Of a stretch of DNA of 64,000 nt, positions 1 to 64,000 are shown piece by piece. The stretch is from Pseudonocardiaceae bacterium. Lineage in GTDB: Bacteria; Actinomycetota; Actinomycetes; Mycobacteriales; Pseudonocardiaceae. The notes beneath the pieces were generated by a model that was not told the origin of the DNA, ran no database searches, and was given only the letters and a program-made list of their open reading frames with translations. Within the stretch, counting starts at the first letter, position 1; every line of letters begins with the position of its first letter. The DNA lies in assembly GCA_050700495.1 (NCBI GenBank), contig JBOHHF010000044.1, positions 948 to 64,947 on the forward strand, in the 5' to 3' direction. The position numbers were made by a program, and so were the translations under genes.

Positions 1-729
1 GGCTCCCGCTCCCAAGGCGTGGTGACCCGGGTGGCAGTGGTCATGGACGTGCGCAGCCGGGCGTTCACCGACGACCTCGCCGCGGTGATCAAGGATCTGG
101 ACGCCCGTGGCTACCGACCCAAGGTGCTGTACCTGGAAGCCACCGACGCGGTGCTGATCCGTCGCTTCGAGCAGGTCCGCCGCAGCCACCCGCTGCAGAG
201 CGACGGGAGGCTGGCCGACGGGATCGCCGCGGAGCGGGCGCTGCTGGTCCCCCTGCGTGACGAGGCCGACCTGGTGCTGGATACCACCGGGTTGTCCGTG
301 CACCAGTTGCGCGCCAAGATCGAGCACGCGTTCGGGGGAGAAGCTAGCAGCCGCACCCGGATCACCGTGGTGTCCTTCGGCTACAAGTACGGGCTGCCGA
401 TGGACTCCGACCTCGTGATCGACGTGCGGTTCCTGCCCAACCCGTTCTGGATCCCGGAACTGCGTGACTTCACCGGCCTGGACGCCGACGTCCGCAACTA
501 CGTGTTGTCCCAGGAAGGTGCCGAGGAATTCCTGGACCGCTACCTCGAGCTGTTACGGTTGATCAGCGGAGGGTACCGGCGGGAGGGTAAGCGTTACCTC
601 ACCATCGCGGTGGGGTGCACCGGTGGTAAACACCGCAGTGTGGTTGTTTCCGAGGCGCTGGCTGCCCGGCTCGGCCAGGAGGACGGGATCACCGTCAAGG
701 TGGTGCATCGGGACGTGGGTCGAGAGTGA
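1..729 (+). CDS. rapZ: RapZ (YvcJ-family nucleotide-binding RNase adapter), 5' end cut by window edge
   Basis: Frame of ORF 19..729 is open from base 1. C-terminal motifs ITVVSFGYKYG, DVRFLPNPFW and TIAVGCTGGKHRSV are typical of RapZ. It heads the conserved rapZ-yvcK-whiA order. Confidence 0.85.
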   Translation, partial: GSRSQGVVTRVAVVMDVRSRAFTDDLAAVIKDLDARGYRPKVLYLEATDAVLIRRFEQVRRSHPLQSDGRLADGIAAERALLVPLRDEADLVLDTTGLSVHQLRAKIEHAFGGEASSRTRITVVSFGYKYGLPMDSDLVIDVRFLPNPFWIPELRDFTGLDADVRNYVLSQEGAEEFLDRYLELLRLISGGYRREGKRYLTIAVGCTGGKHRSVVVSEALAARLGQEDGITVKVVHRDVGRE

Positions 730-1673
730 CCCGGCCGCTCAAAGCCGTCGCGCTGGGCGGCGGCCATGGGTTGTATGCCACGCTGCTGGCGTTGCGAGCC
801 ATCACCGAGGACGTCACCGCGGTGGTCACGGTGGCCGATGACGGTGGGTCCTCCGGGCGGCTGCGCCGCGAGTTGGGTCTGCTCCCGCCGGGGGACCTGC
901 GGATGGCGCTGACCGCACTGGCAGCTCACGACGGCGGTGGGGCGCGCTGGCGGCAGGTGTTCCAGCATCGCTTTGGTGGTAACGGGGCGTTGGCCGGGCA
1001 TGCCGTGGGCAACCTGCTGCTGGCTGGGCTGCTGGAAGTGCACGGCGATCCGGTGGCGGCATTGGACGAGGCCTGCCGGCTGCTCGGGGTGATCGGCCGG
1101 GTACTGCCGATGGCCGCCGAGCCACTGGACATCGAGGCCGACGTGGCCGGCCTGGACGGCGACCCGAACACCCTGCGGCGGATCCGCGGCCAAGTGGCGG
1201 TGGCGACCACGCCAGGTCGGGTACACCGGGTGTGGCTGCGTCCGGAGCGACCGAAGGCCTGCGTCGAGGCGGTCCACGCAGTCGGCGAGGCTGACGTGGT
1301 GGTGCTCGGGCCGGGCTCGTGGTTCACCAGCGTGCTACCGCACCTGCTGGTCCCCGAGCTGGCTGACGCGCTGGCCGGTACCGCTGCTCGCCGGATACTG
1401 GTGCTCAACCTGGCGCCGCAACCCGGCGAGACCGCCGGGTTTTCCCCCGAGCAGTACCTGACCGTACTGTCGGGTCACGCCCCACCCGGATTCACGGTGC
1501 ACGCGGTCCTCGCCGATATCAACACTGTCACTGTCCCCGCTCAGTTGCACCGCTGCGCCGAGGAGCTCGGCGGGCTCGCGTACCTTGACCGGGTCGCCGA
1601 TGACGGATCTACCGATCGCCACGATCCGGTAGCACTTGCTGAAGCGCTGCGTCGGATACTGAGACCTGCTTGA
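726..1673 (+). CDS. yvcK: YvcK/CofD-like gluconeogenesis factor (UPF0052)
   Basis: 315-aa ORF. N-terminus VALGGGHGL...[15 protein letters not shown] and GHAVGNLLL motifs match the YvcK family. The GTGA start/stop overlaps rapZ. Confidence 0.85.
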
Positions 1674-1738
1674 CAGGGTCGAAGCATCGACAGCTGAGAC
1701 CGTTTGACAGGGCAACGGGAGGAGAAGCGCCGGTGGCC

Positions 1739-2713
1739 ATGACCTCCGCCGTCAAGGACGAGCTGAGCCGGCTACGGGTGACCAAGACGTGCTGCCGGCG
1801 GGCCGAGGTCGCCTCACTGCTGCGCTTTGCCGGTGGGCTGCACATTATTGCCGGTCGCGTCGTGGTGGAGGCCGAGCTGGACACCGGCTCCACCGCGCGG
1901 CGGCTGCGTCGGGAGGTGCACGAGCTCTACGGGCACAACTCCGATGTGCACTTGATCACGGCGGGTGGGCTGCGCAAGGGAACCTGCTATGTGGTTCGAA
2001 TAGTTCGCGACGGCGAGGGGCTGGCCCGCCAGACCGGGCTACTGGATCTTCGCGGCCGCCCGGTGCGGGGGTTGCCCCCGCAGGTCGTCTCCGGTGGCCT
2101 CTGCGATGCTGAGGCCTCGTGGCGCGGTGCGTTCCTGGCGCACGGGTCGCTCACCGAGCCGGGCCGCTCGGCTGCGTTGGAGGTGACCTGCCCGGGGCCG
2201 GAGGCGGCGCTGGCCCTGGTCGGGGCGGCCCGCCGGCTGGGCATCCAAGCCAAGGCCCGCGAGGTGCGGGGCGCTGATCGGGTAGTGGTCCGGGACGGGG
2301 ACGCTATCGGGGCGCTGCTCACCCGGCTCGGCGCGCACGACTCGGTGCTGGCCTGGGAAGAACGCCGGGTGCGCCGTGAGGTCCGCGCCACCGCCAACCG
2401 GCTGGCCAACTTCGATGACGCCAACCTGCGCCGATCCGCCCGCGCGGCGGTGGCCTCGGCGGCGCGGGTCCGCAGGGCTCTGGAGTTGCTCGGCGACGCC
2501 ACCCCGAGACATCTGCTCACTGCCGGCAGGCTGCGGCTGGAGCACCGGCAGGCGTCGCTGGAGGAGTTGGGCCAGCTCGCTGAACCGCCGATGACCAAGG
2601 ATGCCGTGGCGGGCCGGATCCGCCGGCTGCTCGCGATGGCCGACCGCCGCGCCGAGGAACTCGGGGTGCCGGACACTGAATCCGAGGTCACCCCCGACAT
2701 GCTGGACGCGTGA
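1739..2713 (+). CDS. whiA: DNA-binding sporulation/cell-division regulator WhiA
   Basis: [12 protein letters not shown]...[21 protein letters not shown] is the typical WhiA N-terminus. ATG at 1739 is preceded by GGGAGGAGAA. The C-terminus has a helix-turn-helix. Confidence 0.9.
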
Positions 2714-2820
2714 CGTTCCCGGGGGCTTGTTCATGGGCGGTTCATGGACAACCAACCGGTCACGAACACCCCTGCAGCTCCCCCTCCCGGGGGGCCTGCG
2801 CGGTGGTATCCGGCCGATAG

Positions 2821-5101
<2,281 letters not shown>

Positions 5102-5120
<19 letters not shown>

Positions 5121-5887
5121 TCGCCGGCAACTGGAAGATGAACCTCAACCATCTTGAGGCCATCGCTCTGGTACAGAAGCTTGCCTTCGCCCTGCCGGAG
5201 AAGTACTTCGCCAAGGTCGACGTGGCGGTGCTGGTGCCGTTTACCGCGTTGCGCAGCGTGCAGGCCCTCATCGAGGGGGACAAGCTGCTGGTGGGCTACG
5301 GCGCGCAGGATTTGTCCCCGAAGGACTCCGGGCCCTACACCGGCGACGTGTCCGGGCCGATGCTGGCCAAGCTGGACTGCCGCTACGTCGTCGTCGGGCA
5401 CTCCGAGCGGCGCGAACACCACGGTGAGGAGGACGGGGTCGTGGCCAGCAAGGTACGGGCTGCGCTGCGCAATGGGCTGATCCCGATCCTGTGTGTGGGC
5501 GAGGGTCTCGAGGTCCGTGAGGCCGGTGGGCACTTGGCGCACAGCACCGAGCAACTGCGGGCCGCGCTCAAGGGCCTGTCCGTCGAGCAGGTCCGCACCA
5601 TCGTCGTGGCCTACGAGCCCATCTGGGCGATCGGTACCGGTCGGGTCGCCACCCCGGCCGACGCGCAGGAGGTCTGCGGCGCGCTGCGGCAGGCGCTGGC
5701 GGACAAGTACGGGGTCGCGGTCGCCGACGATATCCGGGTGCTCTACGGCGGATCGGTCAAGTCGAGCAATGTCGCCGATCTGGTCGTGGAGCCCGACATC
5801 GACGGTGCCCTGGTGGGGGGCGCCAGCCTGGACGCCGACGAGTTCGCGAAGCTTTGTGCGCTGGCTGCCGGCGGACCCCTACCGTGA
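5102..5887 (+). CDS. tpiA: triosephosphate isomerase
   Basis: [19 protein letters not shown] and [11 protein letters not shown] motifs. ATG 5102 lies 5 nt after GGAGGAG. An alternative GTG is at 5096. Confidence 0.95.
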
Positions 5888-5974
5888 CCGGAAGTAGTGT
5901 CGAGGAGGGCCCGGCTCGCGCCCGCGGCTGGACGGAGTAATCTTGCGAATCAGTCGTTGTCTCATGAGGGTGTG

Positions 5975-6208
5975 ATGAAGCTCTTTCTGCAAATCGTGCT
6001 CCTGGTCACCAGCATCGCCCTGATTCTGTTGATCTTGCTGCACCGGAGCCGTGGCGGGGGGCTGTCCAGTCTTTTCGGCGGCGGCGTTCAATCGAGCCTG
6101 TCCGGATCCAGCGTCGTGGAGAAGAACCTGGACCGGCTGACGTTGTTCGTCAGCGCGGTGTGGGTGGTTGCGATAGTGGGGATCGGATTTCTTATCAAGA
6201 TCGGCTGA
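5975..6208 (+). CDS. secG: preprotein translocase subunit SecG
   Basis: 77-aa product MKLFLQIVLLVTSIALILLILLHRSRGGGLSSLFGGG has two TM helices. It sits after tpiA as in other actinobacteria. Confidence 0.85.
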   Translation: MKLFLQIVLLVTSIALILLILLHRSRGGGLSSLFGGGVQSSLSGSSVVEKNLDRLTLFVSAVWVVAIVGIGFLIKIG

Positions 6209-6253
6209 GCAGGCCTGGGGTTCCCTGGGCGGTTCCGCGAGGTGAGGCGATCG

Positions 6254-6595
6254 ATGGCAAGCGGCAACGCGATCCGCGGTACGCGGGTCGGAGCAGGTCC
6301 GATGGGCGAGTCCGAGCGGGGAGAGACAGCCCCCCGTCATCGGGTTTCCTACTGGTGCGCGAACGGGCATGAGTCTCGGCCTTCGTTCGCGGTCGAGGCG
6401 GAGGAACCCGAGGTGTGGGATTGTCCGCGGTGCGGCTTTCCGGCTGGGCGCAACGAGCAGCGGCCACCGGATGCGCCACGCAACGAGCCGTACAAGACCC
6501 ACTTGGCTTACGTCAAGGAACGCCGTTCCGACGCCGACGGCGAGGCCATCCTCGCCGAGGCGCTGGCCAGACTGAAGGAAGCCCGCGGCACCTGA
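6254..6595 (+). CDS. rbpA: RNA polymerase-binding protein RbpA
   Basis: MASGNAIRGTRVGAGPMGESERGE...VSYWCANGH...WDCPRCG...THLAYVKERR matches the RbpA layout (core, basic linker, sigma-interaction domain). Confidence 0.85.
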   Translation: MASGNAIRGTRVGAGPMGESERGETAPRHRVSYWCANGHESRPSFAVEAEEPEVWDCPRCGFPAGRNEQRPPDAPRNEPYKTHLAYVKERRSDADGEAILAEALARLKEARGT

Positions 6596-6712
6596 CGTTG
6601 ATCGCCCTCCACGTACCGCCCAACCCGGCTGCTCAGTGTCTTCAACGGGGACCAACGTCAGCCACGGGACGCGCGCGCGTCTGGTGTCCTGCCGTGTGAC
6701 GACGAAGAGTGG

Positions 6713-7978
6713 GTGTCGATGACCCGCTGGATCCTGCCGACCGACAAGATCCCGTCCGCCTGGTTCAACGTCAGCCCGCATCTGCCGACTCCGCTGCAGC
6801 CGCCGCTGCACCCGGCTACCCGGCAGCCGGTGGTTCCGGATGACCTGGCGCCGCTGTTCCCGGCCGCGCTCATCGAGCAGGAGATGGCAACCGCGCCGTG
6901 GATCGATGTACCCGGTGAGGTACTCGACATCCTCAGGTTGTGGCGACCCACACCGTTGGTGCGCGCGACCCGCCTGGAGCAGGCCCTGGGCACCCCGGCC
7001 CGGATCTACTTCAAGGACGAGTCCGGATCTCCGGCGGGTAGTCACAAACCGAACACCGCCGTGGCGCAGGCCTTCTACAACGCCCGAGACGGTGTTGGCC
7101 GGTTGACTACCGAGACCGGCGCCGGTCAGTGGGGTACCGCGCTAGCGTTCGCCTGCGCCCAGTTCGATTTGGAATGCATGGTGTATATGGTCCGGGCCAG
7201 CTTCGAGCAGAAGCCGTACCGGCGCGTGATCATGGAGACCTGGGGCGGTTCGGTGGTGCCCTCGCCGGTCGACGACCTCGACCACCGCGGTTCCCTCGGC
7301 ACTGCGATCTCCGATGCGGTGCGTGATGCCGCCGGTCGCGAGGACACTCACTACTCGCTGGGTTCGGTCCTCAACCACGTATTACTACACCAGACGGTGA
7401 TCGGGCTCGAGGCCCGGGAGCAACTCGAACTGGCCGGGGAGCGGCTGCCCGATGTGGTGATCGCGCCATGCGGTGGTGGGTCCAACCTGGGCGGGATTTC
7501 TTTCCCCTTCGTGCCCGAGGCAGGGGTGCGGCTGCTCGCAGTCGAGCCACTGTCCTGCCCCACCTTGACCCAGGGTCGATTCGATTACGATTTCGGCGAC
7601 GCCGCTGGTTTTACCCTGCTGCTACCGATGTACACGCTGGGTCACGACTTCGTGCCGCCGAGTATCCACGCCGGCGGGCTGCGCTACCACGGGGATAGCC
7701 CGCTGATTTCGGCGCTGGTCCGGGACGGTCGGATGGAGGCGGTGGCCTATCCGCAGGGCAAGGTCTTCGAGGCGGCCGTGCAGTTCGCCCGTGCTGAGGG
7801 CAAGGTAGCCGCCCCGGAGGCCGCGCACGCGATCCGTGCGGTCGTCGACGAGGCGCTCGCCGCCAAGGAGACCGGCGAGGAGAAGGTCATTCTGTTCAAC
7901 TACTGCGGCCACGGTTTCCTTGACCTGTCCGCCTATGACGACTACCTACACGGCCGGCTGCCCGACGAGCAAGGCTGA
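6713..7978 (+). CDS. TrpB-like pyridoxal-phosphate-dependent enzyme (TrpB2-type)
   Basis: 421 aa. [18 protein letters not shown] contains the PLP lysine, plus TETGAGQWG and GGGSNLGG motifs. No trpA is adjacent. The start could be ATG 6719. Confidence 0.8.
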
Positions 7979-8029
7979 GGAAGACGACACACCGGACATA
8001 GGAGGACGACACACCGGAGGGTACTTGGG

Positions 8030-8803
8030 TCAGCGGGGCAGGAGGTCTGTGGGGAGTTTGGCGGCAGCGGGGCGGTCCAGTAGCCAGAGTGTGCGGCGAC
8101 GGCCGGTGGCGCCCGCGGCGGGCAACTGGACTTCTCCCGCACCGCCCAGTGCCATGGTCACCGCTGCGGCCTTCGCCGACTCCGAGACGATCAACCACAC
8201 CTCGGCGGCACACCGGATGGCCGGCAACGTCAGGGTGATCCGGGTAGGCGGTGGTTTGGGACTGCACCGCACGCCGATCACCGCGCGTTCGGTCTCGTAG
8301 ACCGCCGGGGAACCGGGGAACACCGAGGCGACGTGACCGTCGTCGCCGACGCCGAGACAACAGATGTCGAACGACGGCGCCGGGCCACGATCCTCCGGCC
8401 GCAGCCGGTGCAGCAGCAGATCTTCGTAGTCCTGCGCGGCAGCGTCCGGGTCGTCGCCCCATGGCCCGTCCGAGGCCCCCATCGGATGGACCCGGGCGGG
8501 GTCCACCCCCACGTGGTCGAGTAGCGCCTCGCGGGCCTGAGTTTCATTGCGGTCGGGGTGACCGCTGGGAAGGAAGCGCTCGTCGCCCCAGTAGACATCC
8601 AACCGGAGCCAGTCCACCGCAGTGACAGCGTTGGTGCTCGCTATGTGGCGCAGCACTGCGATACCGATGCCGCCCCCGGTCAGCACCACCGAGGCCGACC
8701 CCGACGCGGTCTGGATGTCTACGATCCGGGTGATCAGCCGGGCAGCGGTCGCGGCGGCGAGTACCTCCGCGCTGGCATGCATTACCACGTCGGGGCGGCT
8801 CAC
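8030..8803 (-). CDS. pgl: 6-phosphogluconolactonase
   Basis: 257 aa with VVLTGGGIG, YWGDERFLP and FDICCLGVGDDGHVAS motifs. Last gene of the PPP operon. Confidence 0.85.
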   Translation of the reverse strand: MSRPDVVMHASAEVLAAATAARLITRIVDIQTASGSASVVLTGGGIGIAVLRHIASTNAVTAVDWLRLDVYWGDERFLPSGHPDRNETQAREALLDHVGVDPARVHPMGASDGPWGDDPDAAAQDYEDLLLHRLRPEDRGPAPSFDICCLGVGDDGHVASVFPGSPAVYETERAVIGVRCSPKPPPTRITLTLPAIRCAAEVWLIVSESAKAAAVTMALGGAGEVQLPAAGATGRRRTLWLLDRPAAAKLPTDLLPR

Positions 8804-9783
8804 TGGTCGTCCCGAGTCCCGCCCAGCGTCTCGCCCGATCGGGCGAGACGGTGAGTGTTACCGGCTCGGCTGTCCACCTCGGTCAACGCCTGCAGCGCGG
8901 CCTGGTAGATCTGGTCGGGATCCAGCCTGCGCAGCTCCTCGGCGAGGCATTCGCGCACCGGGCGGCGCTTCAACGGCACCCGGCGGTCCGGCTGACCCGG
9001 CTGACGCAGGGTGCCCACCTTGCCATGGGGCCGGATCAACTCCACCGGGCCGCATCGGCGCTCCAGCACCGCCGAGCTGATCCCGCCGCCGGGATCGCTG
9101 GCGCGACGCCGTACCGGGACCTGCAGTCGCGAGCGCAGCCAGCCGGCGAGCAGGTCCGTGGACGGGTTGTCCGCGGCGCCAGTGACGGTGACCGCCTCGA
9201 CCTCCTCATAGGGCGGTAGATCGAGTGCGGCGGCGAGCAGTGCGCGCCACGGGGTGAGCCGGCTCCACGCGAGGTCGGTGTCGCCGTCGGTGTAGGAGGT
9301 GCGGCGGATCTCCAGCGTCTTGATCGGTTGGCGGGCTGCGGCGGCGTCGGTGATCCGGCGCTGCGCCAGCTTTCCGATGGAGTCCTGCGCGGGTACCACC
9401 GGCGCTACCCCCGGCCACCACGTGACCACCGGGCAGTCCGGCAGCAACAGCGGTATCACCACGCTGTCTCCGTGATCGGCCAACGGGCCATACAGGCGCA
9501 GCACGAGCACCTCGGACGCGCCGGCGTCGCCACCGACGCGGATCTGCGCGTCCAGTCGTGTCGCGGCCCGCTTGAGGCCCCTGGCCACCACGAGTATCCG
9601 GCAGGGATGCTCCTTGCTGGCCTCGTTCGCGGCCTCGATCGACTCCTCCACCTGCGCCGAGTCATCGGTCACGATCACCAGGGTGAGCACCCGGCCCAGC
9701 GCCACCGCGCCACCGCGCTCCCGCATGTCGATCATCGCGTGGTTGACCGCAGACGTCGTCGTCGAGGGCAGGTCGACGATCAT
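8800..9783 (-). CDS. opcA: glucose-6-phosphate dehydrogenase assembly protein OpcA
   Basis: 327 aa immediately downstream of zwf with a 4-nt overlap. VLTLVIVTDD...HPCRILVV...VVTWWPG are typical OpcA segments. Confidence 0.85.
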   Translation of the reverse strand: MIVDLPSTTTSAVNHAMIDMRERGGAVALGRVLTLVIVTDDSAQVEESIEAANEASKEHPCRILVVARGLKRAATRLDAQIRVGGDAGASEVLVLRLYGPLADHGDSVVIPLLLPDCPVVTWWPGVAPVVPAQDSIGKLAQRRITDAAAARQPIKTLEIRRTSYTDGDTDLAWSRLTPWRALLAAALDLPPYEEVEAVTVTGAADNPSTDLLAGWLRSRLQVPVRRRASDPGGGISSAVLERRCGPVELIRPHGKVGTLRQPGQPDRRVPLKRRPVRECLAEELRRLDPDQIYQAALQALTEVDSRAGNTHRLARSGETLGGTRDDQ

Positions 9784-11315
9784 GGCCGTCTCCAGCTCCG
9801 TCCGGTCCGAGCGATCATCCGGTTCGCCGACGGCGGACCCCAGGTACCCGCGGGGTAGGGCTCGGGACCGTCTTCTTGCTTGGCCCAGTGTTCGAGCACG
9901 GGGTCCAGAATCGCCCAGGACAGCTCCACCTCGGCGTTGACCGGAAACAACGACGGCTCGCCGAGCAGCCCGTCCAGCAGCAACCGCTCGTACGCCTCGG
10001 GCGAGGACTCGGTGAACGCCGTGCCGTAACGGAAATCCATCGTGACGTCACGAACCTCCATCGCGGTTCCAGGTACCTTGGAGCCGAACCGGATCGTGAC
10101 ACCCTCATCCGGCTGAACCCGAATGACCAGCGCGTTTTGCCCCAGCTCCTCGGTCATGGTCTCCTCGAAGGGCAGGTGGGGAGCTCGCTTGAAGATCACC
10201 GCGATCTCGGTGACCCGCCTGCCCAGCCGCTTGCCGGTGCGCAGCAGGAATGGCACCCCGGCCCATCGCCGGTTGTCGACCTGCAGTGTGATCGCGGCGA
10301 AGGTCTCGGTGGTGGAATCCTGGTGGAAGCCATGTTCCTCGAGCACCCCGACGACCTTGGCGCCGCCCTGCCACCCGGCGGTGTACTGGCCGCGCGCGGT
10401 GGTCTCCTCCAACGGCTCCACGAGCTTGGTCGCGGACAGCACCTTGATCTTCTCGCCGCGTAGCGAATCGGGGGAGAAGGACAGCGGCTCCTCCATCGCG
10501 GTGAGGGCGAGCAGCTGGAGCAGGTGATTCTGGATCACGTCCCGGGCGGCCCCGATGCCGTCGTAGTAACCGGCGCGGCCAGCCAGCCCGATGTCCTCGG
10601 CCATGGTGATCTGCACATGGTCCACGTAGTGGCTGTTCCAGATCGGCTCGTAGAGCTGGTTGGCGTAGCGCAGCGCGAGAATGTTCTGGACGGTCTCCTT
10701 GCCGAGGTAGTGGTCGATGCGAAACACCGACTCCTCGGGGAAGACGTCGTTGACGATCTCGTTGAGTTCCCGAGCGCTGCGTAGGTCGTGCCCGAACGGC
10801 TTCTCGATCACCACCCGACGCCACTGGTCGCCATTCTGAGTCGCCAGCCCGGTACGGGCGAGCTGCTTGAGTACCACCGGGAACATCGCGGGCGGGATGG
10901 ACAGGTAGAAGGCGTGATTGCCGCCAGTGCCGCGGTCCCGATCCAGTTCTTCGACCACCGATGCAAGATCGTCGAAGGCGGCGTCGTCATCGAAGCTGCC
11001 GGCCACGAACCTGACGCCCTCGGCCAGCCGGTCCCAGACCTCCTGACGGAAGGCGGTACGGGCATGTTCCCGGACCGAATCGTGCACCAGTTCGGCGAAG
11101 TTCTCATCGGCCCAGTTCCGGCGGGCGAACCCGACCAACGCGAAACCGGGCGGTAGCAGCCCACGGTTAGCCAGGTCGTAGATCGCCGGCATCAGCTTCT
11201 TGCGGGACAGGTCCCCGGTCACGCCGAAGATCACGACACCGCACGGGCCGGCGATCCGGGGCAGCCGCTTGTCCCGGGGATCCCGCAGCGGGTTGGCGCC
11301 GCTTCCGAGAGTCAT
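9780..11315 (-). CDS. zwf: glucose-6-phosphate 1-dehydrogenase
   Basis: 511 aa with VIFGVTGDLSRKKL and the RIDHYLGKE active-site motif. Confidence 0.95.
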   Translation of the reverse strand: MTLGSGANPLRDPRDKRLPRIAGPCGVVIFGVTGDLSRKKLMPAIYDLANRGLLPPGFALVGFARRNWADENFAELVHDSVREHARTAFRQEVWDRLAEGVRFVAGSFDDDAAFDDLASVVEELDRDRGTGGNHAFYLSIPPAMFPVVLKQLARTGLATQNGDQWRRVVIEKPFGHDLRSARELNEIVNDVFPEESVFRIDHYLGKETVQNILALRYANQLYEPIWNSHYVDHVQITMAEDIGLAGRAGYYDGIGAARDVIQNHLLQLLALTAMEEPLSFSPDSLRGEKIKVLSATKLVEPLEETTARGQYTAGWQGGAKVVGVLEEHGFHQDSTTETFAAITLQVDNRRWAGVPFLLRTGKRLGRRVTEIAVIFKRAPHLPFEETMTEELGQNALVIRVQPDEGVTIRFGSKVPGTAMEVRDVTMDFRYGTAFTESSPEAYERLLLDGLLGEPSLFPVNAEVELSWAILDPVLEHWAKQEDGPEPYPAGTWGPPSANRMIARTGRSWRRP

Positions 11316-12919
11316 GACCCGGGTTCCGGTAGCGCGCGCACCACCTGAACCAGCCCGGCCGGCCGGTCGACCAGGTGCAGCCGCAGCACCGGCCGGCCGC
11401 GGGCGGCGAGTACCTCGGCGTCTCCCAATGCCTGGGCCCGCTGCAGGTCTCCGAGGGAGAACGTGGTGCCCGGCACCGGGATGTCCTCGACGACCTCACC
11501 GGTCAGTTGCAGGAATGCCCCGTTCTGATAACCCCCCTTGTGGTACTGGCCGGTCGAATGCAGAAAGCGGGGTCCCCAGCCGAAGGTGGTCTGCACGTGG
11601 GTGCGGCGGGCGAATTCGGTGCGCAGCACCGCGGCGGAGGTGTCGGCGATGCGGTCCAGATAAGCCTGCACCGCGAGGTAGCCACGCTCCGGGGTGGCGG
11701 CGATCAGCGCTGCCACGGCGTCGCGCAGGGTGGCAACTCCTGCCGGCAACCAGTCCCCGACGGGATGAACTGCGACGTCACCCTCGACGAACGCGGGTTT
11801 GGGCCTGGCGACACTGTCCAGCTGGGCCCGTGCCGCCATCTTCGCGGCCTCCACGTCGGGCTGGTCGAACGGGTTGATCCCCAGCAGCCGGCCGACCACC
11901 GCCGTGGCGTGCTCCCAGAGCAGTAACTGCTCACCTAAGGTGCCGGTGACGGCCACTGCGGCGGCATCGACACCAGGGCCGATGGCAACCGGGATGGCGT
12001 CCGGCCCGCTGTCGGCGAAGCCAGCAGCAGCAGGGCCGGCCACCACGACCGGTAGTAGTCCGGTGCCGTCCTTGCCGGTGGACTCGGCGATGAGCTGCTC
12101 GGCCCAGTCGCCGAAGCCGATGATCCCCGAGCCGGTGTCAGCAAACACCACCTTGTCGGCACCGGCGGCATGCCCGGCTACCAGCGCGGCCGCCAGTCGC
12201 AGCGCTGGGTTGGCCGGGTCGTCGATGGCCAGCAGCGGCGCCAGCTGCGCTGCGTCGTCCAGCAACTTCCCGATATCCGACCCGGCCAGGCCGGCCGGAA
12301 CCAGGCCGAAGGCAGTCAGCGCGGAGTAACGCCCGCCCACGTCCGGGTCGGCGGTGATCACCGCACGGTAGCCCTCGGCGTCGGCGATCTGCTGCAGCGG
12401 CGACCCCGGGTCGGTCACCACCACCAGATGCGCTGCCGGATCCAGCCCGGCTGCGGCGAACGCGGCGGCGAACACTCGACGGTGGCTGTCGGTCTCCACC
12501 GTGGAGCCCGATTTGGACGACACCACGAGCACGGTCCGCTTCAGGTCTCCGGCCAGCGCGTCAGCTACCTGGCCGGGGTCAGTGGTATCCAGCACGGTCA
12601 GCGCCACCTTGTCAGTGGCACAGATGACCTCCGGGGCCAACGATGATCCGCCCATTCCGGCCAGCACAACGCGGTCGATACCGTCGGAGTGCAAATCAGC
12701 TCGCAGGGTCTCGATGGTGCTCAGCAGCGGCCGGGAGGTTTCGGGCAACGCCACCCAGGCCAGCCGCCGAGCGGCCTCCGGCTGCGCCTGCGGACCCCAC
12801 AGCGTCGGATCCTGACCGGCCAGCGCTGAGGCCACCTGTTGCTCGACGAGCTTGTCGACCAGCGACCCCACCTCGCCTGCCAGGCCGGGGGAGCGGATGT
12901 CGACGGCGAGCTGTGACAT
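11312..12919 (-). CDS. pgi: glucose-6-phosphate isomerase
   Basis: 535 aa with VLAGMGGSSLAPEV and VVSSKSGSTVET sugar-isomerase motifs. It overlaps the zwf start by 4 nt. Confidence 0.85.
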   Translation of the reverse strand: MSQLAVDIRSPGLAGEVGSLVDKLVEQQVASALAGQDPTLWGPQAQPEAARRLAWVALPETSRPLLSTIETLRADLHSDGIDRVVLAGMGGSSLAPEVICATDKVALTVLDTTDPGQVADALAGDLKRTVLVVSSKSGSTVETDSHRRVFAAAFAAAGLDPAAHLVVVTDPGSPLQQIADAEGYRAVITADPDVGGRYSALTAFGLVPAGLAGSDIGKLLDDAAQLAPLLAIDDPANPALRLAAALVAGHAAGADKVVFADTGSGIIGFGDWAEQLIAESTGKDGTGLLPVVVAGPAAAGFADSGPDAIPVAIGPGVDAAAVAVTGTLGEQLLLWEHATAVVGRLLGINPFDQPDVEAAKMAARAQLDSVARPKPAFVEGDVAVHPVGDWLPAGVATLRDAVAALIAATPERGYLAVQAYLDRIADTSAAVLRTEFARRTHVQTTFGWGPRFLHSTGQYHKGGYQNGAFLQLTGEVVEDIPVPGTTFSLGDLQRAQALGDAEVLAARGRPVLRLHLVDRPAGLVQVVRALPEPGS

Positions 12920-12925
12920 CGGCAG

Positions 12926-14053
12926 TCAGTTCCCCTCCTGTCGGGCAACCTTGGCCAGCTGTGCGGCCACCGTCTCGCCCAGCTCGACCCAGGATGCGTC
13001 GAATTTCTCCACACCCTCACGCTCCAGCACGACGAATACATCATCGAGGTCGACCCCGACCTCGACCAGCTCGTCGAAGGTGCGCTGCGCCTGCTCGGCG
13101 GTGTCCGACACCTGGTCACCGGGTACCTCGCCGTGGTCGGCCAGCGCGAGCAGCGTCTTCTCCGGCATCGTGTTCACCACCCCCGGCGCGATCAGTTCGG
13201 TGACGTACTTCGTGTCCGGGTAGGCCGGATTCTTCACCCCGGTGGACGCCCACAGCGGCCGTTGCGGTCGTGCTCCCAGCTCCGCCAGCGAGGCCCAACG
13301 TTGCGTCGCGAACTGTTGTTGATAGGCCGCGTAGGCGAGCTGGGCGTTGGCGACCGCGGCCTGCCCGCGCAGCGCCAGGGCCGGCTCGGTGCCGATCGCC
13401 TCCAGTCGCTTGTCCACCTCGGTGTCCACCCGGGAGACGAAGAAGGAGGCGACCGACGCGATCGCCACCAGATCGTGCCCGTTGGCCCTGGCCCCCTCCA
13501 GACCGGCGAAGAAGGCCGCCATCACCTCGCGGTAGCGCTGCACCGAGAACACCAGGGTGACGTTGACGCTGATGCCGTCGGCCAGCGTGCCGGTGATCGC
13601 GGGAATGCCTTCGGCCGTCGCCGGAATTTTGATCATGAGGTTGGGCCGGTCGACCACCTTCCACAGCTCGGCGGCCTGGGCGAGGGTGGCATCGGTGTCG
13701 TGCGCCAGCGCAGGGCTGACCTCCAGCGACACCCGCCCGTCCACCCCGCCGGTGGTCTCCCAGGTTCCACTGAACACGTCGCAGGCCAGTTGCACGTCGG
13801 CCACGGTGATCTCACGCACGGCCTCGTCGACCGAGGCGCCGCGGGTGGCCAGCTCCTTCACCTGCGTGGCGTAGTCGTCGGCGTGGGTCACCGCGCCAGC
13901 GAAGATCGTCGGGTTGCTGGTCACCCCGACCACGTGCCGGTTACGGATCAGGTCGGCCAGGTTGCCCGAATTGACCCGCTGACGGGACAGGTCGTCCAGC
14001 CAGATCGACACGCCCGCCTCGGACAGAGCCTGCAAGGTATCGGTGCTGCCCAT
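12926..14053 (-). CDS. tal: transaldolase
   Basis: 375 aa with [20 protein letters not shown] and IKIPAT (Schiff-base Lys region). Confidence 0.9.
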
Positions 14054-14080
14054 CAGGGGTTCTCCTGCCTGCTATGGGTG

Positions 14081-16186
14081 TTAGTCCGGTATGCGACCCA
14101 ACGTACGGCGGGCCGCGTCCGCCACCGCCTCGCCGGTGAAGCCGAACTCGCGATACAGCGTCTGCCAGTCGGCGGAGGCGCCGAAATGCTCCAAGGAGAC
14201 CACTTCGCCGTGATCGCCGACGAAGCGGTACCACGGCATCGCGACGCCGGCCTCGACGGCTACCCTGGCCTTCACCGACGGCGGGAGTATCTGGTCGCAG
14301 TAGGCTTGGCCCTGCTCGTCGAACCACTCCACGCACGGCATCGACACCACCCGGGCTGTGGTTCCCTCGGCTGCCAGCGTCTGCTGGGCAGCGACGGCGT
14401 ACTGCACTTCGGAGCCGGTGGCGATCAGCAGCACGTCGGGCAGGCCGCCGCCACTGTCGGGTGCGGTGTCGGCGAGCACGTAACCGCCGCGCGCGACGCC
14501 TGCGGCGTCGGTGCCCTCCAGCACCGGCACGCTTTGCCGGGTCAGGGCCAGCCCGGTAGGCCGGGTGCCCTTCTCCAGCAGTGCCTTCCATGCCGCCGCA
14601 GTCTCGTTGGCATCCGCGGGCCGGACCACGTCCAGGCCGGGGATGGCCCGTAGTGCGGCCAGGTGCTCGACCGGCTGGTGGGTGGGCCCGTCCTCGCCGA
14701 GACCGATCGAATCGTGCGTCCAGATGTAGATAGTCGGCGCCGCCATCAGCGCGGCCAGCCGCACCGCGGCGCGCATGTAGTCGCTGAAAATCAGGAACGT
14801 GCCGCCGTAGGGCCGGGTCGGCCCATGCAGCACGATCCCGTTGAGGATCGCGCCCATGGCATGCTCGCGCACCCCGAAGTGCAGCGTGCGGCCGTAGGGC
14901 TGCGCGGACCACATCTTCGTGGAGACCTTCTCGGGGCCAAACGAGTCGGCTCCCTTGATCGTGGTGTTGTTGCTTTCACCAAGGTCCGCAGAGCCACCCC
15001 ACAGTTCTGGCAGCACCTCGCCGATCGCGGAGAGCACCTCCCCGGATGCTTTGCGGGTTGCCACGCCTTTGGCGTCAGGCTGCCAGGTGGGCAGCTTCTC
15101 CGCCCAGCCGGCGGGCAGCTCCCGGCGGATGAGGCGATCGAACAGCGCGGTCCCGGACGCGTTGGCCTGCCGCCAGGAGTCGAAGGAACGCTGCCACTGC
15201 GCGTGCGCGGCCTGGCCACGGGCCACCACCTGCCGGGCGTGCTCGAGTACCTCCGGCTCCACGACGAAAGAGCTCTGCGGATCGAAGCCCAGGGCTTCTT
15301 TCACCGCGGCGACCTCGTCGTCGCCCAGTGCGGAGCCGTGCGCGGCCCCGGTGTTCATCTTGTTCGGCGCTGGGTAGGCGATCACGGTGCGCAGCACGAT
15401 CAGCGACGGGCGACCGGTCTCGGCCTTGGCCGCCTCGATCGCGTCCAGGATGCCGATGATGTCCTCGCCGCCTTCCACGGTCTGCACGTGCCAGCCGTAA
15501 GCCGCATAGCGCGCGGCGGTGTTCTCCGACAGCGCGATCGCGGTGTCGTCCTCGATGGAGATCTCGTTGGCGTCGTAGAACACCACGAGGTTGCCGAGCT
15601 CCTGGGTGCCGGCCAGCGAGGAGGCCTCGGAGGTCACGCCCTCCTGGATGTCGCCGTCGGAGGCGATGACGTAAATGTGGTGGTCGAAGGTGCTCTCGCC
15701 CGGCGGGGAGTCGGGATCGAACAGGCCGCGTTCCCGGCGAGCCGCCATGGCCATCCCCACCGCAGCCGCCAGGCCCTGGCCGAGCGGGCCGGTGGTGATC
15801 TCCACGCCGACGGTGTGCCCGTACTCGGGGTGGCCCGGGGTCTTGGAGCCCCAGGTGCGCAGCTGCTCGATATCCGCCAGCTCCAGCCCGTAGCCGCACA
15901 GGAACAGCTGCAGGTACAGGGTCAGGCTGGAGTGCCCGCAGGACAGCACGAACCGGTCCCGGCCGGTCCAGGCCGGGTCGGTGGGGTCGTGTCGCAACAC
16001 CCGCTGGAACAGCGTGTACGCCAGTGGGGCGAGGCTCATGGCGGTGCCCGGGTGTCCGTTGCCGACGCGCTGCACGGCGTCAGCAGCGAGAACCCGGATG
16101 GTGTCCACCGCGCGGGTGTCCACATCGGTCCAGTCGTCGGGTACCCGGGGGGTAGTGAGCTGGGTCAGATCGTCGATGACGGACAC
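14081..16186 (-). CDS. tkt: transketolase
   Basis: 701 aa with GHPGTAMSLAP, the ASDGDIQEG thiamine-PP motif and THDSIGLGEDGPTHQP. Confidence 0.95.
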   Translation of the reverse strand: MSVIDDLTQLTTPRVPDDWTDVDTRAVDTIRVLAADAVQRVGNGHPGTAMSLAPLAYTLFQRVLRHDPTDPAWTGRDRFVLSCGHSSLTLYLQLFLCGYGLELADIEQLRTWGSKTPGHPEYGHTVGVEITTGPLGQGLAAAVGMAMAARRERGLFDPDSPPGESTFDHHIYVIASDGDIQEGVTSEASSLAGTQELGNLVVFYDANEISIEDDTAIALSENTAARYAAYGWHVQTVEGGEDIIGILDAIEAAKAETGRPSLIVLRTVIAYPAPNKMNTGAAHGSALGDDEVAAVKEALGFDPQSSFVVEPEVLEHARQVVARGQAAHAQWQRSFDSWRQANASGTALFDRLIRRELPAGWAEKLPTWQPDAKGVATRKASGEVLSAIGEVLPELWGGSADLGESNNTTIKGADSFGPEKVSTKMWSAQPYGRTLHFGVREHAMGAILNGIVLHGPTRPYGGTFLIFSDYMRAAVRLAALMAAPTIYIWTHDSIGLGEDGPTHQPVEHLAALRAIPGLDVVRPADANETAAAWKALLEKGTRPTGLALTRQSVPVLEGTDAAGVARGGYVLADTAPDSGGGLPDVLLIATGSEVQYAVAAQQTLAAEGTTARVVSMPCVEWFDEQGQAYCDQILPPSVKARVAVEAGVAMPWYRFVGDHGEVVSLEHFGASADWQTLYREFGFTGEAVADAARRTLGRIPD

Positions 16187-16400
16187 ACTCGTGCTCCTGA
16201 CTGTGCTCGGTTCGGCGGCCGTGTCGAGGGTGGCCTGCGCGGGCGCGGCCTCTGGCCCCCAGCCTAGCGAGAAGGCGCCAGCCCGCGATCCGAATCGGTC
16301 TCGCCGCCCCCACCGGGGGTGACGAGCGCCACGCGATTATCATCGGCGTTCAGGTACCCATCCCTCCGATCAGCCCGATCAGCAACGACGAGGAGCCGCG

Positions 16401-17312
16401 GTGAATAATGCCGTCGAGGCTCCTTTGGCATCGCGCACCCGGCACCGCGGCGGTGTGTTGCGCGGCTACCTCGCTCTGACCAAGCCGCGAGTGATCGAGC
16501 TGCTGCTGGTCACCACCATCCCGGCGATGCTGCTCGCTGCGCGTGGGGTGCCGTCCTTGTGGCTGGTCCTGGCCACCCTGCTGGGCGGCATCATGGCCGC
16601 GGGCAGTGCGAATGCGCTGAACTGCGTCGCCGACGCCGATATCGACGCCCAGATGAAACGGACCCGGGCGCGGCCGCTGGTCACCCAAGAGGTGCCCCTC
16701 CGCCATGCGCTGGTCTTCGGGATTGCGCTGGGGGTGGCCTCGTTCGGCTGGCTGTGGGCCACCACGAACCTGCTGTCGGCGCTGCTGGCAGTCGCGACGA
16801 TCCTGTTCTACGTCTTCGTCTACACACTGGTGCTCAAACGCCGTACCTCGCAGAACATCATCTGGGGTGGCGCCGCAGGGTGTATGCCGGTGGTGATCGG
16901 CTGGTCGGCGGTCACCGGCACGGTGGGTTGGCCCGCGCTGGTGATGTTCGGTGTGATCTTCTTCTGGACGCCGCCGCACACCTGGGCGCTGGCGATGAAG
17001 TTCCGCGAGGACTACCAGCGGGTAGGCGTGCCGATGCTGCCCGCGGTGGCCTCCCCAGTGTCGGTGGCACGCCGGATCGTGGTGTTCAGCTGGCTGATGG
17101 TGGCCTGGAGCCTGCTGCTGATCCTGGCCACGAGCTGGATCTACGCCACGGTCGCGGTGCTGGCCGGCGGTTGGTTCGTGGTGATGGCGCACCGGCTACA
17201 CACCGCGGTTCGGCGCGGTCTGGCCGTCAACCCCATGCGGCTGTTCCACCTGTCCAACACTTACCTGGCGCTGGTGTTCGTCGCGATCGCCCTCGACTCA
17301 GTGCTGCTTTAG
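16401..17312 (+). CDS. ctaB: protoheme IX farnesyltransferase (heme O synthase)
   Basis: 303-aa polytopic protein with [34 protein letters not shown] (UbiA-family Asp-rich motif) and [12 protein letters not shown]. Divergent from tkt. Confidence 0.9.
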
Positions 17313-17451
17313 GGCGCGTGTTCTCAAACCGCGGCGCGGGATGCGAGCGCTGCGCCGGTGGTGACGGTGCGGAGTGCGAGCGAGGGGACGGACACGCGCA
17401 GCGACCCTAGGGACGGCAGCGTCGGCGGCGGATTCTGATGAGGAGGCACCT

Positions 17452-18268
17452 GTGTGGGACGGCTCACCTCCGGCAGGGCGGCAGCTTCCGAATATCGACG
17501 TCACGATTCCGCAACCGGCTCGCTTCTGGGACTACTTGCTGGGCGGCAAAAACAACTACCCGATCGATCACAAGGTCGGCGAGCAGGTTCTGGCGATCTT
17601 TCCCGATCTGCGTGCCAGCGCGCGCTGACCGAGGGTTTCTGTTGCGGGTCGTCAGGCACTTGGTGGCCGAGGCGGGGATCCGCCAGCTGCTGGACATCGG
17701 CACCGGGCTGCCCACCGCGAACAACACCCACCAGGTCGCCCAGTCAACCGCGCCGCAGTGCCGCATCGTCTACGTGGACAACGATCCGATGGTGCTGGTT
17801 CATGCGCGTGCGCTGCTCACCAGCACGCCAGAGGGTGCCACCGACTATCTTCAAGCCGACGTCCGCGACCCCGAGACGGTCCTGCACGAAGCTGCCCGAA
17901 CGCTCGACTTCACGCGACCTGTCGCGCTCATGCTGCTGGGGATCATCAACTATGTCATGGACGACGCCGAGGCGGACACCGTCGTGAAGCGGCTCCTGGA
18001 TGCCTTGCCTGCAGGAAGCTATCTGGCAATGTCTCATCCCACCCCGGAAATTCATGCTGAGGCGATAAAGGCGTCCATGCAGCTCTACAATTCCAGCGGC
18101 GCGGCCCCGATCAGAACCCGCACCCGCCAGGAGCTCACCCGTTTTTTTGACGGGCTGGAGCTGCTGGAGCCGGGCGTGGTCTCGTGTTCGCTGTGGCGCC
18201 CAGACGCAAGCGATGTCGGAACCCCTACCGAGGTGACCCAGTACTGCGGGCTGGCCCGAAAGCCTTGA
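17452..18268 (+). pseudogene. SAM-dependent methyltransferase (DUF574 family), frameshifted
   Basis: The N-terminus IDVTIPQPARFWDYLLGGKNNY...FPDLRASAR stops at TGA 17626-17628. The rest (ADRGFLLRVVRHL...LDIGTGLPT...YVDNDP) continues in the +1 frame. The break lies in a (GC)4 run at 17618-17625, and restoring one GC unit rejoins the frames. GTG 17452 follows GAGGAGG. Confidence 0.7.
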
Positions 18269-18394
18269 TACGCCTTCCGAAGTGCGACAAGCATCCAGTC
18301 GCTGTCGGGTCAGCGGGTGCCTACGACACTCGTATATGCCATCTGGCAGATGTACCGTGGGCAGCGCGGTCTTAGATTGGCTGCAGGTGACCGA

Positions 18395-19003
18395 ATGGAG
18401 ATGAAGAACATGGCACCTGCGACCGCCGACCTCCTCCGTACCCACCCTCTCGTCGAGGAGATTCTGGACAGCCATCGCGACCACGCCGCGGGTGACGAGC
18501 GTGGCTGGGCCAGTTACCGTGGCCACGCCTACCGGGTGCTCAACCTGGCGCGCGTGCTCGTGCCCGACCGCGACGACAAGCTGGCGATTGCCGCAGCCTT
18601 TCACGACATCGACGTGTTCAGCTCGCTGAACTATCTGGGGTCCTCCATCCGCACCATGGACGCCTGGCTGCAGCGCACCGGACGCGGCGCCTGGGCCGAG
18701 GAGCTCGCGGTCGTCGTCGCCGAACATCACCGTCTGACCCCCTGCCGAGGGCGTTACGCGGAGCTGGCCGAGGCCTTCAGACGGGCGGACCTTAACGATT
18801 TGAGTCAAGGCCTCATCCGCTCCCGGCTGCCCCGCGAGCACGTGCGCGCGGTGCGCCAGTCGATTGACGTGGGAGTCTTCTTCACCCGCACCGTTCCCCG
18901 CGCGATCGTGAGACAATTGATCCGCCACCCGCTGGACCCGGTCCCTATCCTGCGCGCCCGGCGGGCGCTGGATGAGGCCGGACACGACAACGCTAACCGT
19001 TAG
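18395..19003 (+). CDS. HD-domain phosphohydrolase-like protein
   Basis: YRGHAYRVLNLA ... AAAFHDIDVF ... VVVAEHHRL gives an H..HD..H pattern. The start is uncertain (ATG 18395, 18401 or 18410). Confidence 0.55.
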   Translation: MEMKNMAPATADLLRTHPLVEEILDSHRDHAAGDERGWASYRGHAYRVLNLARVLVPDRDDKLAIAAAFHDIDVFSSLNYLGSSIRTMDAWLQRTGRGAWAEELAVVVAEHHRLTPCRGRYAELAEAFRRADLNDLSQGLIRSRLPREHVRAVRQSIDVGVFFTRTVPRAIVRQLIRHPLDPVPILRARRALDEAGHDNANR

Positions 19004-19190
19004 CCACTCTCAGCAGTAGTGGTCCTTCGGCAGGCATCTCTCCGCCCGGTCCGAGGCCTGCAATTATCCAACTGATAGAATGAAGTTCTGTCGGTGATGG
19101 CTGTGTGTTATTTCTGGGCCGACTTCTCAATCCCGACACCAAGTAGTCACAAAAAATATTCACCTAGAACGATTCCACCAGGAGGTAGTA

Positions 19191-19435
19191 ATGTCCACCC
19201 TTCCTGCCCGCAGTGCGCCCTGCCGGTGACAGTGCTCGACCGTTTCACCCTCAGCAGCACCGACGGCGAGCCGATCGAGCACGTACGAATCTCATGTCCC
19301 GCCTCTCACCACTTCCGCATGGCACGCGACCGGCTCACCGAGACCATTGCGGTGGCCGAGGCGGCGTCGGCTGCAGTGGCAACCGCCGGCACCATGTGGG
19401 GGTCCGCTGCGGTGGTGACCGCAAGTGTCCGGTGA
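19191..19435 (+). pseudogene. small Cys-rich (zinc-ribbon-like) hypothetical protein with a frameshift next to the start
   Basis: GGAGG (19181-19185) plus ATG 19191 opens a frame that stops after 12 codons. The only protein-like frame (HPSCPQCALPVTVLDRF...ISCPASHHF...) is offset by -1 and has no start codon of its own near the SD. One extra base in TCCACCC would join them. Confidence 0.35.
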
Positions 19436-19453
19436 TCTGCACGGTCTGCCTGC

Positions 19454-19494
19454 GCTCTCCTGACGCGGTCCGAGGAAGACCGCGTCAGGAGAGC
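19454..19494 (+). terminator. perfect 17-bp stem / 7-nt loop hairpin downstream of the small ORF
   Basis: GCTCTCCTGACGCGGTC cgaggaa GACCGCGTCAGGAGAGC, 19 nt after the stop at 19435. There is no U-tract. Confidence 0.45.
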
Positions 19495-19545
19495 CAGCTG
19501 ACCTCTCAGGTGTTCGAGAAACCGTACGCACGAAAGACCTGACCG

Positions 19546-19752
19546 ATGAGAGAATCTCAAGCGCGCGGTCGGACGGGCCGACCGCTGATGTGGGGGGAAC
19601 CCCTAGTGGACTCAGATAGTGCCAAGCAGGCGACCTTCTACCTGCCAGTCGGCACGGTGACGTTCATGCTGACCGATGTCGAGGGCTCGACGCGTCTGCA
19701 GGAGTCCACTCCCGAGGCGATGGCCGCCGCTGAAGATCACGCTACAACCTGA
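19546..19752 (+). pseudogene. N-terminal stub of a class III adenylate/guanylate cyclase-domain (large LuxR/ATPase-type) regulator
   Basis: LPVGTVTFMLTDVEGSTRLQESTPEAMAAA is the canonical start of a cyclase catalytic domain. The ORF ends after 68 codons and runs into A/T-richer non-coding DNA. Confidence 0.6.
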
Positions 19753-19836
19753 CACCGACAAAAACGGGCCGCTCGCACAGTTACGTATTCAACCGATTGG
19801 TCACCGCCATCAGTCCATATCTCATTCCTCGTTCGC

Positions 19837-19868
19837 GACAGCCTGTTTCGACATGAAGACAGCCTGTC
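19837..19868 (-). terminator. imperfect hairpin / repeated GACAGCCTGT motif just after the reductase stop
   Basis: GACAGCCTGTT (19837-19847) and GACAGCCTGTC (19858-19868) are each near-palindromic and can pair. They lie 7 nt downstream of the TAA at 19875-19877 (minus strand). Confidence 0.3.
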
Positions 19869-19874
19869 TCGGCA

Positions 19875-21296
19875 TTAAGTGAGTCGGCTGAGGAAGCGGC
19901 CGACTTTGGCCACGGTGCTGGGGTTCTCGGTCAGCGCGTAGTCGTAGAGCGCGATGGGGATCGCGAAGGAGTACGTCGGGTAGGCGTGGATCGAGCTGAT
20001 GATCGCGTCGACGGTGAGGTCGTTGTTCATCGCCAAGGTCAGCTCGTTGATCAGCTCGCCGGCGCACTGCCCAGCGATGTGAGCGCCGATGAGCCGCCGT
20101 TTGCCGTCGATCAGGAACTTCATCAGGCCGACGGGTTCGGCATCAGTGACCGCACGTTCGTTGTGGCTGTACGGAAAGCGCACAATTTCGCAACTGTCGC
20201 CGGCCGCGCGCACCTGCGCCTCGGTGCGGCCGACGTGCGCGATCTCCGGGTCGGTGAAGGTCACCCAGGGCAGGTGGCCAGGGGCGAACTTCGCCTTGAT
20301 CGGGACGAAGATGTTGCGCACCGCATGCGCCGCCTGGTGACCGGCGTAGTGGGTGAACGCCGGCCCGCCGGTCACATCGCCGACGGCGTAGATGTGTGAC
20401 TGGTTGGTCTGGAGCAGGCCATTGACGGCGATTCCCCGCGCGTTGGTAAGAACCCCTGCGGCGTCGAGCTCCAGCGATTCCACTGTGGGCACCCGCCCGA
20501 CCGCGCACAGGATCTGGTCCACCCGCAGCTCGCCAGCGTCGACGGTGGGGCCAAGCGTCAGCACGACGTCCCCGCCGTCGCGGTGCACTTCGCTGAGCCG
20601 GGTATCCAGCCGCACGTCGATACCCTCATCGGCGAAATGGCGCTCCAGTATCTCGATCATCTCGGCGTCGTCGCGGGGGATCAGATGCGGCCCGCGCTGC
20701 AGCACGGTCACCGTGGAGCCGAGCCGGTGCAGCGCCTGCGCGAGCTCCACGCCGATCGGGCCGCCACCGATCACCGCCAGCCGGGCTGGTAGATCGTTCA
20801 AGTCGAAGACGTCCTCGTTGGTGAGGTAGCCGACCTCGGCCAGCCCCTCGACATCCGGTACCGCCGGGCGGCTACCGGAGGCGATCAGGACGAACTTGGC
20901 GGTGACATCTCGGTCTCTCACCCGCAGCGTGTGCGGGTCGCGAAAGGTGGCGCCGCCGAGCAGGACATCCACTCCGAGCTCGGAGAGCGCCTCGACGTCG
21001 TCGAGCTTGCCGATGTCGGCGATGGCCCGCTGCACCCGGGCGTTGACCGCGGCAAGCCCGGCGTGCACGGGCTGCACGGACAGTCCCCACCGCACAGCGG
21101 TGGCCGCCTCGTGGGCCACCCGGGATGCCTTGATCAGCGCCTTGCTCGGCACGCAACCGTAGTGCAGGCAGTCCCCGCCCAGCCGATCCTTGTCGATCAA
21201 CGCGACCCGCTTGGCGAAGAACCGGGCCAGCCGGGCAGCAGTCAGCCCACCCGACCCCGCCCCGATGATCGCCAGGTCGTACTCAAAGGACGGCAT
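19875..21296 (-). CDS. class I pyridine nucleotide-disulfide oxidoreductase (dihydrolipoamide dehydrogenase / mercuric reductase-like flavoprotein)
   Basis: YDLAIIGAGSGG FAD fold, redox disulfide GGDCLHYGCVPSK, second Rossmann LAVIGGGPIGVE and a C-terminal dimerisation domain with HAYPT. ATG 21296 is preferred over ATG 21374, which lies inside a hairpin arm. Confidence 0.85.
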   Translation of the reverse strand: MPSFEYDLAIIGAGSGGLTAARLARFFAKRVALIDKDRLGGDCLHYGCVPSKALIKASRVAHEAATAVRWGLSVQPVHAGLAAVNARVQRAIADIGKLDDVEALSELGVDVLLGGATFRDPHTLRVRDRDVTAKFVLIASGSRPAVPDVEGLAEVGYLTNEDVFDLNDLPARLAVIGGGPIGVELAQALHRLGSTVTVLQRGPHLIPRDDAEMIEILERHFADEGIDVRLDTRLSEVHRDGGDVVLTLGPTVDAGELRVDQILCAVGRVPTVESLELDAAGVLTNARGIAVNGLLQTNQSHIYAVGDVTGGPAFTHYAGHQAAHAVRNIFVPIKAKFAPGHLPWVTFTDPEIAHVGRTEAQVRAAGDSCEIVRFPYSHNERAVTDAEPVGLMKFLIDGKRRLIGAHIAGQCAGELINELTLAMNNDLTVDAIISSIHAYPTYSFAIPIALYDYALTENPSTVAKVGRFLSRLT

Positions 21297-21321
21297 GTCG
21301 CGTTGGTCCCCATCAGCCAGG

Positions 21322-21383
21322 GCGTTCTGGATGCAGACTGCCCTAATCGGGCCCTGGATTACCGCAGTCTGCATCCAGAACGC
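21322..21383. repeat. perfect 20-bp inverted repeat with 22-bp spacer
   Basis: GCGTTCTGGATGCAGACTGC (21322-21341) and GCAGTCTGCATCCAGAACGC (21364-21383). The repeat spans the stop codon of the Prx-like gene and sits upstream of the reductase start. Confidence 0.9.
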
Positions 21384-21900
21384 ATGTCGTTACCAGGCGC
21401 GCAGGGCGAACCCGGTCGTCGGGTGTGCGGGGCAGCCAGCGGCGGACCACGACGCCGTCGCACACCAGCGCGTCACCGCCCATCTGCCGGATGTCCTCCA
21501 CCGGCCGCGGCAGGTGCTGCCCGCGCGCTGCCGCGATCGCGTAGCGAGCCAGCGTTCCCGGCGAGTACACCTGCCACAGCCTGGCGCGGCGCATACCGAG
21601 CAACCCGTAGAGCCAGCGGTCCTCATCTGCGAGGAACAGACCCGGCCAGCCGACGTGGTCTGCGAGCGCGGCGAGCGCGGCGGGTGGGCTGAACCCGAAG
21701 GCGACCAACCCGATCGGGCAGCCGGCAGCCTGCTCGCGCACCTGCACCAGGTGCTGCTGGCAGGGCAGTCAATACCGGTGCCGGATCGCGGTGAGCAGGT
21801 ACCGGCCGGGTAGCACGCCGAGATCCACGGCCCGGCCGGTGCGTGCGTCGGGCAGCATGAGCCCGTCGAGCGGGACGGGCAGCTCGATCTCACGTGGCAC
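21343..21900 (-). CDS. peroxiredoxin-like thiol-disulfide oxidoreductase (AhpC/TSA_2, PRXL2-type) with an in-frame TGA at the first Cys of CxxC (candidate Sec codon or nonsense)
   Basis: Reading from GTG 21900 gives VPREIELPVPLDGLMLPDARTGRAVDLGVLPGRYLLTAIRHRY-TGA-LPCQQHLVQVREQAAGCPIGLVAFGF... The TGA (21769-21771) is in frame and gives x-L-P-C, where the family has C-x-x-C (compare FIRRPGCFLCRE). The start overlaps the radical SAM stop by 11 nt. Confidence 0.6.
21738..21754 (-). promoter_or_regulatory. SECIS-like stem-loop candidate 14 nt downstream of the in-frame UGA
   Basis: The mRNA reads UGA-CUGCCCUGCCAGCA-GCACCUG GUG CAGGUGC, a 7-bp stem with a G/U apical loop. Flanking GCCAGCAGC / GCUGCCGGC could add a lower stem. 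No folding was run. Confidence 0.3.
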
Positions 21901-23299
21901 TGCGATCCTGCTGCCGGGCGTCGACGATCGGCAGCAACCGGCGCAGCTCGACGTTCTCGACCGGATCGAGCACCGAGTGCTGCACGCAGGCGGGGACGAG
22001 CTCGCCGGTCTCCGGGTGGGCCATCGCGTAGTGGCAGGACGCGAGCCGCTCCTGGGTGGCGAGAATCCGCGGATCGGCGGCTTTCTCGCCGCGTTGCATC
22101 AGCTCCCACGCCGGCGCGACGTCTGCTGCGTCCATGAACTGGTGCACCACGAACGACACCGGTCGCACGCCGTGTCGCAGCAGGATCGCAACTCCACCGA
22201 CGCGCCGTACGAGGCGGGCGATCCACCGGGCCGCGATCACCACGATCACCGGATGGCGCACGATCGTCCGCACCAGCTTGCCGGCCAGGTCCGGCGCCTC
22301 CACCCCGGTGAAGTTCACCCCACCGAAGTAGCGGAAGAAGGCGTCCCTGGTGGCGCGGTCACCGGCGTCGTCGCCGGTCAGGAACGGGTGCCAGCGTGGG
22401 CCGACGAAGAACCCGTAGGCCGCTCGGTTGCAGCGCACGTCGCCGTGCTGGAACGCGGTGTAGTCCAGCTCGCCGCCCGCACCCCGCTCGATCTCCTGCC
22501 ATACCTCGTCCATGCCGGTCTGCTCGTAGTCCTCGTGCCAGCGCCGGTTGTCCCCGACGAACGCCGCAGGCTGGAAAGAGAACATCCCGAAACCCATCGC
22601 GCGGCAGTCCCGCACGACGTCGGCGACCTGGCCGAGGTTCGCCGGGGTGACGGTCATGTTGTGCGCCAGGAAGAACCGCACCCCGTGCGTGCAGCGCAGC
22701 CGGGTGAACATGTCGACGAACTTCTGCCGGTACGGATTGAGCTCCCGCTCGCTGCCCGCCCGCGGGATGTCACGGCGGCCGAACATGAGCATGTCGAAGT
22801 GCCCGGCGAAGGACAGCCGCCGCAGCCGTGGCCGTCCATGCTCATCCAGCGCGAGCTGCTCCAGATAGTCGTAATCGAAGTCGCCGTGGGACATGCTCAT
22901 CGGCTCACGCCCGTACCGGCGCATGGTCAGCAACGTCGCCGCGTGGTCGTCCGGGCTGAGCAGGGTCACCTCCCCGCCGATCAGCTGCGCGTGGGCCCGC
23001 GGACCACGCAGCCGGCGCAGCAGTGCCATCTGCTTGTCGACCTCGGCGATCGTGTGCGCACCGTCCACGCGGACCCGGTTGGCGTCCCGCGAGTGGTAAC
23101 ACGGTGTGCAGGCCAGGTCGCATCGCGGGAACACCCCGTGGGTTCCCTCACAGCCCACCGCATGCTTGCCGAGGAGCTGACCGGGTGTCTTGACATGCTC
23201 GGGAAGCTCCGCCCAGCGGCGGTCCAGCACGGCGGCGAACTCCGGATCGACCGGCCGGGTTCGGCGTTCCCACCGTCGCAACACATCGATCACGCTCAT
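21890..23299 (-). CDS. radical SAM enzyme, unassigned family (469 aa, hydrophobic helix near C-terminal third)
   Basis: GVFPRCDLACTPCYH contains CxxxCxxC. A long TIM-like region follows (LIGGEVTLL, FFLAHNMTV, FSFQPAAF), then hydrophobic VRHPVIVVIAARWIARLV and a C-terminal Cys/His pair (SCHYAMAH...PACVQH). ATG 23299 follows GAAAGG. Confidence 0.8.
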   Translation of the reverse strand: MSVIDVLRRWERRTRPVDPEFAAVLDRRWAELPEHVKTPGQLLGKHAVGCEGTHGVFPRCDLACTPCYHSRDANRVRVDGAHTIAEVDKQMALLRRLRGPRAHAQLIGGEVTLLSPDDHAATLLTMRRYGREPMSMSHGDFDYDYLEQLALDEHGRPRLRRLSFAGHFDMLMFGRRDIPRAGSERELNPYRQKFVDMFTRLRCTHGVRFFLAHNMTVTPANLGQVADVVRDCRAMGFGMFSFQPAAFVGDNRRWHEDYEQTGMDEVWQEIERGAGGELDYTAFQHGDVRCNRAAYGFFVGPRWHPFLTGDDAGDRATRDAFFRYFGGVNFTGVEAPDLAGKLVRTIVRHPVIVVIAARWIARLVRRVGGVAILLRHGVRPVSFVVHQFMDAADVAPAWELMQRGEKAADPRILATQERLASCHYAMAHPETGELVPACVQHSVLDPVENVELRRLLPIVDARQQDRSAT

Positions 23300-23414
23300 G
23301 TGCACTGCGCCTTTCTGTGCCCTTCCCGTGACCGCGGTTCGCGCCGGCAGACCCTCCGTTGGCCCTGACGTTACCGACCGCTGGGCTGCCAGGACATACC
23401 CGTGGTTTTTCGTT

Positions 23415-23440
23415 GGTCGGGTCGAACCGGTTCGCCGACC
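23415..23440. promoter_or_regulatory. palindrome in the divergent radical SAM intergenic region (operator candidate)
   Basis: GGTCGGGT-CGAACCGGTTCG-CCGACC. The 12-bp core CGAACCGGTTCG (23423-23434) is a perfect palindrome and the flanks extend it with a 2-nt bulge. Confidence 0.35.
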
Positions 23441-23493
23441 GGTGAGAACACATGCTTGTGGCGGCGTAGCGGGGCCGATGAGAGGGTGTGCCG

Positions 23494-23532
23494 ATGACGA
23501 GGCTGGCTCTACGACGAGATTGGCCCCCATGA
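23494..23532 (+). other. 12-codon upstream ORF (MTRLALRRDWPP) with stop overlapping the main ATG (ATGA)
   Basis: ATG 23494 lies 7 nt after GAGAGGG. The TGA at 23530-23532 overlaps ATG 23529 of the fusion gene. Its first six codons encode the same MTRLAL as the main ORF. It is part of a 3-copy 17-18-nt tandem repeat (23494-23546). Confidence 0.3.
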
Positions 23533-25217
23533 CGAGATTGGCACTGTGCGGTGGGACCTACTCCAACCCCTACGCGTTGCGAGCTTTCGTGGCCGACGCC
23601 CGGGGGCGCGGTGCCGGCCGGCTGTGGTGCCTGGGTGACTTCGGTGCCTACGGCGCGGAGCCGGAGGCGATCTGGCCGTTACTGACCGGCAACGGCATCG
23701 AGTGCATCGCCGGCAACTACGAACTCGCCATCGGCCGGGGCGACCCCGACTGCGGCTGCGGGTACGCCGACGCCGACGACAACGCCTTCGCCGCGATCGC
23801 CTATGACTACACCCTGCGGCACACCTCCACGGAGTTCGCGGCGTGGATGCGGACCTTGGCCACCGAGCATCGGGAGACCGTCGGCGGGGTAGCGGTGCAC
23901 CTCGTGCACGGCTCCCCGCTGGCCGTCAACGACTTCTGGTGGGAATCACTGCCTGACGACGCGCACCGGATGCGGATCGAGGCGTCCGGTGCGGAGGTGA
24001 TCTGCTGCACGCACTCCGGGCTGCCGTGGACCAGGCGTTTTTCCGGTTCGGGCCGCGACACCCTGGTAGTTAACGTCGGGGTGCTCGGCCGGCCGGCCAA
24101 CGACGGTGGCCAACACGTCTGGTACGCGCTGCTGGACTGCGCCGACGGCCACACCACTGTCGACCTGGTGGCCCTGGACTACGACTGGCAGGCGCACGCC
24201 GCCTCGATGCACGACGCCGGGTTACCGGAGGCGTTCACCCAGGCCGTGGAGACCGGATGGTGGACCACCTGCCTGGAGATCGTGCCGCCGGTGGAACGTT
24301 CCCGTGGTCGCTTCCAGCTCTACAAATCGGCGATGCCGTCCTTCGCCGGCGCGGCGGTCTCCTGGGCGGCAGCGCCGGAGATCCCGGACAACGGCCTGCC
24401 GGTGCTGCCGCTGTTCGGCTCCGCGCTGTTCCCGCCCCGCCTGTGGCTCTACATCAACTTCCACTGCAACCTGGCCTGCAGCTACTGCTCGGTCGCCTCG
24501 TCCCCGCTGGCCCGCCGTCGCCAGCTGGGCCTGCCCCGCTTCCGGGAACTGGTGGACGACGCGGTCGCGGAGGGCTTCACCGAGCTGTACGTCACCGGTG
24601 GCGAGCCCTTCCTCGAACGCGACCTTGTCGAGATGCTGCTGTACGCCACCGAGCAGCTCGACGTGGTCTGCCTGACCAACGCCATGCTGTATCAGGGCTG
24701 GCGACGCACCCAGCTGGAGCGGCTGGCCGGACGCCAACGGCTGATCCTGCAGACCTCACTGGACGGAGCGCAGGCCGATTTCCATGACGCCTACCGGGGG
24801 CCCGGGTCCTGGGCCAAGGCGATGGACGGCCTGGACGTGGCCCTGTCACTGGGGCTGCCGGTACGGGTAGGCATGACCGAGACGGCGCAGAACTCCACCC
24901 AGATCGAGCCGCTGCGGGCGCTGCTGGCCGCCAAGGGGATACATGGCCGGGACTTCGCAGTGCGGCCGCTGGTCAAGCGGGGATTCTCCGTCGACGGGGT
25001 GGCCATCAGCGAGGACAACACCGTGCCGGAGCTGACCGTCACCACTGACGGATGGCACTGGCACCCGGCCGGCGCTGACCTCGACACCTCGCCGGACATG
25101 CTGCTCGCCGGACCCGACGTCAGCATGGCCGAGGCCAAGCGGCGCGCGGTGGAGTTGTTCCTGCGGCTTCGCCAGCGCGACGGCTCACTACCGCTGGTCT
25201 ACAACTGTGCCGTCTAA
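23529..25217 (+). CDS. metallophosphoesterase (CGCGY subfamily) - radical SAM fusion protein
   Basis: 562 aa. The N-terminal half has LGDFGAYG, IAGNYE, GDPDCGCGYAD, VHGSP, CCTHSG and GVLGRPANDG (calcineurin-like fold). The C-terminal half has LYINFHCNLACSYCSV (CxxxCxxC), YVTGGEPF and LQTSLDG, with no SPASM-type Cys cluster. Confidence 0.8.
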   Translation: MTRLALCGGTYSNPYALRAFVADARGRGAGRLWCLGDFGAYGAEPEAIWPLLTGNGIECIAGNYELAIGRGDPDCGCGYADADDNAFAAIAYDYTLRHTSTEFAAWMRTLATEHRETVGGVAVHLVHGSPLAVNDFWWESLPDDAHRMRIEASGAEVICCTHSGLPWTRRFSGSGRDTLVVNVGVLGRPANDGGQHVWYALLDCADGHTTVDLVALDYDWQAHAASMHDAGLPEAFTQAVETGWWTTCLEIVPPVERSRGRFQLYKSAMPSFAGAAVSWAAAPEIPDNGLPVLPLFGSALFPPRLWLYINFHCNLACSYCSVASSPLARRRQLGLPRFRELVDDAVAEGFTELYVTGGEPFLERDLVEMLLYATEQLDVVCLTNAMLYQGWRRTQLERLAGRQRLILQTSLDGAQADFHDAYRGPGSWAKAMDGLDVALSLGLPVRVGMTETAQNSTQIEPLRALLAAKGIHGRDFAVRPLVKRGFSVDGVAISEDNTVPELTVTTDGWHWHPAGADLDTSPDMLLAGPDVSMAEAKRRAVELFLRLRQRDGSLPLVYNCAV

Positions 25218-25272
25218 GCTGGATCACGACGCTGTCTGCCCCGATGCCGCAGCTGCTGACGGAGGTGATCCA

Positions 25273-25572
25273 GTGATCGCGAAGTTTGACGCCGTGCATG
25301 ATCAGATTGCGGAGCTCTGCCGTCGTTACAGGATCGCTGAACTCAGCGTGTTCGGCTCGGTCGCACGTGGTGACGATCGTCCCGGCAGCGATATCGACCT
25401 GCTATACGTGTCTGCGTCAGGCAGCACGAGTTCTTTGTGGGAGCTATGGGAACTGCGCGACGAACTAACGCAGCTACTCGGCCGCAAGATCGACTTGGTG
25501 TCAAAGGACAATCTGCACTGGGTGATCAGGGACCGCGTTCTCAACGAAGCTAGGCCTGTGTATGCTGCGTGA
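25273..25572 (+). CDS. MNT-type nucleotidyltransferase antitoxin
   Basis: FGSVARGDDRPGSDIDLLY is the minimal nucleotidyltransferase motif. GTG 25273 follows GGAGGTGA. It overlaps the next gene by 11 nt. Confidence 0.8.
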   Translation: MIAKFDAVHDQIAELCRRYRIAELSVFGSVARGDDRPGSDIDLLYVSASGSTSSLWELWELRDELTQLLGRKIDLVSKDNLHWVIRDRVLNEARPVYAA

Positions 25573-25930
25573 CAATCTCTACCTCGCTGAGATCGTGGAG
25601 GCGATCGACCGGATCACTCGCTGGCTCGATGGAATCGACGAGGACGGATGGGACGGCGATGAGATGCGTCGTGCCGCCGTACTGCAGCAACTGACCACGA
25701 TCGGCGAAGCTAGCCGCAGTGTCAGTGACCAGCTACAAGAACGGCATCCGGATGTGCCGTGGCGACGGATCGCGGACTTTCGAAATGTGGCGGTGCACGA
25801 GTACTTCTCCATCGAGTGGTCGTTGGTCTGACGCTTGGCGCAGGATCGGTTGCCGATTCTGCGATCCCAGATCATGAAGGTGATCGAGGTAGATTTTCCC
25901 GATATTGGTTCGCGGTTCGAAGAACGCTGA
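25562..25930 (+). pseudogene. HepT (DUF86, HEPN) toxin with in-frame TGA at a conserved Trp
   Basis: The RNVAVHEY Rx4HxY motif is present. The ORF stops at TGA 25829-25831 in ...SIEWSLV-TGA-RLAQDRLPILRSQI..., where the family has V-W. The same frame stays open for 32 more codons to TGA 25928-25930. Confidence 0.75.
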
Positions 25931-26033
25931 CGATAGGCGTTTGCCGTGCCCATCTCAGAGATCAAACTCGTCCAGGTCGTCCGGCTTGTCCGGGACAGCG
26001 GCGCTCCGTTGCGACATCGCGATGTCGGGCGAG

Positions 26034-26858
26034 CTATTCGCCCACCGGTTGGCTGCGGGTAACTTCACGATGCTGGCCCCGGTACTGCCAACGCAGCCGC
26101 CAGGGTCGCAGGGCGGACTCGACCTTGACACGAAAGTCCATCTTGGACTGACCGACGGCGCGGTCGGTGAAGTGGATGGGTATCTCCATGATCCGGCAAC
26201 CCCGCCGGCGGGCAAGGAAATTCATCTCGACCTGGAATGCGTAGCCGTTGGATCGAACGCGGACGAGATCAAGACTTCGGAGTTCATGGGCGCTCCACAG
26301 CTTGAAACCGGCCGTGGCGTCCTGGATGGTCAGGCCGAGGACGCGGTTGGCGTACCAGTTCCCGAATCCTGACAAGTACTTGCGGTGGATGCCCCAGGCG
26401 CTGTCGATACTGCCGCCGGGCACGTAGCGGGAGCCGATCACGAGATCCGCGCCCGTCCGCAATGCGGTACGCAGCAGCCGGGGAATCGCGTCTACTGGAT
26501 GGGAGCCGTCCGCGTCCATCTGTACGATCCACTCCGGCTCGTCGGGCGCGCCGGGGAACTGGTCGGTGTAGCCGTTGAGCGCGGCGGTGAACCCTTCCAC
26601 GTAGGCGCGACCCAGTCCGTCCTTCATCGTGCGGTGCAGGACTGATACGCGCTCGTGGGTCTGGGCCAACTCGTCAGCCAGCTTGCCGGTGCCATCCGGC
26701 GAATCGTCATCAACGACGAGAACTCGGAGCCCTTCCAGGGGCAACGCGAGCAACGCGTCCACCAGCGTCGGCAAGTTGTCCGCTTCGTTGTAGGTGGGCA
26801 CTACCACCGTCACCGGCGTGCGCCACTCGTCGCCGCGCAGCTCGGCGAATTCGGTCAC
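26034..26858 (-). CDS. GT2 polyprenol-phosphate mannose/glucose synthase (DPM1/Ppm1-like)
   Basis: VVVPTYNEADNL, VLVVDDDSPDGT, IVQMDADGSH and GSRY motifs, with a C-terminal FKLW...NGYAFQVEM segment. Confidence 0.8.
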   Translation of the reverse strand: MTEFAELRGDEWRTPVTVVVPTYNEADNLPTLVDALLALPLEGLRVLVVDDDSPDGTGKLADELAQTHERVSVLHRTMKDGLGRAYVEGFTAALNGYTDQFPGAPDEPEWIVQMDADGSHPVDAIPRLLRTALRTGADLVIGSRYVPGGSIDSAWGIHRKYLSGFGNWYANRVLGLTIQDATAGFKLWSAHELRSLDLVRVRSNGYAFQVEMNFLARRRGCRIMEIPIHFTDRAVGQSKMDFRVKVESALRPWRLRWQYRGQHREVTRSQPVGE

Positions 26859-27122
26859 GGAGTGCTCCTTGGGACGTCAACGTGTTCATAGCGCAGCACG
26901 AACTTCGACGAGCGGGTCGCCGAACCGGCGCACGGCAAACGATGGCAACCGTAGCTGGTCCCTGGTGTGGAACAGCGCAGCGCGTCCGAGTTGGTAGGAC
27001 AACACCCTCAATGTGTATCAGGCAGGGCTGAACACCCCGTCCCGCAGATGGAAACACGACCATCAGCTTCCGGTATGGGAAAAGCAGCGAATCACGGCTA
27101 GCGCGCCCTGAGCCAGCTTCTT

Positions 27123-27917
27123 TCAGCTGTTCACGATGGAGTCCCGCCCTGCCTGCTCTGGGCGGATCACTGGACGGGGTCGCGCCGCCTCGAGGGCACT
27201 GAGCGGCAGGAGGGGCAGGCGGCCCTGTCCGTCGCCGAGAGCGGCGGTGCGCAGCGCGAGATAAGCGGGGTCCGTACGCGCGACCTGCTCCCCCTCGCAC
27301 ATGCCGTAGTACTCGTCGAGGAACGCCGCAACAAGCGACCCGTCGACGTCCGGTCCGGGCGCGCCGATCGCGATGAGGAGCAGCCCATCCACGCGGGGGG
27401 AACCCGGCCTCAACGACGGCTGAACGTACGGCAGGGGCAGCAAGTGGCTCCCAACCCGGTCGTAGAAGCGGATCCGGGCGACAGGGTCGCCGGCGTCGGT
27501 CGCCGCGAAGCACCGCGGGTCCTCAATCTCGGCGAGCACCAGAGGGGCCGGCGCTCGGCGGGGCGCTGTCCCGCTGAGCAGCCGCGCCCCGATTCCGCCG
27601 CTGCGGGCCGTCGCCGCCACAACGAGGTAGGCCACGAGGAGCACGCGCGCCCCCAGGTAGTCCTCGGTGACGATGCCGGCGACGGGCTCGTCGACGTCGA
27701 ACAGGATGGTGCCCCTCGTTGACGGCTCCAGCCGTGCGTCGCGTAGCTCCTCGTATGCCATCAGCTCGGCGGGCGGGAACGCCGGCTCCAGCAGAGTCGT
27801 GTGAAAACGCCGGAGCGTCTCGTCATCGACCTCCACGAGCGGTGCGGCGGTCAGCCCACTCCAGGTATGAGGGTCCTCGTCTTCACGTTCGCCAGAGCTC
27901 GCAGGAGGTGGGGCCAC
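27123..27917 (-). CDS. GNAT-family acetyltransferase-like protein
   Basis: LLVAYLVVAATARSGGIGARLL resembles the acetyl-CoA-binding motif A (R/Q-x-x-G-x-G/A). No other domain was recognised. Confidence 0.55.
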   Translation of the reverse strand: MAPPPASSGEREDEDPHTWSGLTAAPLVEVDDETLRRFHTTLLEPAFPPAELMAYEELRDARLEPSTRGTILFDVDEPVAGIVTEDYLGARVLLVAYLVVAATARSGGIGARLLSGTAPRRAPAPLVLAEIEDPRCFAATDAGDPVARIRFYDRVGSHLLPLPYVQPSLRPGSPRVDGLLLIAIGAPGPDVDGSLVAAFLDEYYGMCEGEQVARTDPAYLALRTAALGDGQGRLPLLPLSALEAARPRPVIRPEQAGRDSIVNS

Positions 27918-28091
27918 GATCCCATTTTTCCATTCGGAGGCGCGGACGCGCCAGGCGCAGGTAGACGACTGAACCTGCCTGGGTCATTCTGAGGTCGTAG
28001 CCTCGCAGCCGAGGGGTCGTAGGACGCTCCGCAGGCGTCGGCCTCCGGAGCCGCCTGCGTTCCCTCGCGGACCATGACGAGAGGAGGCGCT

Positions 28092-30542
28092 ATGTTCATC
28101 GGCCGGGCGATCTGATCGCCAAGATCTACGAGTTCAGCGCCAACGACATCTTCGGAGAACTGGGAACCGGCAAAACCTCAATCCTTCAGCACCTCGAACA
28201 GAACCTCACAGTTGACGCGCAGGACCCGCGCCCGGTCCGTGTCAACCTTGAGGACTTCAACCCGGGGCACCGCGGCGAGCATGGGAGGGAGGCCTCCCTC
28301 GGGGCAGTGCAGGGAAGCTTCCAGCAGTTCTCCGCGCTGCTCGAGACCCTGGTCCAGCAGGCGTGCCCGGAAGCCCTCGGAGGCTTCCAGGCCGATGTCG
28401 CCAACGCGCGGAACGCGGAGGTGCTGGGCGCCAGGGTGTCCAGCCTCGAGGAGAGCATGGAAGAGTTAGAGCGCCTGCTCGATCCCCAGGACCTCGCCAC
28501 GGCCTGGCGCTCGGCCAAGGCCGTCGTCGCCGACAGCTTCGTCTCCCGCTGGAATGCGGCGGCGACGAGGCGCACGCTGCTCATCGACAACGTCGACGAG
28601 GTCGCTGACCAGGAGATCGGCACCTGGGTGGGAGAGTTGCTTGCGCGCCTGACCCGGACGACCGTGATTCTCACGCGAACACCCGAGGGGCACCCCTTCC
28701 CCTGCCTGCGCATGTGGTTCCCATCCCGATCACCAACTTCGACAAGCGCGAGGTGCGCGAGTATCTCGACGAATCAGCCAAGCTGGCTCGTCCTCCTCGC
28801 AAACCCGTCTCAGAACCTCTCGCGGAGGAGGTACACAACGTTAGCCAGGGTCATCCGGCGACGGTCGCCGCCGTCGATGAGCTGCTGTGGGGCTCCGACG
28901 CCCTCCCCGGTACGGACCCGCGCGAGTTCCTCCGCGACCTTGACAAGCTGCCGGATGAGGAGAGGGCGGCGGCTCTCGTCGAGCGACTGGTGCGAGACGA
29001 CGACGTCCTGGAAAGGGCACTGTGGGCAGCAGCGGTGCCACGCCAGTTCGACGCGCGCCTGCTGGAGGATCTGCTCGCCGACCCACCCTTGTCCCGCAAC
29101 GACCAAAATCGCGTGTTCGAGAAGCTGGAGGGTTTCACGTTCACCGAGGAGCTCCCGCCGGACGAGGAGCTCCCGCCTCGCTTTCGACTGCACTCGTATG
29201 TGCGCAACGGGCTGCTCCAGCGCATGTGGCGGACCGATCCTAAGCGCCTCGACGCCCTCCACGCGCGCGCGGCTGACCACTACATACGCGATCTGATAGC
29301 GGCGGGCCAGGACGGCAGTGCCTACTGCTACGGGGACGCGTTCATCTACGAGGACCCAGTGTGGCAACGCAACAAGCGCGAGTGGCTCTACCACCGGGGG
29401 CACGCCACCAGCGAAGACGCCCAGCTCAACGCCCTGCTCGAGTTCACCCGCTTGTTCCTCGACGCGTTCTGGTGGTGGGGGAACTACATCCACTTTGATT
29501 TCTGTGACCAGCTCGTTACCGACCTCGCGGACAGCCGGGTGCCGAAGGGGCGCCGGGTGCCGAAGGGGCGCCGGGTGCCGAAGTTGGAGGCGCTAAGTCA
29601 GGACCTGCGATGCATCCTCCGCGAGTATCCGTTGCGGTCGGTGAAGTCACAAGGCGCCAAATGGGACGACGTGCGGGAGGCACTACTGGACGTGCGGCGG
29701 CTGTGCGGCCTCCAGACCCGTGATGACCGCCGGCTGACCAAGGACCAGCGTCATGTTGCGGCGCTGCTCCTCGTGTTCCTAGCTCACACTTATCGTTACC
29801 AGGCACCCGAGCAACCGGAGGCGGACCAGTGCTACAGCCGAGCAGCGGACCTGTTCGCACAAGACGAAGACTGGAGCGAGGCGTGGGTCGCCTTCGAGCG
29901 CGCCGACTTGCGCCGAGAGTGCGGCGAGACGGATGCCGTCCCCGATCTCTGGCGACATGCCGCCGGACTAGTGCAGCCGGACGAGGTTGAAGCAGCAAGC
30001 ATCGAGATCGCGAGCGAGGCACAGGCTGCGGCCGCGCAGCAGGCCAAGGATGCGGTCGACCAGGAACTGGTGAGCAACCTCCACTGGTTGCGGGGCGACT
30101 GCTGCTTGGCGAGTGGTGACGAGGCGCGCTCGGCCACGTGGTACGGGCGCGCTGTCTTGCACGCATACCTCTTTCATCTCGTCGGCGGCCCGCCTGACGA
30201 CTACACACTGCAGTTCTACGTTGACCTTCGCGCACGGGCACTGAGCCTGCTCTTCCACGTCTGGCAGCGGGGAGACCAGGACGCGGCTGTCGCTCTGGCG
30301 ACCGAGATGGCTCGGGCCTTCCCCGCGACGCCTGGCCGAGAGCCGGTCGTAGGCCGGATCAGCTGCGACTGCTGCTGGCGGGCGGGAAGCCCGTGCCGCT
30401 GGCGCACGCGCTGTTCCCCCGAGGCCCGGAGGTGTCGGAGCTCGGAAGCCAAAAATCGCCGTTCATCAAGGAGTTCAACGCGCTCGAATGGGCACTCCAG
30501 CAGCGGGCATTGGGCGACCTGCACGACCCGGCATGGCCGTGA
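28092..30542 (+). pseudogene. STAND-type P-loop NTPase with helical-repeat C-terminus, three frameshifts
   Basis: MFIGR (ATG 28092 after GAGGAGG) stops after 7 codons. Walker A GELGTGKTSIL is in the -1 frame, as are Walker B LLIDNVDEV and TVILTRTPE. The text continues in the next -1 frame from about 28700 (IPITNFDKREVREYL ... long helical region). The last 60 codons (PDQLRLLLAGG...HDPAWP) are again -1, from about 30345 to TGA 30540. Confidence 0.7.
29536..29583 (+). repeat. perfect 18-nt tandem repeat, 2.7 copies, inside the NTPase gene
   Basis: (CGGGTGCCGAAGGGGCGC)x2 plus a 12-nt partial copy, encoding RVPKGRRVPKGRRVPK. Confidence 0.95.
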
Positions 30543-31867
30543 CACGACGTGGGCATCCGCCCGTCCGTCCTTCTCAGATGCTCAGGCGCATGAGCCTATG
30601 GCTCATGGGCTTCCTGGCCGTGGCAAGCGTGCTGGTGTTGGTCGTCTGGGCGATACCCTCGTGGTTGACGCAGGAGTCGGCCCTAGCTGAAGCGGAGCGC
30701 TACAAGGCGATGGCGGACGTGCGCACCGGGCTCGCCGCGGCCCTCGCAGCGCTCGGCGCCGCCGGCGGTCTGGCCTACACGGCACGCACTTTCCGGCTCA
30801 GCCAGGTCGGCCAGCTGACCAGCCGGTTCGAGAGCGCCATTAAGCAGATGGGTGACGACGACCAGACGGTTCGGCTCGCCGGCATCCATGCGATGGCGCA
30901 GCTGGCGGACGGGTGGGTCGAGCAGCGCCAGACCTGCGTCGACGTCTTGTGCGCTTTCCTGCGCGTGACGCGACCCCAGTCGGACGATCTGCGGGAGGCG
31001 CATCGCGTCACGCTCCGCATCATCAGGGCGCACCTACGTCCAGGGCGTCGCCAGGTTAGCTGGCAGCAATGTGAGTTTGACCTCACGGGCGCTGTCCTGA
31101 AGGAAGCGGACTTCACCGGGGTCAACTTCGCCAGTGCACGCTTCCTTTTCGAGGAGGCGCACTTCGAGGGAAACGCGCGTTTCGACGGGGCGACGTTGGG
31201 GGCTGTGTCAGCTTCCGCGGCGCGAAATTTTCGGAGCAAGAGAGCAGCGTTTCCTTCACCAACGCAGAGTTTCGTGGCGGCAAGGTGGTGTTCGACGACG
31301 TGACGTTCGCGGAGGGGCGGCCAGCTTCGACGAAGCAGTCTTCGAGCCGCGCTGTCAGGTCACCTTCAAGGGTGCCAAGCTAGGGAACGGGGTCTCCTTT
31401 AGGGGTGCAACCGTGCAGGGGCCTGGTCTGCGTTTCGAGAATGCCAGCTTCTCCTCTCAGAAGGCCTGGTCCGGTTCGACGGCGCGACGTTCAGCGGAAC
31501 GGTGCACTTCGACAGAGCGGAGTTCGATGGTGACGTGACCTTCAACGATGCCAAGCTAGGGTTAGGCGGAGCCAACCTGATCTTCGCGGGCGCTAAATGG
31601 ATCAAAGGCCGGATCTCCTTCAAAGGGGCCGACTGCGAGGCCATGACCGTGGATCTCAAGGAGCCGGACGTGCGGCTGGGCAAAATCGACTTCCGTGGGG
31701 CCAATGGCACCCCCCGGATCATCCCCACGAACCCTGGTCCTCCCCTCGTGGTGGAGGGGGGACCAGCTGACGCCGTGACCGCGGCTAAGACGTCTGGACA
31801 CCTACGGCGGCCGCAGGCATCATCGAGCAGCCAACACCGGAGCGACCGCTCCGGTGCACGGTTATAA
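30533..31867 (+). pseudogene. membrane-anchored pentapeptide-repeat protein, three frameshifts
   Basis: ATG 30533 overlaps the NTPase stop. It has an N-terminal TM helix (LWLMGFLAVASVLVLVVWAI) followed by A(D/N)FxG-type repeats (ADFTGVNFASARF, AHFEGNARFDGATL). The repeat text continues across frames 2>1>0>2, with breaks at the G-run 31198-31202, the G-run 31314-31317 and about 31466-31472. Confidence 0.65.
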
Positions 31868-31877
31868 GGAGGGCCGG

Positions 31878-32224
31878 ATGGAGATTGTCCTGTTCCATAT
31901 CCGCACACGACCTGACATCAATGAGCAGGAGTACCAACGTGCCTTCGAGCGCATGCTGAAGCTGGTGTCGAGATCCCCGGCTTTATCGGGATCGAGGGTT
32001 TCTCGGGGGAGGACGGCAGCGAGTTAGCGGTCGCGCGATTCGACTCACCGGAAGCTATCGCCGCCTGGCGCGACCAGCCTGAGCACGTCCGCACCCGGCA
32101 GCGGGGGCGAGAAGAGTTCTTTGCGGCATACGACATCACGATCGCAACGGTGTGGCGCCATTACGACTGGTCTCTACCCCAGCCCAGCGGAGACGAGGTT
32201 GCTGAGGCCCCCGTCACCGATTAG
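31878..32224 (+). pseudogene. antibiotic-biosynthesis-monooxygenase (ABM/Dabb) domain protein, one frameshift
   Basis: AAGGAGGG plus ATG 31878 gives MEIVLFHIRTRPDINEQEYQRAFERMLKLVS. It continues in the -1 frame as IPGFIGIEGFSGEDGSELAVARFDSPEAIAAWRDQPEH... to TAG 32222-32224. The break is at about 31968-31972. Confidence 0.65.
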
Positions 32225-32253
32225 CACAGGCCCGACCTGTGAGGCTGCGCCGT

Positions 32254-33534
32254 TCACGGGGCAATCTGAGCGTAAGCGCTGGCCACTTCGTCGACCTGCT
32301 CGTACCCGACGCGGAGCAGAAAGGTGCTGTTGCGTCCGTAGGACTTCATGCCCAGCACGAAGAAGTTCGGTTCTGGCACCCGCAGCGCGTCCACCCCGTG
32401 CGACGCCTGGGCCAGGCAGTCCGCCGGACCAGTGGCGCTGCTGCCCGCAGCGCCCAGCAGTGCCGCTGACAGGTTCATCGGTGCGGCTGTGGCATAGCAC
32501 TCGTGCACCTGCAGCTGCCGGTACAGCGAGGTGTCACCCAGGAAGCCGGTCAACCCGATGATGCGATCGACGACGACCTCTTCGACGTCGCCGGAGTTGG
32601 ACCGAAGAGTGACGACCACACCGTCGTCCGATTTGCGTAGTGCGTCGATCACCACGGCGGTGCGCACCTGGATCCCCGGCACTGCACCCGACTGCAGCCG
32701 CTGGGCCACCTCGACCAGCTCCTGGCGCTGCGCCAGGGGGTCGCCGGGAACCTCCCCCCAGTCCGGGTCGGTGGACCGCACCGCCCACACCACCTGGGTG
32801 CCGGGCCGCGCGACGACCAGCTCAGCGAGGTCACGGGCCGCGGTCTGGGCTGACTTGCCGGCACCGACCAACAGCACCCGGCGACCCGCCCACTCGTCGG
32901 CCTCGCCGGCCAGATCGGGAATCCGGCGGATGATCCGGTCGGCCACCTGCAGCTCGCCCGGAGCTGGGATGCCGCCGTCACCGAGGTGGTTGGCGCGGTC
33001 GTAGCTGCCGGTGCAGTCCAGCAGCAGGTCCGCGTGCGCCACCCGTTCGAAGTTGTTCGGGCCGGCGAGGAGCAATCGGAACGGCTGCGAACCGCGCTGC
33101 GTACTACCGATCTCCTCGTGCTTGAGCAGCCCTTGCCGGGCGACGGCGAGCACCCTGGTATCGCAGCGAATGGTGGCCGCCAGCTCGGGCAGCCCGGCCA
33201 GCGGGCGAAGGAGCTGTTCGGCGAACTCCCCGCCGGTCGGGCAGTGCTCGGCGGGTCCTGGCGGCTGCATACCAGCGGCCCGGAGATGCATGTGCATCCG
33301 TGCCGACACGTTCATCGACCAGGGTGTGAACAGCCGGATATGACTCCATGCAGTGACGTTCGCTGCCACCGAGGCAGCCGACTCGTACACGGTGCAGGGC
33401 CATCCGTTGTCCAGGCAGGCCAATGTGGCATCCAGGCCGATCGGCCCGGCGCCGAGGATCGCGACGTGGCCCGGTCCGGGAACGGGAGCGGGCCGGTCCC
33501 GGCTCTCGGTAGTGGCGTCGGCGACCGCTGTCAC
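32254..33534 (-). CDS. FAD/NAD(P)-binding oxidoreductase (two Rossmann folds)
   Basis: VAILGAGPIGLD and VLLVGAGKSAQTA dinucleotide-binding motifs. GTG 33534 follows GGAGGA. The upstream part of the long ORF overlaps the divergent GT2 gene and looks non-coding. Confidence 0.65.
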   Translation of the reverse strand: MTAVADATTESRDRPAPVPGPGHVAILGAGPIGLDATLACLDNGWPCTVYESAASVAANVTAWSHIRLFTPWSMNVSARMHMHLRAAGMQPPGPAEHCPTGGEFAEQLLRPLAGLPELAATIRCDTRVLAVARQGLLKHEEIGSTQRGSQPFRLLLAGPNNFERVAHADLLLDCTGSYDRANHLGDGGIPAPGELQVADRIIRRIPDLAGEADEWAGRRVLLVGAGKSAQTAARDLAELVVARPGTQVVWAVRSTDPDWGEVPGDPLAQRQELVEVAQRLQSGAVPGIQVRTAVVIDALRKSDDGVVVTLRSNSGDVEEVVVDRIIGLTGFLGDTSLYRQLQVHECYATAAPMNLSAALLGAAGSSATGPADCLAQASHGVDALRVPEPNFFVLGMKSYGRNSTFLLRVGYEQVDEVASAYAQIAP

Positions 33535-33634
33535 GTGTCCTCCGTCAGCTCGGTCGTACTCGGTTGGCCCGTAAAGTGTGGGCCACTCCAGCAAACCTAT
33601 TCGACGCGCACAGGAGATCGGATCGACCACGACC

Positions 33635-34363
33635 ATGGTGAGCAAGCCGGCGACGGTGTCGATCGTGGTGCCCGCGCTCAACGAGGCGGCATGCATCGAG
33701 GGCTGTCTGCAACGGTTGCGCCGCGACTTTCCGGACGGCGAGCTGGTGGTGGTGGACGGCGGCAGTATCGATGAGACCTTCGACCTCGCAGCGCGGCATG
33801 CCCACACCGTCCGCAGCGTGCCGGGCCGCGCCGTCCAGATGAACGCTGGAGCCGCACTGACCACCGGTGACATCCTCTGGTTCATCCACGTGGACTGCCA
33901 GGTCCCGGCCGAGGCCCTGGACCTGCTCCGGCGCGCGATGCTCGACCCCGACGTGGTCGGAGGAGGGTTGCAGCTGAGCTTCGATCAGCGCACGCTGGGG
34001 TTGGACTATCTGGCAATCAGCTCCAACCAGCGGGCTCGGCGGCTGCACTGGATCTTCGGCGACCAGGCGATGTTCGTCCGCCGGGAGGTGTTCGAGGCGG
34101 TGGGCGGCTTTCCTGAGTTACCGCTCATGGAGGACCTGGAGATGTCCCGGATCCTACGGCGACATGGCCGGCTCGCGGTGCTGCCGGCCACTGTCACCGC
34201 ATCGGCCCGGCGGCTCGTCGAGCAGGGGACGTGGCGCATGACCGTGCTGATGCAGGTTCTCAAGCTGCAGTACTTCCTCGGCGTAGACCCGGAGCGGATT
34301 CGTCGCCGCTATGAAGCCGGCACTCGTCGCGGGCGCCGGCGCCGCTCGGCCTCCTCCCAGTAG
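33635..34363 (+). CDS. GT2 glycosyltransferase
   Basis: VSIVVPALNEA, LVVVDGGSIDET, ILWFIHVDC and MEDLEMS motifs. The C-terminal tail is Arg-rich. Confidence 0.75.
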   Translation: MVSKPATVSIVVPALNEAACIEGCLQRLRRDFPDGELVVVDGGSIDETFDLAARHAHTVRSVPGRAVQMNAGAALTTGDILWFIHVDCQVPAEALDLLRRAMLDPDVVGGGLQLSFDQRTLGLDYLAISSNQRARRLHWIFGDQAMFVRREVFEAVGGFPELPLMEDLEMSRILRRHGRLAVLPATVTASARRLVEQGTWRMTVLMQVLKLQYFLGVDPERIRRRYEAGTRRGRRRRSASSQ

Positions 34364-34487
34364 GACGCGTTGTCCGACTCTTCGTGAGGAAGCGGATTCT
34401 CGGCGATGAACCAGGACCAGCACATCGGCAGCAAGGCGCGAACGTTCTTCCGTGGGGTGAGTGCGCTGGCACGCTGGAGCGGTCAGA

Positions 34488-34850
34488 CTAAACCGGAACG
34501 ACGTCAAACCAGTAGTTCTGTCCGTACCGACTATCCCAAGCAACGCAACCCGTGTTGTCAGTGTTCTGAAACCACAGTTCGATTTTCGTCGCGTCGATCG
34601 GCACCTCCACTGTGAGTGATGCCGCCACCACCGCACCACTTTGTTCTCGGGCCGTCACCGCGCCGCTTTGCTCCTGACCGTTCGGATGAAAACGCATACC
34701 GGCGATAATGCTCCAAGCGTCCTGTCCGTAGCGTCTGGCGCGGCAGCGCGGGAGCCGCTCGCTAGAGTACTCGATGGACAGCGAGCCCCCCGGACGAATA
34801 TCGCCGTTTTGCTCATGCGACCAATCGGGTAGAAACTTTATGCTCCCCAC
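34488..34850 (-). CDS. hypothetical protein (DUF6209-like by recollection)
   Basis: 120-aa ORF in lower-GC DNA. The C-terminus CVAWDSRYGQNYWFDV resembles a small actinobacterial family. It has an internal EQSGAV(T/V)A duplication. Confidence 0.45.
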   Translation of the reverse strand: MGSIKFLPDWSHEQNGDIRPGGSLSIEYSSERLPRCRARRYGQDAWSIIAGMRFHPNGQEQSGAVTAREQSGAVVAASLTVEVPIDATKIELWFQNTDNTGCVAWDSRYGQNYWFDVVPV

Positions 34851-35100
34851 GCTTACCCCCAGAATAGATGAATCTTCCCCAGCTCATGGGAAAACGGGGT
34901 CAACTGCTTTCTGGTAGCTTATCGTGCTCCGACGAGTCAAACAAGTGTCTCGACATTAGTGGGGTCGACCTCGTTCAAGGTGGCAAAGCGTGAGGTCCTC
35001 TCCCGTCGGCACTGGGGCGAGCTGCACGTGCGTCCCGGTGACCCGTCACGGTCGGCCACGCAGATCTTCTCGCTTAGCTCAGGCGAACTGCGCAGCTCCG

Positions 35101-36087
35101 TCAGCGGGGCAGCAGCAGGAGCTTTCCGGTGGTACGGCGGCCCTGCAGGTCCTGATGGGCGCGGCGGGCCTCGGCCAGCGGGTACCGGCCACCGATGCTG
35201 ATCCGCAGCGACCCGGCCCGGATCGCGTCGAACACCTCGCCTGCTCGCCAGGCGAGCTCGTCGCGGGTCGCGACATAGTGCGACAGCATCGGGCGGGTGA
35301 GGAACACCGAGCCGGCCGAATTCAGCCGCATGGGATCCACCGGCGGCACCCGCCCGCTGGCCGCGCCGTAGAGCGCGAGCATCCCGCGCGGGCGCAGCGA
35401 GGCGAGGCTGGCGTCGAACGTCGACGCGCCTACCCCGTCGTAGACGGCTGCGACGCCTTGCCCGCCGGTCAGCCGGCGGACCTCACCAGCTACGTCGTCC
35501 ATCTCGGTGTAGCGGATCACGTCCACCGCCCCGGCTTCCCGAGCCAACCGCTCTTTCTCCAGGGTGGACACCGTCCCGATCACCCGGCCGCCACGGGCGG
35601 TGGCCAACTGGGTGAGCAGCTGGCCCATCCCGCCCGCCGCGGCGTGGACCAGCACGGTGTCACCGAGCTGCACGGGGTGCACGGTTACCGTGAGGTAGTG
35701 CGCGGTCATGCCCTGTAGCAGGCTTCCTGCGGCGGTCTCTAAGTTCACGCCTTGGGGCACCGGTATGGCTTGCTCGGCGGACACCACGGCAAGCCCGGCG
35801 TAGCTACCGAAGCTCGTCGCCCATGCCACCCGGTCACCGACAGTGAACCCTCCAGGACCGTCACTGCCGTCGGGTCCCATGGCGGTGACGGTTCCGGCGC
35901 CCTCTGAACCGGGGATGAACGGCAGCGCCATCGGGTAGGCGCCGCTGCGAAAGTAGGTGTCCAGGTAGTTGACCCCGGCCGCGGCGAGCTCGACGAGCAG
36001 CTGGCCGGGGCCGGGCTCCGGGTCGGGCAGCTCGGTCAGCCGCAGGACTTCGGGCCCGCCGGTCTCGGTGACCTGAATCGCGTGCAT
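35101..36087 (-). CDS. qor: NADPH:quinone oxidoreductase (zeta-crystallin/MDR family)
   Basis: 328 aa with AAGVNYLDTYFRSG, VLVHAAAGGMGQLL and a C-terminal GKLLLLP. Confidence 0.9.
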   Translation of the reverse strand: MHAIQVTETGGPEVLRLTELPDPEPGPGQLLVELAAAGVNYLDTYFRSGAYPMALPFIPGSEGAGTVTAMGPDGSDGPGGFTVGDRVAWATSFGSYAGLAVVSAEQAIPVPQGVNLETAAGSLLQGMTAHYLTVTVHPVQLGDTVLVHAAAGGMGQLLTQLATARGGRVIGTVSTLEKERLAREAGAVDVIRYTEMDDVAGEVRRLTGGQGVAAVYDGVGASTFDASLASLRPRGMLALYGAASGRVPPVDPMRLNSAGSVFLTRPMLSHYVATRDELAWRAGEVFDAIRAGSLRISIGGRYPLAEARRAHQDLQGRRTTGKLLLLPR

Positions 36088-36500
36088 GGCGCCAGCCTAC
36101 GAGCCGCCGGCCAAGGCGCGCCTGGCCGGCCCGAGTGGCAAACATCCGGAACGGTTCCGGGAGACAGCGATGCGCGGGGGGAGTCGCGCCCGCAACTGCG
36201 GGTCGCTGACTTCGGCGGGCAGCGAGTCGCGACGGAACCCGGGCCCGGTGGCGGCCCTGCCCGAGAGCCCGTCACACCAGCCGCGACGCGGACAGCCCGG
36301 GATCCAGGTTCACCCGGCACGACGCCAGCACCGCAGGCAACTCCGCCGCACAGCTCCTGAAACTGTGCAAACCCGGAAAGGACGATATCAACAGACCAAC
36401 ACTGTAGGCCTCCGCGCAACTCTGCGCCCGTGTGTCCGGCATCGAGCGTGCCCTGCTGGATGAACCACGCTCTTGTGCACAGAGATCATGTGCGGTCCAC

Positions 36501-36770
36501 TCATCGCTTAGTATCGTCGCGGGTCAAGGCGGCGCGGGCCGCTCCCAGCGCGGCCTGCCAGTAACCCCTTTCCAGCATGAACCGTACGTCCTCTAGCACC
36601 TGCTGCAACCGGCCCACCTCCGGATCGGGGAGAACAGGTGTGGACTGGGCAGCCATTTCTGCGAGACCAAGTGGTTTGGCATCATGCTCAAGCTCTGGAC
36701 TACGCGGAGTCATCAGGTCTCGCTTCTCGTAGCCGGAATCTGTCGCGCAGGTCAGTGCAGTGGTCATCAC
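36501..36770 (-). CDS. hypothetical small protein
   Basis: 89-aa ORF in an A/T-richer islet. No domain was recognised. Confidence 0.3.
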   Translation of the reverse strand: MMTTALTCATDSGYEKRDLMTPRSPELEHDAKPLGLAEMAAQSTPVLPDPEVGRLQQVLEDVRFMLERGYWQAALGAARAALTRDDTKR

Positions 36771-36827
36771 AGGTGTGGTCGGTCGCTCTGACCGGGGTTA
36801 GCAGCTCGAAACACCCCGTACTAGCTT

Positions 36828-37001
36828 TCACTGGTTCTCTCCGATCTTTTGCAAGGTTTCGATCTCGGCGCGTACCGCCCGCTCCCGCTCACTAATTCGC
36901 CAGGCCTCGCGGCCTAGCTCCACCAACTCGGTCCGCAATATAGACAGCGACCGGGCCAGCACGGGAGCGATCGTGGTTGGGTTCAGTCGCGAATGATGCA
37001 T
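36828..37001 (-). CDS. hypothetical small coiled-coil protein
   Basis: MHHSRLNPTT...ELGREAWRISERERAVRAEIETLQKIGENQ. GAGGAG lies 10 nt upstream of ATG 37001. No domain was recognised. Confidence 0.3.
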   Translation of the reverse strand: MHHSRLNPTTIAPVLARSLSILRTELVELGREAWRISERERAVRAEIETLQKIGENQ

Positions 37002-37331
37002 GGGCACAGCGCTCCTCTGGTGGTCTGATCGGGACAAGATCATTCAATTGGCCGGCTCTAGCTTCGACACCAAGATCATCAACTTGATCGTCTTGGGCCG
37101 TATACAGGTACAGAGCGCCAAGACCACCCTCTGCGTACTGTGATTTCTGATGTAGGGGGCTGGTCAAGTCGCCAACGCCCACGACCCCCGTGAGACAGGC
37201 CGAAGCCTCGGCAAGGCCGGGCTAGCTATGCGGAGCTAGTGCGCCGCGGCGCTATCTCCCCTTCGCCGGAAGCCCTGCCTGAGGCGGCGCAGCTGCGGTC
37301 GGGGGCAGCCAGGCGGTCGACGGGCCGGTGG

Positions 37332-38297
37332 TTAGGAGGTGTCGGCGCTGGTCAGCGATCGCGCGCTGTCCCTGGTGGTACCCGGCAGGGGCACCTGGTC
37401 GCGGGCGCGGCAGCCCGTCCAGCACGCGGCCATTGCCACGACCACCGAGGCGGCACCGAGGACGTGCAGCGAGACCAGCACCTCGGGTACTCCGGTGAGG
37501 TATTGCGCGACACCGAGCGCGCCTTGGGCGAGGACCACGCCGACCAGAACTGTGTAGCACCGCCAGGTGCGGGTTGGCACACCCACCGCACGTAGCGCGA
37601 ACCCCAGGCCGGCGAGCAATCCGAGGAAGCCGATGAGCAGATCGGCGTGTAGCTGCGCCAGCGCCGGGACTCCCACCGTGAGCCGGGGAGCGGCGATGTC
37701 GCCAGCGTGCGGGCCCGCCGCGGTCACCAGTGTCCCGGCGATCAGCAGTGCGGCCAGCACCGCGGTGGCAATGCCCAGCAAGCCGCGCAGCGGGCCAGGC
37801 AGGTGCCAGCGCGCCGGAGCGTCACCCTCGGCGAAGGCAGCAACCAGCAGCACCGCCAGCCACACCAGCACCATCGACACGAGAAAGTGCGCCGCGACGG
37901 TCCACCACGCCAGCCCGGTCAGGACCGTGATCCCCCCTAGAATGGCCTGCGCCGCGACACCCAGTGGCATCGTCGCGGCCAGCAGAATCAGCCGTCGACG
38001 CCGGGGGCGGACCAGCAGCGCGACGATCAGGCAGGCCAGCCCGACGAATCCGACCAGACCGGTGAGCAGGCGGTTGCCAAACTCGATCCACTGGTTGAGC
38101 GCGGCGATGTCCGGATGCGGCTCCGGCACCAGACTGCCCGGGAAGCACTGCGGCCAGGTCGGGCAACCCAGGCCCGAGCCGGTCACTCGCACCACTGAGC
38201 CGGTCACCGCGATACCGCCCTGTGTAATCACCGCGGCGATCGCCGTGGCCCGGGCCACGGTGGCTAGTGAGCGGTTCGGCGCAGATGCGGCAGGCAC
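37332..38297 (-). CDS. ctaA: heme A synthase (COX15/CtaA)
   Basis: 321-aa polytopic protein with GSGLGCPTWPQCFPG and the conserved His in GNRLLTG / VAAHFLVSM / VSLHVLGA helices. Confidence 0.85.
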   Translation of the reverse strand: MPAASAPNRSLATVARATAIAAVITQGGIAVTGSVVRVTGSGLGCPTWPQCFPGSLVPEPHPDIAALNQWIEFGNRLLTGLVGFVGLACLIVALLVRPRRRRLILLAATMPLGVAAQAILGGITVLTGLAWWTVAAHFLVSMVLVWLAVLLVAAFAEGDAPARWHLPGPLRGLLGIATAVLAALLIAGTLVTAAGPHAGDIAAPRLTVGVPALAQLHADLLIGFLGLLAGLGFALRAVGVPTRTWRCYTVLVGVVLAQGALGVAQYLTGVPEVLVSLHVLGAASVVVAMAACWTGCRARDQVPLPGTTRDSARSLTSADTS

Positions 38298-38623
38298 AGC
38301 CCTGATGGTAGGCAGCCGCTGCGCTGGGCAACCATCGGGACCTCAGCGTGGCTACCGGAGGGACCTTGTGATTGTGCGTGATTGCGGGGTCGACCCGGCG
38401 GCGTCAACCACGCCGATGCCCAAGGTGGCGGCGGTGCAGCTGCCCACCCGGACCGTGGCCTGGTTGGGACTTGTTCGCCGGTGGCGGCCGCGACCACTGA
38501 CCTGGAGTATCACCGGGTCCACGCGCGGCCTCATCTGTGTGTAGACGGCGGCCCGCTCGGGTGAGACGAGGTGAACGTTGATGCCCAATTTGGCGGCCAG
38601 CGACCTGCGAGCTGTCCATGATT

Positions 38624-38676
38624 ACCCCTTGTGGACCCGAAGCAGCGATTCTCGAGGTTTCGGGTCCACAAGGGGT
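38624..38676. repeat. perfect 18-bp inverted repeat with 17-nt loop in a long non-coding gap
   Basis: ACCCCTTGTGGACCCGAA (38624-38641) and TTCGGGTCCACAAGGGGT (38659-38676). Confidence 0.9.
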
Positions 38677-38956
38677 GATCGGTCTATTGCAGCGCCAGGC
38701 TGTAGATAAACTTTGCGTCCACCGTGGTGATCCAGGTCAGGCCCGGCACGAATGCGGGCACAGTGCGGTCGGTGGTGATGGCTCGCCGGACAGGAGCCCC
38801 GGCGAGCGGCCGGGGAGCGTGCTGACCGGTATCCCTCCGGATCGGTGCACCGCCCGGACACAAGAAAAGAGTTCAGCGTGGCTCGATGGAGTACTGCGCA
38901 GTTGTACGTATGAGGTAGTCGTATGTACGGAGGTGGAGATTCTGGGCGACCGGCAC

Positions 38957-38975
38957 CTCAGCGGGCGTCGCTGAG
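38957..38975 (-). terminator. short hairpin downstream of the ABC-2 permease
   Basis: CTCAGCG ggcgt CGCTGAG, about 58 nt after the stop at 39033. No U-tract. Confidence 0.25.
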
Positions 38976-39032
38976 CGGGCGGGTGGTGAGCGCCTCGGCG
39001 GCCACATGAAGATCCGGAACTGCGCTGTGGGT

Positions 39033-39806
39033 TTAGGACAGTCGCAGCGTGCGGGCGGCTAGTAGACCGGCACCGGCGGCCCAGACCAGCAGCACTCCCA
39101 GCGCGCCCCATGGGGTGGCGCCGTGGACCAGGGCGGCGTGCAGTCCCTCGGCCAGCGCGCCGGAGGGCAGCGCGGCGGCGAGCACCGCCAGCGGACCGGG
39201 CAAGGCGTGCACCGACAGTACGATGCCGCCCGCCACGACGAGCAGCAGCCACACCGTGTTGGCCACCGCGAGCACCACCTCGGCCCGCAGCACACCGCCG
39301 AGCAACACCCCGAGCGCGCCGAACGCTGCCGTGCCGGCAAGCACCAGCAACGCGGCGGGCGCGGCACCTGCTGGCTCCGGACGCCAGCCCAGCGCGGCGG
39401 CCACCGCGCCGAGCACCACCAATTGCAGTGTCACCACTCCGAGCACCGCGAGCATCCGACCAGCGACCAGAGACCAGCGCGGTAGTGCGGTGGCGGCCAA
39501 CCGTTTGAGCACGCCGTAGCGGCGGTCGAAGCCCAGCGCGATGGCCTGTCCGGTGAACGCGGTGGACATCACCGCGAGTGCCAGGATGCGCGGAGTGACG
39601 TTGTCCACCCGCGGGTCGGGTACCGGCAGTGTGGTCACCGCAGTGAGCCCGATCAGCAGGCCCAGCGGGATGAGCAGGGTGAGCAATACCTGTTCGGCGT
39701 TGCGCAAAGTGAGGACGAATTCGGTGCGGGCTTGGGTGAACAGCATCCGTGGCAGCCGTCCTGGGCCCGGCGCCGGGGTAAAGGTGCCGGGGACAAATCG
39801 CGTCAT
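39033..39806 (-). CDS. ABC-2 type transporter permease
   Basis: 257 aa with six predicted hydrophobic helices. It has a 4-nt overlap with the upstream ATPase gene. Confidence 0.8.
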   Translation of the reverse strand: MTRFVPGTFTPAPGPGRLPRMLFTQARTEFVLTLRNAEQVLLTLLIPLGLLIGLTAVTTLPVPDPRVDNVTPRILALAVMSTAFTGQAIALGFDRRYGVLKRLAATALPRWSLVAGRMLAVLGVVTLQLVVLGAVAAALGWRPEPAGAAPAALLVLAGTAAFGALGVLLGGVLRAEVVLAVANTVWLLLVVAGGIVLSVHALPGPLAVLAAALPSGALAEGLHAALVHGATPWGALGVLLVWAAGAGLLAARTLRLS

Positions 39807-40744
39807 GACCGCAGCTCCCGACCGGTGAGATCAAGGAAGACGTCTTCCAGGCTGCGCTTGGCCACTTGCAGATCCTCGGCGAGCACACCCTGCTGAGCGC
39901 ACCATGCCGTCACGGTGGCCATCACCTGCGGATCGATCCCGCCCTCGACCAGGTAACCGCCGGGACGCGGCTCACTGGCTCGGCACCCCTCAGGTAACGC
40001 TGTCCACAGCTGACCTAGGTCCAGACCGGGCCGGGCCGCGAACCGCAGTTGCCGTTGCGCACCCGTGGTAGTCAACTCCGCGGGACTGCCTTGGGCCACT
40101 ACCCGGCCATGATCGATGATTACCACCTGATCGGCCAGCGCTTCGGCCTCCTCCATCAGGTGTGTGGTGAACAGCACGCTGACGCCATCCGCGCGCAACC
40201 TTGCGACGATGTCCCACACCAGCCGACGGGCCTGCGGGTCCATGCCGGCGGTGGGCTCGTCGAGAAAGATCACCTCTGGCCGCCCGACCAGAGCGCAGGC
40301 CAACGCGAGACGCTGCTGCTGGCCGCCGGACAGGCGCTTATAGGGCACCCGGGCGACGGGTGTGAGGCCGAGTACGTCGAGCAGCCATCCGACGTCCAGC
40401 GGCTGCGCGGCACATACCGCAACGAGATGCAGCATCTCGCTGGCCCGCACGCCCGGATAGGCCCCGCCACCTTGCGGCATTACTCCAATTCGGGGGCGCA
40501 ACGCGGCACCGTCGGCGATGGGGTCCAGCCCCAGTACGCGGACCACGCCAGCGTCCGGGCGCAAGAAGCCCTCGCACACTTCGACCGCGGTGGTCTTGCC
40601 GGCGCCGTTGGGCCCGAGCAGGGCGAGCACCGTGGCGGGCGGCATGTGCAGATCGAGCCCGTCGACAGCCCGGATGGCACCGAAGGTGCGGACCAGGCCG
40701 CGGACCTCCACAGCAACCGATGGCGCGGACGGGTTCACGTTCAC
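39803..40744 (-). CDS. ABC transporter ATP-binding protein (exporter type)
   Basis: Walker A GPNGAGKTT, signature LSGGQQQRL, Walker B VIFLDEPTAGMD. Confidence 0.9.
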   Translation of the reverse strand: MNVNPSAPSVAVEVRGLVRTFGAIRAVDGLDLHMPPATVLALLGPNGAGKTTAVEVCEGFLRPDAGVVRVLGLDPIADGAALRPRIGVMPQGGGAYPGVRASEMLHLVAVCAAQPLDVGWLLDVLGLTPVARVPYKRLSGGQQQRLALACALVGRPEVIFLDEPTAGMDPQARRLVWDIVARLRADGVSVLFTTHLMEEAEALADQVVIIDHGRVVAQGSPAELTTTGAQRQLRFAARPGLDLGQLWTALPEGCRASEPRPGGYLVEGGIDPQVMATVTAWCAQQGVLAEDLQVAKRSLEDVFLDLTGRELRS

Positions 40745-40829
40745 AGAGCCTAGGTCGCCGCTCCGGCTCCGGGTGTACCGGCCGGGGATTGGGCTAGCAG
40801 TGCGGGTTCGACCCGGCTAGCCTCAGCCG

Positions 40830-41381
40830 GTGGGTTCGATCGGCGATGCTGGGCGCCGGAGCATCGTGATGGGCGCTCTGGTGTCGGTGGTCGCAATGCA
40901 AGGGTGCGCAACGGGCACATCATCGGTCGCACCGCCCTCGCCGGAGCCGACCACCGAGTCGCACGAAGGTGATGTGAGCAAGTCAGCGGGTCAGGTTGAG
41001 CAGCTGGGTGAGCGGTTCCCTGCACACTACGCGGGCCTCGAGCTGGTTGCCGGCCAGATCGTGATCTACCGCAAGCCATCCACCGATTTCGACCAAGCGT
41101 TGCAGGGCCTGCACCTTCCGGTCGAGGTTGTGGTGCGGGATGCGCCGTATTCGGCTGCCGAGTTGCAGCCGCTTGTCGAGCGAATCCAGGGCGACTTCGA
41201 TTACTGGCGAGGCCTCGGCGTGCCGATCATCACGGTTGGTGCTCGCCATGACGGTACGGCGGTAGAGGTAGGTACTGAGCGTCCTGACCAGGCGAGCCGG
41301 CTGCTTCCCCAGCGGTACGGCGCGGTACCGCCGGTCGTGGCGGTCCGGACCGGACCGGTGGAGCTGATTCCGAACAGGTGA
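40830..41381 (+). CDS. putative secreted lipoprotein
   Basis: Signal-like MGALVSVVAMQG-C lipobox followed by a Ser/Pro/Thr-rich linker. No domain was recognised. Confidence 0.5.
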   Translation: MGSIGDAGRRSIVMGALVSVVAMQGCATGTSSVAPPSPEPTTESHEGDVSKSAGQVEQLGERFPAHYAGLELVAGQIVIYRKPSTDFDQALQGLHLPVEVVVRDAPYSAAELQPLVERIQGDFDYWRGLGVPIITVGARHDGTAVEVGTERPDQASRLLPQRYGAVPPVVAVRTGPVELIPNR

Positions 41382-41737
41382 CTATCCGGCGCGGATTGAC
41401 GCGCTGTATGCCGACTCACTGGAGGATTTCCAGCGCTTGACCGCAGATTGCGAGCGCGCCAACGGCATGGTCACGAGCCTGCGGGTCGACGGTGACTTTG
41501 GCTCGGCGGCCCGCCTTGTCGGCGACCCGTTCGTCCATCGGTGTTCGCTGTTATGTCGCCCGTGCCTCGTGGCGATTGGCGGCTAGCGGGCCGATCTTGA
41601 CGTTGATGCGGGCCGGCAGCGTCTGTTCACGGTCGGCCGCTGAACGGCGCAATGACGTGATCGTCAATCCCGTATCCAGATGGCGGGCATCGGCGTCAGG
41701 GCGTGGCCGTAGATCTCGGACGGACGAGGTCAGCGAC

Positions 41738-43405
41738 TTAAGCCGCGGCTTGTGGTGCAGACGACCGCTTCGAGCCGGCCCGAAGGGTCGCGGACAGTGG
41801 CGGGGTGCGCCCGCGGACCAGCAGCAGCGGTATCACCAGGGTGATCGCCGCGGCTACGATCGCAGCCGGTACCACCCAGGCCCGGAACAGGAAGTCCGAC
41901 CCGGTGGGTGCCACGACCACCGCGAGCAACACCGAGGCCGCCGTGGCAGCGGTGCGAAACGCCGCGTGGGTGGCCGACGCCGCCAGCGGGATCGCGGCCC
42001 ATAGCAGATACCACGGATGCACCACGGGCCCCAGCAGCACCACGGCACCCAGCCCCACCCCGAGACCGGCCAACGGCTCCATCCGTCCTCGCCAACAGCG
42101 CCACAGCAGTAGCAGGCAGACCCCGCCGGCCGCGACCAGCCCGACGGCGCGGGTCAGCACGAGCACCGAGGTGGTGTGGTCCCCTAGTCCCAGTCCGCTG
42201 CCGATCCAGCCGGCCAGCAGGCCCAGATCGGTCACTGCCGACATCCAGCTGCGTACCGCGTTGGGCGTGCCCAGCGCACCAGCCCAGCCGAAGCCCAGCC
42301 CGGTGCCCAGCCCGATCGCCCCGGTGGTGGCCACTGCGACTCCGCCGACCAGCGCCGCCGCCGAGATCAGGTCGCGCAGCCGACCACCACGATGGCGGGC
42401 CAGCCAGACTGTGACGAACCCGAGGGCCAGCGCGGCGGGGATCTTCACCTGCGCAGCCGACGCGATGAGCACCGTGCCGCTGAGCAGGGCCGGCCCCACT
42501 GCGGGCCGTCGCATCGTCAGCTCCAGCCCGACCAGCATCAAACCGATCATCAGCGCCTCGTTGTGCGCCCCGCTGACCAGATGAAATAGCGCCAAGGGGT
42601 TGGCGACCCCGAGCCACATTGCGAACACCGGGGAGACGCCCACCCGGCGGGCCAGGCGGGGCAGCGACCAGACGATCATGACCAGGCCGGCCACCGCAAG
42701 AGTTCGGTGCAACAGCACACCGAGCACGACGTCTTCACCGGCGATCCAGTCGATCGGCCGGCCCAGAGTGAGGAAAAATGGCCCGTAAGGCGCTGGCGTG
42801 TTGCGCCAGATCGTGGGAATTCCCCGGACCAGGGGATGGTCTACGCCCAGTGCGTCGGCCGGCCCGAGCACGTAGGGATCCAGTCCACGGTTGGCCATGG
42901 CACTCTGCGCCAGGTAGCTGTAGACGTCGCGGCTGAACATCGGTGGGGCGATCAGCAGCGGTATCGCCCACATCATCATCGTGCGGTCCAGCTGGGCCCG
43001 GGAGATCAGCCGGGCGCGTCCGGGAGCCGCCAACGCGCCCAGCCATAACCAGGCCAGCACCACCATGGCGATCCCGGTGTAGGCGACCGCCAACGATGCG
43101 GTGGGCATCCGGTTGAACAAGCCCAGCACAGGGCGGCCGACCACTGGATTACCCAGCACCGGAGCCGTACCTGCACCGAGCGACCCCAGGCCCATGAGCA
43201 ACGCGCCTACGGTGCCGAACCGGCGGACGGTATCGAGCTGGCGAGACTCGGTGGGATTGAGGCCGGTACCTCGCGATGGGATGCAGACCGGCGCTACCGG
43301 CACCGGCTGGGATACCCCGACACCGCGCACCCCACCGGCTACCACGCCGGGAAGGGTAGCGGTGCAGCCGGCGACACCGTGCAGCGAGCACGCCGGTGTT
43401 TGCAC
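41738..43405 (-). CDS. GT-C polyprenol-phosphate-mannose-dependent alpha-(1->6)-mannosyltransferase (MptB-like)
   Basis: A polytopic protein of about 555 aa in the position upstream of sufR that MptB occupies in mycobacteria/corynebacteria. Segments such as FSRDVYSYLAQ and DPYVLGP are typical. The start is uncertain. Confidence 0.65.
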   Translation of the reverse strand: MQTPACSLHGVAGCTATLPGVVAGGVRGVGVSQPVPVAPVCIPSRGTGLNPTESRQLDTVRRFGTVGALLMGLGSLGAGTAPVLGNPVVGRPVLGLFNRMPTASLAVAYTGIAMVVLAWLWLGALAAPGRARLISRAQLDRTMMMWAIPLLIAPPMFSRDVYSYLAQSAMANRGLDPYVLGPADALGVDHPLVRGIPTIWRNTPAPYGPFFLTLGRPIDWIAGEDVVLGVLLHRTLAVAGLVMIVWSLPRLARRVGVSPVFAMWLGVANPLALFHLVSGAHNEALMIGLMLVGLELTMRRPAVGPALLSGTVLIASAAQVKIPAALALGFVTVWLARHRGGRLRDLISAAALVGGVAVATTGAIGLGTGLGFGWAGALGTPNAVRSWMSAVTDLGLLAGWIGSGLGLGDHTTSVLVLTRAVGLVAAGGVCLLLLWRCWRGRMEPLAGLGVGLGAVVLLGPVVHPWYLLWAAIPLAASATHAAFRTAATAASVLLAVVVAPTGSDFLFRAWVVPAAIVAAAITLVIPLLLVRGRTPPLSATLRAGSKRSSAPQAAA

Positions 43406-43434
43406 CTACCGCTGAAATAAGTAACATAGGCGTT

Positions 43435-44178
43435 GTGAAAAACGTCGGGACGGATCGAACGCCGGTGGCGCACGCGCCCACTGGCGGGGATGGCCGTACC
43501 CGGGAGTCGGTGGCCCGGATGTTGCTGGAACACGGGCCGGTAACCGCGGCACAGGTCGCGGACTCGCTCGGCCTGAGCCCTGCTGCGGTGCGTCGCCATC
43601 TGGATGCCCTGCTCACTGACGGCCAGGCCAGTTACCGCTCGGCACCGCGCCGCGGTCCCCGCGGCCGGGGCCGTCCGGCCAAGTTGTTTCTGCTCACCGC
43701 TACCGGCAGGTCGCGGTTCGGCCACACCTACGACGATCTGGCAGTGGCTGCGCTGCACTTCCTGTCCGAGCGCGACGGCGAGCAGGCGGTCCGCTCGTTC
43801 GCCGAGCGGCGAGTCATCGACCTGGTCGATCGGCACCGGGCCGCGGTGCTCGCTGCCCCCGACCCGGTCGCGCGTGCCGAAGCGCTGGCGATCGCCCTGA
43901 GCACTGAGGGCTACGCTGCGTCAACCGAGCATGTCGGTGCCGGGGCGCAACTGTGCCAACACCATTGCCCGGTCTCACACGTGGCTGCGGAATTCCCGCA
44001 ACTGTGCGAGGCCGAGACCGCGGCTTTCGCCGACCTACTCGGTACGCACGTGCAGCGGCTGGCCACCATCGCCCGCGGAGACACGGTATGTACGACGTAC
44101 GTTCCCGAGGCTCGGGCGCTGCATAGTGCCCGGACGACTGATCCCACCACAGAACCGGATGGAGGCGTCTCCGCATGA
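43435..44178 (+). CDS. sufR: SufR-type (ArsR-like HTH, Fe-S sensing) transcriptional regulator
   Basis: w[33 protein letters not shown] plus C-terminal Cys ligands ([11 protein letters not shown]...LCEAE...VCTT). It immediately precedes sufB with a 4-nt overlap. GTG 43435 was chosen as start. Confidence 0.8.
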
Positions 44179-45644
44179 CGACTGCCCCCGAGCAGGATGT
44201 GCGAGCGCAGGATGTGCGAGCCCACCAGACTGCACCCCTGACCCAGGAAGAAACACTTTCCAGTCTGGGTCGCTACGACTACGGCTGGGCCGACTCTGAT
44301 ATCGCCGGCGCCGCCGCCCAGCGCGGCCTGTCGGAAGCCGTGGTGCGGGATATCTCGTCCAAGAAGAATGAGCCGGAGTGGATGCTGGACACCCGGCTCA
44401 AGGCGTTGCGCCTGTTCCATCGCAAGCCGATGCCGCACTGGGGTGCCGACCTGTCCGGAATCGACTTTGACAACATCAAGTACTTCGTCCGGTCGACCGA
44501 GAAGCAGGCTACGTCCTGGGAGGAACTGCCCGAGGACATCAAGGCCACCTATGACCGGTTGGGTATCCCCGAAGCGGAGAAGGCCCGGTTGGTAGCCGGC
44601 GTGGCGGCACAGTACGAGTCCGAGGTCGTCTACCACAAGATCCGGGAGGATCTGGAGGAGCTAGGCGTCCTGTTCCTGGACACCGATACCGCACTGCGCG
44701 AGCAGCCGGAGATCTTCCGGGAGTACTTCTGCAGCGTGATCCCCGCTGGGGACAATAAGTTCTCCGCGTTGAACACCGCGGTATGGTCCGGCGGGTCGTT
44801 CATCTACGTGCCGCCCGGCGTGCACGTCGACATCCCACTTCAGGCTTACTTCCGGATCAACACCGAGAACATGGGCCAGTTCGAGCGGACGCTGATCATC
44901 GTCGACGAAGGTGCCTACGTGCACTACGTGGAGGGCTGCACGGCGCCGATCTACAAGTCCGACTCGCTGCACTCGGCGGTGGTGGAGATCATCGTTCGCA
45001 AGGGCGGCCGATGCCGTTACACCACGATCCAGAACTGGTCGAACAACGTCTACAACCTGGTCACCAAACGGGCCACCGCCGCCGAGGGTGCGACCATGGA
45101 GTGGATCGACGGCAACCTCGGCTCCAAGGTCACCATGAAGTACCCGTCGGTATGGCTGATCGGCGAGCACGCCAAGGGCGAGGTGCTGTCGGTGGCTTGT
45201 GCCGGTGAGGGCCAGCACCAGGACGCCGGGGCGAAGATGGTGCACGCCGCTCCGCACACCTCGAGCACGATCGTCTCCAAGTCGGTGGCCCGCGGCGGCG
45301 GTCGCACCTCCTACCGCGGGCTGGTACAGGTCAACGAGGGCAGCCACCACTCCCGCTCCACGGTCAAGTGCGACGCGCTGCTGGTCGATCAGATCAGCCG
45401 GTCGGACACCTACCCCTATGTCGACATCCGTGAGGACGACGTGTCGATGGGTCACGAGGCCACTGTCTCCAAGATCAGCGATGACCAGCTCTTCTACTTG
45501 ATGAGCCGAGGGCTGACCGAAGACGCGGCAATGGCCATGATCGTGCGCGGGTTCATCGAGCCGATCGCCCGCGAACTGCCCATGGAGTACGCCTTGGAGC
45601 TCAACCGTCTGATCGAGCTGCAGATGGAAGGAGCCGTCGGCTGA
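44175..45644 (+). CDS. sufB: Fe-S cluster assembly scaffold SufB
   Basis: 489 aa with [27 protein letters not shown] and the [15 protein letters not shown] end. No intein insertion. Confidence 0.95.
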
Positions 45645-45645
45645 C

Positions 45646-46869
45646 ATGACGGCTACCACTGACCGACCAGCCGGGCACGGTCTGGTCGCGCACTCGCACG
45701 GCGGTGACGCTGAACAAAGCAGTGTGCCGATGGTCTCCCGGGGGCAGCGGTTTACCTCCTACGATGTGGACGCCTTCGAGGTGCCCACCGGCCGCGAGGA
45801 GGAGTGGCGGTTCACTCCGTTGCGACGGTTGCGCGGCTTGCACCAGGGTGTCGCGGCGACCGGCACTGCGCAGGTCGTCGTGCAGGCATCCGGCGGAGTC
45901 TCAGGCGGCGGTGTCACTGTCGAGGAGGTGGGCCCGGCCGACCCCCGCCTCGGCGACGGCGGTGTCCCCGCCGACCGGGTGGCCGCGCAGGCCTGGAGCG
46001 CGATCGAGCAGGCCACTGTCGTGACCGTGGCTGCGGAAACCCGGGTCCAGGACCCAGTAATGATCATTGTGACCGGACCGGGCGCGGGTGAGGTTGCTTA
46101 CGGGCACCTGCAGGTGCGCGTCGAGACCTTCGCCGAGGCTGTGGTGGTACTCGACTACCGCGGCAGTGGCGCGTACGCGGAGAACGTCGAACTGGTCCTC
46201 GCCGACGGTGCCCGGCTGACCCTGGTCAGCGTGCAGGACTGGGCCGACGACGCAGTGCACGTCGCCGCACAGCACACCCGGTTGGGCCGCGACGCGGTGC
46301 TGCGCGCAATAACCGTAAGCCTCGGTGGCGATCTGGTCCGGCAGTCCCCGACGGTGACGTTCACCGAGCCCGGCGGCGACGCCGAGCTGCTGGGTCTCTA
46401 CTTCGCCGACGCCGGGCAGCACCTGGAACACCGGTTGCTGGTCGACCACGCCGTTGCACATTGCCGGTCCAACGTCGCCTACAAGGGCGCGCTGCAAGGC
46501 AGTCCTGGCAAACCCGACGCACACACCGTCTGGATCGGGGACGTGCTCATCCAGGCTGCCGCCGAGGGCACCGAAACCTTCGAGGTCAACCGTAACCTGG
46601 TGCTCAACGATGGGGCGCGGGCCGACTCAGTGCCCAACCTCGAGATCGAGACCGGGGAAATCGTCGGCGCCGGGCACGCCAGCACCACTGGACGCTTCGA
46701 TGACGAGCAGCTGTTCTACCTGACCTCCCGGGGCATCCCGGCCGAGCAGGCCCGCCGGCTGGTCGTCCGGGGCTTCTTCGGTGAGATTCTGCAGAAGATC
46801 ACCGTTCCGCAGGTACGCGAGCGGCTCGAGGCGGCGATCGAGGCCGAGTTGCAGGCGGTGGGGGTATGA
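45646..46869 (+). CDS. sufD: Fe-S cluster assembly protein SufD
   Basis: 407 aa. The C-terminal beta-helix region has TGRFDDEQLFYLTSRGI, typical of SufD. Confidence 0.9.
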   Translation: MTATTDRPAGHGLVAHSHGGDAEQSSVPMVSRGQRFTSYDVDAFEVPTGREEEWRFTPLRRLRGLHQGVAATGTAQVVVQASGGVSGGGVTVEEVGPADPRLGDGGVPADRVAAQAWSAIEQATVVTVAAETRVQDPVMIIVTGPGAGEVAYGHLQVRVETFAEAVVVLDYRGSGAYAENVELVLADGARLTLVSVQDWADDAVHVAAQHTRLGRDAVLRAITVSLGGDLVRQSPTVTFTEPGGDAELLGLYFADAGQHLEHRLLVDHAVAHCRSNVAYKGALQGSPGKPDAHTVWIGDVLIQAAAEGTETFEVNRNLVLNDGARADSVPNLEIETGEIVGAGHASTTGRFDDEQLFYLTSRGIPAEQARRLVVRGFFGEILQKITVPQVRERLEAAIEAELQAVGV

Positions 46870-47213
46870 GCCCTCAACCTATCCGCGTCTGCGGCCTGAG
46901 TGATCTCAAGGACGACGTGCCCGCCGGATTCGAGGTCGACGCTGCGCCGGTGGTTCTGGTCCGCCAGGGGGAACAGGTGTACGCGCTGGCCGACATCTGC
47001 TCGCATGCCGAGATCGCGCTGTCTGAGGGCGAGGTGACCAGCAAGGGCCTGGAGTGCTGGCTGCACGGTTCGTGCTTCGACCTTCGTACCGGTGAGCCGT
47101 CCTCACCACCGGCCTCCGAACCGGTGGACACCTACGCCGTGACGATCGACGGCGACGACGTCTACGTCGATCCGTCTACTGTGACCAACAGTCCATTGGG
47201 ACCAAACCGCTAG
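46866..47213 (+). CDS. Rieske [2Fe-2S] ferredoxin-like protein
   Basis: CSHAE...(17 aa)...CWLHGSCFD Rieske ligands. It is embedded between sufD and sufC. Confidence 0.85.
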   Translation: MSPQPIRVCGLSDLKDDVPAGFEVDAAPVVLVRQGEQVYALADICSHAEIALSEGEVTSKGLECWLHGSCFDLRTGEPSSPPASEPVDTYAVTIDGDDVYVDPSTVTNSPLGPNR

Positions 47214-47233
47214 CAGGAGCTGAGAACACACCG

Positions 47234-47998
47234 ATGGCTACTCTGGAGATCAAGGACCTGCACGTCTCGGTCCGCACCGATGATGAGCAGACCCCCGACA
47301 AGGAGATCCTCGGCGGTGTCGATTTGACCGTCCGGGCGGGGGAGACGCACGCGATGATGGGCCCGAACGGGTCGGGCAAGTCCACCCTGGCCTACTCGAT
47401 CGCCGGGCACCCCAAATACCAGGTCACCTCGGGACAGGTGCTGCTCGACGGCGTCGACGTGCTCACGATGTCGGTGGACGAACGCGCCCGAGCGGGTCTG
47501 TTCCTGGCCATGCAGTATCCGGTCGAGGTGCCCGGCGTGTCGATGACGAACTTCCTGCGTACCGCCGCCACCGCAATCCGTGGCGAGGCACCCAAGCTGC
47601 GCACCTGGGTCAAGGAGGTCAAGGCGGCGATGTCCAATCTGGATATCGAGCCGTCCTTCGCCGAGCGCAATGTGAATGAGGGTTTCTCCGGCGGCGAGAA
47701 GAAGCGTTTCGAGATCCTGCAGCTGTCCCTGCTCAAGCCGAAGATCGCGATCCTGGACGAGACCGACTCGGGCTTGGACGTGGATGCATTGCGGGTGGTG
47801 TCCGAAGGCGTGAACCGGTACCGCGCCAGCGGGGAAGCCGGCGTGCTGCTGATCACCCACTACACCCGGATCCTGCGACACATCACGCCCGACCACGTGC
47901 ATGTGTTCGCGGGCGGGCGGATCGTGGAATCCGGCGGACCGGAGCTGGCGGAGGAGCTTGAGTCCAGCGGTTATGAGCGCTTCACCGTTAGGGTGTGA
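47234..47998 (+). CDS. sufC: Fe-S cluster assembly ATPase SufC
   Basis: Walker A GPNGSGKST, FSGGEKKR, Walker B ILDETDSGLD. Confidence 0.95.
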   Translation: MATLEIKDLHVSVRTDDEQTPDKEILGGVDLTVRAGETHAMMGPNGSGKSTLAYSIAGHPKYQVTSGQVLLDGVDVLTMSVDERARAGLFLAMQYPVEVPGVSMTNFLRTAATAIRGEAPKLRTWVKEVKAAMSNLDIEPSFAERNVNEGFSGGEKKRFEILQLSLLKPKIAILDETDSGLDVDALRVVSEGVNRYRASGEAGVLLITHYTRILRHITPDHVHVFAGGRIVESGGPELAEELESSGYERFTVRV

Positions 47999-49760
<1,762 letters not shown>

Positions 49761-49764
<4 letters not shown>

Positions 49765-50165
49765 GCCTGAATGAGGATGCCGAGGTGGTACGTGGTGCCG
49801 CCGGGATGCCTGTGGTTCCCGAGCCTCGTGCGGATGGCGAGCTAGCAGAGGTCGACGACGTCGAGGAAGCGATGCGCGATGTGGTTGACCCGGAGCTGGG
49901 CATCAACGTGGTCGACCTCGGTCTGGTCTATGACATCCACGTCGATGAGGGCAACGTCGCCACTCTGGACATGACGTTGACCTCTGCGGCGTGCCCGTTG
50001 ACCGACGTCATCGAGGACCAGACCCGCGCTGCGCTGACCGGTGGCCCTGGCGGGGGACTGGTCGACGACGTGCGGATCAACTGGGTGTGGATGCCACCGT
50101 GGGGCCCGGACAAGATCACCGAAGACGGCCGGGAACAACTGCGAGCTCTGGGTTTCACCGTCTGA
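49761..50165 (+). CDS. sufT: DUF59/SufT-type Fe-S assembly protein
   Basis: VVDPELGINVVDLGLVY and TLTSAACP motifs. Last gene of the suf operon. Confidence 0.85.
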
Positions 50166-50344
50166 CGGGGTGACCGTAGCGGCGAGGGCGAACCAGGACA
50201 GTTTCGGCGTGGCCTTTGGCTTTCGTTCTTACTTCACGTCGCTGAAGCTTATTTGGTGTGGCGACCGAGCTACGAAGGCGCCCGAACTCCTGTCCCCACT
50301 TAGGGCTTCACCGTCTGACTCGGAGCTGTGCCAGGCTCGACGGT

Positions 50345-51349
50345 GTGACCGATACTGTGCCTCGCTCCCGGGTGAGCGCTTGGTACTACGCCCTGCGCAC
50401 CACCAACCCGCCGGATGGCCCGATCGATGCGGTGACCCGCTGGATCGTGGTCTCCCGCGCGGCCGTGTTGCCGATGACGCTGGTCGCCGGGTTGGTGGCC
50501 GGGTTGCTCGCCGCCCGTGCGCCCGGTGTGGACTGGCGCTGGCTGGTCCTGGCCGTCCTCGGGATCCTGCTGGCGCACCTGGCCAACAACCTGATGAACG
50601 ACCTCTACGACACCAGCGCCGGTTCCGACACTGCGGGTTACCCGCGGGCGCTCTACGCCCCGCATCCAATCCTGTCTGGGCTGGTCACCCGCCGGGCGCT
50701 GATCATGTCCGTGTTACTGGTCAACGCTGCGGACCTGGCGATCCTCATCGTGCTCGCGCTGGTGCGAGGCTGGCCCATCGTGGCGTTCGCGTTGGCCGGT
50801 TTCGTGCTGTCGGTGGCCTACACCGCACCGCCGCTGCGGTTGAAGAAGCGCGGTCTGGGAGAGCCGGACGTGCTCGTCGTGTGGGGACCGCTGATGGTCG
50901 GTGGCACGTACTACGCGGCGGTGGGGTCGGTGACCTGGCAGGTGCTGCTCGCGTCGCTGCCGTACGCCCTGCTGTGCACGTCGGTGCTAATGGGCAAGCA
51001 CACCGACAAGATCCCGTACGACGAGCCGCTCGGGATTCACACGCTACCGGTGTTGCTCGGCGAGCGGCGAGCCCGAGCCGCGACGCTGACCATGATGGCA
51101 GGCTTCTACCTGCTCGTCGTGATATGCGTGCTGGTCGGCGCGCTGCCGTGGCCGGCGCTGCTTGCACTTGGCGGGCTTTACCGGCTGGGAAAGGTCTGGC
51201 GGTGGTTCCGGGCGCCCCGACCGGAGAAGCCGCCGCGCCCGGTGCCGGTGTGGCCGCTGTGGTTTGCCGCGTTGGCGTTCGTGCACCTGCGGGTCGCCGG
51301 CCCGCTGCTTGTCCTCGGCTTGGCCGTCGCCGCGATCGTGGGAATCTGA
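50345..51349 (+). CDS. UbiA-family aromatic prenyltransferase (MenA-like)
   Basis: Polytopic, with the NNLMNDLYD Asp-rich motif. The overlapping 838-aa ORF in another frame is spurious over this span. The start is uncertain (GTG 50345). Confidence 0.75.
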   Translation: MTDTVPRSRVSAWYYALRTTNPPDGPIDAVTRWIVVSRAAVLPMTLVAGLVAGLLAARAPGVDWRWLVLAVLGILLAHLANNLMNDLYDTSAGSDTAGYPRALYAPHPILSGLVTRRALIMSVLLVNAADLAILIVLALVRGWPIVAFALAGFVLSVAYTAPPLRLKKRGLGEPDVLVVWGPLMVGGTYYAAVGSVTWQVLLASLPYALLCTSVLMGKHTDKIPYDEPLGIHTLPVLLGERRARAATLTMMAGFYLLVVICVLVGALPWPALLALGGLYRLGKVWRWFRAPRPEKPPRPVPVWPLWFAALAFVHLRVAGPLLVLGLAVAAIVGI

Positions 51350-51360
51350 GACGGCGCTGG

Positions 51361-52557
51361 ATGACTCGGTGGGTACGGGCGATCAGGCACGGCTGGGTGG
51401 TCAACGGCGGCGTACCCGGACCTGACGTCGACGAGTTCGCCGAGGCCACTGAGGTGGTGGCGGCGCTGGCCGGGCCCCGGCGTGGTGACACGCTGTTGGC
51501 CGTGCAGCATCCGCATCGCACGCCCGAGGCATTGGCTGAAGGGCTTTCGTTGGTGGCGGCGCTGCCAGCGGCACGGCAAGCCCTGGACCGGTTGCGGGTC
51601 AGCGCGTATCGCCAGGTGGACGACGTGGTGGCCCCCTATCGGGTGGACGGTCCGGACGGGGTCGCGGTCGGCGTACTGTGCCTGGTCGATTCGGCCGCCG
51701 TGGACATGCACGGCGTTTTCCGGGTAAGGCACAGCGAGCAGGTCTATCCGGAGGTGGTGGCCGAACGCGCCACGGTGCTCGCCGGGCTTGGCTGCGCGAC
51801 CAGCGCGGCGATGCTCGTGCCGGTCGTTGATGGTGACCAGTTGACCGCGGCTGTGCTGCGGAGCATCGAGTCACTGGGAGGGCCGGCGGTGTCGACCACC
51901 GATTCCGGCGGTCGGACCCACCAGTTGTGGTTGCTGGGTACCGGAGCGGGCCAGGATGCAGTGCTCGCCGCTACGGCTCGCAGTCCGCTACTGGTCGCTG
52001 ACGGCAATCACCGGGTAGCCGCCGCGGCCACCGGCGATGAGTCCAGCCTGCTCGCCTTGGTGACCGGTGGACCGGCGCTGCGCATCGGCGCGATCCATCG
52101 CGCACTGGTCGGCACCGGGCTGACCGCTGAGGATCTGGCCGCTGCCTGGCGTCGGAAGGGCGTGACGGTGCGCGAAGCCATGGATCCGGGTCCACCGGTC
52201 ATGGCTGGCACTGTGGTGGTGAGGGCATCCAGCGCCGCTCTGCTCGTCGAACTGCCCAGACCCGAGCCGGGCGAGCCGGTGCCCAGGCTTGATCATGGGC
52301 TAGTCGAACGGCTGCTCATCGCCGATGCGCTGGGCATCGACCCGGAAGGTCCGCAGGTACATGCCCTACCCGCTGGACATCCCGCGGGCGCGGGCGTCGA
52401 TGCCGTGCTGCAACTGGCCCCGGTGCCGTTCGCCGACGTGCTCGCGGTGCACGGGCAAGGCCGGCGGATGCCGCGCAAGAGCACCTATTTCACCCCGAAA
52501 CCGCGCAGCGGACTGCTGCTGGCCGACCTCACCGGCATCGCGCGGGCACCGGTGTGA
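51361..52557 (+). CDS. DUF1015 family protein
   Basis: LLVADGNHR and a C-terminal MPRKSTYFTPKPRSGLL segment are typical of DUF1015. ATG 51361 lies 9 nt after the prenyltransferase stop. Confidence 0.7.
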   Translation: MTRWVRAIRHGWVVNGGVPGPDVDEFAEATEVVAALAGPRRGDTLLAVQHPHRTPEALAEGLSLVAALPAARQALDRLRVSAYRQVDDVVAPYRVDGPDGVAVGVLCLVDSAAVDMHGVFRVRHSEQVYPEVVAERATVLAGLGCATSAAMLVPVVDGDQLTAAVLRSIESLGGPAVSTTDSGGRTHQLWLLGTGAGQDAVLAATARSPLLVADGNHRVAAAATGDESSLLALVTGGPALRIGAIHRALVGTGLTAEDLAAAWRRKGVTVREAMDPGPPVMAGTVVVRASSAALLVELPRPEPGEPVPRLDHGLVERLLIADALGIDPEGPQVHALPAGHPAGAGVDAVLQLAPVPFADVLAVHGQGRRMPRKSTYFTPKPRSGLLLADLTGIARAPV

Positions 52558-54208
52558 GGTCACGGCTGTCGATGATCTCGTCGCACCAGTGCCGGGCCAC
52601 GGCGAGATCGTGGGTGATGAGCAGGACCCCGAGGCCGGAACGCTCCTGCTCCTCCGCGACAGCTGCGAGCAGCGCGGCCTGGGTGGACACGTCGAGCATC
52701 GAGGTGGGCTCATCGCAGAGCAGGTAGCGGGGCCGCAGGATGAGGGAGCGAGCGAGGCAGGCGCGCTGAAGCTGGCCGTCGGACACCTCGTGCGGGGAGC
52801 GGCGCAGCAGATCGGGGGTGAGGCCCATCCGGGTCGCCCAACCGAGGGTGAGCTCCCACCGCTCGGCTGCGGTGGCGGGCAACTCCCGGTGGATCGCGAG
52901 CGGTTCGAGGATCGTCTACTGCAAGGTCAGGCGTGGGTCAGCGGCCTGGCGCGGTAATTGCCAGACCAGCTGGACACGCCGGCGCACCTGCTTCGGCACG
53001 GCGAGCTCGTGGCCGGTGACCGGGACGCCGTCGAGGACGACACGTCCGTGGTCCGGGGCCAGCAGCAGCGCGAGCACGGCTGTCAGGGTCGACTTGCCGC
53101 ACCCGCTCGGACCGACCAGTCCGAGGCGGGCACCAGGTGCCAGAGATAGAGTGGCGCCGTCGAGGACGGTGATCCGCCCGTCGGGACCATCGAAGACTTT
53201 GGTGACCCGCTCAGCGGTCAGCACGCCGGACGCACCGGACCTCCCCGTCGTCGATCGGATGCAGGGCAGGCAGGGCGTCGCGGCAGAGGTCGAGGGCCTC
53301 GGTGCAGCGCGGGCGAACGGGCAGCCCGGCGGCAGCGCGGTGAGCTCAGGGGTCAAGCCCGGGATCGGCACCCCGCCGCGCTCGATGAGCGCTCCCAGCA
53401 GGGCCCGGCCGTAGGGGTGGGTGGGCCGGGTGAAGAAGGCCGCCGTGGGCCGCGGCTCAACGAGGTGGCTGGCGTAGAGCAGGGCGAGCCGGCCGCCGAG
53501 CTGCTCCGCCAGCCGCAGATCGTGGGTGATCACGAGCAGCGCGGACCCGGCGGCGACCACGTCGAGGAGCTGCCCGGCCGTGGCGTCGGCGAAGTCGGCG
53601 TCGAGCCCGTGGGTCGGCTCGTCGGCGATCACGAGGTCCGGTGTGGACACCAGGGATCCCGCATTGACCACCCGCTGCTGCATCCCGCCGGAGAGCTGAT
53701 GGGCGTAGCGGCGGGCAACGGCGGCGAAGGATAGGCCGGTGCCGCGCAGCCGTGCGTCGAGTCGGGGTCGGGCGTCGTCGGCCGTGAGCTCGCGGCGGCC
53801 TGCCCACTCGAGGAGCTGGCCACCGAGCCGTTTGACGGGGTCGAGCGCGGTGCCGGCACTCTGCGGGATCAGCGCGATCCGCCGCCCGCGGACCGCACGC
53901 AGCCGCCGTTCGGGCAGCACGAGCAGGTCGGTCCCGTCGAGGAGAACTTGCCCGCCGACCTCGGCGTTGCGCGGCAGTAGCCGCAGGATCGCGTGCGTCA
54001 GTATGGTCTTGCCGCTGCCGCTCTCGCCGGCGAGCACGACGACCTCGCCGGCCTGGATCGCGAGGTCGACGCCGCCGAGAGCCTGCACCACGCCGTGCTC
54101 GGTGCGGAAGCGGACGGTCAGCGCCCGGAGGTCCACCAGCGGTGGGGCGGGTTCGGGCGCGGTGCTCTTGGCTACCGGCTCCTCGGCGACCGGCTCGCGG
54201 GGCTTCAT
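52529..54208 (-). pseudogene. fused two-domain ABC ATPase of a peptide/nickel-type importer (DppD-DppF-like), in-frame TAG plus a probable internal double frameshift
   Basis: First domain: GESGSGKT, LSGGMQQR, VIADEPTHGLD. Second domain: GPSGCGKST ...DPRLTLQ-TAG(52916-52918)-TILEPLAIHREL... SDGQLQR, LLCDEPTSMLD, all in the same frame. Around 53225-53320 the alternative frame reads the expected GCPFA.RCTEALDLCRDALPAL. Confidence 0.75.
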
Positions 54209-55105
54209 AGTTGCAGCTCCGATCGCCACCGCGGGTTGCGCCGGTCGCGCCACCACTCCCCGAGTGTGCCGACGGCCATCGACGCCAGCAGGATCACCAA
54301 ACCGGGGAACAGGCTGGCCCACCATCCGCCGGACAGCAGCGAGGCCTGGCTGTCGGCCAGCAGGTTGCCCAGCGACGCCGACTCCGGCGGCATGCCGAGG
54401 CCGAGGAAGGAATAATCGGCCTCGTGGAAATCGCATGCGGCACCAGCAGCACGAACCCGAGCGCAGTGGCCGGGAACACGTGCGGCAGGAAATGCCGCCG
54501 GGCCAGGCGCCGCCGCCCGGCACCGGCGTTGACCGACGCGGCCACGAACTTCTGCTCGCGAAGCGACAGCACCTCGCCTCGGACGATGCGGGTTACCGAC
54601 GTCCAGTGCGTCACGCCGACCGACAGGAAGATCGCGCCGGCGGGCCCGACCAGCGGCCGGGACAGCACCAGGATGAGGATGCCGAACAGGAAGTGGTTCT
54701 GCGAGGACAGCACGTCGATCAGCCGCATGGCCACCGCGTCGAGCCGGCGGCCGGCCGAGCCGGCGGCCAGGCCCACCAGCGCGCCGAGGGTCGCCGCGCA
54801 CAGCGCGGCCACGATGCTGATGCCAAACGAGGTCCGCATCGCGTGCAGCACCCGGGTGAACAGGTCCCGGCCGAGGCGTCGGTGCCCATAAGGTGAGCCG
54901 GTGACGGTGGCTGCAGGGCTTGGTCGAAGAAGACCGACCGGGTGTCCAGTGGCGTGATGAACAGGGCCGCTACCGACAGCAGCGCGAGGACGGCGATCAC
55001 CGCGACGGATACCGCGGCCGCACCGGGCAGCCGGCGCAGGCGCGGAAATGGCGAGAGCCGGCGGGGGCGCGCGGGCGGGGCAGGGGTCGTCGCCGGGGCG
55101 GTCAT
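54205..55105 (-). pseudogene. ABC importer permease (DppC/NikC-like), two frameshifts
   Basis: The text runs across three frames. First: N-terminal TM and HLMGTD. Second, from about 54875: RLGRDLFTRVLHAMRTSFGISIV.... Third, from about 54430: FHEADYSFLGLGMPPESASLGNLL...RSELQL. ATGA overlaps occur at both ends. Confidence 0.7.
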
Positions 55106-55509
55106 GCCCGCGCCTCCCGCACCCGCGGGTCGACGACCCGGTACAGCAGGTCAGCCACCAGGTTCCCGAGGACCACCAGCACGGCCCCGGCCAGGACGAT
55201 CGCCAGCAGCAGCGGCAGGTCCACGGCGACGGTGAGGCTGCCCAACCCCGGCCAGGCGAACACCGTCTCGATGAGCACCGAGCCGCCGATGAGCTCCGGG
55301 ACGTGCGTGCCGATCAGCGTCACGTACGGCACCAACGAGTTCGGCAGGGCGTGGCGGAACAACACCGACGTCTCGCTTGCCCCCTGCGCGCGGGCGAACC
55401 GCACGTGGTCCTCGCGCATCATTTCCAGCACCGTCGACCGAACGTAGAGGGTGAACACCCCGTGCTGGGTCAGCGCGAGCGTCACCGCCGGCAGCACGAG
55501 GTGCGCCAG
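55102..55509 (-). pseudogene. C-terminal half of an ABC importer permease (DppB/NikB-like), 5'-truncated
   Basis: HLVLPAVTLAL...YVRSTVLEMMREDHVRFARAQGASE...IETVFAWPGLG...VADLLYRVVDPRV is the EAA-loop half only. The N-terminal half is replaced by transposase sequence in the same ORF. Confidence 0.65.
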
Positions 55510-55734
55510 GTCGACGGTCGTACTCCCGTCCGAGCGAACGTGCAGGTCGCCCAGCAGCTCTTGGGTGCTGTTATGCCGCAGGTACATGCACGCGATTTCC
55601 ACTGCGCGATACAGTTCGCACGATTTCGGGCGGCTCACCTTCTTGTTCCACGGCCCGGGTAAGGAGTCCCGGACTCGGAGGACGAGCTCCTGAATCTGCG
55701 ACAGCGTCAGGCCTGTAGTACGATTGTACTGCAA
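55510..55734 (-). mobile_element. N-terminal HTH fragment of a DDE transposase (HTH_Tnp_4 / IS5-like type) fused in frame to the permease remnant
   Basis: TGLTLSQIQELVLRVRDSLPGPWNKK..RPKSCELYRAVEIACMYLRHNSTQELLGDL matches the conserved N-terminus of this transposase type. No DDE domain follows. Confidence 0.55.
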
Positions 55735-55801
55735 CGGTCTTTCCTTGCATAATATCGAGCGGCTCTGGAAACCCTCTTGATATCAGTGGGAAAGACCGTT
55801 G
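55732..55801. repeat. 13-bp perfect inverted repeat at the upstream edge of the transposase fragment
   Basis: CAACGGTCTTTCC (55732-55744) and GGAAAGACCGTTG (55789-55801), with a 44-bp A/T-rich spacer. Confidence 0.8.
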
Positions 55802-56143
55802 TCCCAGCGATATTCCGAGCCGTGATCAGACAGAAATTAGGCTGTTCCCGGAGTGTTCCACTCCTCACTCTGTGGCCGTCTGGGAGGCGCCCGCACCAGC
55901 TTCGTCAAGGTTTCCCAGAGAACAGAAGATATGCGGTGGTAGTCTTCTGTGGCATTTTGAACCATTTACCGGCGCTGGTCTCGATTATTCGGCATCCATC
56001 CACACTCACGATGGTCTTGCTCAGGTTCCCGGTCGCTCACCCGGGACGGCGGGATCCAGCCGGGCAGCTTGCCCTTATTCCCGTGTCACCGTCTGCTACG
56101 CTCAGCCTTCTCCGTCCAGTCGAGCGACTGAAGGGACGTCACG

Positions 56144-56515
56144 ATGTATGCCAACACTCCTGCCGAGTTGCTGTCGCTCTTGAACAAGAACATCAGGGCC
56201 GGAGACCTGGAGGCAATCGTCGCTTGCCATGAGCCCGAAGCGGTGTTGGTGCAGTTCGAGGGGGAGGCCAGAGGCCTGGAAGCTATCAGGGCGGTATATG
56301 TCCAATTTCTGGCGACGCAGCCGACGCTCACGGTCAACCCTATTATGATCGTGGAGGCGAGCGGTGCGGCGATCATACTGGGCGACTGGACCCTGGACCA
56401 GACCGGCCCGGATGGCAACCCTGTGCACACGAGCGGGAAATTCGGTGATATCGTGCGTCAGCAGTCGGACGGCACGTGGCTGTACCTCATCGATAACCCC
56501 TTTCGGCCCGACTGA
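56144..56515 (+). CDS. SnoaL-like / DUF4440 (NTF2-fold) protein
   Basis: 123 aa. The NKNIRAGDLEAIVACHEPEAV...DGTWLYLIDNP pattern is typical of NTF2-like small proteins. Confidence 0.55.
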   Translation: MYANTPAELLSLLNKNIRAGDLEAIVACHEPEAVLVQFEGEARGLEAIRAVYVQFLATQPTLTVNPIMIVEASGAAIILGDWTLDQTGPDGNPVHTSGKFGDIVRQQSDGTWLYLIDNPFRPD

Positions 56516-56519
56516 TCAC

Positions 56520-56790
56520 GTCGCTTCGGTGAGTCTCGCCCTCTCCCGTGCTCAGCAGACCGACGGCGATCAACACCGCGGCATCGGCCAGCACCCGACC
56601 CCGGTCATGCACCGGGCACGAAACCGGGCCGGGCCAGCGCCCGCGACAGCCCCGCGGTCAGGCCGCTGCGATCAGACGCAGCGCAGCCGATCCGGCGTGA
56701 TTGATTACGTCCCCACCGGCCACTTCAACACTCAGATCCTTCGACCATGCAGTATGCTCACCCACCCGAAAAGTGCTCCTTGATCCGTGC
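56520..56790 (-). mobile_element. decayed N-terminal fragment of an IS1380-like transposase
   Basis: The minus strand reads ...VINHAGSAALRLIAA / GLTAGLSRALARPGFVP / VHDRGRVLADAAVLIA across shifted frames. It resembles the conserved HDPGK-LLD-A-A-GGD region as I recall it. No intact ORF. Confidence 0.4.
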
Positions 56791-56915
56791 GGGAAACAGG
56801 CCTAGACACCCTCAGTTTCCCAGGTCAGGAGCACTTTTCTCTGCCCAGACACACCCCGATTGAAGATCGCGATGAATACTCAGGGCTAGCCCGACAACAT
56901 CTGAGGAGTTCCCCG

Positions 56916-58262
56916 ATGGAAGGACGCTTCCTAACTCCAGGCTCGATCATCACGCTGCCGCCCTGGGACCTTGCGGAGGGCAGAGCGCGTATTGCGGCAC
57001 GTCCACTACCTCTTCGCCGCGTACTCGGTGCGCGTGGTCCCGGGGGGTCCGAACGAGGACAAGCTCCGCAAGGTGCAGCAACTCCTCGCGCAGATCGCGC
57101 GCGAGGAGATGGGGCATCTGGCCACCGTTGAGAACCTGCTGCACCTGGTGGGTGGGCCGCTGAACTTCAACCGGGAGCACTCCCCTACGCCAGCGAGATC
57201 TACCCGTTCCGGTTCAAACTCCAGGGCATGAGCCTCGATTCCCTCGCCAAGTACGTGATCGCGGAGAGCCCGTTGAACCTGGAGGGCCTAGGCCTGCCGG
57301 CAGAAGACATAGAGCTGCTCAAGAAGATCCGAATCGATGCCACCCGCACCAACGACGGGCAGGAGGTCTGTCACGTCGGTCCCATCTTCGCGCGACTGGC
57401 GGAGCTGTTCGAGAATGAGCTCGCCGACGGTGACTTCCGGCTGGACACCTTCGGGCGGCAGGCCAAGTACGAGGATTGGGGCTTCCGGCCCAGGGCGCCT
57501 CGACCCACGGAGCTCGCCGAGGGGGAGACACTGATCGTCGACTCGTTCCCGGGTGGTGGCGTTACCGAGCTGCGGGATGCAGCGGTCAGGGCCGTGCGCG
57601 AGATCGGTGCGCAGGGTGAGGGCTTCGACGTCGATCCCACCGGTTTCGAGTCACATTTCGAACGGTTCTTCGCCATCTATAAGCGCGTGCGGGATCTGTC
57701 CTCCGCCGGAGCGGTGATTACCTGGCCGGTAGCGGAGAACCCGAACACGACCGTACCGCCGGCGCAGCCGCCCGGCATGGCGGACCTGGTGGAGATGGTG
57801 CAGGAGGCGCACGCCGGCAAGGGCCGCATCACTGCGTCGCGGGCGCGGGCGCAGCTGTTCAACCTCCGCTACCGGATGCTGCTGGGCCGCTTGTCCCACG
57901 TCCTGCGGCTGGACCAGGACCTCTTCATCACCGACCCCGGCGCCCACCAGGGCGACCGTACTGCCCGGGGGCTGCTGCTGATCTGGATCTCCGATGAGAT
58001 GCGGCGGCTCAGCAAGATTGCCACCAATCTCGTGCAACTCCCCAAGGACGACCCGCCCGGTGAGCTGAACGCCGGCCCACCCTTCGAGCTGCCCTACACC
58101 CTCAACCTGCCCGAAGACGAGCCGCAACGCTGGCGTACTCACCTGGACGCGTCCCGGGCCGCCGTCCGGCTCATCCGCGAGAAACTCCAGCCTGACGACC
58201 AGACGGCCGACCGCGATGAGTTCCTCGACGACCTGCTCAGGATGCGGAGGCTCAGGTCGTGA
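56916..58262 (+). pseudogene. ferritin-like domain protein (PF12902-type), two compensating frameshifts
   Basis: GAGGAG plus ATG 56916 (MEGRFLTPGSIITLPPWDL). The metal-binding core HYLFAAYSV...IAREEMGHLATVENLLHLVGGPLNF is in the +1 frame (about 56975-57185). After the C-run 57182-57185 the text returns to the first frame (YASEIYPFRFKLQGMSLDSLAKYV... to 58262). Confidence 0.65.
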
Positions 58263-58924
58263 TGCAGGCGCTCGCCGAGGGCCACGACATACCCGCGGGT
58301 AGCCTGCCCAGTGATTTCCAGAAGGTGGTCCGGATCCTCGACGAGGCGGTTCGCGGGTTTACCATCGGCCCACCCCACAGCAACTTCTGGGCCGGGAAAA
58401 CTCGCGACGCGTTCCTCGAAACTTCCCCTATTCCCGGTGGGCCGGTGGTGCTGCACAACCCCGACGGGGGTATCAACACCGATCCGGACACCTCACCTCT
58501 CGTGCGGCGACTGGAAAGCCCTCCCCGGACACGGATGCCTCGATTCCGCCCACCGGTCCCGCCCGAACGTATCGGGTTCATCCGTCAGTGGATCAGCGAT
58601 GGAGCCCCGGACAACGACCTACCCGGGCAGATCGGCCTCGTACGCGAGCGGGATCCCCGGCCGGAGCCGTCCACACCGCCGCCTCCACCCCCGCCGACGC
58701 TGGGCTTCGAAGCCGACATCAAGGGCCGGTTCCGGGAGAACCCCGATCGCGTCTCCATGCTTGTTTTCGGGAACTTCGACCTGCACCGCTACGAGGACGT
58801 CCGGGATCATGCGGACAACATCCTGGCCACGCTCATGGATGGCAGCATGCCCTGCGACGGCAGCTGGCCCCCAGACCGCATCGCGATCTTCCGTCGCTGG
58901 ATCGACGAGGAAAAACGACCCTAA
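58259..58924 (+). CDS. hypothetical protein with a duplicated MP...P..RI..(I/F)R.WI motif and a poly-Pro linker
   Basis: The start overlaps the ferritin-like stop (GTGATG). Two similar modules end in MPRFRPPVPPERIGFIRQWISDG and MPCDGSWPPDRIAIFRRWIDEE. Confidence 0.55.
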   Translation: MMQALAEGHDIPAGSLPSDFQKVVRILDEAVRGFTIGPPHSNFWAGKTRDAFLETSPIPGGPVVLHNPDGGINTDPDTSPLVRRLESPPRTRMPRFRPPVPPERIGFIRQWISDGAPDNDLPGQIGLVRERDPRPEPSTPPPPPPPTLGFEADIKGRFRENPDRVSMLVFGNFDLHRYEDVRDHADNILATLMDGSMPCDGSWPPDRIAIFRRWIDEEKRP

Positions 58925-59937
58925 CGTGAGGAACGTGGCGCCGCGATCAGGGCGGTCGTCTCCATGGGCAGCTCGGCGACCCGTTCGATGTCCAGGCCGG
59001 CCCGGTTCAGCATGACTGTGAACCTGTCAAGGGTGCGGTGCTGGCCACCGTTTGTCATCAGGAGGTGCAGATCCCACAGAGCGGGCAGCACGGTGGAGTC
59101 CTCGTCCACGACAAGACGATCGAGGATCAGCAGTCGCGACGAGGAGTCCACCATGCCCCGCCGGCAGTTCTCGAAGACCTCGACGACCGCATCATCGTCC
59201 CAGCCCGCCAGCACCCGGCAGAGAATGTAGACGTCCCCACCCGCCGGGACGGCTCTGAACATGTCACCCCCGACCAATTCGACGCGGTCTAGTCCGATCG
59301 TGGCGGCCAGGTGCTGACGCGCCGCGGGCATCATGTGTTCGCGGTCGAAGAGCGTGCCCCAGGCATCCGGTGTGGCGTCCAGGATCGCGGTGAGCAGGTG
59401 CCCACCTCCTCCACCTACGTCCACGACCATCTTGCCGCCGGAGAAGTCGAAGATCTCCGGTACCTGGTGGAAGAACATGTTTCCGGCGTTCATGGCGTGC
59501 TGGAATCGCTTGGCGGTGTCCTTGTCCTGACTGAGATAGGCGTAAAACGACTGGCCGTAGGCCACTTCGAAACCCGAGCTGGCCGTGCTGATGGCGTGGT
59601 GGGCGTGACCCCAGGCGGTATAGAACTCCTCGCCGTAGAGCAGGCACATGTCCCGCAGGGACTGAGGACCGTCGAGCAGTGCTGCGCTCACCGCGGTATT
59701 CCGGTAACCGGTCCGCTCGTTGCCCTCGAATACGCCCATGGCCACCAGAAGTCGCATCAGGCGGTGAATACCCTCTTCCTTCGACCCGGTCGATTCAGCG
59801 AGTTCGCCGCTGGTGGTCCGGCCGGCTTCGATATGGTCCGGCAGTCCGAGTCTGACCGCGGTGTAGAGGGCCTGCGCCCTCCACCCACCGGTGATCAGGT
59901 CGACCACATCCCGAGTCGCCTGCATGTCGACTGTCAT
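58921..59937 (-). CDS. class I SAM-dependent O-methyltransferase (dimerisation domain + Methyltransf_2)
   Basis: An N-terminal winged-helix dimerisation region, SAM motif VVDVGGGGGHLL, then GGDMF and DVYILCRVLAGWDD. ATG 59937 follows GGGAGG. Confidence 0.85.
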   Translation of the reverse strand: MTVDMQATRDVVDLITGGWRAQALYTAVRLGLPDHIEAGRTTSGELAESTGSKEEGIHRLMRLLVAMGVFEGNERTGYRNTAVSAALLDGPQSLRDMCLLYGEEFYTAWGHAHHAISTASSGFEVAYGQSFYAYLSQDKDTAKRFQHAMNAGNMFFHQVPEIFDFSGGKMVVDVGGGGGHLLTAILDATPDAWGTLFDREHMMPAARQHLAATIGLDRVELVGGDMFRAVPAGGDVYILCRVLAGWDDDAVVEVFENCRRGMVDSSSRLLILDRLVVDEDSTVLPALWDLHLLMTNGGQHRTLDRFTVMLNRAGLDIERVAELPMETTALIAAPRSSR

Positions 59938-60192
59938 CCCCGACCTCCCGATTACCTCGAATCGAACTGCGAAAAGAATCTCCTTCTCTGAGCGTACCGC
60001 CCGCCGGCTGGACATCCGAGCGAATTACGCCGTGCGGCACACGTGGAGCGTCCTCCCCGGCTCGGCGCGCATCGTCGAAGTACGGCCGGACCAGCGGCAA
60101 CAGCTTCGATCCTCGAAAAGCTGGTGAACCTCAGCTCCTCGACCGTTAAGCTCGAGATGAGGATCACATCATGGAATAGGGAGGGATTCGAG

Positions 60193-60684
60193 ATGGCTCA
60201 CGCCAATACACAGACCGGGGAACTCGGTACCGACGTCGACCTACGCCTCCGGAACCGTGCCGTCGTCGCGGATTACATGAGCCGGAAGGGCGAAAACCGC
60301 TTGACACGGTATCTACTCTTCACCGAGGACGGTAGCGCCGGCCTGTGGACCAGTGATACCGGCGAACCGATCGTCTCGCAGGGGCACGAGAAACTCAGGG
60401 CGCACGGCGAGTGGTCGTTGCGATGCTTCCCCGACTGGGAATGGAAGAACGTGGAGATATACGAGACACAAGATCCCAACAGGTTCTGGGTCGAGTGTGA
60501 CGGAGAGGGACAGATCCGGTATCCCGACTACCCTCCCGGCCACTACAAGAACCATTTCATCCACTCGTTCCTGCTCGAGAACGGCAAAATCAAGCAGAAC
60601 CGCGAGTTTATGAACCCGTTCCAGCAGTTGCGTGCATTGGGCATCGAGGTGCCGAAGATCAGGCGCGGCGGGATCCCCACGTAG
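60193..60684 (+). CDS. phzB: phenazine biosynthesis protein PhzA/PhzB family
   Basis: LRLRNRAVVADYM, LFTEDGSAGLWTSDTGEPIV, WSLRCFPDWEWKNVEIYETQDPNRFWVECDG and NREFMNPFQQLRALGIEVP closely follow the PhzA/B consensus. ATG 60193 follows GGGAGGG. Confidence 0.85.
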   Translation: MAHANTQTGELGTDVDLRLRNRAVVADYMSRKGENRLTRYLLFTEDGSAGLWTSDTGEPIVSQGHEKLRAHGEWSLRCFPDWEWKNVEIYETQDPNRFWVECDGEGQIRYPDYPPGHYKNHFIHSFLLENGKIKQNREFMNPFQQLRALGIEVPKIRRGGIPT

Positions 60685-60737
60685 GGGGATCCCTTCCGCT
60701 TCCCGCTGACCTGGGTGCGATCAGCTGGCCCGCTGTG

Positions 60738-62579
60738 TCAGAGCAGCCGGAGCTGGGGGCGGTAGATGTCCAGCCAGGTGCTCAGATCGAGTGTTCGCTC
60801 GAGACCGTTGCGGACCTCGGTGCGCATCGTGGCCGGGTCTCGCTGCGCAACGTCACCTAGCCAGCTGCGGTCGATGAGCTCGAACACCGGATCGTCGGTC
60901 GTGAGTAGTTCCTTGGCATGCTGCTGCAGGGCGTTGGCGTAGAGCGGATCTCGAGTGGACGGGTAGGGACTTTTCACCCGACGCAGCACCGACTGGGGCA
61001 GCATGTCGGCGGTCGCGGCGCGGAGCAGGCTTTTCTCCCGGCCGTCGAAGGTCTTGAGTGACCACGGGGTGTTGTAGACGTACTCCACGAGTCGGTGGTC
61101 GCAGAAGGGGACCCGGACCTCTAGCCCGACGGCCATGCTTATCCGGTCTTTGCGGTCCAGGAGCATTCGGACGAACCGGGTCAGGTGCAGGTAGCAGATC
61201 ACCCGCATCCGCCGCTCGTGGTCGGTCTCGCCGTCGGCCGGCTCGACCTCGGCAACCGCGCTGGCGTAGCGGTCGCGAATATAGCCGGGTAGGTCGAGGG
61301 TGGCGGTGAGGTCGGCGTTGAGCCGGTCGGACACTTGGGCTTGCTGGCCGGTGAGAAAGACGGCCATCCAGGGAAAGGTATCCGCGGCCTGTACCTCGGG
61401 CCGGTGGAACCAGCTGTACCCGCCGAAGATCTCGTCGGCGGACTCCCCGGACAGTGCAACCGTGGAGTGCTCACGGATGGCTTTGAACAGTAAGTACAGT
61501 GAGGCATCCATGTCACCGAGGCTGAGCGGACTGTCCCGCGCGGTGATCACCGCGCGGCGCACCGCCGGATCGGCCATCGCGGAATGGTCGAGCACGATGT
61601 CCTGATGCCGCGAGCCGACGTGCGTGGCCACTTCATGCGCATAGGGGATGTCCGGCGTGGGACGCAGGTCATCGGCGATGAAATTGTCCATCTGTCCGAC
61701 GAAATCCACTGCGAAGCTGCGCACCTGCTCGCCGTGCTCGGCGAGTTGGGCGGCGGCCAGTGCGGTGATCACACTGGAGTCCAGCCCACCGGAAAGCAGC
61801 ACGCAGCGCGGCACGTCGGCGACCAGTTGACGGCGCACGATGTCCTCGAGCAACGAGCGCACGGTGGCGATGCTGGTCTGCTGGTCATCGGTGTGGGTAC
61901 GGGTCTGCAGGGTCCAATAGCGGCGTTCACGCAGGCCGGTGCGGTCGACGGTGACCACGCCACCCGGTGCCACCTCGCGCATCCCACACCACACCGCGCC
62001 CCCAGGCGTCTGAGTGAAGCTGAGCAGCTCACGCAGACCGTCGAGGTCGACCGCGCGGTCCGCCAGCGGGTTGGCCAGGATCGCCTTCGGCTCGGAGCCG
62101 AACAGCACCCCGTCAGTGGTACGGGAGAAATAGAGCGGTTTGATGCCCATCCGGTCACGGATCATGACGAGTTTGTCGGCCCTGGCATCCCAGACGGCGA
62201 AGGCGTACATGCCGTTGAGTCGTTCGGCGACTGCTTCGTCCCACTCCAGGTAGCCATGCAGCACCACCTCGGTATCGCTGCGGGTCCGGAACCGGTGGCC
62301 CCGGCGGACCAGCTCACTGCGGAGCTCGACGAAGTTATAGGCCTCACCGCTGTAGGTGATCGTCACCATGCCGTCGCCGGTGCGTACCGACATGGGCTGG
62401 CTGCCACCTTCGATATCAATGACCGCCAGTCTGCGGTGGCCCAGCACCGCATGCCGATCAAGCCAGCTGCCTTCGGCGTCCGGTCCCCGGCAGGCCATGG
62501 TCGCTGTCATCGCGTCGAGGTCCGCCTGGTGCCGAGTCAGATCCCGATCGAACGAGACCCAGCCAGCGATTCCACACAT
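60738..62579 (-). CDS. glutamine-hydrolysing asparagine synthase (PhzH-like amidotransferase)
   Basis: MCGIAGW Ntn nucleophile, LSGGLDSS PP-loop. 613 aa. Confidence 0.85.
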   Translation of the reverse strand: MCGIAGWVSFDRDLTRHQADLDAMTATMACRGPDAEGSWLDRHAVLGHRRLAVIDIEGGSQPMSVRTGDGMVTITYSGEAYNFVELRSELVRRGHRFRTRSDTEVVLHGYLEWDEAVAERLNGMYAFAVWDARADKLVMIRDRMGIKPLYFSRTTDGVLFGSEPKAILANPLADRAVDLDGLRELLSFTQTPGGAVWCGMREVAPGGVVTVDRTGLRERRYWTLQTRTHTDDQQTSIATVRSLLEDIVRRQLVADVPRCVLLSGGLDSSVITALAAAQLAEHGEQVRSFAVDFVGQMDNFIADDLRPTPDIPYAHEVATHVGSRHQDIVLDHSAMADPAVRRAVITARDSPLSLGDMDASLYLLFKAIREHSTVALSGESADEIFGGYSWFHRPEVQAADTFPWMAVFLTGQQAQVSDRLNADLTATLDLPGYIRDRYASAVAEVEPADGETDHERRMRVICYLHLTRFVRMLLDRKDRISMAVGLEVRVPFCDHRLVEYVYNTPWSLKTFDGREKSLLRAATADMLPQSVLRRVKSPYPSTRDPLYANALQQHAKELLTTDDPVFELIDRSWLGDVAQRDPATMRTEVRNGLERTLDLSTWLDIYRPQLRLL

Positions 62580-62623
62580 CGATTTATCCCCTTACGTCTC
62601 ATGTGCACTATCCGGGGCACGGG

Positions 62624-63241
62624 TCAGGGTTGGAGTCGCTGGGTGGTCCAGCTGGGGCCGGTGCGTTGGTAGCGCAGCCTGTGGTGCAGCCGGTCGGGGC
62701 TGGCCTGCCAGAACTCGATTGACTCGGGTGTCAGCAGGTAGCCCAGCCAGGCGGCGGGGCGCGCCAGCGCCAAGCCGGTGCGACCCAGCTGCTGGGCCTG
62801 CTGGCGCAGCGCGTCTTCGTTGTGCAGCGGTGCGCTTTGGTGTGAGGCCACCGACATCGGGTGTGTGCTGGTTGGTCGGGCGGCCCATAGCGTGTTGGAT
62901 TCCGTGTCGGGTAGTGGGTGGGTTGGGCCGGTCGCGATCACCTGTCGGCCGGTCTCGCGCCAGTACAGCACGCCTGAGGCCCAGCCCGTCGCGGCCAGGT
63001 CGCGGCCCTTGTGGCTGCTGGCGTGGCTGGTGAAGACCAGGCCTGTGGGGCGGACTGCGAGCATCTGGACGATCCGGTTGGAGGCGTGGCCGTGGGTATT
63101 GGCGGTGGCCAGCGCCAGCGCGCCCGGCTCGCGGACACCCTGTGCGACCGCGCTGGCGAACCAGGCGTGGAGCAGGCTCATCGGGTCGGTGGGCGGGGCG
63201 GAGAACTCGGGGGCCGCTGGGGGTGGGGTCGGTGCGTTCAC
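62624..63241 (-). CDS. phzG: pyridoxamine-5'-phosphate-oxidase-family FMN enzyme (PhzG-like)
   Basis: LATANTHGHASNRIV, GVLYWRETGRQV and IEFWQASPDRLHHRLRY motifs. GTG 63241 overlaps the upstream stop (GTGA). Confidence 0.8.
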   Translation of the reverse strand: MNAPTPPPAAPEFSAPPTDPMSLLHAWFASAVAQGVREPGALALATANTHGHASNRIVQMLAVRPTGLVFTSHASSHKGRDLAATGWASGVLYWRETGRQVIATGPTHPLPDTESNTLWAARPTSTHPMSVASHQSAPLHNEDALRQQAQQLGRTGLALARPAAWLGYLLTPESIEFWQASPDRLHHRLRYQRTGPSWTTQRLQP

Positions 63242-63585
63242 GATGACTCCCCGACCGGCTCGAAGGCCAGGCCGAGATCGATCAAGTGATCGGAGTGGAT
63301 ACCTTCGACGATGGCCTCGACGTCGGTCGTCATCCGGTGGGTGGGTGGGTATCCGATGAGCTCGGTGGCGTGGTTGGGTGGCATCGGTGCCGTCAGGTCG
63401 GCGGTGGACTCCCATAGCATCACCGCGCCCCAGCGGTTGGTCGATCGGTCGGAGATCCAGAACTTCAGCCGCAGCCCGTGGATCCCCACCCACGGACGCA
63501 CGCCCTCCTCCTGTAGGTAGACGCGCAGGGAGTTGATGGTCTGGTTGGATCTGTCGAGGTCCCACCAGGAGATGGTGGCTTTCAT
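63238..63585 (-). CDS. small hypothetical protein (ABM/YdhR-like fold suspected)
   Basis: 115 aa, translationally coupled on both sides (ATGA with phzE, GTGA with phzG). GLRLKFWISDRSTNRWGAVMLWES resembles YdhR-type monooxygenase-like proteins. Confidence 0.4.
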   Translation of the reverse strand: MKATISWWDLDRSNQTINSLRVYLQEEGVRPWVGIHGLRLKFWISDRSTNRWGAVMLWESTADLTAPMPPNHATELIGYPPTHRMTTDVEAIVEGIHSDHLIDLGLAFEPVGESS

Positions 63586-64000
63586 GCGCTCAGTACCTCC
63601 TTGGTAGCGACCAGTGGTGTCAGTAGCGCGGTGAGGATGCGCATCCCGTCTTGGGTGAGTACTGATTCGAGGTGGAATTGCACCGAACTGAAGTGCGGCC
63701 CGTGCAGGGCGTGTACCTCGCCCGTGCTGGTGTCTCGGCTGATCTGGACCGTGCCGATGCCGGGGCAGCTGAGCTGGTCGGTGAGGCTGCGGGCCACGTA
63801 GGAGTTGTAGAAGCCGACCTGTTCCGGTGAGCCGAACAGGTCGATTTGGCGTTGGATGCCCTGGTGGGGGGCGTCGCGGCGGACGAGGTCGAGCCCGAGG
63901 CGTCGGCTGAGCAGTTGGTGGTTGAGGCAGACGGCCAGAAATGGGGTGCGCTGGGCCAGCAACTGCTCGATCGTCGAGGTGAGGTGGGTCATCTTCGGGT
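63582..64000 (-). CDS. phzE: C-terminal glutamine amidotransferase domain of a PhzE-type 2-amino-2-desoxyisochorismate synthase (N-terminus beyond the window)
   Basis: FLAVCLNHQLL (nucleophile Cys) and SVQFHLESV (His/Glu) are GATase-1 motifs. The ORF is open to the window end. The context is phzG and phzA/B. Confidence 0.7.
   Translation of the reverse strand, partial: PKMTHLTSTIEQLLAQRTPFLAVCLNHQLLSRRLGLDLVRRDAPHQGIQRQIDLFGSPEQVGFYNSYVARSLTDQLSCPGIGTVQISRDTSTGEVHALHGPHFSSVQFHLESVLTQDGMRILTALLTPLVATKEVLSA

What the first reader, a model, noticed from the sequence alone, without database searches (positions are those of the whole stretch)
19875..25217. Divergent pair of atypical radical SAM enzymes (one fused to a metallophosphoesterase) with a dedicated Prx-like / flavoprotein-disulfide-reductase redox couple
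Seen, on the minus strand:
- An operon of a 469-aa radical SAM (CDLACTPC, internal hydrophobic helix, C-terminal Cys/His pair), the Prx-like U/CxxC protein and a class I pyridine nucleotide-disulfide oxidoreductase (CLHYGC).
- The Prx-like start overlaps the radical SAM stop by 11 nt. The reductase start lies 46 nt after the Prx-like stop.

Seen, divergently (229-bp intergenic region with a palindrome):
- A 562-aa fusion of a CGCGY-type metallophosphoesterase with a second radical SAM domain (CNLACSYC).
- That domain lacks a SPASM cluster.

Context:
- No precursor-peptide-like ORF, B12 domain or known pathway partner is visible.
- An MNT/HepT pair follows immediately.

Inference: this is a self-contained module in which two radical SAM chemistries, a phosphoester hydrolysis step and a private NAD(P)H-driven thiol (or selenol) reductant act together. 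I cannot match it to any described pathway from sequence alone.
Basis: partly seen in the sequence, partly recalled or inferred. Interest (0 to 1): 0.75.

Follow-up and report, generated by a model that had tools for sequence, protein, structure and literature searches.

The report
Arsenosugar-type radical SAM selenoprotein cluster
Two unusual radical SAM enzymes, a selenocysteine-containing thioredoxin-fold protein and a flavoprotein reductase form the core of a gene cluster conserved in hundreds of soil actinobacteria; it most likely builds or detoxifies organic arsenic compounds by chemistry that has not been worked out.

Summary
The four genes are a real functional unit. In 49 species-level loci with at least 6 kb on both sides, the 469-aa radical SAM (R1) sits near an FDR-type reductase in 46 and near the phosphoesterase-radical SAM fusion in 38.

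The Prx-like protein is a genuine selenoprotein. All 33 orthologues, plus one from Dormibacterota, carry an in-frame TGA in a U-x-x-C motif followed by a conserved SECIS-like hairpin. Every database copy is mis-annotated as a truncated AhpC/TSA protein.

The module is not self-contained, and it can be matched to a pathway context:
- The window holds two more conserved members, a flavoprotein (FOX, 32254-33534) and a TIGR04283 "arsenosugar biosynthesis" glycosyltransferase (33578-34363). Insertions separate them from the core.
- Related clusters add TIGR04282, an MTAP-like phosphorylase and an ArsM-like arsenite methyltransferase.
- Distant R1 relatives sit beside PGAP-named ArsS on Burkholderia plasmids.

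Best reading (about 0.5): this is the radical and redox core of an arsenosugar-type organo-metalloid pathway. No gene reaches the cut-off of a characterised family, so the chemistry of R1 and of the fusion is unknown. It is a new variant of a known kind, of moderately high interest.

The parts
19875..21296 (-). FDR: class I FAD/NAD(P)H pyridine nucleotide-disulfide oxidoreductase, 473 aa, redox motif C-LHYG-C, with a Cys-free C-terminal tail of about 30 aa
   Evidence: Pfam Pyr_redox_2 207 bits and Pyr_redox_dim 97 bits. The best NCBIfam hit is NF004991 at 450 bits (cut-off 620). MerA scores 362 (cut-off 454), lipoamide DH 354 (cut-off 409) and mycothione reductase 262 (cut-off 501), so it is a member of no named equivalog. 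An FDR of this type is present in 46 of 49 informative R1 loci.
21343..21900 (-). Prx-like (AhpC-TSA_2 / SelL-related) thioredoxin-fold selenoprotein, 185 aa, U44-L-P-C47. The Sec codon TGA is at 21771..21769.
   Evidence: In-frame TGA. PF13911 35 bits (cut-off 27); NF040769 SelL-related 80.9 bits (cut-off 120). TGA is present at this position in all 33 orthologues found, and in a Dormibacterota orthologue. Among the 120 listed of 167 database homologues, nearly all are 104-154 aa fragments that start after the TGA.
21738..21754 (-). SECIS-like hairpin GCACCUG-GUG-CAGGUGC. The stem begins 14 nt after the UGA and the loop begins 21 nt after it.
   Evidence: Nucleotide sequence is nearly invariant from the UGA to the hairpin, even at 52% protein identity. 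Third-codon-position entropy is 0.39 bits in codons 44-55 against 0.97 gene-wide. RNAalifold consensus hairpin. Dormibacterota has a hairpin of different sequence with the same CGUGC loop at the same distance. The single-sequence folding z-score is not significant.
21890..23299 (-). R1: divergent radical SAM enzyme, 469 aa. It has the CX3CX2C motif (C60/C64/C67) plus four further invariant Cys (C50, C290, C422, C438).
   Evidence: Pfam Radical_SAM scores only 20.7 bits (cut-off 29.5). There are faint hits to TrsS and Tes. The four extra Cys are invariant from actinobacteria to Burkholderia and Roseomonas relatives. AF2 pLDDT is 77.7 and pTM 0.83, and Foldseek finds only generic rSAM cores at TM about 0.3. 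More than 2644 homologous clusters exist, with about 70% identity across orders.
23300..23528 (.). Divergent intergenic region with the conserved palindrome CGAACCGGTTCG (23423-23434), a candidate operator
   Evidence: The palindrome occurs once in the window exactly. It is present in the same intergenic region in 16 window-type loci and invariant in an otherwise variable alignment. No sigma-70-type consensus promoter was found.
23529..25217 (+). MPE-rSAM2 fusion, 562 aa. It has a Cys-rich SapH-like metallophosphoesterase-fold domain (aa 1 to about 244, DCGCGY), a disordered linker (245-299) and an Rv1681-like radical SAM domain (aa about 300-562, C313/C317/C320, with no auxiliary-cluster Cys set).
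   Evidence: Pfam and NCBIfam results: NF049973 Rv1681 family 255 bits (cut-off 380); ArsS TIGR04167 38 bits (cut-off 300). AF2 pLDDT 79.3. Foldseek puts the MPE domain nearest SapH, 3rqz, 1nnw and PH1004 at TMt 0.75-0.80, and rSAM2 nearest SkfB and BlsE. The PDB profile search gives BlsE 69 bits, SkfB 62 and AbmM 44. 1519 homologues were found and the listed ones are mostly full-length. Motif I D-x-H is replaced by G-x-Y.
32254..33534 (-). FOX: flavoprotein of about 400-425 aa with two dinucleotide-binding sites, a conserved cluster member; the exact start is uncertain
   Evidence: 57% identical to the cluster-3 family found in 33 loci. In sister loci it lies directly next to MPE-rSAM2. There are only weak Pyr_redox_3 and YpdA N-terminal hits.
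33578..34363 (+). GT83: TIGR04283-family GT2 glycosyltransferase (NCBI name 'arsenosugar biosynthesis glycosyltransferase'), divergent from FOX; the likely true start is near 33650
   Evidence: TIGR04283 227 bits, cut-off 182. It is 64% identical to the in-cluster Streptomyces gene. The family is present in 37 of 49 informative loci. Apparent R1-GT fusions exist: P0044 (762 aa) and L066.

Best explanation
The four genes are the radical and redox core of a conserved multi-gene system of the 'arsenosugar type'. Such a system attaches a SAM-derived (5'-deoxyadenosyl/ribosyl) unit to a thiol-reactive metalloid, most likely methylated arsenic, and then processes and exports the product.

Shown:
- The genes are a conserved unit.
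- The Prx-like protein is a U-x-x-C selenoprotein.
- The unit travels with a TIGR04283 glycosyltransferase and a flavoprotein. Both are in this window, displaced by about 7 kb of inserted genes.
- In other lineages it also travels with TIGR04282, an MTAP-like phosphorylase, an ArsM-like methyltransferase, transporters and a zinc-finger anti-sigma/ECF sigma pair.

Inferred mechanism:
1. NAD(P)H reduces the FDR (FAD, C-LHYG-C). The FDR reduces the selenenylsulfide of the Prx-like protein (U44/C47). That selenol/thiol pair keeps the metalloid substrate trivalent or thiol-bound, or re-reduces a disulfide formed in R1.
2. One radical SAM enzyme does the ArsS-like step, adding the 5'-deoxyadenosyl radical to the metalloid. 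This is probably rSAM2, because it occupies the place taken by ArsS in Burkholderia clusters.
3. A phosphorylase removes adenine. It is in-cluster elsewhere and presumably a housekeeping enzyme here.
4. The Cys-rich phosphoesterase-fold domain, TIGR04282 and TIGR04283 process and transfer the ribosyl unit to an acceptor.
5. FOX oxidises the product to the stable pentavalent form.
6. R1, with four extra invariant cysteines (an auxiliary cluster or an As(III) site), carries out a second radical step that is still unknown.
For: Functional unit: among 49 species-level loci with at least 6 kb on both sides of R1, FDR is present in 46, MPE-rSAM2 in 38, TIGR04283 in 37, FOX in 33, TIGR04282 in 23, MTAP-like in 21, an ECF sigma in 20 and ArsM-like in 16. 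Prx(Sec) is present in 17 and MauE in 16, and the two are never together (maps).

Compact operons:
- Ca. Nephthysia (Dormibacterota): R1-MTAP-DUF2064-GT2-MFS-MPE_rSAM2-Prx, with FDR divergent.
- L043: MPE_rSAM2-GT83-FDR-R1-Prx.
- Seven sister loci have a contiguous GT83-FOX-MPE_rSAM2-R1-Prx-FDR.
- Apparent R1-GT83 fusions exist, and a Trx-like domain is fused to a distant R1 relative, P0206.

Arsenic link:
- TIGR04283 is above cut-off in the window. TIGR04282 (157 bits, cut-off 134) and TIGR04283 (229 bits, cut-off 182) are above cut-off in Streptomyces.
- The ArsM-like gene's best hits are all arsenite methyltransferases (NF008823, 193 bits). In L056 it is directly adjacent to R1.
- R1-like proteins carry the same invariant Cys/His signature and lie beside PGAP-annotated arsS on Burkholderia plasmids.
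- On a Roseomonas plasmid an R1-like protein lies beside TIGR04282, an unfused rSAM2 homologue, an unfused DCGCG phosphoesterase (32% identity, E 2e-35), MauE and an FAD oxidoreductase.
- The known arsenic radical SAM enzymes ArsS and ArsL form As-C bonds, and ArsL uses an appended Cys motif to bind As(III) (PMC12159101; bioRxiv 10.1101/2024.02.01.577332).

Selenoprotein.

Nucleoside/sugar flavour: rSAM2's nearest solved relatives include BlsE and AbmM, and the MPE domain's nearest is the Ap4A hydrolase/phosphodiesterase SapH.
Against: - The window itself has no ArsM, ArsS, MTAP-like or TIGR04282 gene. No ars resistance genes were identified in it, but this was not tested exhaustively.
- The 'arsenosugar' names of TIGR04282 and TIGR04283 are NCBI predictions from gene context, not tested functions. 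Only ArsS and ArsM are experimentally grounded.
- rSAM2 is not an ArsS family member (38 bits against 300) and lacks ArsS's Cys-rich C-terminal domain.
- In the proteobacterial R1-like clade the universal partner is DUF547 (21 of 21 loci). ArsS or an rSAM2-like gene is adjacent in only about 4 of 21.
- The ArsM-like genes score below the NCBIfam cut-off (193 against 263), and ArsM-type enzymes can also act on Se or Te (my own knowledge).
- The phosphoesterase domain lacks the motif I Asp/His, so hydrolysis is unproven.
- A disulfide reductase cannot be the electron donor for the radical SAM clusters, so the redox couple's target is a guess.
- The 80 genome loci are the most similar of at least 576, so the counts are biased towards Actinomycetota.
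Confidence: 0.5

Rival explanations
1. A metalloid-independent pathway makes a modified (thio-, seleno- or deoxy-) ribosyl/nucleoside-derived metabolite or cofactor. rSAM2 remodels a nucleoside sugar, as BlsE or AbmM do. The MTAP-like enzyme, TIGR04282, TIGR04283 and the phosphoesterase handle the sugar-phosphate. The FDR/Sec-Prx pair supplies reducing equivalents or sulfur/selenium chemistry. The ArsM-like gene is a methyltransferase for that product.
For: - rSAM2's nearest solved relatives are the nucleoside-sugar enzymes BlsE (69 bits) and AbmM (44 bits).
- The MPE domain resembles nucleotide phosphodiesterases such as SapH.
- Most loci lack an ArsM-like gene (33 of 49), and the window has none.
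- The ECF sigma with a zinc-finger (ZAS-type) anti-sigma factor (a weak RsrA hit) and the mycoredoxin, CcdA and MauE neighbours point to general thiol stress.
Against: - ArsM-like genes recur next to the cluster in several genera.
- PGAP-named ArsS sits beside R1-like genes.
- TIGR04282 and TIGR04283 are the families that accompany ArsS.
- The BlsE and AbmM similarity covers only the generic rSAM core.
Confidence: 0.22
2. A membrane-lipid modification system. R1, a distant relative of the tetraether lipid synthase Tes, performs radical C-C or C-heteroatom coupling on a lipid tail. The GT2, CDP-alcohol phosphatidyltransferase, DedA and MFS neighbours build and flip a glycolipid or phospholipid head group. 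This could overlap with the main reading if the product is an arsenolipid or arsenosugar phospholipid.
For: - Distant R1 relatives hit Tes and TrsS better than any other NCBIfam model, at 42-67 bits.
- R1 has a hydrophobic, amphipathic helical segment.
- In 'type C' loci R1 is followed directly by a CDP-alcohol phosphatidyltransferase and a YnjB/C-like ABC transporter, and DedA is frequent.
Against: - The Tes scores are far below the cut-off (18.5 bits for the window protein against 450).
- No solved Tes-type (GDGT/MAS) structure appeared among the 50 best Foldseek matches.
- No lipid-synthesis genes are adjacent in the window.
- There is no clear transmembrane helix.
Confidence: 0.12
3. Fortuitous adjacency. 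The Prx-like protein plus FDR is an ordinary AhpC/AhpF-like peroxide defence pair that happens to lie next to two unrelated radical SAM genes.
For: The Prx-like protein has an AhpC-TSA_2 domain and the FDR is a generic class I disulfide reductase.
Against: - Co-localisation is seen in 46 of 49 loci, across two phyla and in several gene orders.
- The R1 stop overlaps the Prx start by 11 nt.
- Where Prx is absent, another thiol-redox part replaces it (MauE, or Trx+CcdA), which shows selection for the function.
Confidence: 0.02
4. A RiPP or peptide maturation cassette, or a molybdenum-cofactor (MoaA/MoeX-like) function for the Rv1681-like domain.
For: rSAM2 gives weak hits to SPASM-type peptide maturases and to MoaA (50-66 bits). 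The Mycobacterium tuberculosis gene Rv1681 is annotated moeX (my own knowledge).
Against: - There is no SPASM or twitch cysteine set and no second-cluster motif.
- No conserved small ORF or peptide-transport/protease partner appears in the family clustering.
- The MoaA score of 52.6 bits is far below the cut-off of 284.
- The conserved partners are sugar-processing and nucleoside-processing enzymes.
Confidence: 0.03

Closest known systems
Arsenosugar biosynthesis neighbourhood: ArsM + radical SAM (seleno)protein ArsS (TIGR04167) + TIGR04282 + TIGR04283 + a phosphoesterase
   Same: - A TIGR04283 member is in the window. TIGR04282, a phosphoesterase-fold protein, an MTAP-like phosphorylase and an ArsM-like methyltransferase are in related clusters.
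- The system includes a radical SAM enzyme and a selenium-using component.
- R1-like genes lie beside true ArsS on Burkholderia plasmids.
   Different: - No ArsS family member is present. The second radical SAM is Rv1681-like, is fused to the phosphoesterase and lacks ArsS's Cys-rich C-terminal domain.
- An additional, unnamed radical SAM (R1) and a dedicated FDR/Sec-Prx (or MauE) redox module are core parts.
- The window lacks ArsM and TIGR04282.
Rv1681 (MoeX) family radical SAM proteins (NCBIfam NF049973)
   Same: This is the best-scoring family for the rSAM2 domain: 255 bits, aligned to model positions 72-326 of 326.
   Different: The score is below the cut-off of 380. The N-terminal 70 model positions are missing and are replaced by a linker and a phosphoesterase-fold domain. 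The family itself has no tested function that I know of.
Tes (tetraether lipid synthase, NF045702) and TrsS (radical SAM selenoprotein, NF045646)
   Same: These are the only NCBIfam families with any similarity to R1 and its distant relatives. They align over the radical SAM core.
   Different: Scores are 18-67 bits against cut-offs of 450-490. R1 is not itself a selenoprotein. R1 has its own invariant signature (C50, H-x-D, SFQP, C290-N-R, H-x-F-M-D, C422, C438).
Thioredoxin-fold U-x-x-C selenoproteins (Prx-like / SelL-related, NF040769) with a flavoprotein disulfide reductase, by analogy with Trx/TrxR or AhpC/AhpF
   Same: AhpC-TSA_2 fold, a U-x-x-C redox motif, a bacterial SECIS-like hairpin and an adjacent class I disulfide reductase.
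   Different: - The score is below the SelL-related cut-off (80.9 against 120).
- No Cys-form was found among the 120 listed of 167 homologues.
- The protein is tied to a radical SAM operon rather than to peroxide defence.
- The reductase has no C-terminal redox centre and no AhpF-type N-terminal domain.
Adenosyl-transfer logic of hopanoid side-chain synthesis (HpnH radical SAM + HpnG phosphorylase + HpnB glycosyltransferase) and of ArsS
   Same: A radical SAM, a PNP/MTAP-type phosphorylase and a GT2 sit together in one operon. The MTAP-like gene gives a faint HpnG hit, and the GTs give faint HpnB hits.
   Different: No hopanoid genes are present. HpnH scores only 33 bits for rSAM2 against a cut-off of 225. 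The similarity is one of pathway logic only (inference).
ArsL (RCCLKC-tail radical SAM, arsinothricin biosynthesis)
   Same: A radical SAM working with ArsM on As(III), with extra cysteines used to bind arsenite rather than a second cluster. R1 and the Cys-rich MPE domain both have unexplained invariant cysteines.
   Different: There is no sequence match and no RCCLKC tail. No ArsL-type model (such as the RCCLKC-tail family NF040542) appeared among the listed NCBIfam hits of either protein at E up to 0.01 (for the fusion only the best 25 of 45 families were shown).

Membership tests
Radical SAM superfamily (R1) | CX3CX2C cluster motif and a partial TIM-barrel core | tested here: met
   C60/C64/C67 are invariant. 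The AF2 model matches rSAM cores (SkfB, AbmM, CteB, DesII, viperin) at E 1e-4 to 2e-3, TM about 0.3. Pfam PF04055 scores only 20.7 bits, below the 29.5 gathering score.
Tes / TrsS (R1) | Score at or above the NCBIfam cut-off (450 / 490 bits) | tested here: not met
   18.5 and 23.8 bits. Distant relatives reach 42-67 bits.
ArsS, TIGR04167 (rSAM2) | Score at or above 300 bits, and a C-terminal Cys-rich (seleno)domain | tested here: not met
   38 bits, over the N-terminal core only. Identity to B. thailandensis ArsS is 24% over 137 aa. C560 is the only C-terminal Cys.
Rv1681 family, NF049973 (rSAM2) | Score at or above 380 bits over the full 326-position model | tested here: not met
   255.5 bits, model positions 72-326 only.
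SPASM/twitch radical SAM (rSAM2) | C-terminal auxiliary-cluster cysteine motif | tested here: not met
   No SPASM Pfam hit. There are no conserved Cys between C320 and C560.
Calcineurin-like metallophosphoesterase (MPE domain) | Fold and Pfam score | tested here: met
   PF12850 32.4 bits against 27. Foldseek matches SapH, 3rqz, 1nnw and PH1004 at TMt 0.75-0.80, E 1e-12 to 1e-15.
Calcineurin-like metallophosphoesterase (MPE domain) | Canonical metal-binding motif I, D-x-H | tested here: not met
   Aligned to SDVHAN (3rqz) and SDIHGN (SapH), the protein reads CGGTYSN. C7, G8, G9, Y11 and N13 are invariant in the family.
SelL-related redox protein, NF040769 (Prx-like) | Score at or above 120 bits | tested here: not met
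   80.9 bits over nearly the full model. PF13911 AhpC-TSA_2 is met at 35.1 against 27.
Bacterial selenoprotein (Prx-like) | In-frame UGA at a redox-motif position, conserved in orthologues | tested here: met
   All 33 orthologues found have TGA in [RH]-x-U-[LV]-P-C. The Dormibacterota orthologue does as well.
Bacterial selenoprotein (Prx-like) | SECIS hairpin shortly downstream of the UGA (about 16-37 nt in the usual bacterial SECIS search model, from my own knowledge), under selection | tested here: met
   The hairpin loop lies 21 nt after the UGA. Synonymous-site entropy is 0.39 against 0.97 bits. A stem of different sequence with the same loop occurs in another phylum. The single-sequence z-score is not significant.
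Bacterial selenoprotein (Prx-like) | Sec machinery (selA, selB, selC, selD) in the same genome | not testable with these tools
   Only 64 kb is available. No tRNA genes are in the window.
Class I flavoprotein disulfide reductase (FDR) | FAD and NAD(P)H domains, dimerisation domain and CxxxxC redox disulfide | tested here: met
   Pfam hits and the C-LHYG-C motif.
MerA / lipoamide DH / mycothione reductase / glutathione reductase (FDR) | NCBIfam equivalog cut-offs | tested here: not met
   362 against 454, 354 against 409, 262 against 501 and 285 against 480. There is no C-terminal Cys pair.
TIGR04283 glycosyltransferase (window 33578-34363) | Score at or above 182 bits | tested here: met
   227 bits.
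Arsenosugar biosynthesis system as a whole | ArsM and ArsS present alongside TIGR04282 and TIGR04283 | tested here: not met
   The window has TIGR04283 and a phosphoesterase-fold domain only. ArsM, ArsS and TIGR04282 were not found in the 64 kb. The rest of the genome could not be examined.
Arsenosugar biosynthesis system as a whole | Production of arsenosugars or adenosylated arsenicals | not testable with these tools
   This needs chemistry.

The most novel reading that the evidence does not exclude
R1 is the founding member of a new radical SAM reaction class acting on an organo-metalloid. One possibility is a second As-C bond formation, or arsenolipid or arsenosugar-phospholipid assembly. 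Its four extra invariant cysteines would bind As(III) or an auxiliary cluster. The obligate-Sec Prx-like protein with its private flavoprotein reductase would be a dedicated selenoenzyme that reduces pentavalent or thiol-bound arsenicals for it. That would make this a selenium-dependent arsenic biotransformation pathway in aerobic soil Actinobacteria and Dormibacterota.
Probability: 0.18. Interest if true: 0.85.

Novelty: new variant of a known kind. Interest (0 to 1): 0.68.

Why it matters
Only three SAM-dependent enzymes are known to make As-C bonds (ArsM, ArsS and ArsL). The steps after ArsS in arsenosugar and arsenolipid formation are unassigned. This cluster offers concrete candidates in cultivable Streptomyces and Pseudonocardia relatives.

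- It defines a very strongly conserved radical SAM family with no name, no model and no structure. Identity is about 70% across actinobacterial orders, and relatives occur in at least 576 species-level genomes.
- It defines a fused Cys-rich phosphoesterase-fold/radical SAM enzyme.
- It identifies a selenoprotein family that current annotation truncates in every database copy seen.
- It predicts a new reductase-selenoprotein couple that can be tested directly, with NADPH consumption assays using arsenicals.
- If the arsenic link is wrong, the system is still a widespread stress-regulated two-radical-SAM pathway of unknown product.

Tried and rejected
- Sequence search of R1 against PDB chains: nothing meaningful.
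- Foldseek of the R1 model: only generic radical SAM cores at TM about 0.3, so no functional assignment.
- Rfam and tRNA scans of the window: empty, so there is no selC and no annotated RNA element.
- Single-sequence folding of the region after the UGA: z = -0.54, uninformative in 68% GC DNA. Comparative evidence was used instead.
- Literature: no paper was found on Rv1681 with radical SAM, on DUF547 with radical SAM, or on this cluster. The two Haft papers that define TrsS and related selenoprotein neighbourhoods are not held.
- Context of distant R1 relatives through the look-up of encoding contigs: contigs of 2-3 kb, uninformative.
- Consensus promoter and terminator scan of 19500-25900: no promoter-like sites and one terminator-like site inside R1, below the number expected by chance.
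- Search of the window for ArsM, MTAP-like, TIGR04282, CDP-alcohol transferase, YnjB/C-like, DedA and sigma homologues: none found.
- Considered and rejected: a peroxide-defence pair by chance, RiPP maturation, a MoaA-like function, and R1 as a membrane-spanning protein. Reasons are given under the rival explanations and the observation check.

Full report
**1. What is in the window**

The DNA is 63-72% G+C, and its closest relatives are Pseudonocardiaceae MAGs.

On the minus strand there are three tightly packed genes:
- R1, a 469-aa protein (23299..21890) with C60-DLA-C64-TP-C67.
- A Prx-like ORF that starts at GTG 21900, 11 nt before the R1 stop.
- A class I flavoprotein disulfide reductase (FDR, 21296..19875, C-LHYG-C) that starts 46 nt after the Prx stop.

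Divergently, after a 229-bp spacer, lies a 562-aa fusion (23529-25217). It joins a metallophosphoesterase-fold domain (DCGCGY) to a second radical SAM domain (C313-NLA-C317-SY-C320). An MntA/HepT-like pair follows.

I make two corrections:
- The hydrophobic segment of R1 is Arg-rich, with a best 19-residue Kyte-Doolittle mean of 1.53. AlphaFold models it as part of a confident helical bundle, so it is not a clear membrane anchor.
- Known pathway partners are present, further along the window (section 4).

**2. Family assignment**

R1 is a very divergent radical SAM:
- Pfam Radical_SAM scores 20.7 bits, below the gathering score. NCBIfam gives only faint hits to TrsS (23.8 bits against a cut-off of 490) and Tes (18.5 bits against a cut-off of 450).
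- It has no sequence relative in the PDB.
- The AlphaFold model (pLDDT 77.7, pTM 0.83) matches only generic radical SAM cores (SkfB, AbmM, CteB, DesII, viperin) at TM about 0.3.
- The family is nevertheless extremely conserved. More than 2644 protein clusters were found, with about 70% identity between Pseudonocardiales, Streptomyces, Propionibacteriales and a Dormibacterota genome.
- At 50% clustering it collapses to 589 representatives. Distant full-length relatives hit Tes and TrsS at only 42-67 bits.
- Besides the SAM-cluster cysteines, four further Cys (C50, C290, C422, C438) and several His/Asp residues are invariant. This holds even in 25%-identical proteobacterial relatives. They could ligate an auxiliary cluster or bind a thiophilic substrate. 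I could not tell which.

The fusion protein:
- Its radical SAM half is closest to the Rv1681 family (255 bits against a cut-off of 380). It is far from ArsS (38 bits against a cut-off of 300) and has no SPASM or twitch cysteines.
- Its nearest solved relatives are BlsE, SkfB and AbmM.
- Its phosphoesterase half folds like SapH, 3rqz, 1nnw and PH1004 (TMt 0.75-0.80) and is joined by a disordered linker.
- Where those enzymes have the metal-binding motif SD(V/I)H, this family reads C-G-G-T-Y. It has invariant C7, C75, C77 and C160 instead. The fold is a phosphoesterase fold, but the chemistry may not be hydrolysis.

The FDR is a standard two-dinucleotide-domain, CxxxxC enzyme. It reaches no equivalog cut-off (MerA, lipoamide DH, mycothione or glutathione reductase) and has a Cys-free C-terminal tail.

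**3. The Prx-like protein is a selenoprotein**

- The reading frame from GTG 21900 runs through a TGA at 21771..21769, giving RHRY-U-LPC. This is the position of the first redox cysteine of the thioredoxin fold.
- In all 33 orthologues recovered from other genomes the codon is TGA.
- The 33 nt that follow are almost invariant at the nucleotide level, even where the proteins are only 52% identical. Third-codon-position entropy is 0.39 bits in codons 44-55 against 0.97 bits for the whole gene.
- These bases form the hairpin GCACCU-(G/C)GU(N)C-AGGUGC, with its loop 21 nt after the UGA.
- The Dormibacterota orthologue also has TGA (HRHLH-U-LPC). It has a hairpin of entirely different stem sequence (GCGAUCAC/GUGAUCGC) with the same CGUGC loop at the same distance.
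- Nearly all of the 120 listed (of 167) public database homologues are 104-154 aa fragments starting after the TGA, and no full-length Cys form appeared. They are annotated 'AhpC/TSA family' or 'peroxiredoxin-like'.

I regard Sec insertion as about 90% likely. The missing test is the presence of selABCD in the genome.

**4. The genes form a conserved unit that is larger than the finding**

I fetched 80 species-representative genome loci that encode R1, out of at least 576. I surveyed them with tblastn and with de novo gene-family clustering.

In the 49 loci with at least 6 kb on both sides, the counts were:
- FDR 46
- MPE-rSAM2 38 (in every locus where it was found, the tblastn hits to the two halves lie end to end on one strand)
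- TIGR04283 glycosyltransferase 37
- a flavoprotein of about 400 aa (FOX) 33
- TIGR04282/DUF2064 23
- MTAP-like phosphorylase 21
- ECF sigma factor 20
- Prx(Sec) 17 and MauE 16, never both
- ArsM-like methyltransferase 16

Gene orders:
- Streptomyces loci read ArsM / sigma, anti-sigma / FDR-MauE-R1-MTAP-TIGR04282-TIGR04283-MPE_rSAM2-FOX.
- A Dormibacterota contig has R1-MTAP-DUF2064-GT2-MFS-MPE_rSAM2-Prx in one operon, with FDR divergent.
- Seven close relatives of the window have a contiguous GT83-FOX-MPE_rSAM2-R1-Prx-FDR.

In the window itself FOX (32254-33534, 57% identical) and the TIGR04283 gene (33578-34363, 227 bits against a cut-off of 182) are present. About 7 kb separates them from the fusion gene. 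That stretch holds the MntA/HepT pair, another GT2 and other genes.

There are apparent fusions of R1 with the glycosyltransferase (P0044, L066). A Trx-like selenoprotein domain is also fused to a distant R1 relative, P0206.

**5. Link to arsenic**

Three independent lines point to organo-arsenic chemistry:

(i) TIGR04282 and TIGR04283 are the families NCBI names 'arsenosugar biosynthesis glycosyltransferase'. From my memory of the family descriptions, this is because they accompany ArsS. The names are predictions.

(ii) A methyltransferase whose best matches are all arsenite methyltransferases recurs next to the cluster in Streptomyces, Jatrophihabitans, Actinoplanes and two uncultured lineages, an unclassified Actinomycetota MAG and a Mycobacteriales MAG. 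It scores 193 bits on NF008823, below the cut-off of 263. By eye it has the SACC, YGCG, SNCV and GECL cysteine motifs. It is directly adjacent to R1 in L056.

(iii) Proteobacterial R1-like proteins carry the same invariant signature.
- On Burkholderia thailandensis and B. glumae plasmids they lie in a cluster with PGAP-annotated arsS, an ECF sigma/zf-HC2 pair and Trx+CcdA.
- On a Roseomonas plasmid the order is TIGR04282, DUF547, R1-like, an unfused homologue of rSAM2, a Phn-like ABC transporter and an unfused DCGCG phosphoesterase (32% identity, E 2e-35). MauE and an FAD oxidoreductase lie on the opposite strand downstream.

ArsS adenosylates dimethylarsenite in arsenosugar synthesis (PMC12159101 and its reference 61). 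ArsL uses a Cys tail to bind As(III) (bioRxiv 10.1101/2024.02.01.577332).

Against this reading:
- The window has no ArsM, ArsS, MTAP-like or TIGR04282 gene.
- In 21 informative metagenomic loci of the proteobacterial clade, R1-like is always next to DUF547. It is next to ArsS or an rSAM2-like gene in only about four.

**6. How it most likely works**

Shown: the composition and conservation of the unit, and the selenoprotein.

Inferred:
- NAD(P)H passes electrons to FDR, then to the Prx-like U44/C47 pair. That pair reduces a pentavalent or thiol-bound metalloid, or a disulfide in R1.
- The mutually exclusive replacement of Sec-Prx by MauE, and by Trx+CcdA in Burkholderia, shows that a thiol-redox function is what selection keeps.
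- rSAM2 is the likeliest counterpart of ArsS, because clusters carry either ArsS or rSAM2 beside R1.
- The phosphorylase, the phosphoesterase-fold domain, TIGR04282 and TIGR04283 then process a 5-substituted ribosyl unit. This is the same logic as HpnH/HpnG/HpnB in hopanoid side chains (my own knowledge).
- FOX may oxidise the product.
- R1 performs a second, unknown radical step.

My confidence by claim:
- functional unit, 0.95
- selenoprotein, 0.9
- FDR as its reductase, 0.6
- arsenic or another metalloid as substrate, 0.5
- the individual step assignments, 0.2-0.3

**7. Regulation**

The divergent spacer contains the palindrome CGAACCGGTTCG (23423-23434). It is present in the same spacer in 16 window-type loci and is invariant in an otherwise variable alignment. 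It is a candidate operator; the regulator is unknown. No sigma-70 consensus promoter was found. In other lineages an ECF sigma with a zinc-finger (ZAS-type) anti-sigma factor accompanies the cluster. That fits control by thiol-reactive stress.

**8. Novelty and verdict**

The general kind is known from family curation: a radical SAM with TIGR04282, TIGR04283 and a phosphoesterase, sometimes with selenium. This variant is not described in any paper I could find. It combines R1, the Rv1681-like domain fused to a Cys-rich phosphoesterase fold, an obligate-Sec Prx-like protein and a private reductase. No gene in it reaches a curated family cut-off except the glycosyltransferase.

I file it as a new variant of a known kind, with interest 0.68. 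It would surprise specialists moderately. It also makes the unassigned steps of bacterial organo-arsenical synthesis, and a new selenoprotein-reductase couple, directly testable.

Noticed in passing
window 23529-24260 (MPE domain of the fusion): The phosphoesterase-fold domain lacks the canonical motif I, D-x-H. It reads C-G-G-T-Y where SapH and 3rqz have S-D-(I/V)-H. Motif III reads GNYE. C7, C75, C77 (DCGCGY) and C160 are invariant instead. The unfused Roseomonas homologue keeps DCGCG. This could be an altered metal site or a thiophilic (As(III)?) binding site.
   Followed up: partly
window 23423-23434, and the same spacer in L001-L021: The perfect palindrome CGAACCGGTTCG is conserved in the divergent R1/MPE-rSAM2 promoter region of 16 window-type loci. 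It is probably an operator for an unidentified regulator.
   Followed up: partly
public protein databases (P0271-P0390): Nearly all listed homologues of the Prx-like protein are annotated as AhpC/TSA or peroxiredoxin-like fragments of about 104-154 aa that begin after the TGA. The selenoprotein family is systematically mis-called, and no Cys form was seen.
   Followed up: yes
L085/L086 (Candidatus Nephthysia bennettiae, Dormibacterota): The most complete single-operon version is R1-MTAP-DUF2064-GT2-MFS-MPE_rSAM2-Prx(Sec), with FDR divergent. This shows the system outside Actinomycetota.
   Followed up: yes
L090-L169 (metagenome loci), L081, L082, L084: In the proteobacterial R1-like clade the invariable neighbour is a DUF547 protein (21 of 21 loci with flanks). 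DUF547 is absent from all actinobacterial loci. Its role is unknown.
   Followed up: partly
L023, L051, L056, L063, L068, L071, L073, L080 and others: There is a third context type, R1 followed directly by a CDP-alcohol phosphatidyltransferase and a YnjB/YnjC-like ABC transporter. The transferase, binding-protein and permease families recall (from my own knowledge) those of the uncharacterised E. coli ynjABCDEF operon. These loci often lack MPE-rSAM2 and the glycosyltransferases.
   Followed up: partly
P0044 (762 aa), L066 10001-12136; P0206 (597 aa): Apparent gene fusions exist: R1 with the TIGR04283-type glycosyltransferase, and a VPGUxxT-type thioredoxin-like (seleno)protein domain with a distant R1 relative.
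   Followed up: partly
L035, L041, L053 (Streptomyces), 3' flanks: MerB-like (organomercurial lyase), MerR-like and a further FDR (possibly MerA) lie next to the cluster. In L024 an SO_0444/SaoE-like permease lies upstream. These are metal(loid)-resistance islands.
   Followed up: no
window 25207-25831: An MntA-like nucleotidyltransferase and a HepT-like ORF overlap the end of the fusion gene. Both score below the NCBIfam cut-offs, and the HepT ORF is short (89 aa). They are absent from sister loci and are part of the roughly 7-kb insertion that splits the cluster.
   Followed up: partly
window 26034-26858 (-): A polyprenol-phosphate-sugar-synthase-like GT2 (cluster c28) also lies next to MPE-rSAM2 in three sister loci (L002, L004, L006). 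It may be a lineage-specific accessory gene.
   Followed up: no
window 28714-30690 (+): A 658-aa ORF with no family match carries a tandem PKGRRV-PKGRRV. An overlapping pentapeptide-repeat ORF lies at 30488-31303.
   Followed up: no
window 14081-17312: Transketolase and heme O synthase (ctaB) flank the cluster. The same tkt-ctaB neighbours recur in sister loci, so the cluster sits at a stable chromosomal position in this lineage.
   Followed up: no

What the first reader, a model, noticed from the sequence alone, without database searches (positions are those of the whole stretch)
21343..21900. In-frame UGA exactly at the first Cys of the CxxC motif of a Prx-like gene: candidate UxxC selenoprotein
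Seen:
- The minus-strand frame from GTG 21900 to TAG 21343 is a continuous 185-codon Prx-like (AhpC/TSA_2, PRXL2-type) sequence apart from one TGA at 21769-21771.
- That codon gives ...LLTAIRHRY-[TGA]-LPC-QQHL..., the position where this family carries the redox-active C-x-x-C (for example FIRRPGCFLCRE).
- Fourteen nt downstream the mRNA can form GCACCUG-GUG-CAGGUGC, with possible lower-stem pairing GCCAGCAGC/GCUGCCGGC. That is roughly the spacing and G/U apical loop expected of a bacterial SECIS.

Established: thioredoxin-fold and Prx-like proteins with UxxC are recurrent bacterial selenoproteins. Sec insertion needs a SECIS hairpin directly after the UGA.

Inference: this is either a Sec codon or a TGC/TGT->TGA nonsense mutation. 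The second option must be taken seriously, because two other in-frame stops and many frameshifts occur in accessory genes of this window.
Basis: partly seen in the sequence, partly recalled or inferred. Interest (0 to 1): 0.75.

Follow-up and report, generated by a model that had tools for sequence, protein, structure and literature searches.

The report
Unannotated actinobacterial UxxC selenoprotein gene
The in-frame TGA is almost certainly a genuine selenocysteine codon in a thioredoxin-fold, peroxiredoxin-like redox protein that is conserved across soil Pseudonocardiaceae, and public annotation truncates this gene everywhere.

Summary
GTG 21900 to TAG 21343 (minus strand) is one 185-codon Prx-like frame with a single TGA at 21769-21771.

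- **Not a nonsense mutation.** The aligned codon is TGA in 99 of 102 related loci (44-99% protein identity) and TGC (Cys) in the other 3.
- **The upstream part is translated.** The 42-43 codons before the TGA are conserved in frame, with dN/dS about 0.3.
- **Catalytic position.** The codon aligns with the first, invariant Cys of CxxC in full-length Cys homologues, in human PRXL2B and in TlpA.
- **SECIS-type hairpin.** A 6-7 bp hairpin (GCACCUG-GUG-CAGGUGC, 21738-21754) starts 14 nt after UGA. It is paired in every locus, and synonymous variation is suppressed around it.
- **Wider family.** Six sampled distant relatives, including one with 36% GC, also carry TGA. Three of them show compensatory changes in the stem.
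- **Weaknesses.** The Sec machinery (selA/B/C/D) could not be checked in this genome, but the literature reports SelD/SelA/SelB in many Pseudonocardiaceae.
- **Context.** The gene sits in a conserved cluster: radical-SAM, then the U-protein, then an FAD disulfide reductase.

Verdict: a real but unannotated selenoprotein, a divergent branch of the SelL-related/PRXL2-like family. It is a new member of a known kind.

The parts
21343..21900 (-). Full selenoprotein gene: 185 codons, GTG start at 21898-21900, TAG stop at 21343-21345. It is a Prx-like/PRXL2-like thioredoxin-fold protein with the motif RHRY-U-LPC.
   Evidence: The start position is conserved (GTG in 24 and ATG in 1 of 25 sequences, the window included). 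There are 42-43 codons before U in 90 of 96 loci. Every database homologue is called as a truncated 104-175 aa ORF.
21769..21771 (-). UGA read as selenocysteine (residue 44), the first position of the U-x-x-C redox motif.
   Evidence: TGA in 99 of 102 related loci and TGC in 3. It aligns with the invariant first Cys of the Cys-form homologues and of PRXL2B and TlpA.
21760..21762 (-). TGC codon for Cys47, the presumed resolving Cys of U-L-P-C.
   Evidence: Cys is invariant in 92 of 92 aligned sequences of the clade. It varies in some distant Cys-form homologues.
21738..21754 (-). Candidate bacterial SECIS core: 5' arm GCACCUG (21754-21748), loop GUG (21747-21745), 3' arm CAGGUGC (21744-21738). 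It starts 14 nt after UGA. The family consensus is a 6-bp stem with a 5-nt loop, S-G-U-N-S.
   Evidence: Six stem pairs are kept in 89 of 89 unique sequences. Local dG is -7.6 to -12 kcal/mol at the same register in six variants. Val54 is GTG in 92 of 92, whereas loop codon Val52 is GTC/GTG/GTT/GTA. Compensatory changes occur in L109, L113 and L114.
21755..21768 (-). 14-nt spacer between UGA and the hairpin (CUGCCCUGCCAGCA). It encodes L-P-C-Q-Q and is nearly invariant at the nucleotide level.
21890..23299 (-). Upstream gene: a divergent radical-SAM protein of about 469 aa (CxxxCxxC = CDLACTPC). Its TGA stop overlaps the selenoprotein start by 11 nt.
   Evidence: Weak Radical_SAM hits; sequence. 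Homology in other loci begins near residue 62-78 of the long ORF. It lies next to the U-gene in all close loci and near it in about 15 distant ones.
19875..21296 (-). Downstream gene: a class I FAD/NAD(P)H pyridine-nucleotide disulfide oxidoreductase of 473 aa with the redox-active motif GGDCLHYGCVPSK. It is the proposed reductase partner.
   Evidence: It sits directly downstream in nearly every close locus whose fetched DNA reaches that far, in L042, and in the distant relative L115.
23529..25217 (+). Divergently transcribed gene: a fusion of a metallophosphoesterase with an Rv1681-family radical-SAM domain (562 aa).
   Evidence: The Rv1681-type rSAM lies directly upstream of the U-gene on the same strand in about 15 distant loci.
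21322..21383 (-). Perfect 20-bp inverted repeat with a 22-nt loop, spanning the selenoprotein stop codon, 26 nt before the reductase ATG.
   Evidence: dG -45 kcal/mol, z -5.7. It is shared only by a sub-clade, and its function is unknown.

Best explanation
The gene at 21343-21900(-) encodes a full-length protein of about 19 kDa with a thioredoxin fold, related to PRXL2 and SelL. UGA 21769-21771 is decoded as selenocysteine, giving a U44-L-P-C47 redox centre at the N-terminus of helix alpha1.

Proposed recoding mechanism (inferred by analogy with E. coli fdhF): the hairpin 14 nt downstream presents a G-U-containing apical loop about 22 nt after the UGA. SelB.GTP.Sec-tRNA(Sec) binds this loop and delivers Sec to the ribosomal A site in competition with release factor 2.

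Proposed chemistry (inferred from family and gene context): the selenolate of U44 attacks an oxidised substrate, either a peroxide/endoperoxide or a disulfide. A selenenylsulfide then forms with C47. It is re-reduced by the co-transcribed FAD/NAD(P)H disulfide reductase, whose active site is CLHYGC.

The persistent linkage to two radical-SAM genes suggests that the redox couple serves that pathway.

Shown here: TGA conservation, the Sec/Cys pair, the translated N-terminus, the conserved hairpin, the fold and the synteny. Inferred: Sec insertion itself, SelB binding, the reductase partnership and the substrate.
For: (1) TGA in 24 of 24 species-representative genomes that cover the site. Across 102 loci at 44-99% identity it is TGA in 99 and TGC in 3. 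It is also TGA in the isolate Pseudonocardia nigra and in a Pseudonocardia sp. MAG.

(2) The upstream 42-43 codons keep frame, start codon and sequence. dN/dS is 0.31 upstream against 0.19 downstream.

(3) All 120 best database homologues are truncated calls covering only the C-terminal 49-72% of the query. In the library of 50%-identity representatives only about 12 of the 150 listed are full-length. Those carry Cys at the aligned site, and that first Cys is invariant.

(4) Six of six sampled short representatives from distant bacteria (31-34% identity, one at 36% GC) have the same N-terminus followed by TGA. Two of them score above the NF040769 cutoff.

(5) The hairpin is paired in 100% of 89 unique sequences, against 24-48% in register-shifted controls. 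Codon entropy is 0.41 bit at codons 45-55 and 1.16 bit elsewhere (p = 1.2e-4). Val54 is GTG in 92 of 92 where Val usage in these genes is 46% GTG and 44% GTC. The loop's third base is free. Compensatory changes are C-G to U-A, C-G to G-C, and G-C to C-G in L109, L114 and L113.

(6) TGA is the ordinary stop of 21 of 32 genes in the window, so the code is not reassigned.

(7) The profile matches PRXL2B with U on Cys44 of its CxxC. An AlphaFold model of a Cys-form relative (pLDDT 86) places that Cys at the start of helix 43-54, and its best PDB match is PRXL2B with TM 0.72/0.79.

(8) SelD/SelA/SelB are reported in Pseudonocardia, Actinomycetospora, Amycolatopsis and Saccharomonospora (supplement of PMC5029168). 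Selenium-dependent FDH and expressed SelA/B/D are reported in Actinomycetospora (PMC7176365).

(9) The cluster rSAM -> U-gene -> FAD reductase is conserved.
Against: - selA, selB, selC and selD could not be looked for in this genome. None lies in the 64-kb window or in the fetched loci.
- No Rfam SECIS family matches.
- Inside the actinobacterial clade the stem never varies, so there is no covariation there. With distant relatives added, the three compensatory events are not significant against the shuffle control (29 of 500).
- Part of the nucleotide conservation could come from the invariant peptide HLVQV.
- The three Cys-form loci keep the hairpin, so the hairpin is not strictly tied to TGA. 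This is expected after a recent Sec-to-Cys change.
- The folding energy of the 72-nt region is not better than that of shuffled sequence.
- The protein scores below the NF040769 cutoff.
- The reductase partnership and the substrate rest on gene context only.
Confidence: 0.88

Rival explanations
1. The TGA is a recent TGC/TGT->TGA nonsense mutation and the gene is a pseudogene, like other damaged accessory genes in this window.
For: Another in-frame stop, TAG 52916-52918, splits a two-domain ABC ATPase, and the downstream ORF continues the ABC_tran domain. So the assembly does contain disrupted genes.
Against: The same TGA is present in 99 of 102 loci from different species and samples. Both halves are under purifying selection, and there are no further stops or frameshifts. 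Distant relatives in other bacteria also carry it.
Confidence: 0.01
2. The TGA is a true stop. The locus encodes two products, a 43-residue peptide and a protein of about 130 aa that is re-initiated downstream, for example at the invariant GTG of Val54.
For: Gene callers everywhere predict exactly this split. GTG at codon 54 is invariant.
Against: The stop is always TGA and never TAA or TAG, even at 36% GC. Three loci and about 12 representative clusters have Cys there with one continuous ORF. A product starting at Val54 would lack strand beta1 and the redox motif of the fold. The residues L-P-C-Q-Q-H-L-V between the TGA and any restart are the most conserved in the protein.
Confidence: 0.03
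3. The UGA is read through without selenium, by near-cognate Trp- or Cys-tRNA or some other suppression, possibly stimulated by the downstream hairpin.
For: Sec machinery has not been demonstrated for this genome. The hairpin is short and matches no curated SECIS model.
Against: The site is the catalytic Cys position, where only Cys or Sec would keep function, and Cys is the only alternative codon observed. Hairpin position and the G-U loop fit SelB-type elements. The Sec trait is common in this bacterial family. There is no precedent for a conserved non-Sec UGA read-through at a CxxC site in bacteria (my own knowledge).
Confidence: 0.06

Closest known systems
NCBIfam NF040769 'SelL-related redox protein' (bacterial PRXL2/SelL-like proteins)
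   Same: This is the best family hit, covering residues 24-171. It shares the RH..[U/C]xxC motif and the C-terminal ED.RQLGGD...P.DR signature. Bona fide members (L109 and L111, 144-154 bits) also have TGA at the same codon and a hairpin at about the same distance.
   Different: The window protein and its clade score only 81-94 bits, below the curated cutoff of 120. They form a divergent actinobacterial branch with its own gene context (rSAM and FAD reductase). The 2026 inventory of 119 prokaryotic selenoprotein families does not list NF040769.
[quoted passage not shown]
   Same: These are thioredoxin-fold, Prx-related proteins with Sec at the first position of the redox motif, and Sec forms outnumber Cys forms. 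One relative found here, L116, is UxxU.
   Different: The listed families are defined on other domain models or motifs (PF00578; UxxS for cd02970) and come mostly from Deltaproteobacteria or marine metagenomes. The clade described here is from soil Pseudonocardiaceae and is annotated only as truncated 'AhpC/TSA family protein'.
Eukaryotic PRXL2B (prostamide/prostaglandin F synthase), PRXL2A, and selenoprotein L
   Same: PRXL2B is the best sequence-profile and best fold match in the PDB, and U44 aligns with PRXL2B Cys44 of C44xxC47. SelL is the Sec-containing (UxxU) animal member of the same Prx-like group (PMC2398784).
   Different: Identity is only about 20%. No substrate evidence exists here. 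SelL has two Sec residues and a eukaryotic 3'-UTR SECIS, whereas this gene has one Sec and an in-ORF bacterial-type hairpin.
E. coli fdhF SECIS / SelB recoding mechanism
   Same: A hairpin lies immediately 3' of the UGA inside the ORF, with a small apical loop containing G-U. Here G25-U26 counted from the U of UGA; in fdhF G23-U24 (my own knowledge).
   Different: Here the stem is shorter, with no bulged U and no conserved lower helix. SelB binding is untested. Rfam finds no match.
Actinobacterial selenoproteomes as currently described
   Same: These organisms belong to a group in which Sec decoding is common.
   Different: Formate dehydrogenase is reported as the sole predicted selenoprotein in mycobacteria (PMC13449736) and is the only one characterised in Actinomycetospora. 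This is a non-FDH, redox-type selenoprotein that is widespread in Pseudonocardiaceae.

Membership tests
Bacterial selenoprotein gene (Sec-UGA recoding) | In-frame UGA conserved among orthologues, with coding sequence conserved on both sides | tested here: met
   TGA in 99 of 102 loci. N-terminal dN/dS is 0.31. Start codon and N-terminal length are conserved.
Bacterial selenoprotein gene (Sec-UGA recoding) | Cys-containing homologues with Cys aligned to the UGA (Sec/Cys pair) | tested here: met
   TGC in L073, L083 and L085. About 12 full-length Cys-form clusters have that Cys invariant.
Bacterial selenoprotein gene (Sec-UGA recoding) | SECIS hairpin directly downstream of UGA with a small apical loop containing G | tested here: met
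   A 6-7 bp stem starts 14 nt after UGA, with loop GUG or SGUNS. It is conserved in all loci with synonymous-site suppression.
Bacterial selenoprotein gene (Sec-UGA recoding) | Covariation that supports the SECIS helix | tested here: inconclusive
   None within the clade, where the stem is invariant. Three compensatory changes occur in distant relatives, but they are not significant against shuffles (29 of 500).
Bacterial selenoprotein gene (Sec-UGA recoding) | selA, selB, selC (tRNA-Sec) and selD present in the same genome | not testable with these tools
   Not in the window or the loci. There is only family-level literature support.
Bacterial selenoprotein gene (Sec-UGA recoding) | Selenium actually incorporated into a full-length product | not testable with these tools
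   Needs 75Se labelling or mass spectrometry.
NCBIfam NF040769 SelL-related redox protein | Whole-protein score at or above the curated cutoff of 120 bits | tested here: not met
   80.9 bits for the window protein and 93.6 for P. nigra. Distant U-forms L109 and L111 and four of the six Cys forms tested reach 123-166 bits.
Pfam PF13911 AhpC/TSA_2 | Score at or above the gathering threshold of 27 bits | tested here: met
   35.1 bits, E 2e-8, residues 62-152.
Canonical peroxiredoxin (PF00578; PxxxT/SxxC peroxidatic motif) | Pro and Thr/Ser positioned 7 and 3 residues before the peroxidatic Cys/Sec | tested here: not met
   The sequence before U44 is L-T-A-I-R-H-R-Y, with no P at -7 and no T/S at -3. 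There is no significant PF00578 hit. The motif is thioredoxin-like UxxC.
PRXL2 / prostamide-PGF synthase-like | Thioredoxin-fold protein with an N-terminal CxxC aligned to PRXL2B Cys44/Cys47 and overall fold similarity | tested here: met
   The profile hit to 9us9 has E 0.002 with the motifs aligned. The Cys-form relative's model against 9usa gives TM 0.72/0.79. The model is of a 52%-identical relative, not of the window protein. Enzymatic equivalence was not tested.
Selenoprotein L (SelL) | UxxU motif (two Sec residues) | tested here: not met
   The window has U-L-P-C. A UxxU variant exists in the distant relative L116.

The most novel reading that the evidence does not exclude
The selenoprotein is the dedicated electron-transfer component of a previously unrecognised, selenium-dependent radical-SAM pathway in Actinobacteria. 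In this reading NAD(P)H feeds the FAD disulfide reductase, which reduces the U-x-x-C protein, which in turn supports or repairs the chemistry of the two linked radical-SAM enzymes: the 469-aa orphan rSAM and the metallophosphoesterase-Rv1681-type rSAM. This would make Sec use in these aerobic soil bacteria serve something other than formate dehydrogenase.
Probability: 0.15. Interest if true: 0.7.

Novelty: new member of a known kind. Interest (0 to 1): 0.5.

Why it matters
**Annotation.** It corrects a systematic error. Every one of the roughly 170 database entries for this clade is a truncated 'AhpC/TSA family' or hypothetical protein that lacks its active site.

**Selenoproteome of Actinobacteria.** It adds a non-FDH redox selenoprotein to Actinobacteria, a group in which formate dehydrogenase is usually treated as the only selenoprotein. 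That implies a selenium requirement in aerobic soil Pseudonocardiaceae beyond formate oxidation.

**SECIS modelling.** It provides a compact, extremely conserved SECIS-like hairpin from high-G+C organisms that current RNA models miss. This could be used to improve selenoprotein finders.

**Pathway lead.** It flags a conserved cluster of radical-SAM genes, the selenoprotein and a flavoprotein reductase whose function is unknown.

Tried and rejected
- **Rfam.** Neither gathering thresholds on the whole window nor a permissive E-value scan of 21650-21850 found a SECIS or any other credible family.
- **ARAGORN.** No tRNA or tRNA-Sec in the window or in 26 loci.
- **Other recoded genes.** A scan for other TGA-interrupted coding frames found none with a coding signature on both sides.
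Rejected as a conserved feature, because codons 56-60 vary.
- **Long-range alternative fold.** The 131-nt window sequence can pair the region upstream of UGA with the 3' side (dG -70.7, z -3.4). Its outer pairs hold in only 3-30 of 31 close relatives, and the upstream arm changes in distant ones. It was therefore rejected as a conserved structure. It would compete with the SECIS hairpin in this window only.
- **Exact-sequence look-up of P0001.** It was not on record.
- **Sec machinery.** NCBIfam annotation of 32 window proteins found no selA, selB, selD or FDH. It shows a core chromosomal region: gap-pgk-tpi, pgl-opcA-zwf-tal-tkt, ctaB and sufBDCS.
- **The 469-aa rSAM.** Sequence search of the PDB gave nothing, so its function stays unknown.
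Full report
**Observation.** Translating window 21343-21900 on the minus strand gives a 185-codon frame with a single internal stop...GRYLLTAIRHRY*LPCQQHLVQVREQ.... The TGA is at 21769-21771. With Cys substituted at that site, the protein matches Pfam AhpC-TSA_2 (35.1 bits, cutoff 27). Its best NCBIfam match is NF040769 'SelL-related redox protein' at 80.9 bits, below the cutoff of 120.

**Genomic setting.** The window has 63-72% G+C in 2-kb windows and is a core chromosomal region of a Pseudonocardiaceae MAG. It carries rapZ, whiA, gap-pgk-tpi, pgl-opcA-zwf-pgi-tal-tkt, ctaB, mptB and sufBDCS. TGA terminates 21 of 32 confidently identified genes, so the genetic code is standard. A scan for other TGA-interrupted coding frames found none.

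**Is it a nonsense mutation?** No.
- The first protein search showed that all 120 best homologues, down to about 55% identity, are called as 104-175 aa ORFs covering only the C-terminal 49-72% of the query. Every gene caller stopped at the same place.
- I fetched DNA from 26 species-representative genomes, 80 metagenome contigs, the isolate Pseudonocardia nigra and a Pseudonocardia sp. MAG.
- The codon aligned to the window's TGA is TGA in 99 of the 102 loci that cover it and TGC in 3 (L073, L083, L085). The surrounding motif is RHR[YFH]-U-LPC-Q[QE]HLVQV.
- The segment before the TGA keeps its start codon (GTG in 24 and ATG in 1 of 25 sequences) and its length (42-43 codons in 90 of 96 loci). 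Its dN/dS of 0.31, against 0.19 downstream, shows that it is translated.
- This is the classical Sec/Cys-pair signature and excludes a lineage-specific pseudogene.

**Position in the protein.**
- A profile of 31 full-length sequences matches human prostamide/PGF synthase (PRXL2B, 9us9) over 159 of 179 positions. 'lRhRyClpCq' aligns with 'LRRFGCVVCR', so U44 falls on PRXL2B Cys44. The same profile matches TlpA 'WCVPC'.
- An exhaustive HMMER search of 1.8 billion cluster representatives found 184 relatives. Most are again 120-135 aa truncated calls. About 12 are full-length Cys forms.
- In those Cys forms the first Cys is invariant and the second is not. This marks the U position as the catalytic one.
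- An AlphaFold model of a 52%-identical Cys form (pLDDT 86, pTM 0.82) puts this Cys at the N-terminus of helix 43-54, after strand 31-36. Its best PDB neighbour is PRXL2B (TM 0.72/0.79), followed by BCP/PrxQ and ResA.
- The canonical peroxiredoxin PxxxTxxC motif is absent. The protein is a thioredoxin-like UxxC oxidoreductase rather than a typical Prx.

**The SECIS candidate.**
- In 89 unique sequences, the six pairs G33-C49 to U38-A44 (alignment columns, with UGA at columns 16-18) are maintained in every sequence. The only changes are three single G-U wobble changes.
- The seventh, innermost pair holds in 54 of 80 distinct rows. The consensus is therefore a 6-bp stem with the loop S-G-U-N-S.
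- Register-shifted controls pair in only 24-48% of cells.
- Because the stem is invariant, there is no covariation inside the clade. The evidence there is suppression of synonymous change. Codon entropy is 0.41 bit for codons 45-55 and 1.16 bit at other conserved degenerate codons (Mann-Whitney p = 1.2e-4).
- Val54, whose third base pairs with C34, is GTG in 92 of 92 sequences, although Val usage across these genes is 46% GTG and 44% GTC. Val52, whose third base sits in the loop, is GTC in 59, GTG in 29, GTT in 3 and GTA in 1.
- The G-U of the loop lies at positions 25-26 counted from the U of UGA. In E. coli fdhF the corresponding bases are G23-U24 (my own knowledge).
- The hairpin folds at the same register in six sequence variants, with dG from -7.6 to -12 kcal/mol.
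- Rfam has no match.

**A much wider Sec family.**
- I sampled six short representatives at 31-34% identity from unrelated bacteria, including one genome region at 36% G+C. All six proved to be the same split: N-terminus, then TGA, then xxC.
- The motifs are RHLA-U-LLC, RHLG-U-PPC, RHLA-U-LSC, RHLA-U-LPC, RWLG-U-LPC and, in L116, RHFA-U-VP-U. The last is a UxxU motif like that of eukaryotic SelL.
- Read through, L109 and L111 score 144-154 bits on NF040769 and are true members. The actinobacterial clade scores only 81-94 bits.
- Three of these relatives keep the hairpin at the same register with compensatory changes: C-G to U-A in L109, C-G to G-C in L114, and G-C to C-G in L113. Two others use a shifted hairpin, CUGKCGC-AGUU-GCGSCRG.
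- These events are too few to be significant against the shuffle control (29 of 500).

**Sec machinery.** I could not test this in the genome of origin. Indirect support comes from the literature.
- The supplement of Peng et al. 2016 lists SelD/SelA/SelB as present in Pseudonocardia asaccharolytica, P. dioxanivorans, P. sp. P1, P. spinosispora, Actinomycetospora chiangmaiensis, and in several Amycolatopsis, Saccharomonospora and Saccharopolyspora.
- Actinomycetospora shows selenium-dependent formate oxidation and expresses SelA, SelB and SelD (PMC7176365).

**Gene context and likely function.**
- The gene overlaps the stop of an upstream radical-SAM gene of about 469 aa (CDLACTPC) by 11 nt.
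- It is followed, 46 nt later, by a class I FAD/NAD(P)H disulfide oxidoreductase with the motif GGDCLHYGCVPSK.
- A metallophosphoesterase fused to an Rv1681-family radical-SAM domain is transcribed divergently.
- The order rSAM -> U-gene -> reductase holds in essentially all close loci.
- In more distant actinobacterial loci, one or the other radical-SAM gene stays adjacent. The Rv1681 type is directly upstream on the same strand in about 15 loci.
- A reductase homologue again follows the gene in the remote relative L115.
- The most economical reading is an NAD(P)H -> flavoprotein -> U/C selenenylsulfide relay that reduces a peroxide or disulfide substrate linked to the radical-SAM enzymes. 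This step is inference from context only.

**Comparison with what is known.**
- Thioredoxin-fold and Prx-like UxxC selenoproteins are a recurrent bacterial class (PMC1088965, PMC2398784).
- The 2026 inventory of 119 prokaryotic selenoprotein families lists 'Prx-like thiol:disulfide oxidoreductase (PF00578, UxxC/UxxU)' and 'Peroxiredoxin-like family protein (cd02970, UxxS)'. It lists no PF13911/NF040769 UxxC family.
- In mycobacteria, FDH is reported as the sole predicted selenoprotein.
- The finding is therefore a real, systematically mis-annotated selenoprotein. It is a divergent actinobacterial branch of a known kind, not a new kind.

**Verdict.** The residual uncertainty is the untested Sec machinery and the lack of experimental selenium incorporation. 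Novelty: new member of a known kind. Interest: 0.5.

Noticed in passing
window 21322-21383: A perfect 20-bp inverted repeat (GCGTTCTGGATGCAGACTGC and its complement) with a 22-nt loop spans the selenoprotein's TAG stop, 26 nt before the reductase ATG. The RNA fold is -45 kcal/mol with z -5.7. It is unique in the window. Both arms are identical in L001-L003 and L006, and a single arm matches in L029 and L047. It encodes the tail ..VLDADCGNPGPD that only this sub-clade has. It could be an intercistronic stabiliser, a processing site or a small inserted palindrome.
   Followed up: partly
window 52916-52918 (minus strand); ORFs 52916-54523 and 52529-52882: An in-frame TAG splits a two-domain oligopeptide/GsiA-like ABC ATPase. 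The 117-aa ORF after the TAG continues the second ABC_tran domain (profile positions 90-137). This looks like a genuine nonsense disruption or an assembly error, unlike the TGA studied here.
   Followed up: partly
L116 404-415: A distant bacterial relative carries two in-frame TGAs, RHFA-U-V-P-U-RQHL. This is a UxxU motif like that of eukaryotic selenoprotein L. A hairpin CUGUCGC-AGUU-GCGGCAG follows.
   Followed up: partly
L028 5527-6201; L113 2122-2808; L027 4988-5641: A DedA/VTT-domain membrane protein gene lies next to or near the U-gene in three otherwise unrelated contexts. In L113 the gene also sits beside MerR, MerT, CopZ-like and thioredoxin-like genes. This may hint at a link to metal or metalloid handling.
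   Followed up: no
window 23529-25217 (+) and 21890-23299 (-): Two different radical-SAM genes flank a 230-bp divergent intergenic region. One is fused to a calcineurin-like metallophosphoesterase domain and belongs to the Rv1681 (MoeX) family. The other, of 469 aa, has no family assignment. One or the other stays linked to the selenoprotein gene across distant loci.
   Followed up: partly
protein P0140: A 185-aa database protein joins the middle of the 469-aa radical-SAM protein directly to the last 39 or so residues of the selenoprotein (..GVVVRRWLPRTPDDR..GNPGPD). This implies a deletion variant or a chimeric assembly of this locus in some sample.
   Followed up: no
window 33578-34363 (+): A TIGR04283-family 'arsenosugar biosynthesis' glycosyltransferase (227 bits, above cutoff) lies about 12 kb from the cluster. 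The Rv1681-type rSAM also gives a weak hit to the arsenosugar rSAM (seleno)protein ArsS model. No connection was established.
   Followed up: no
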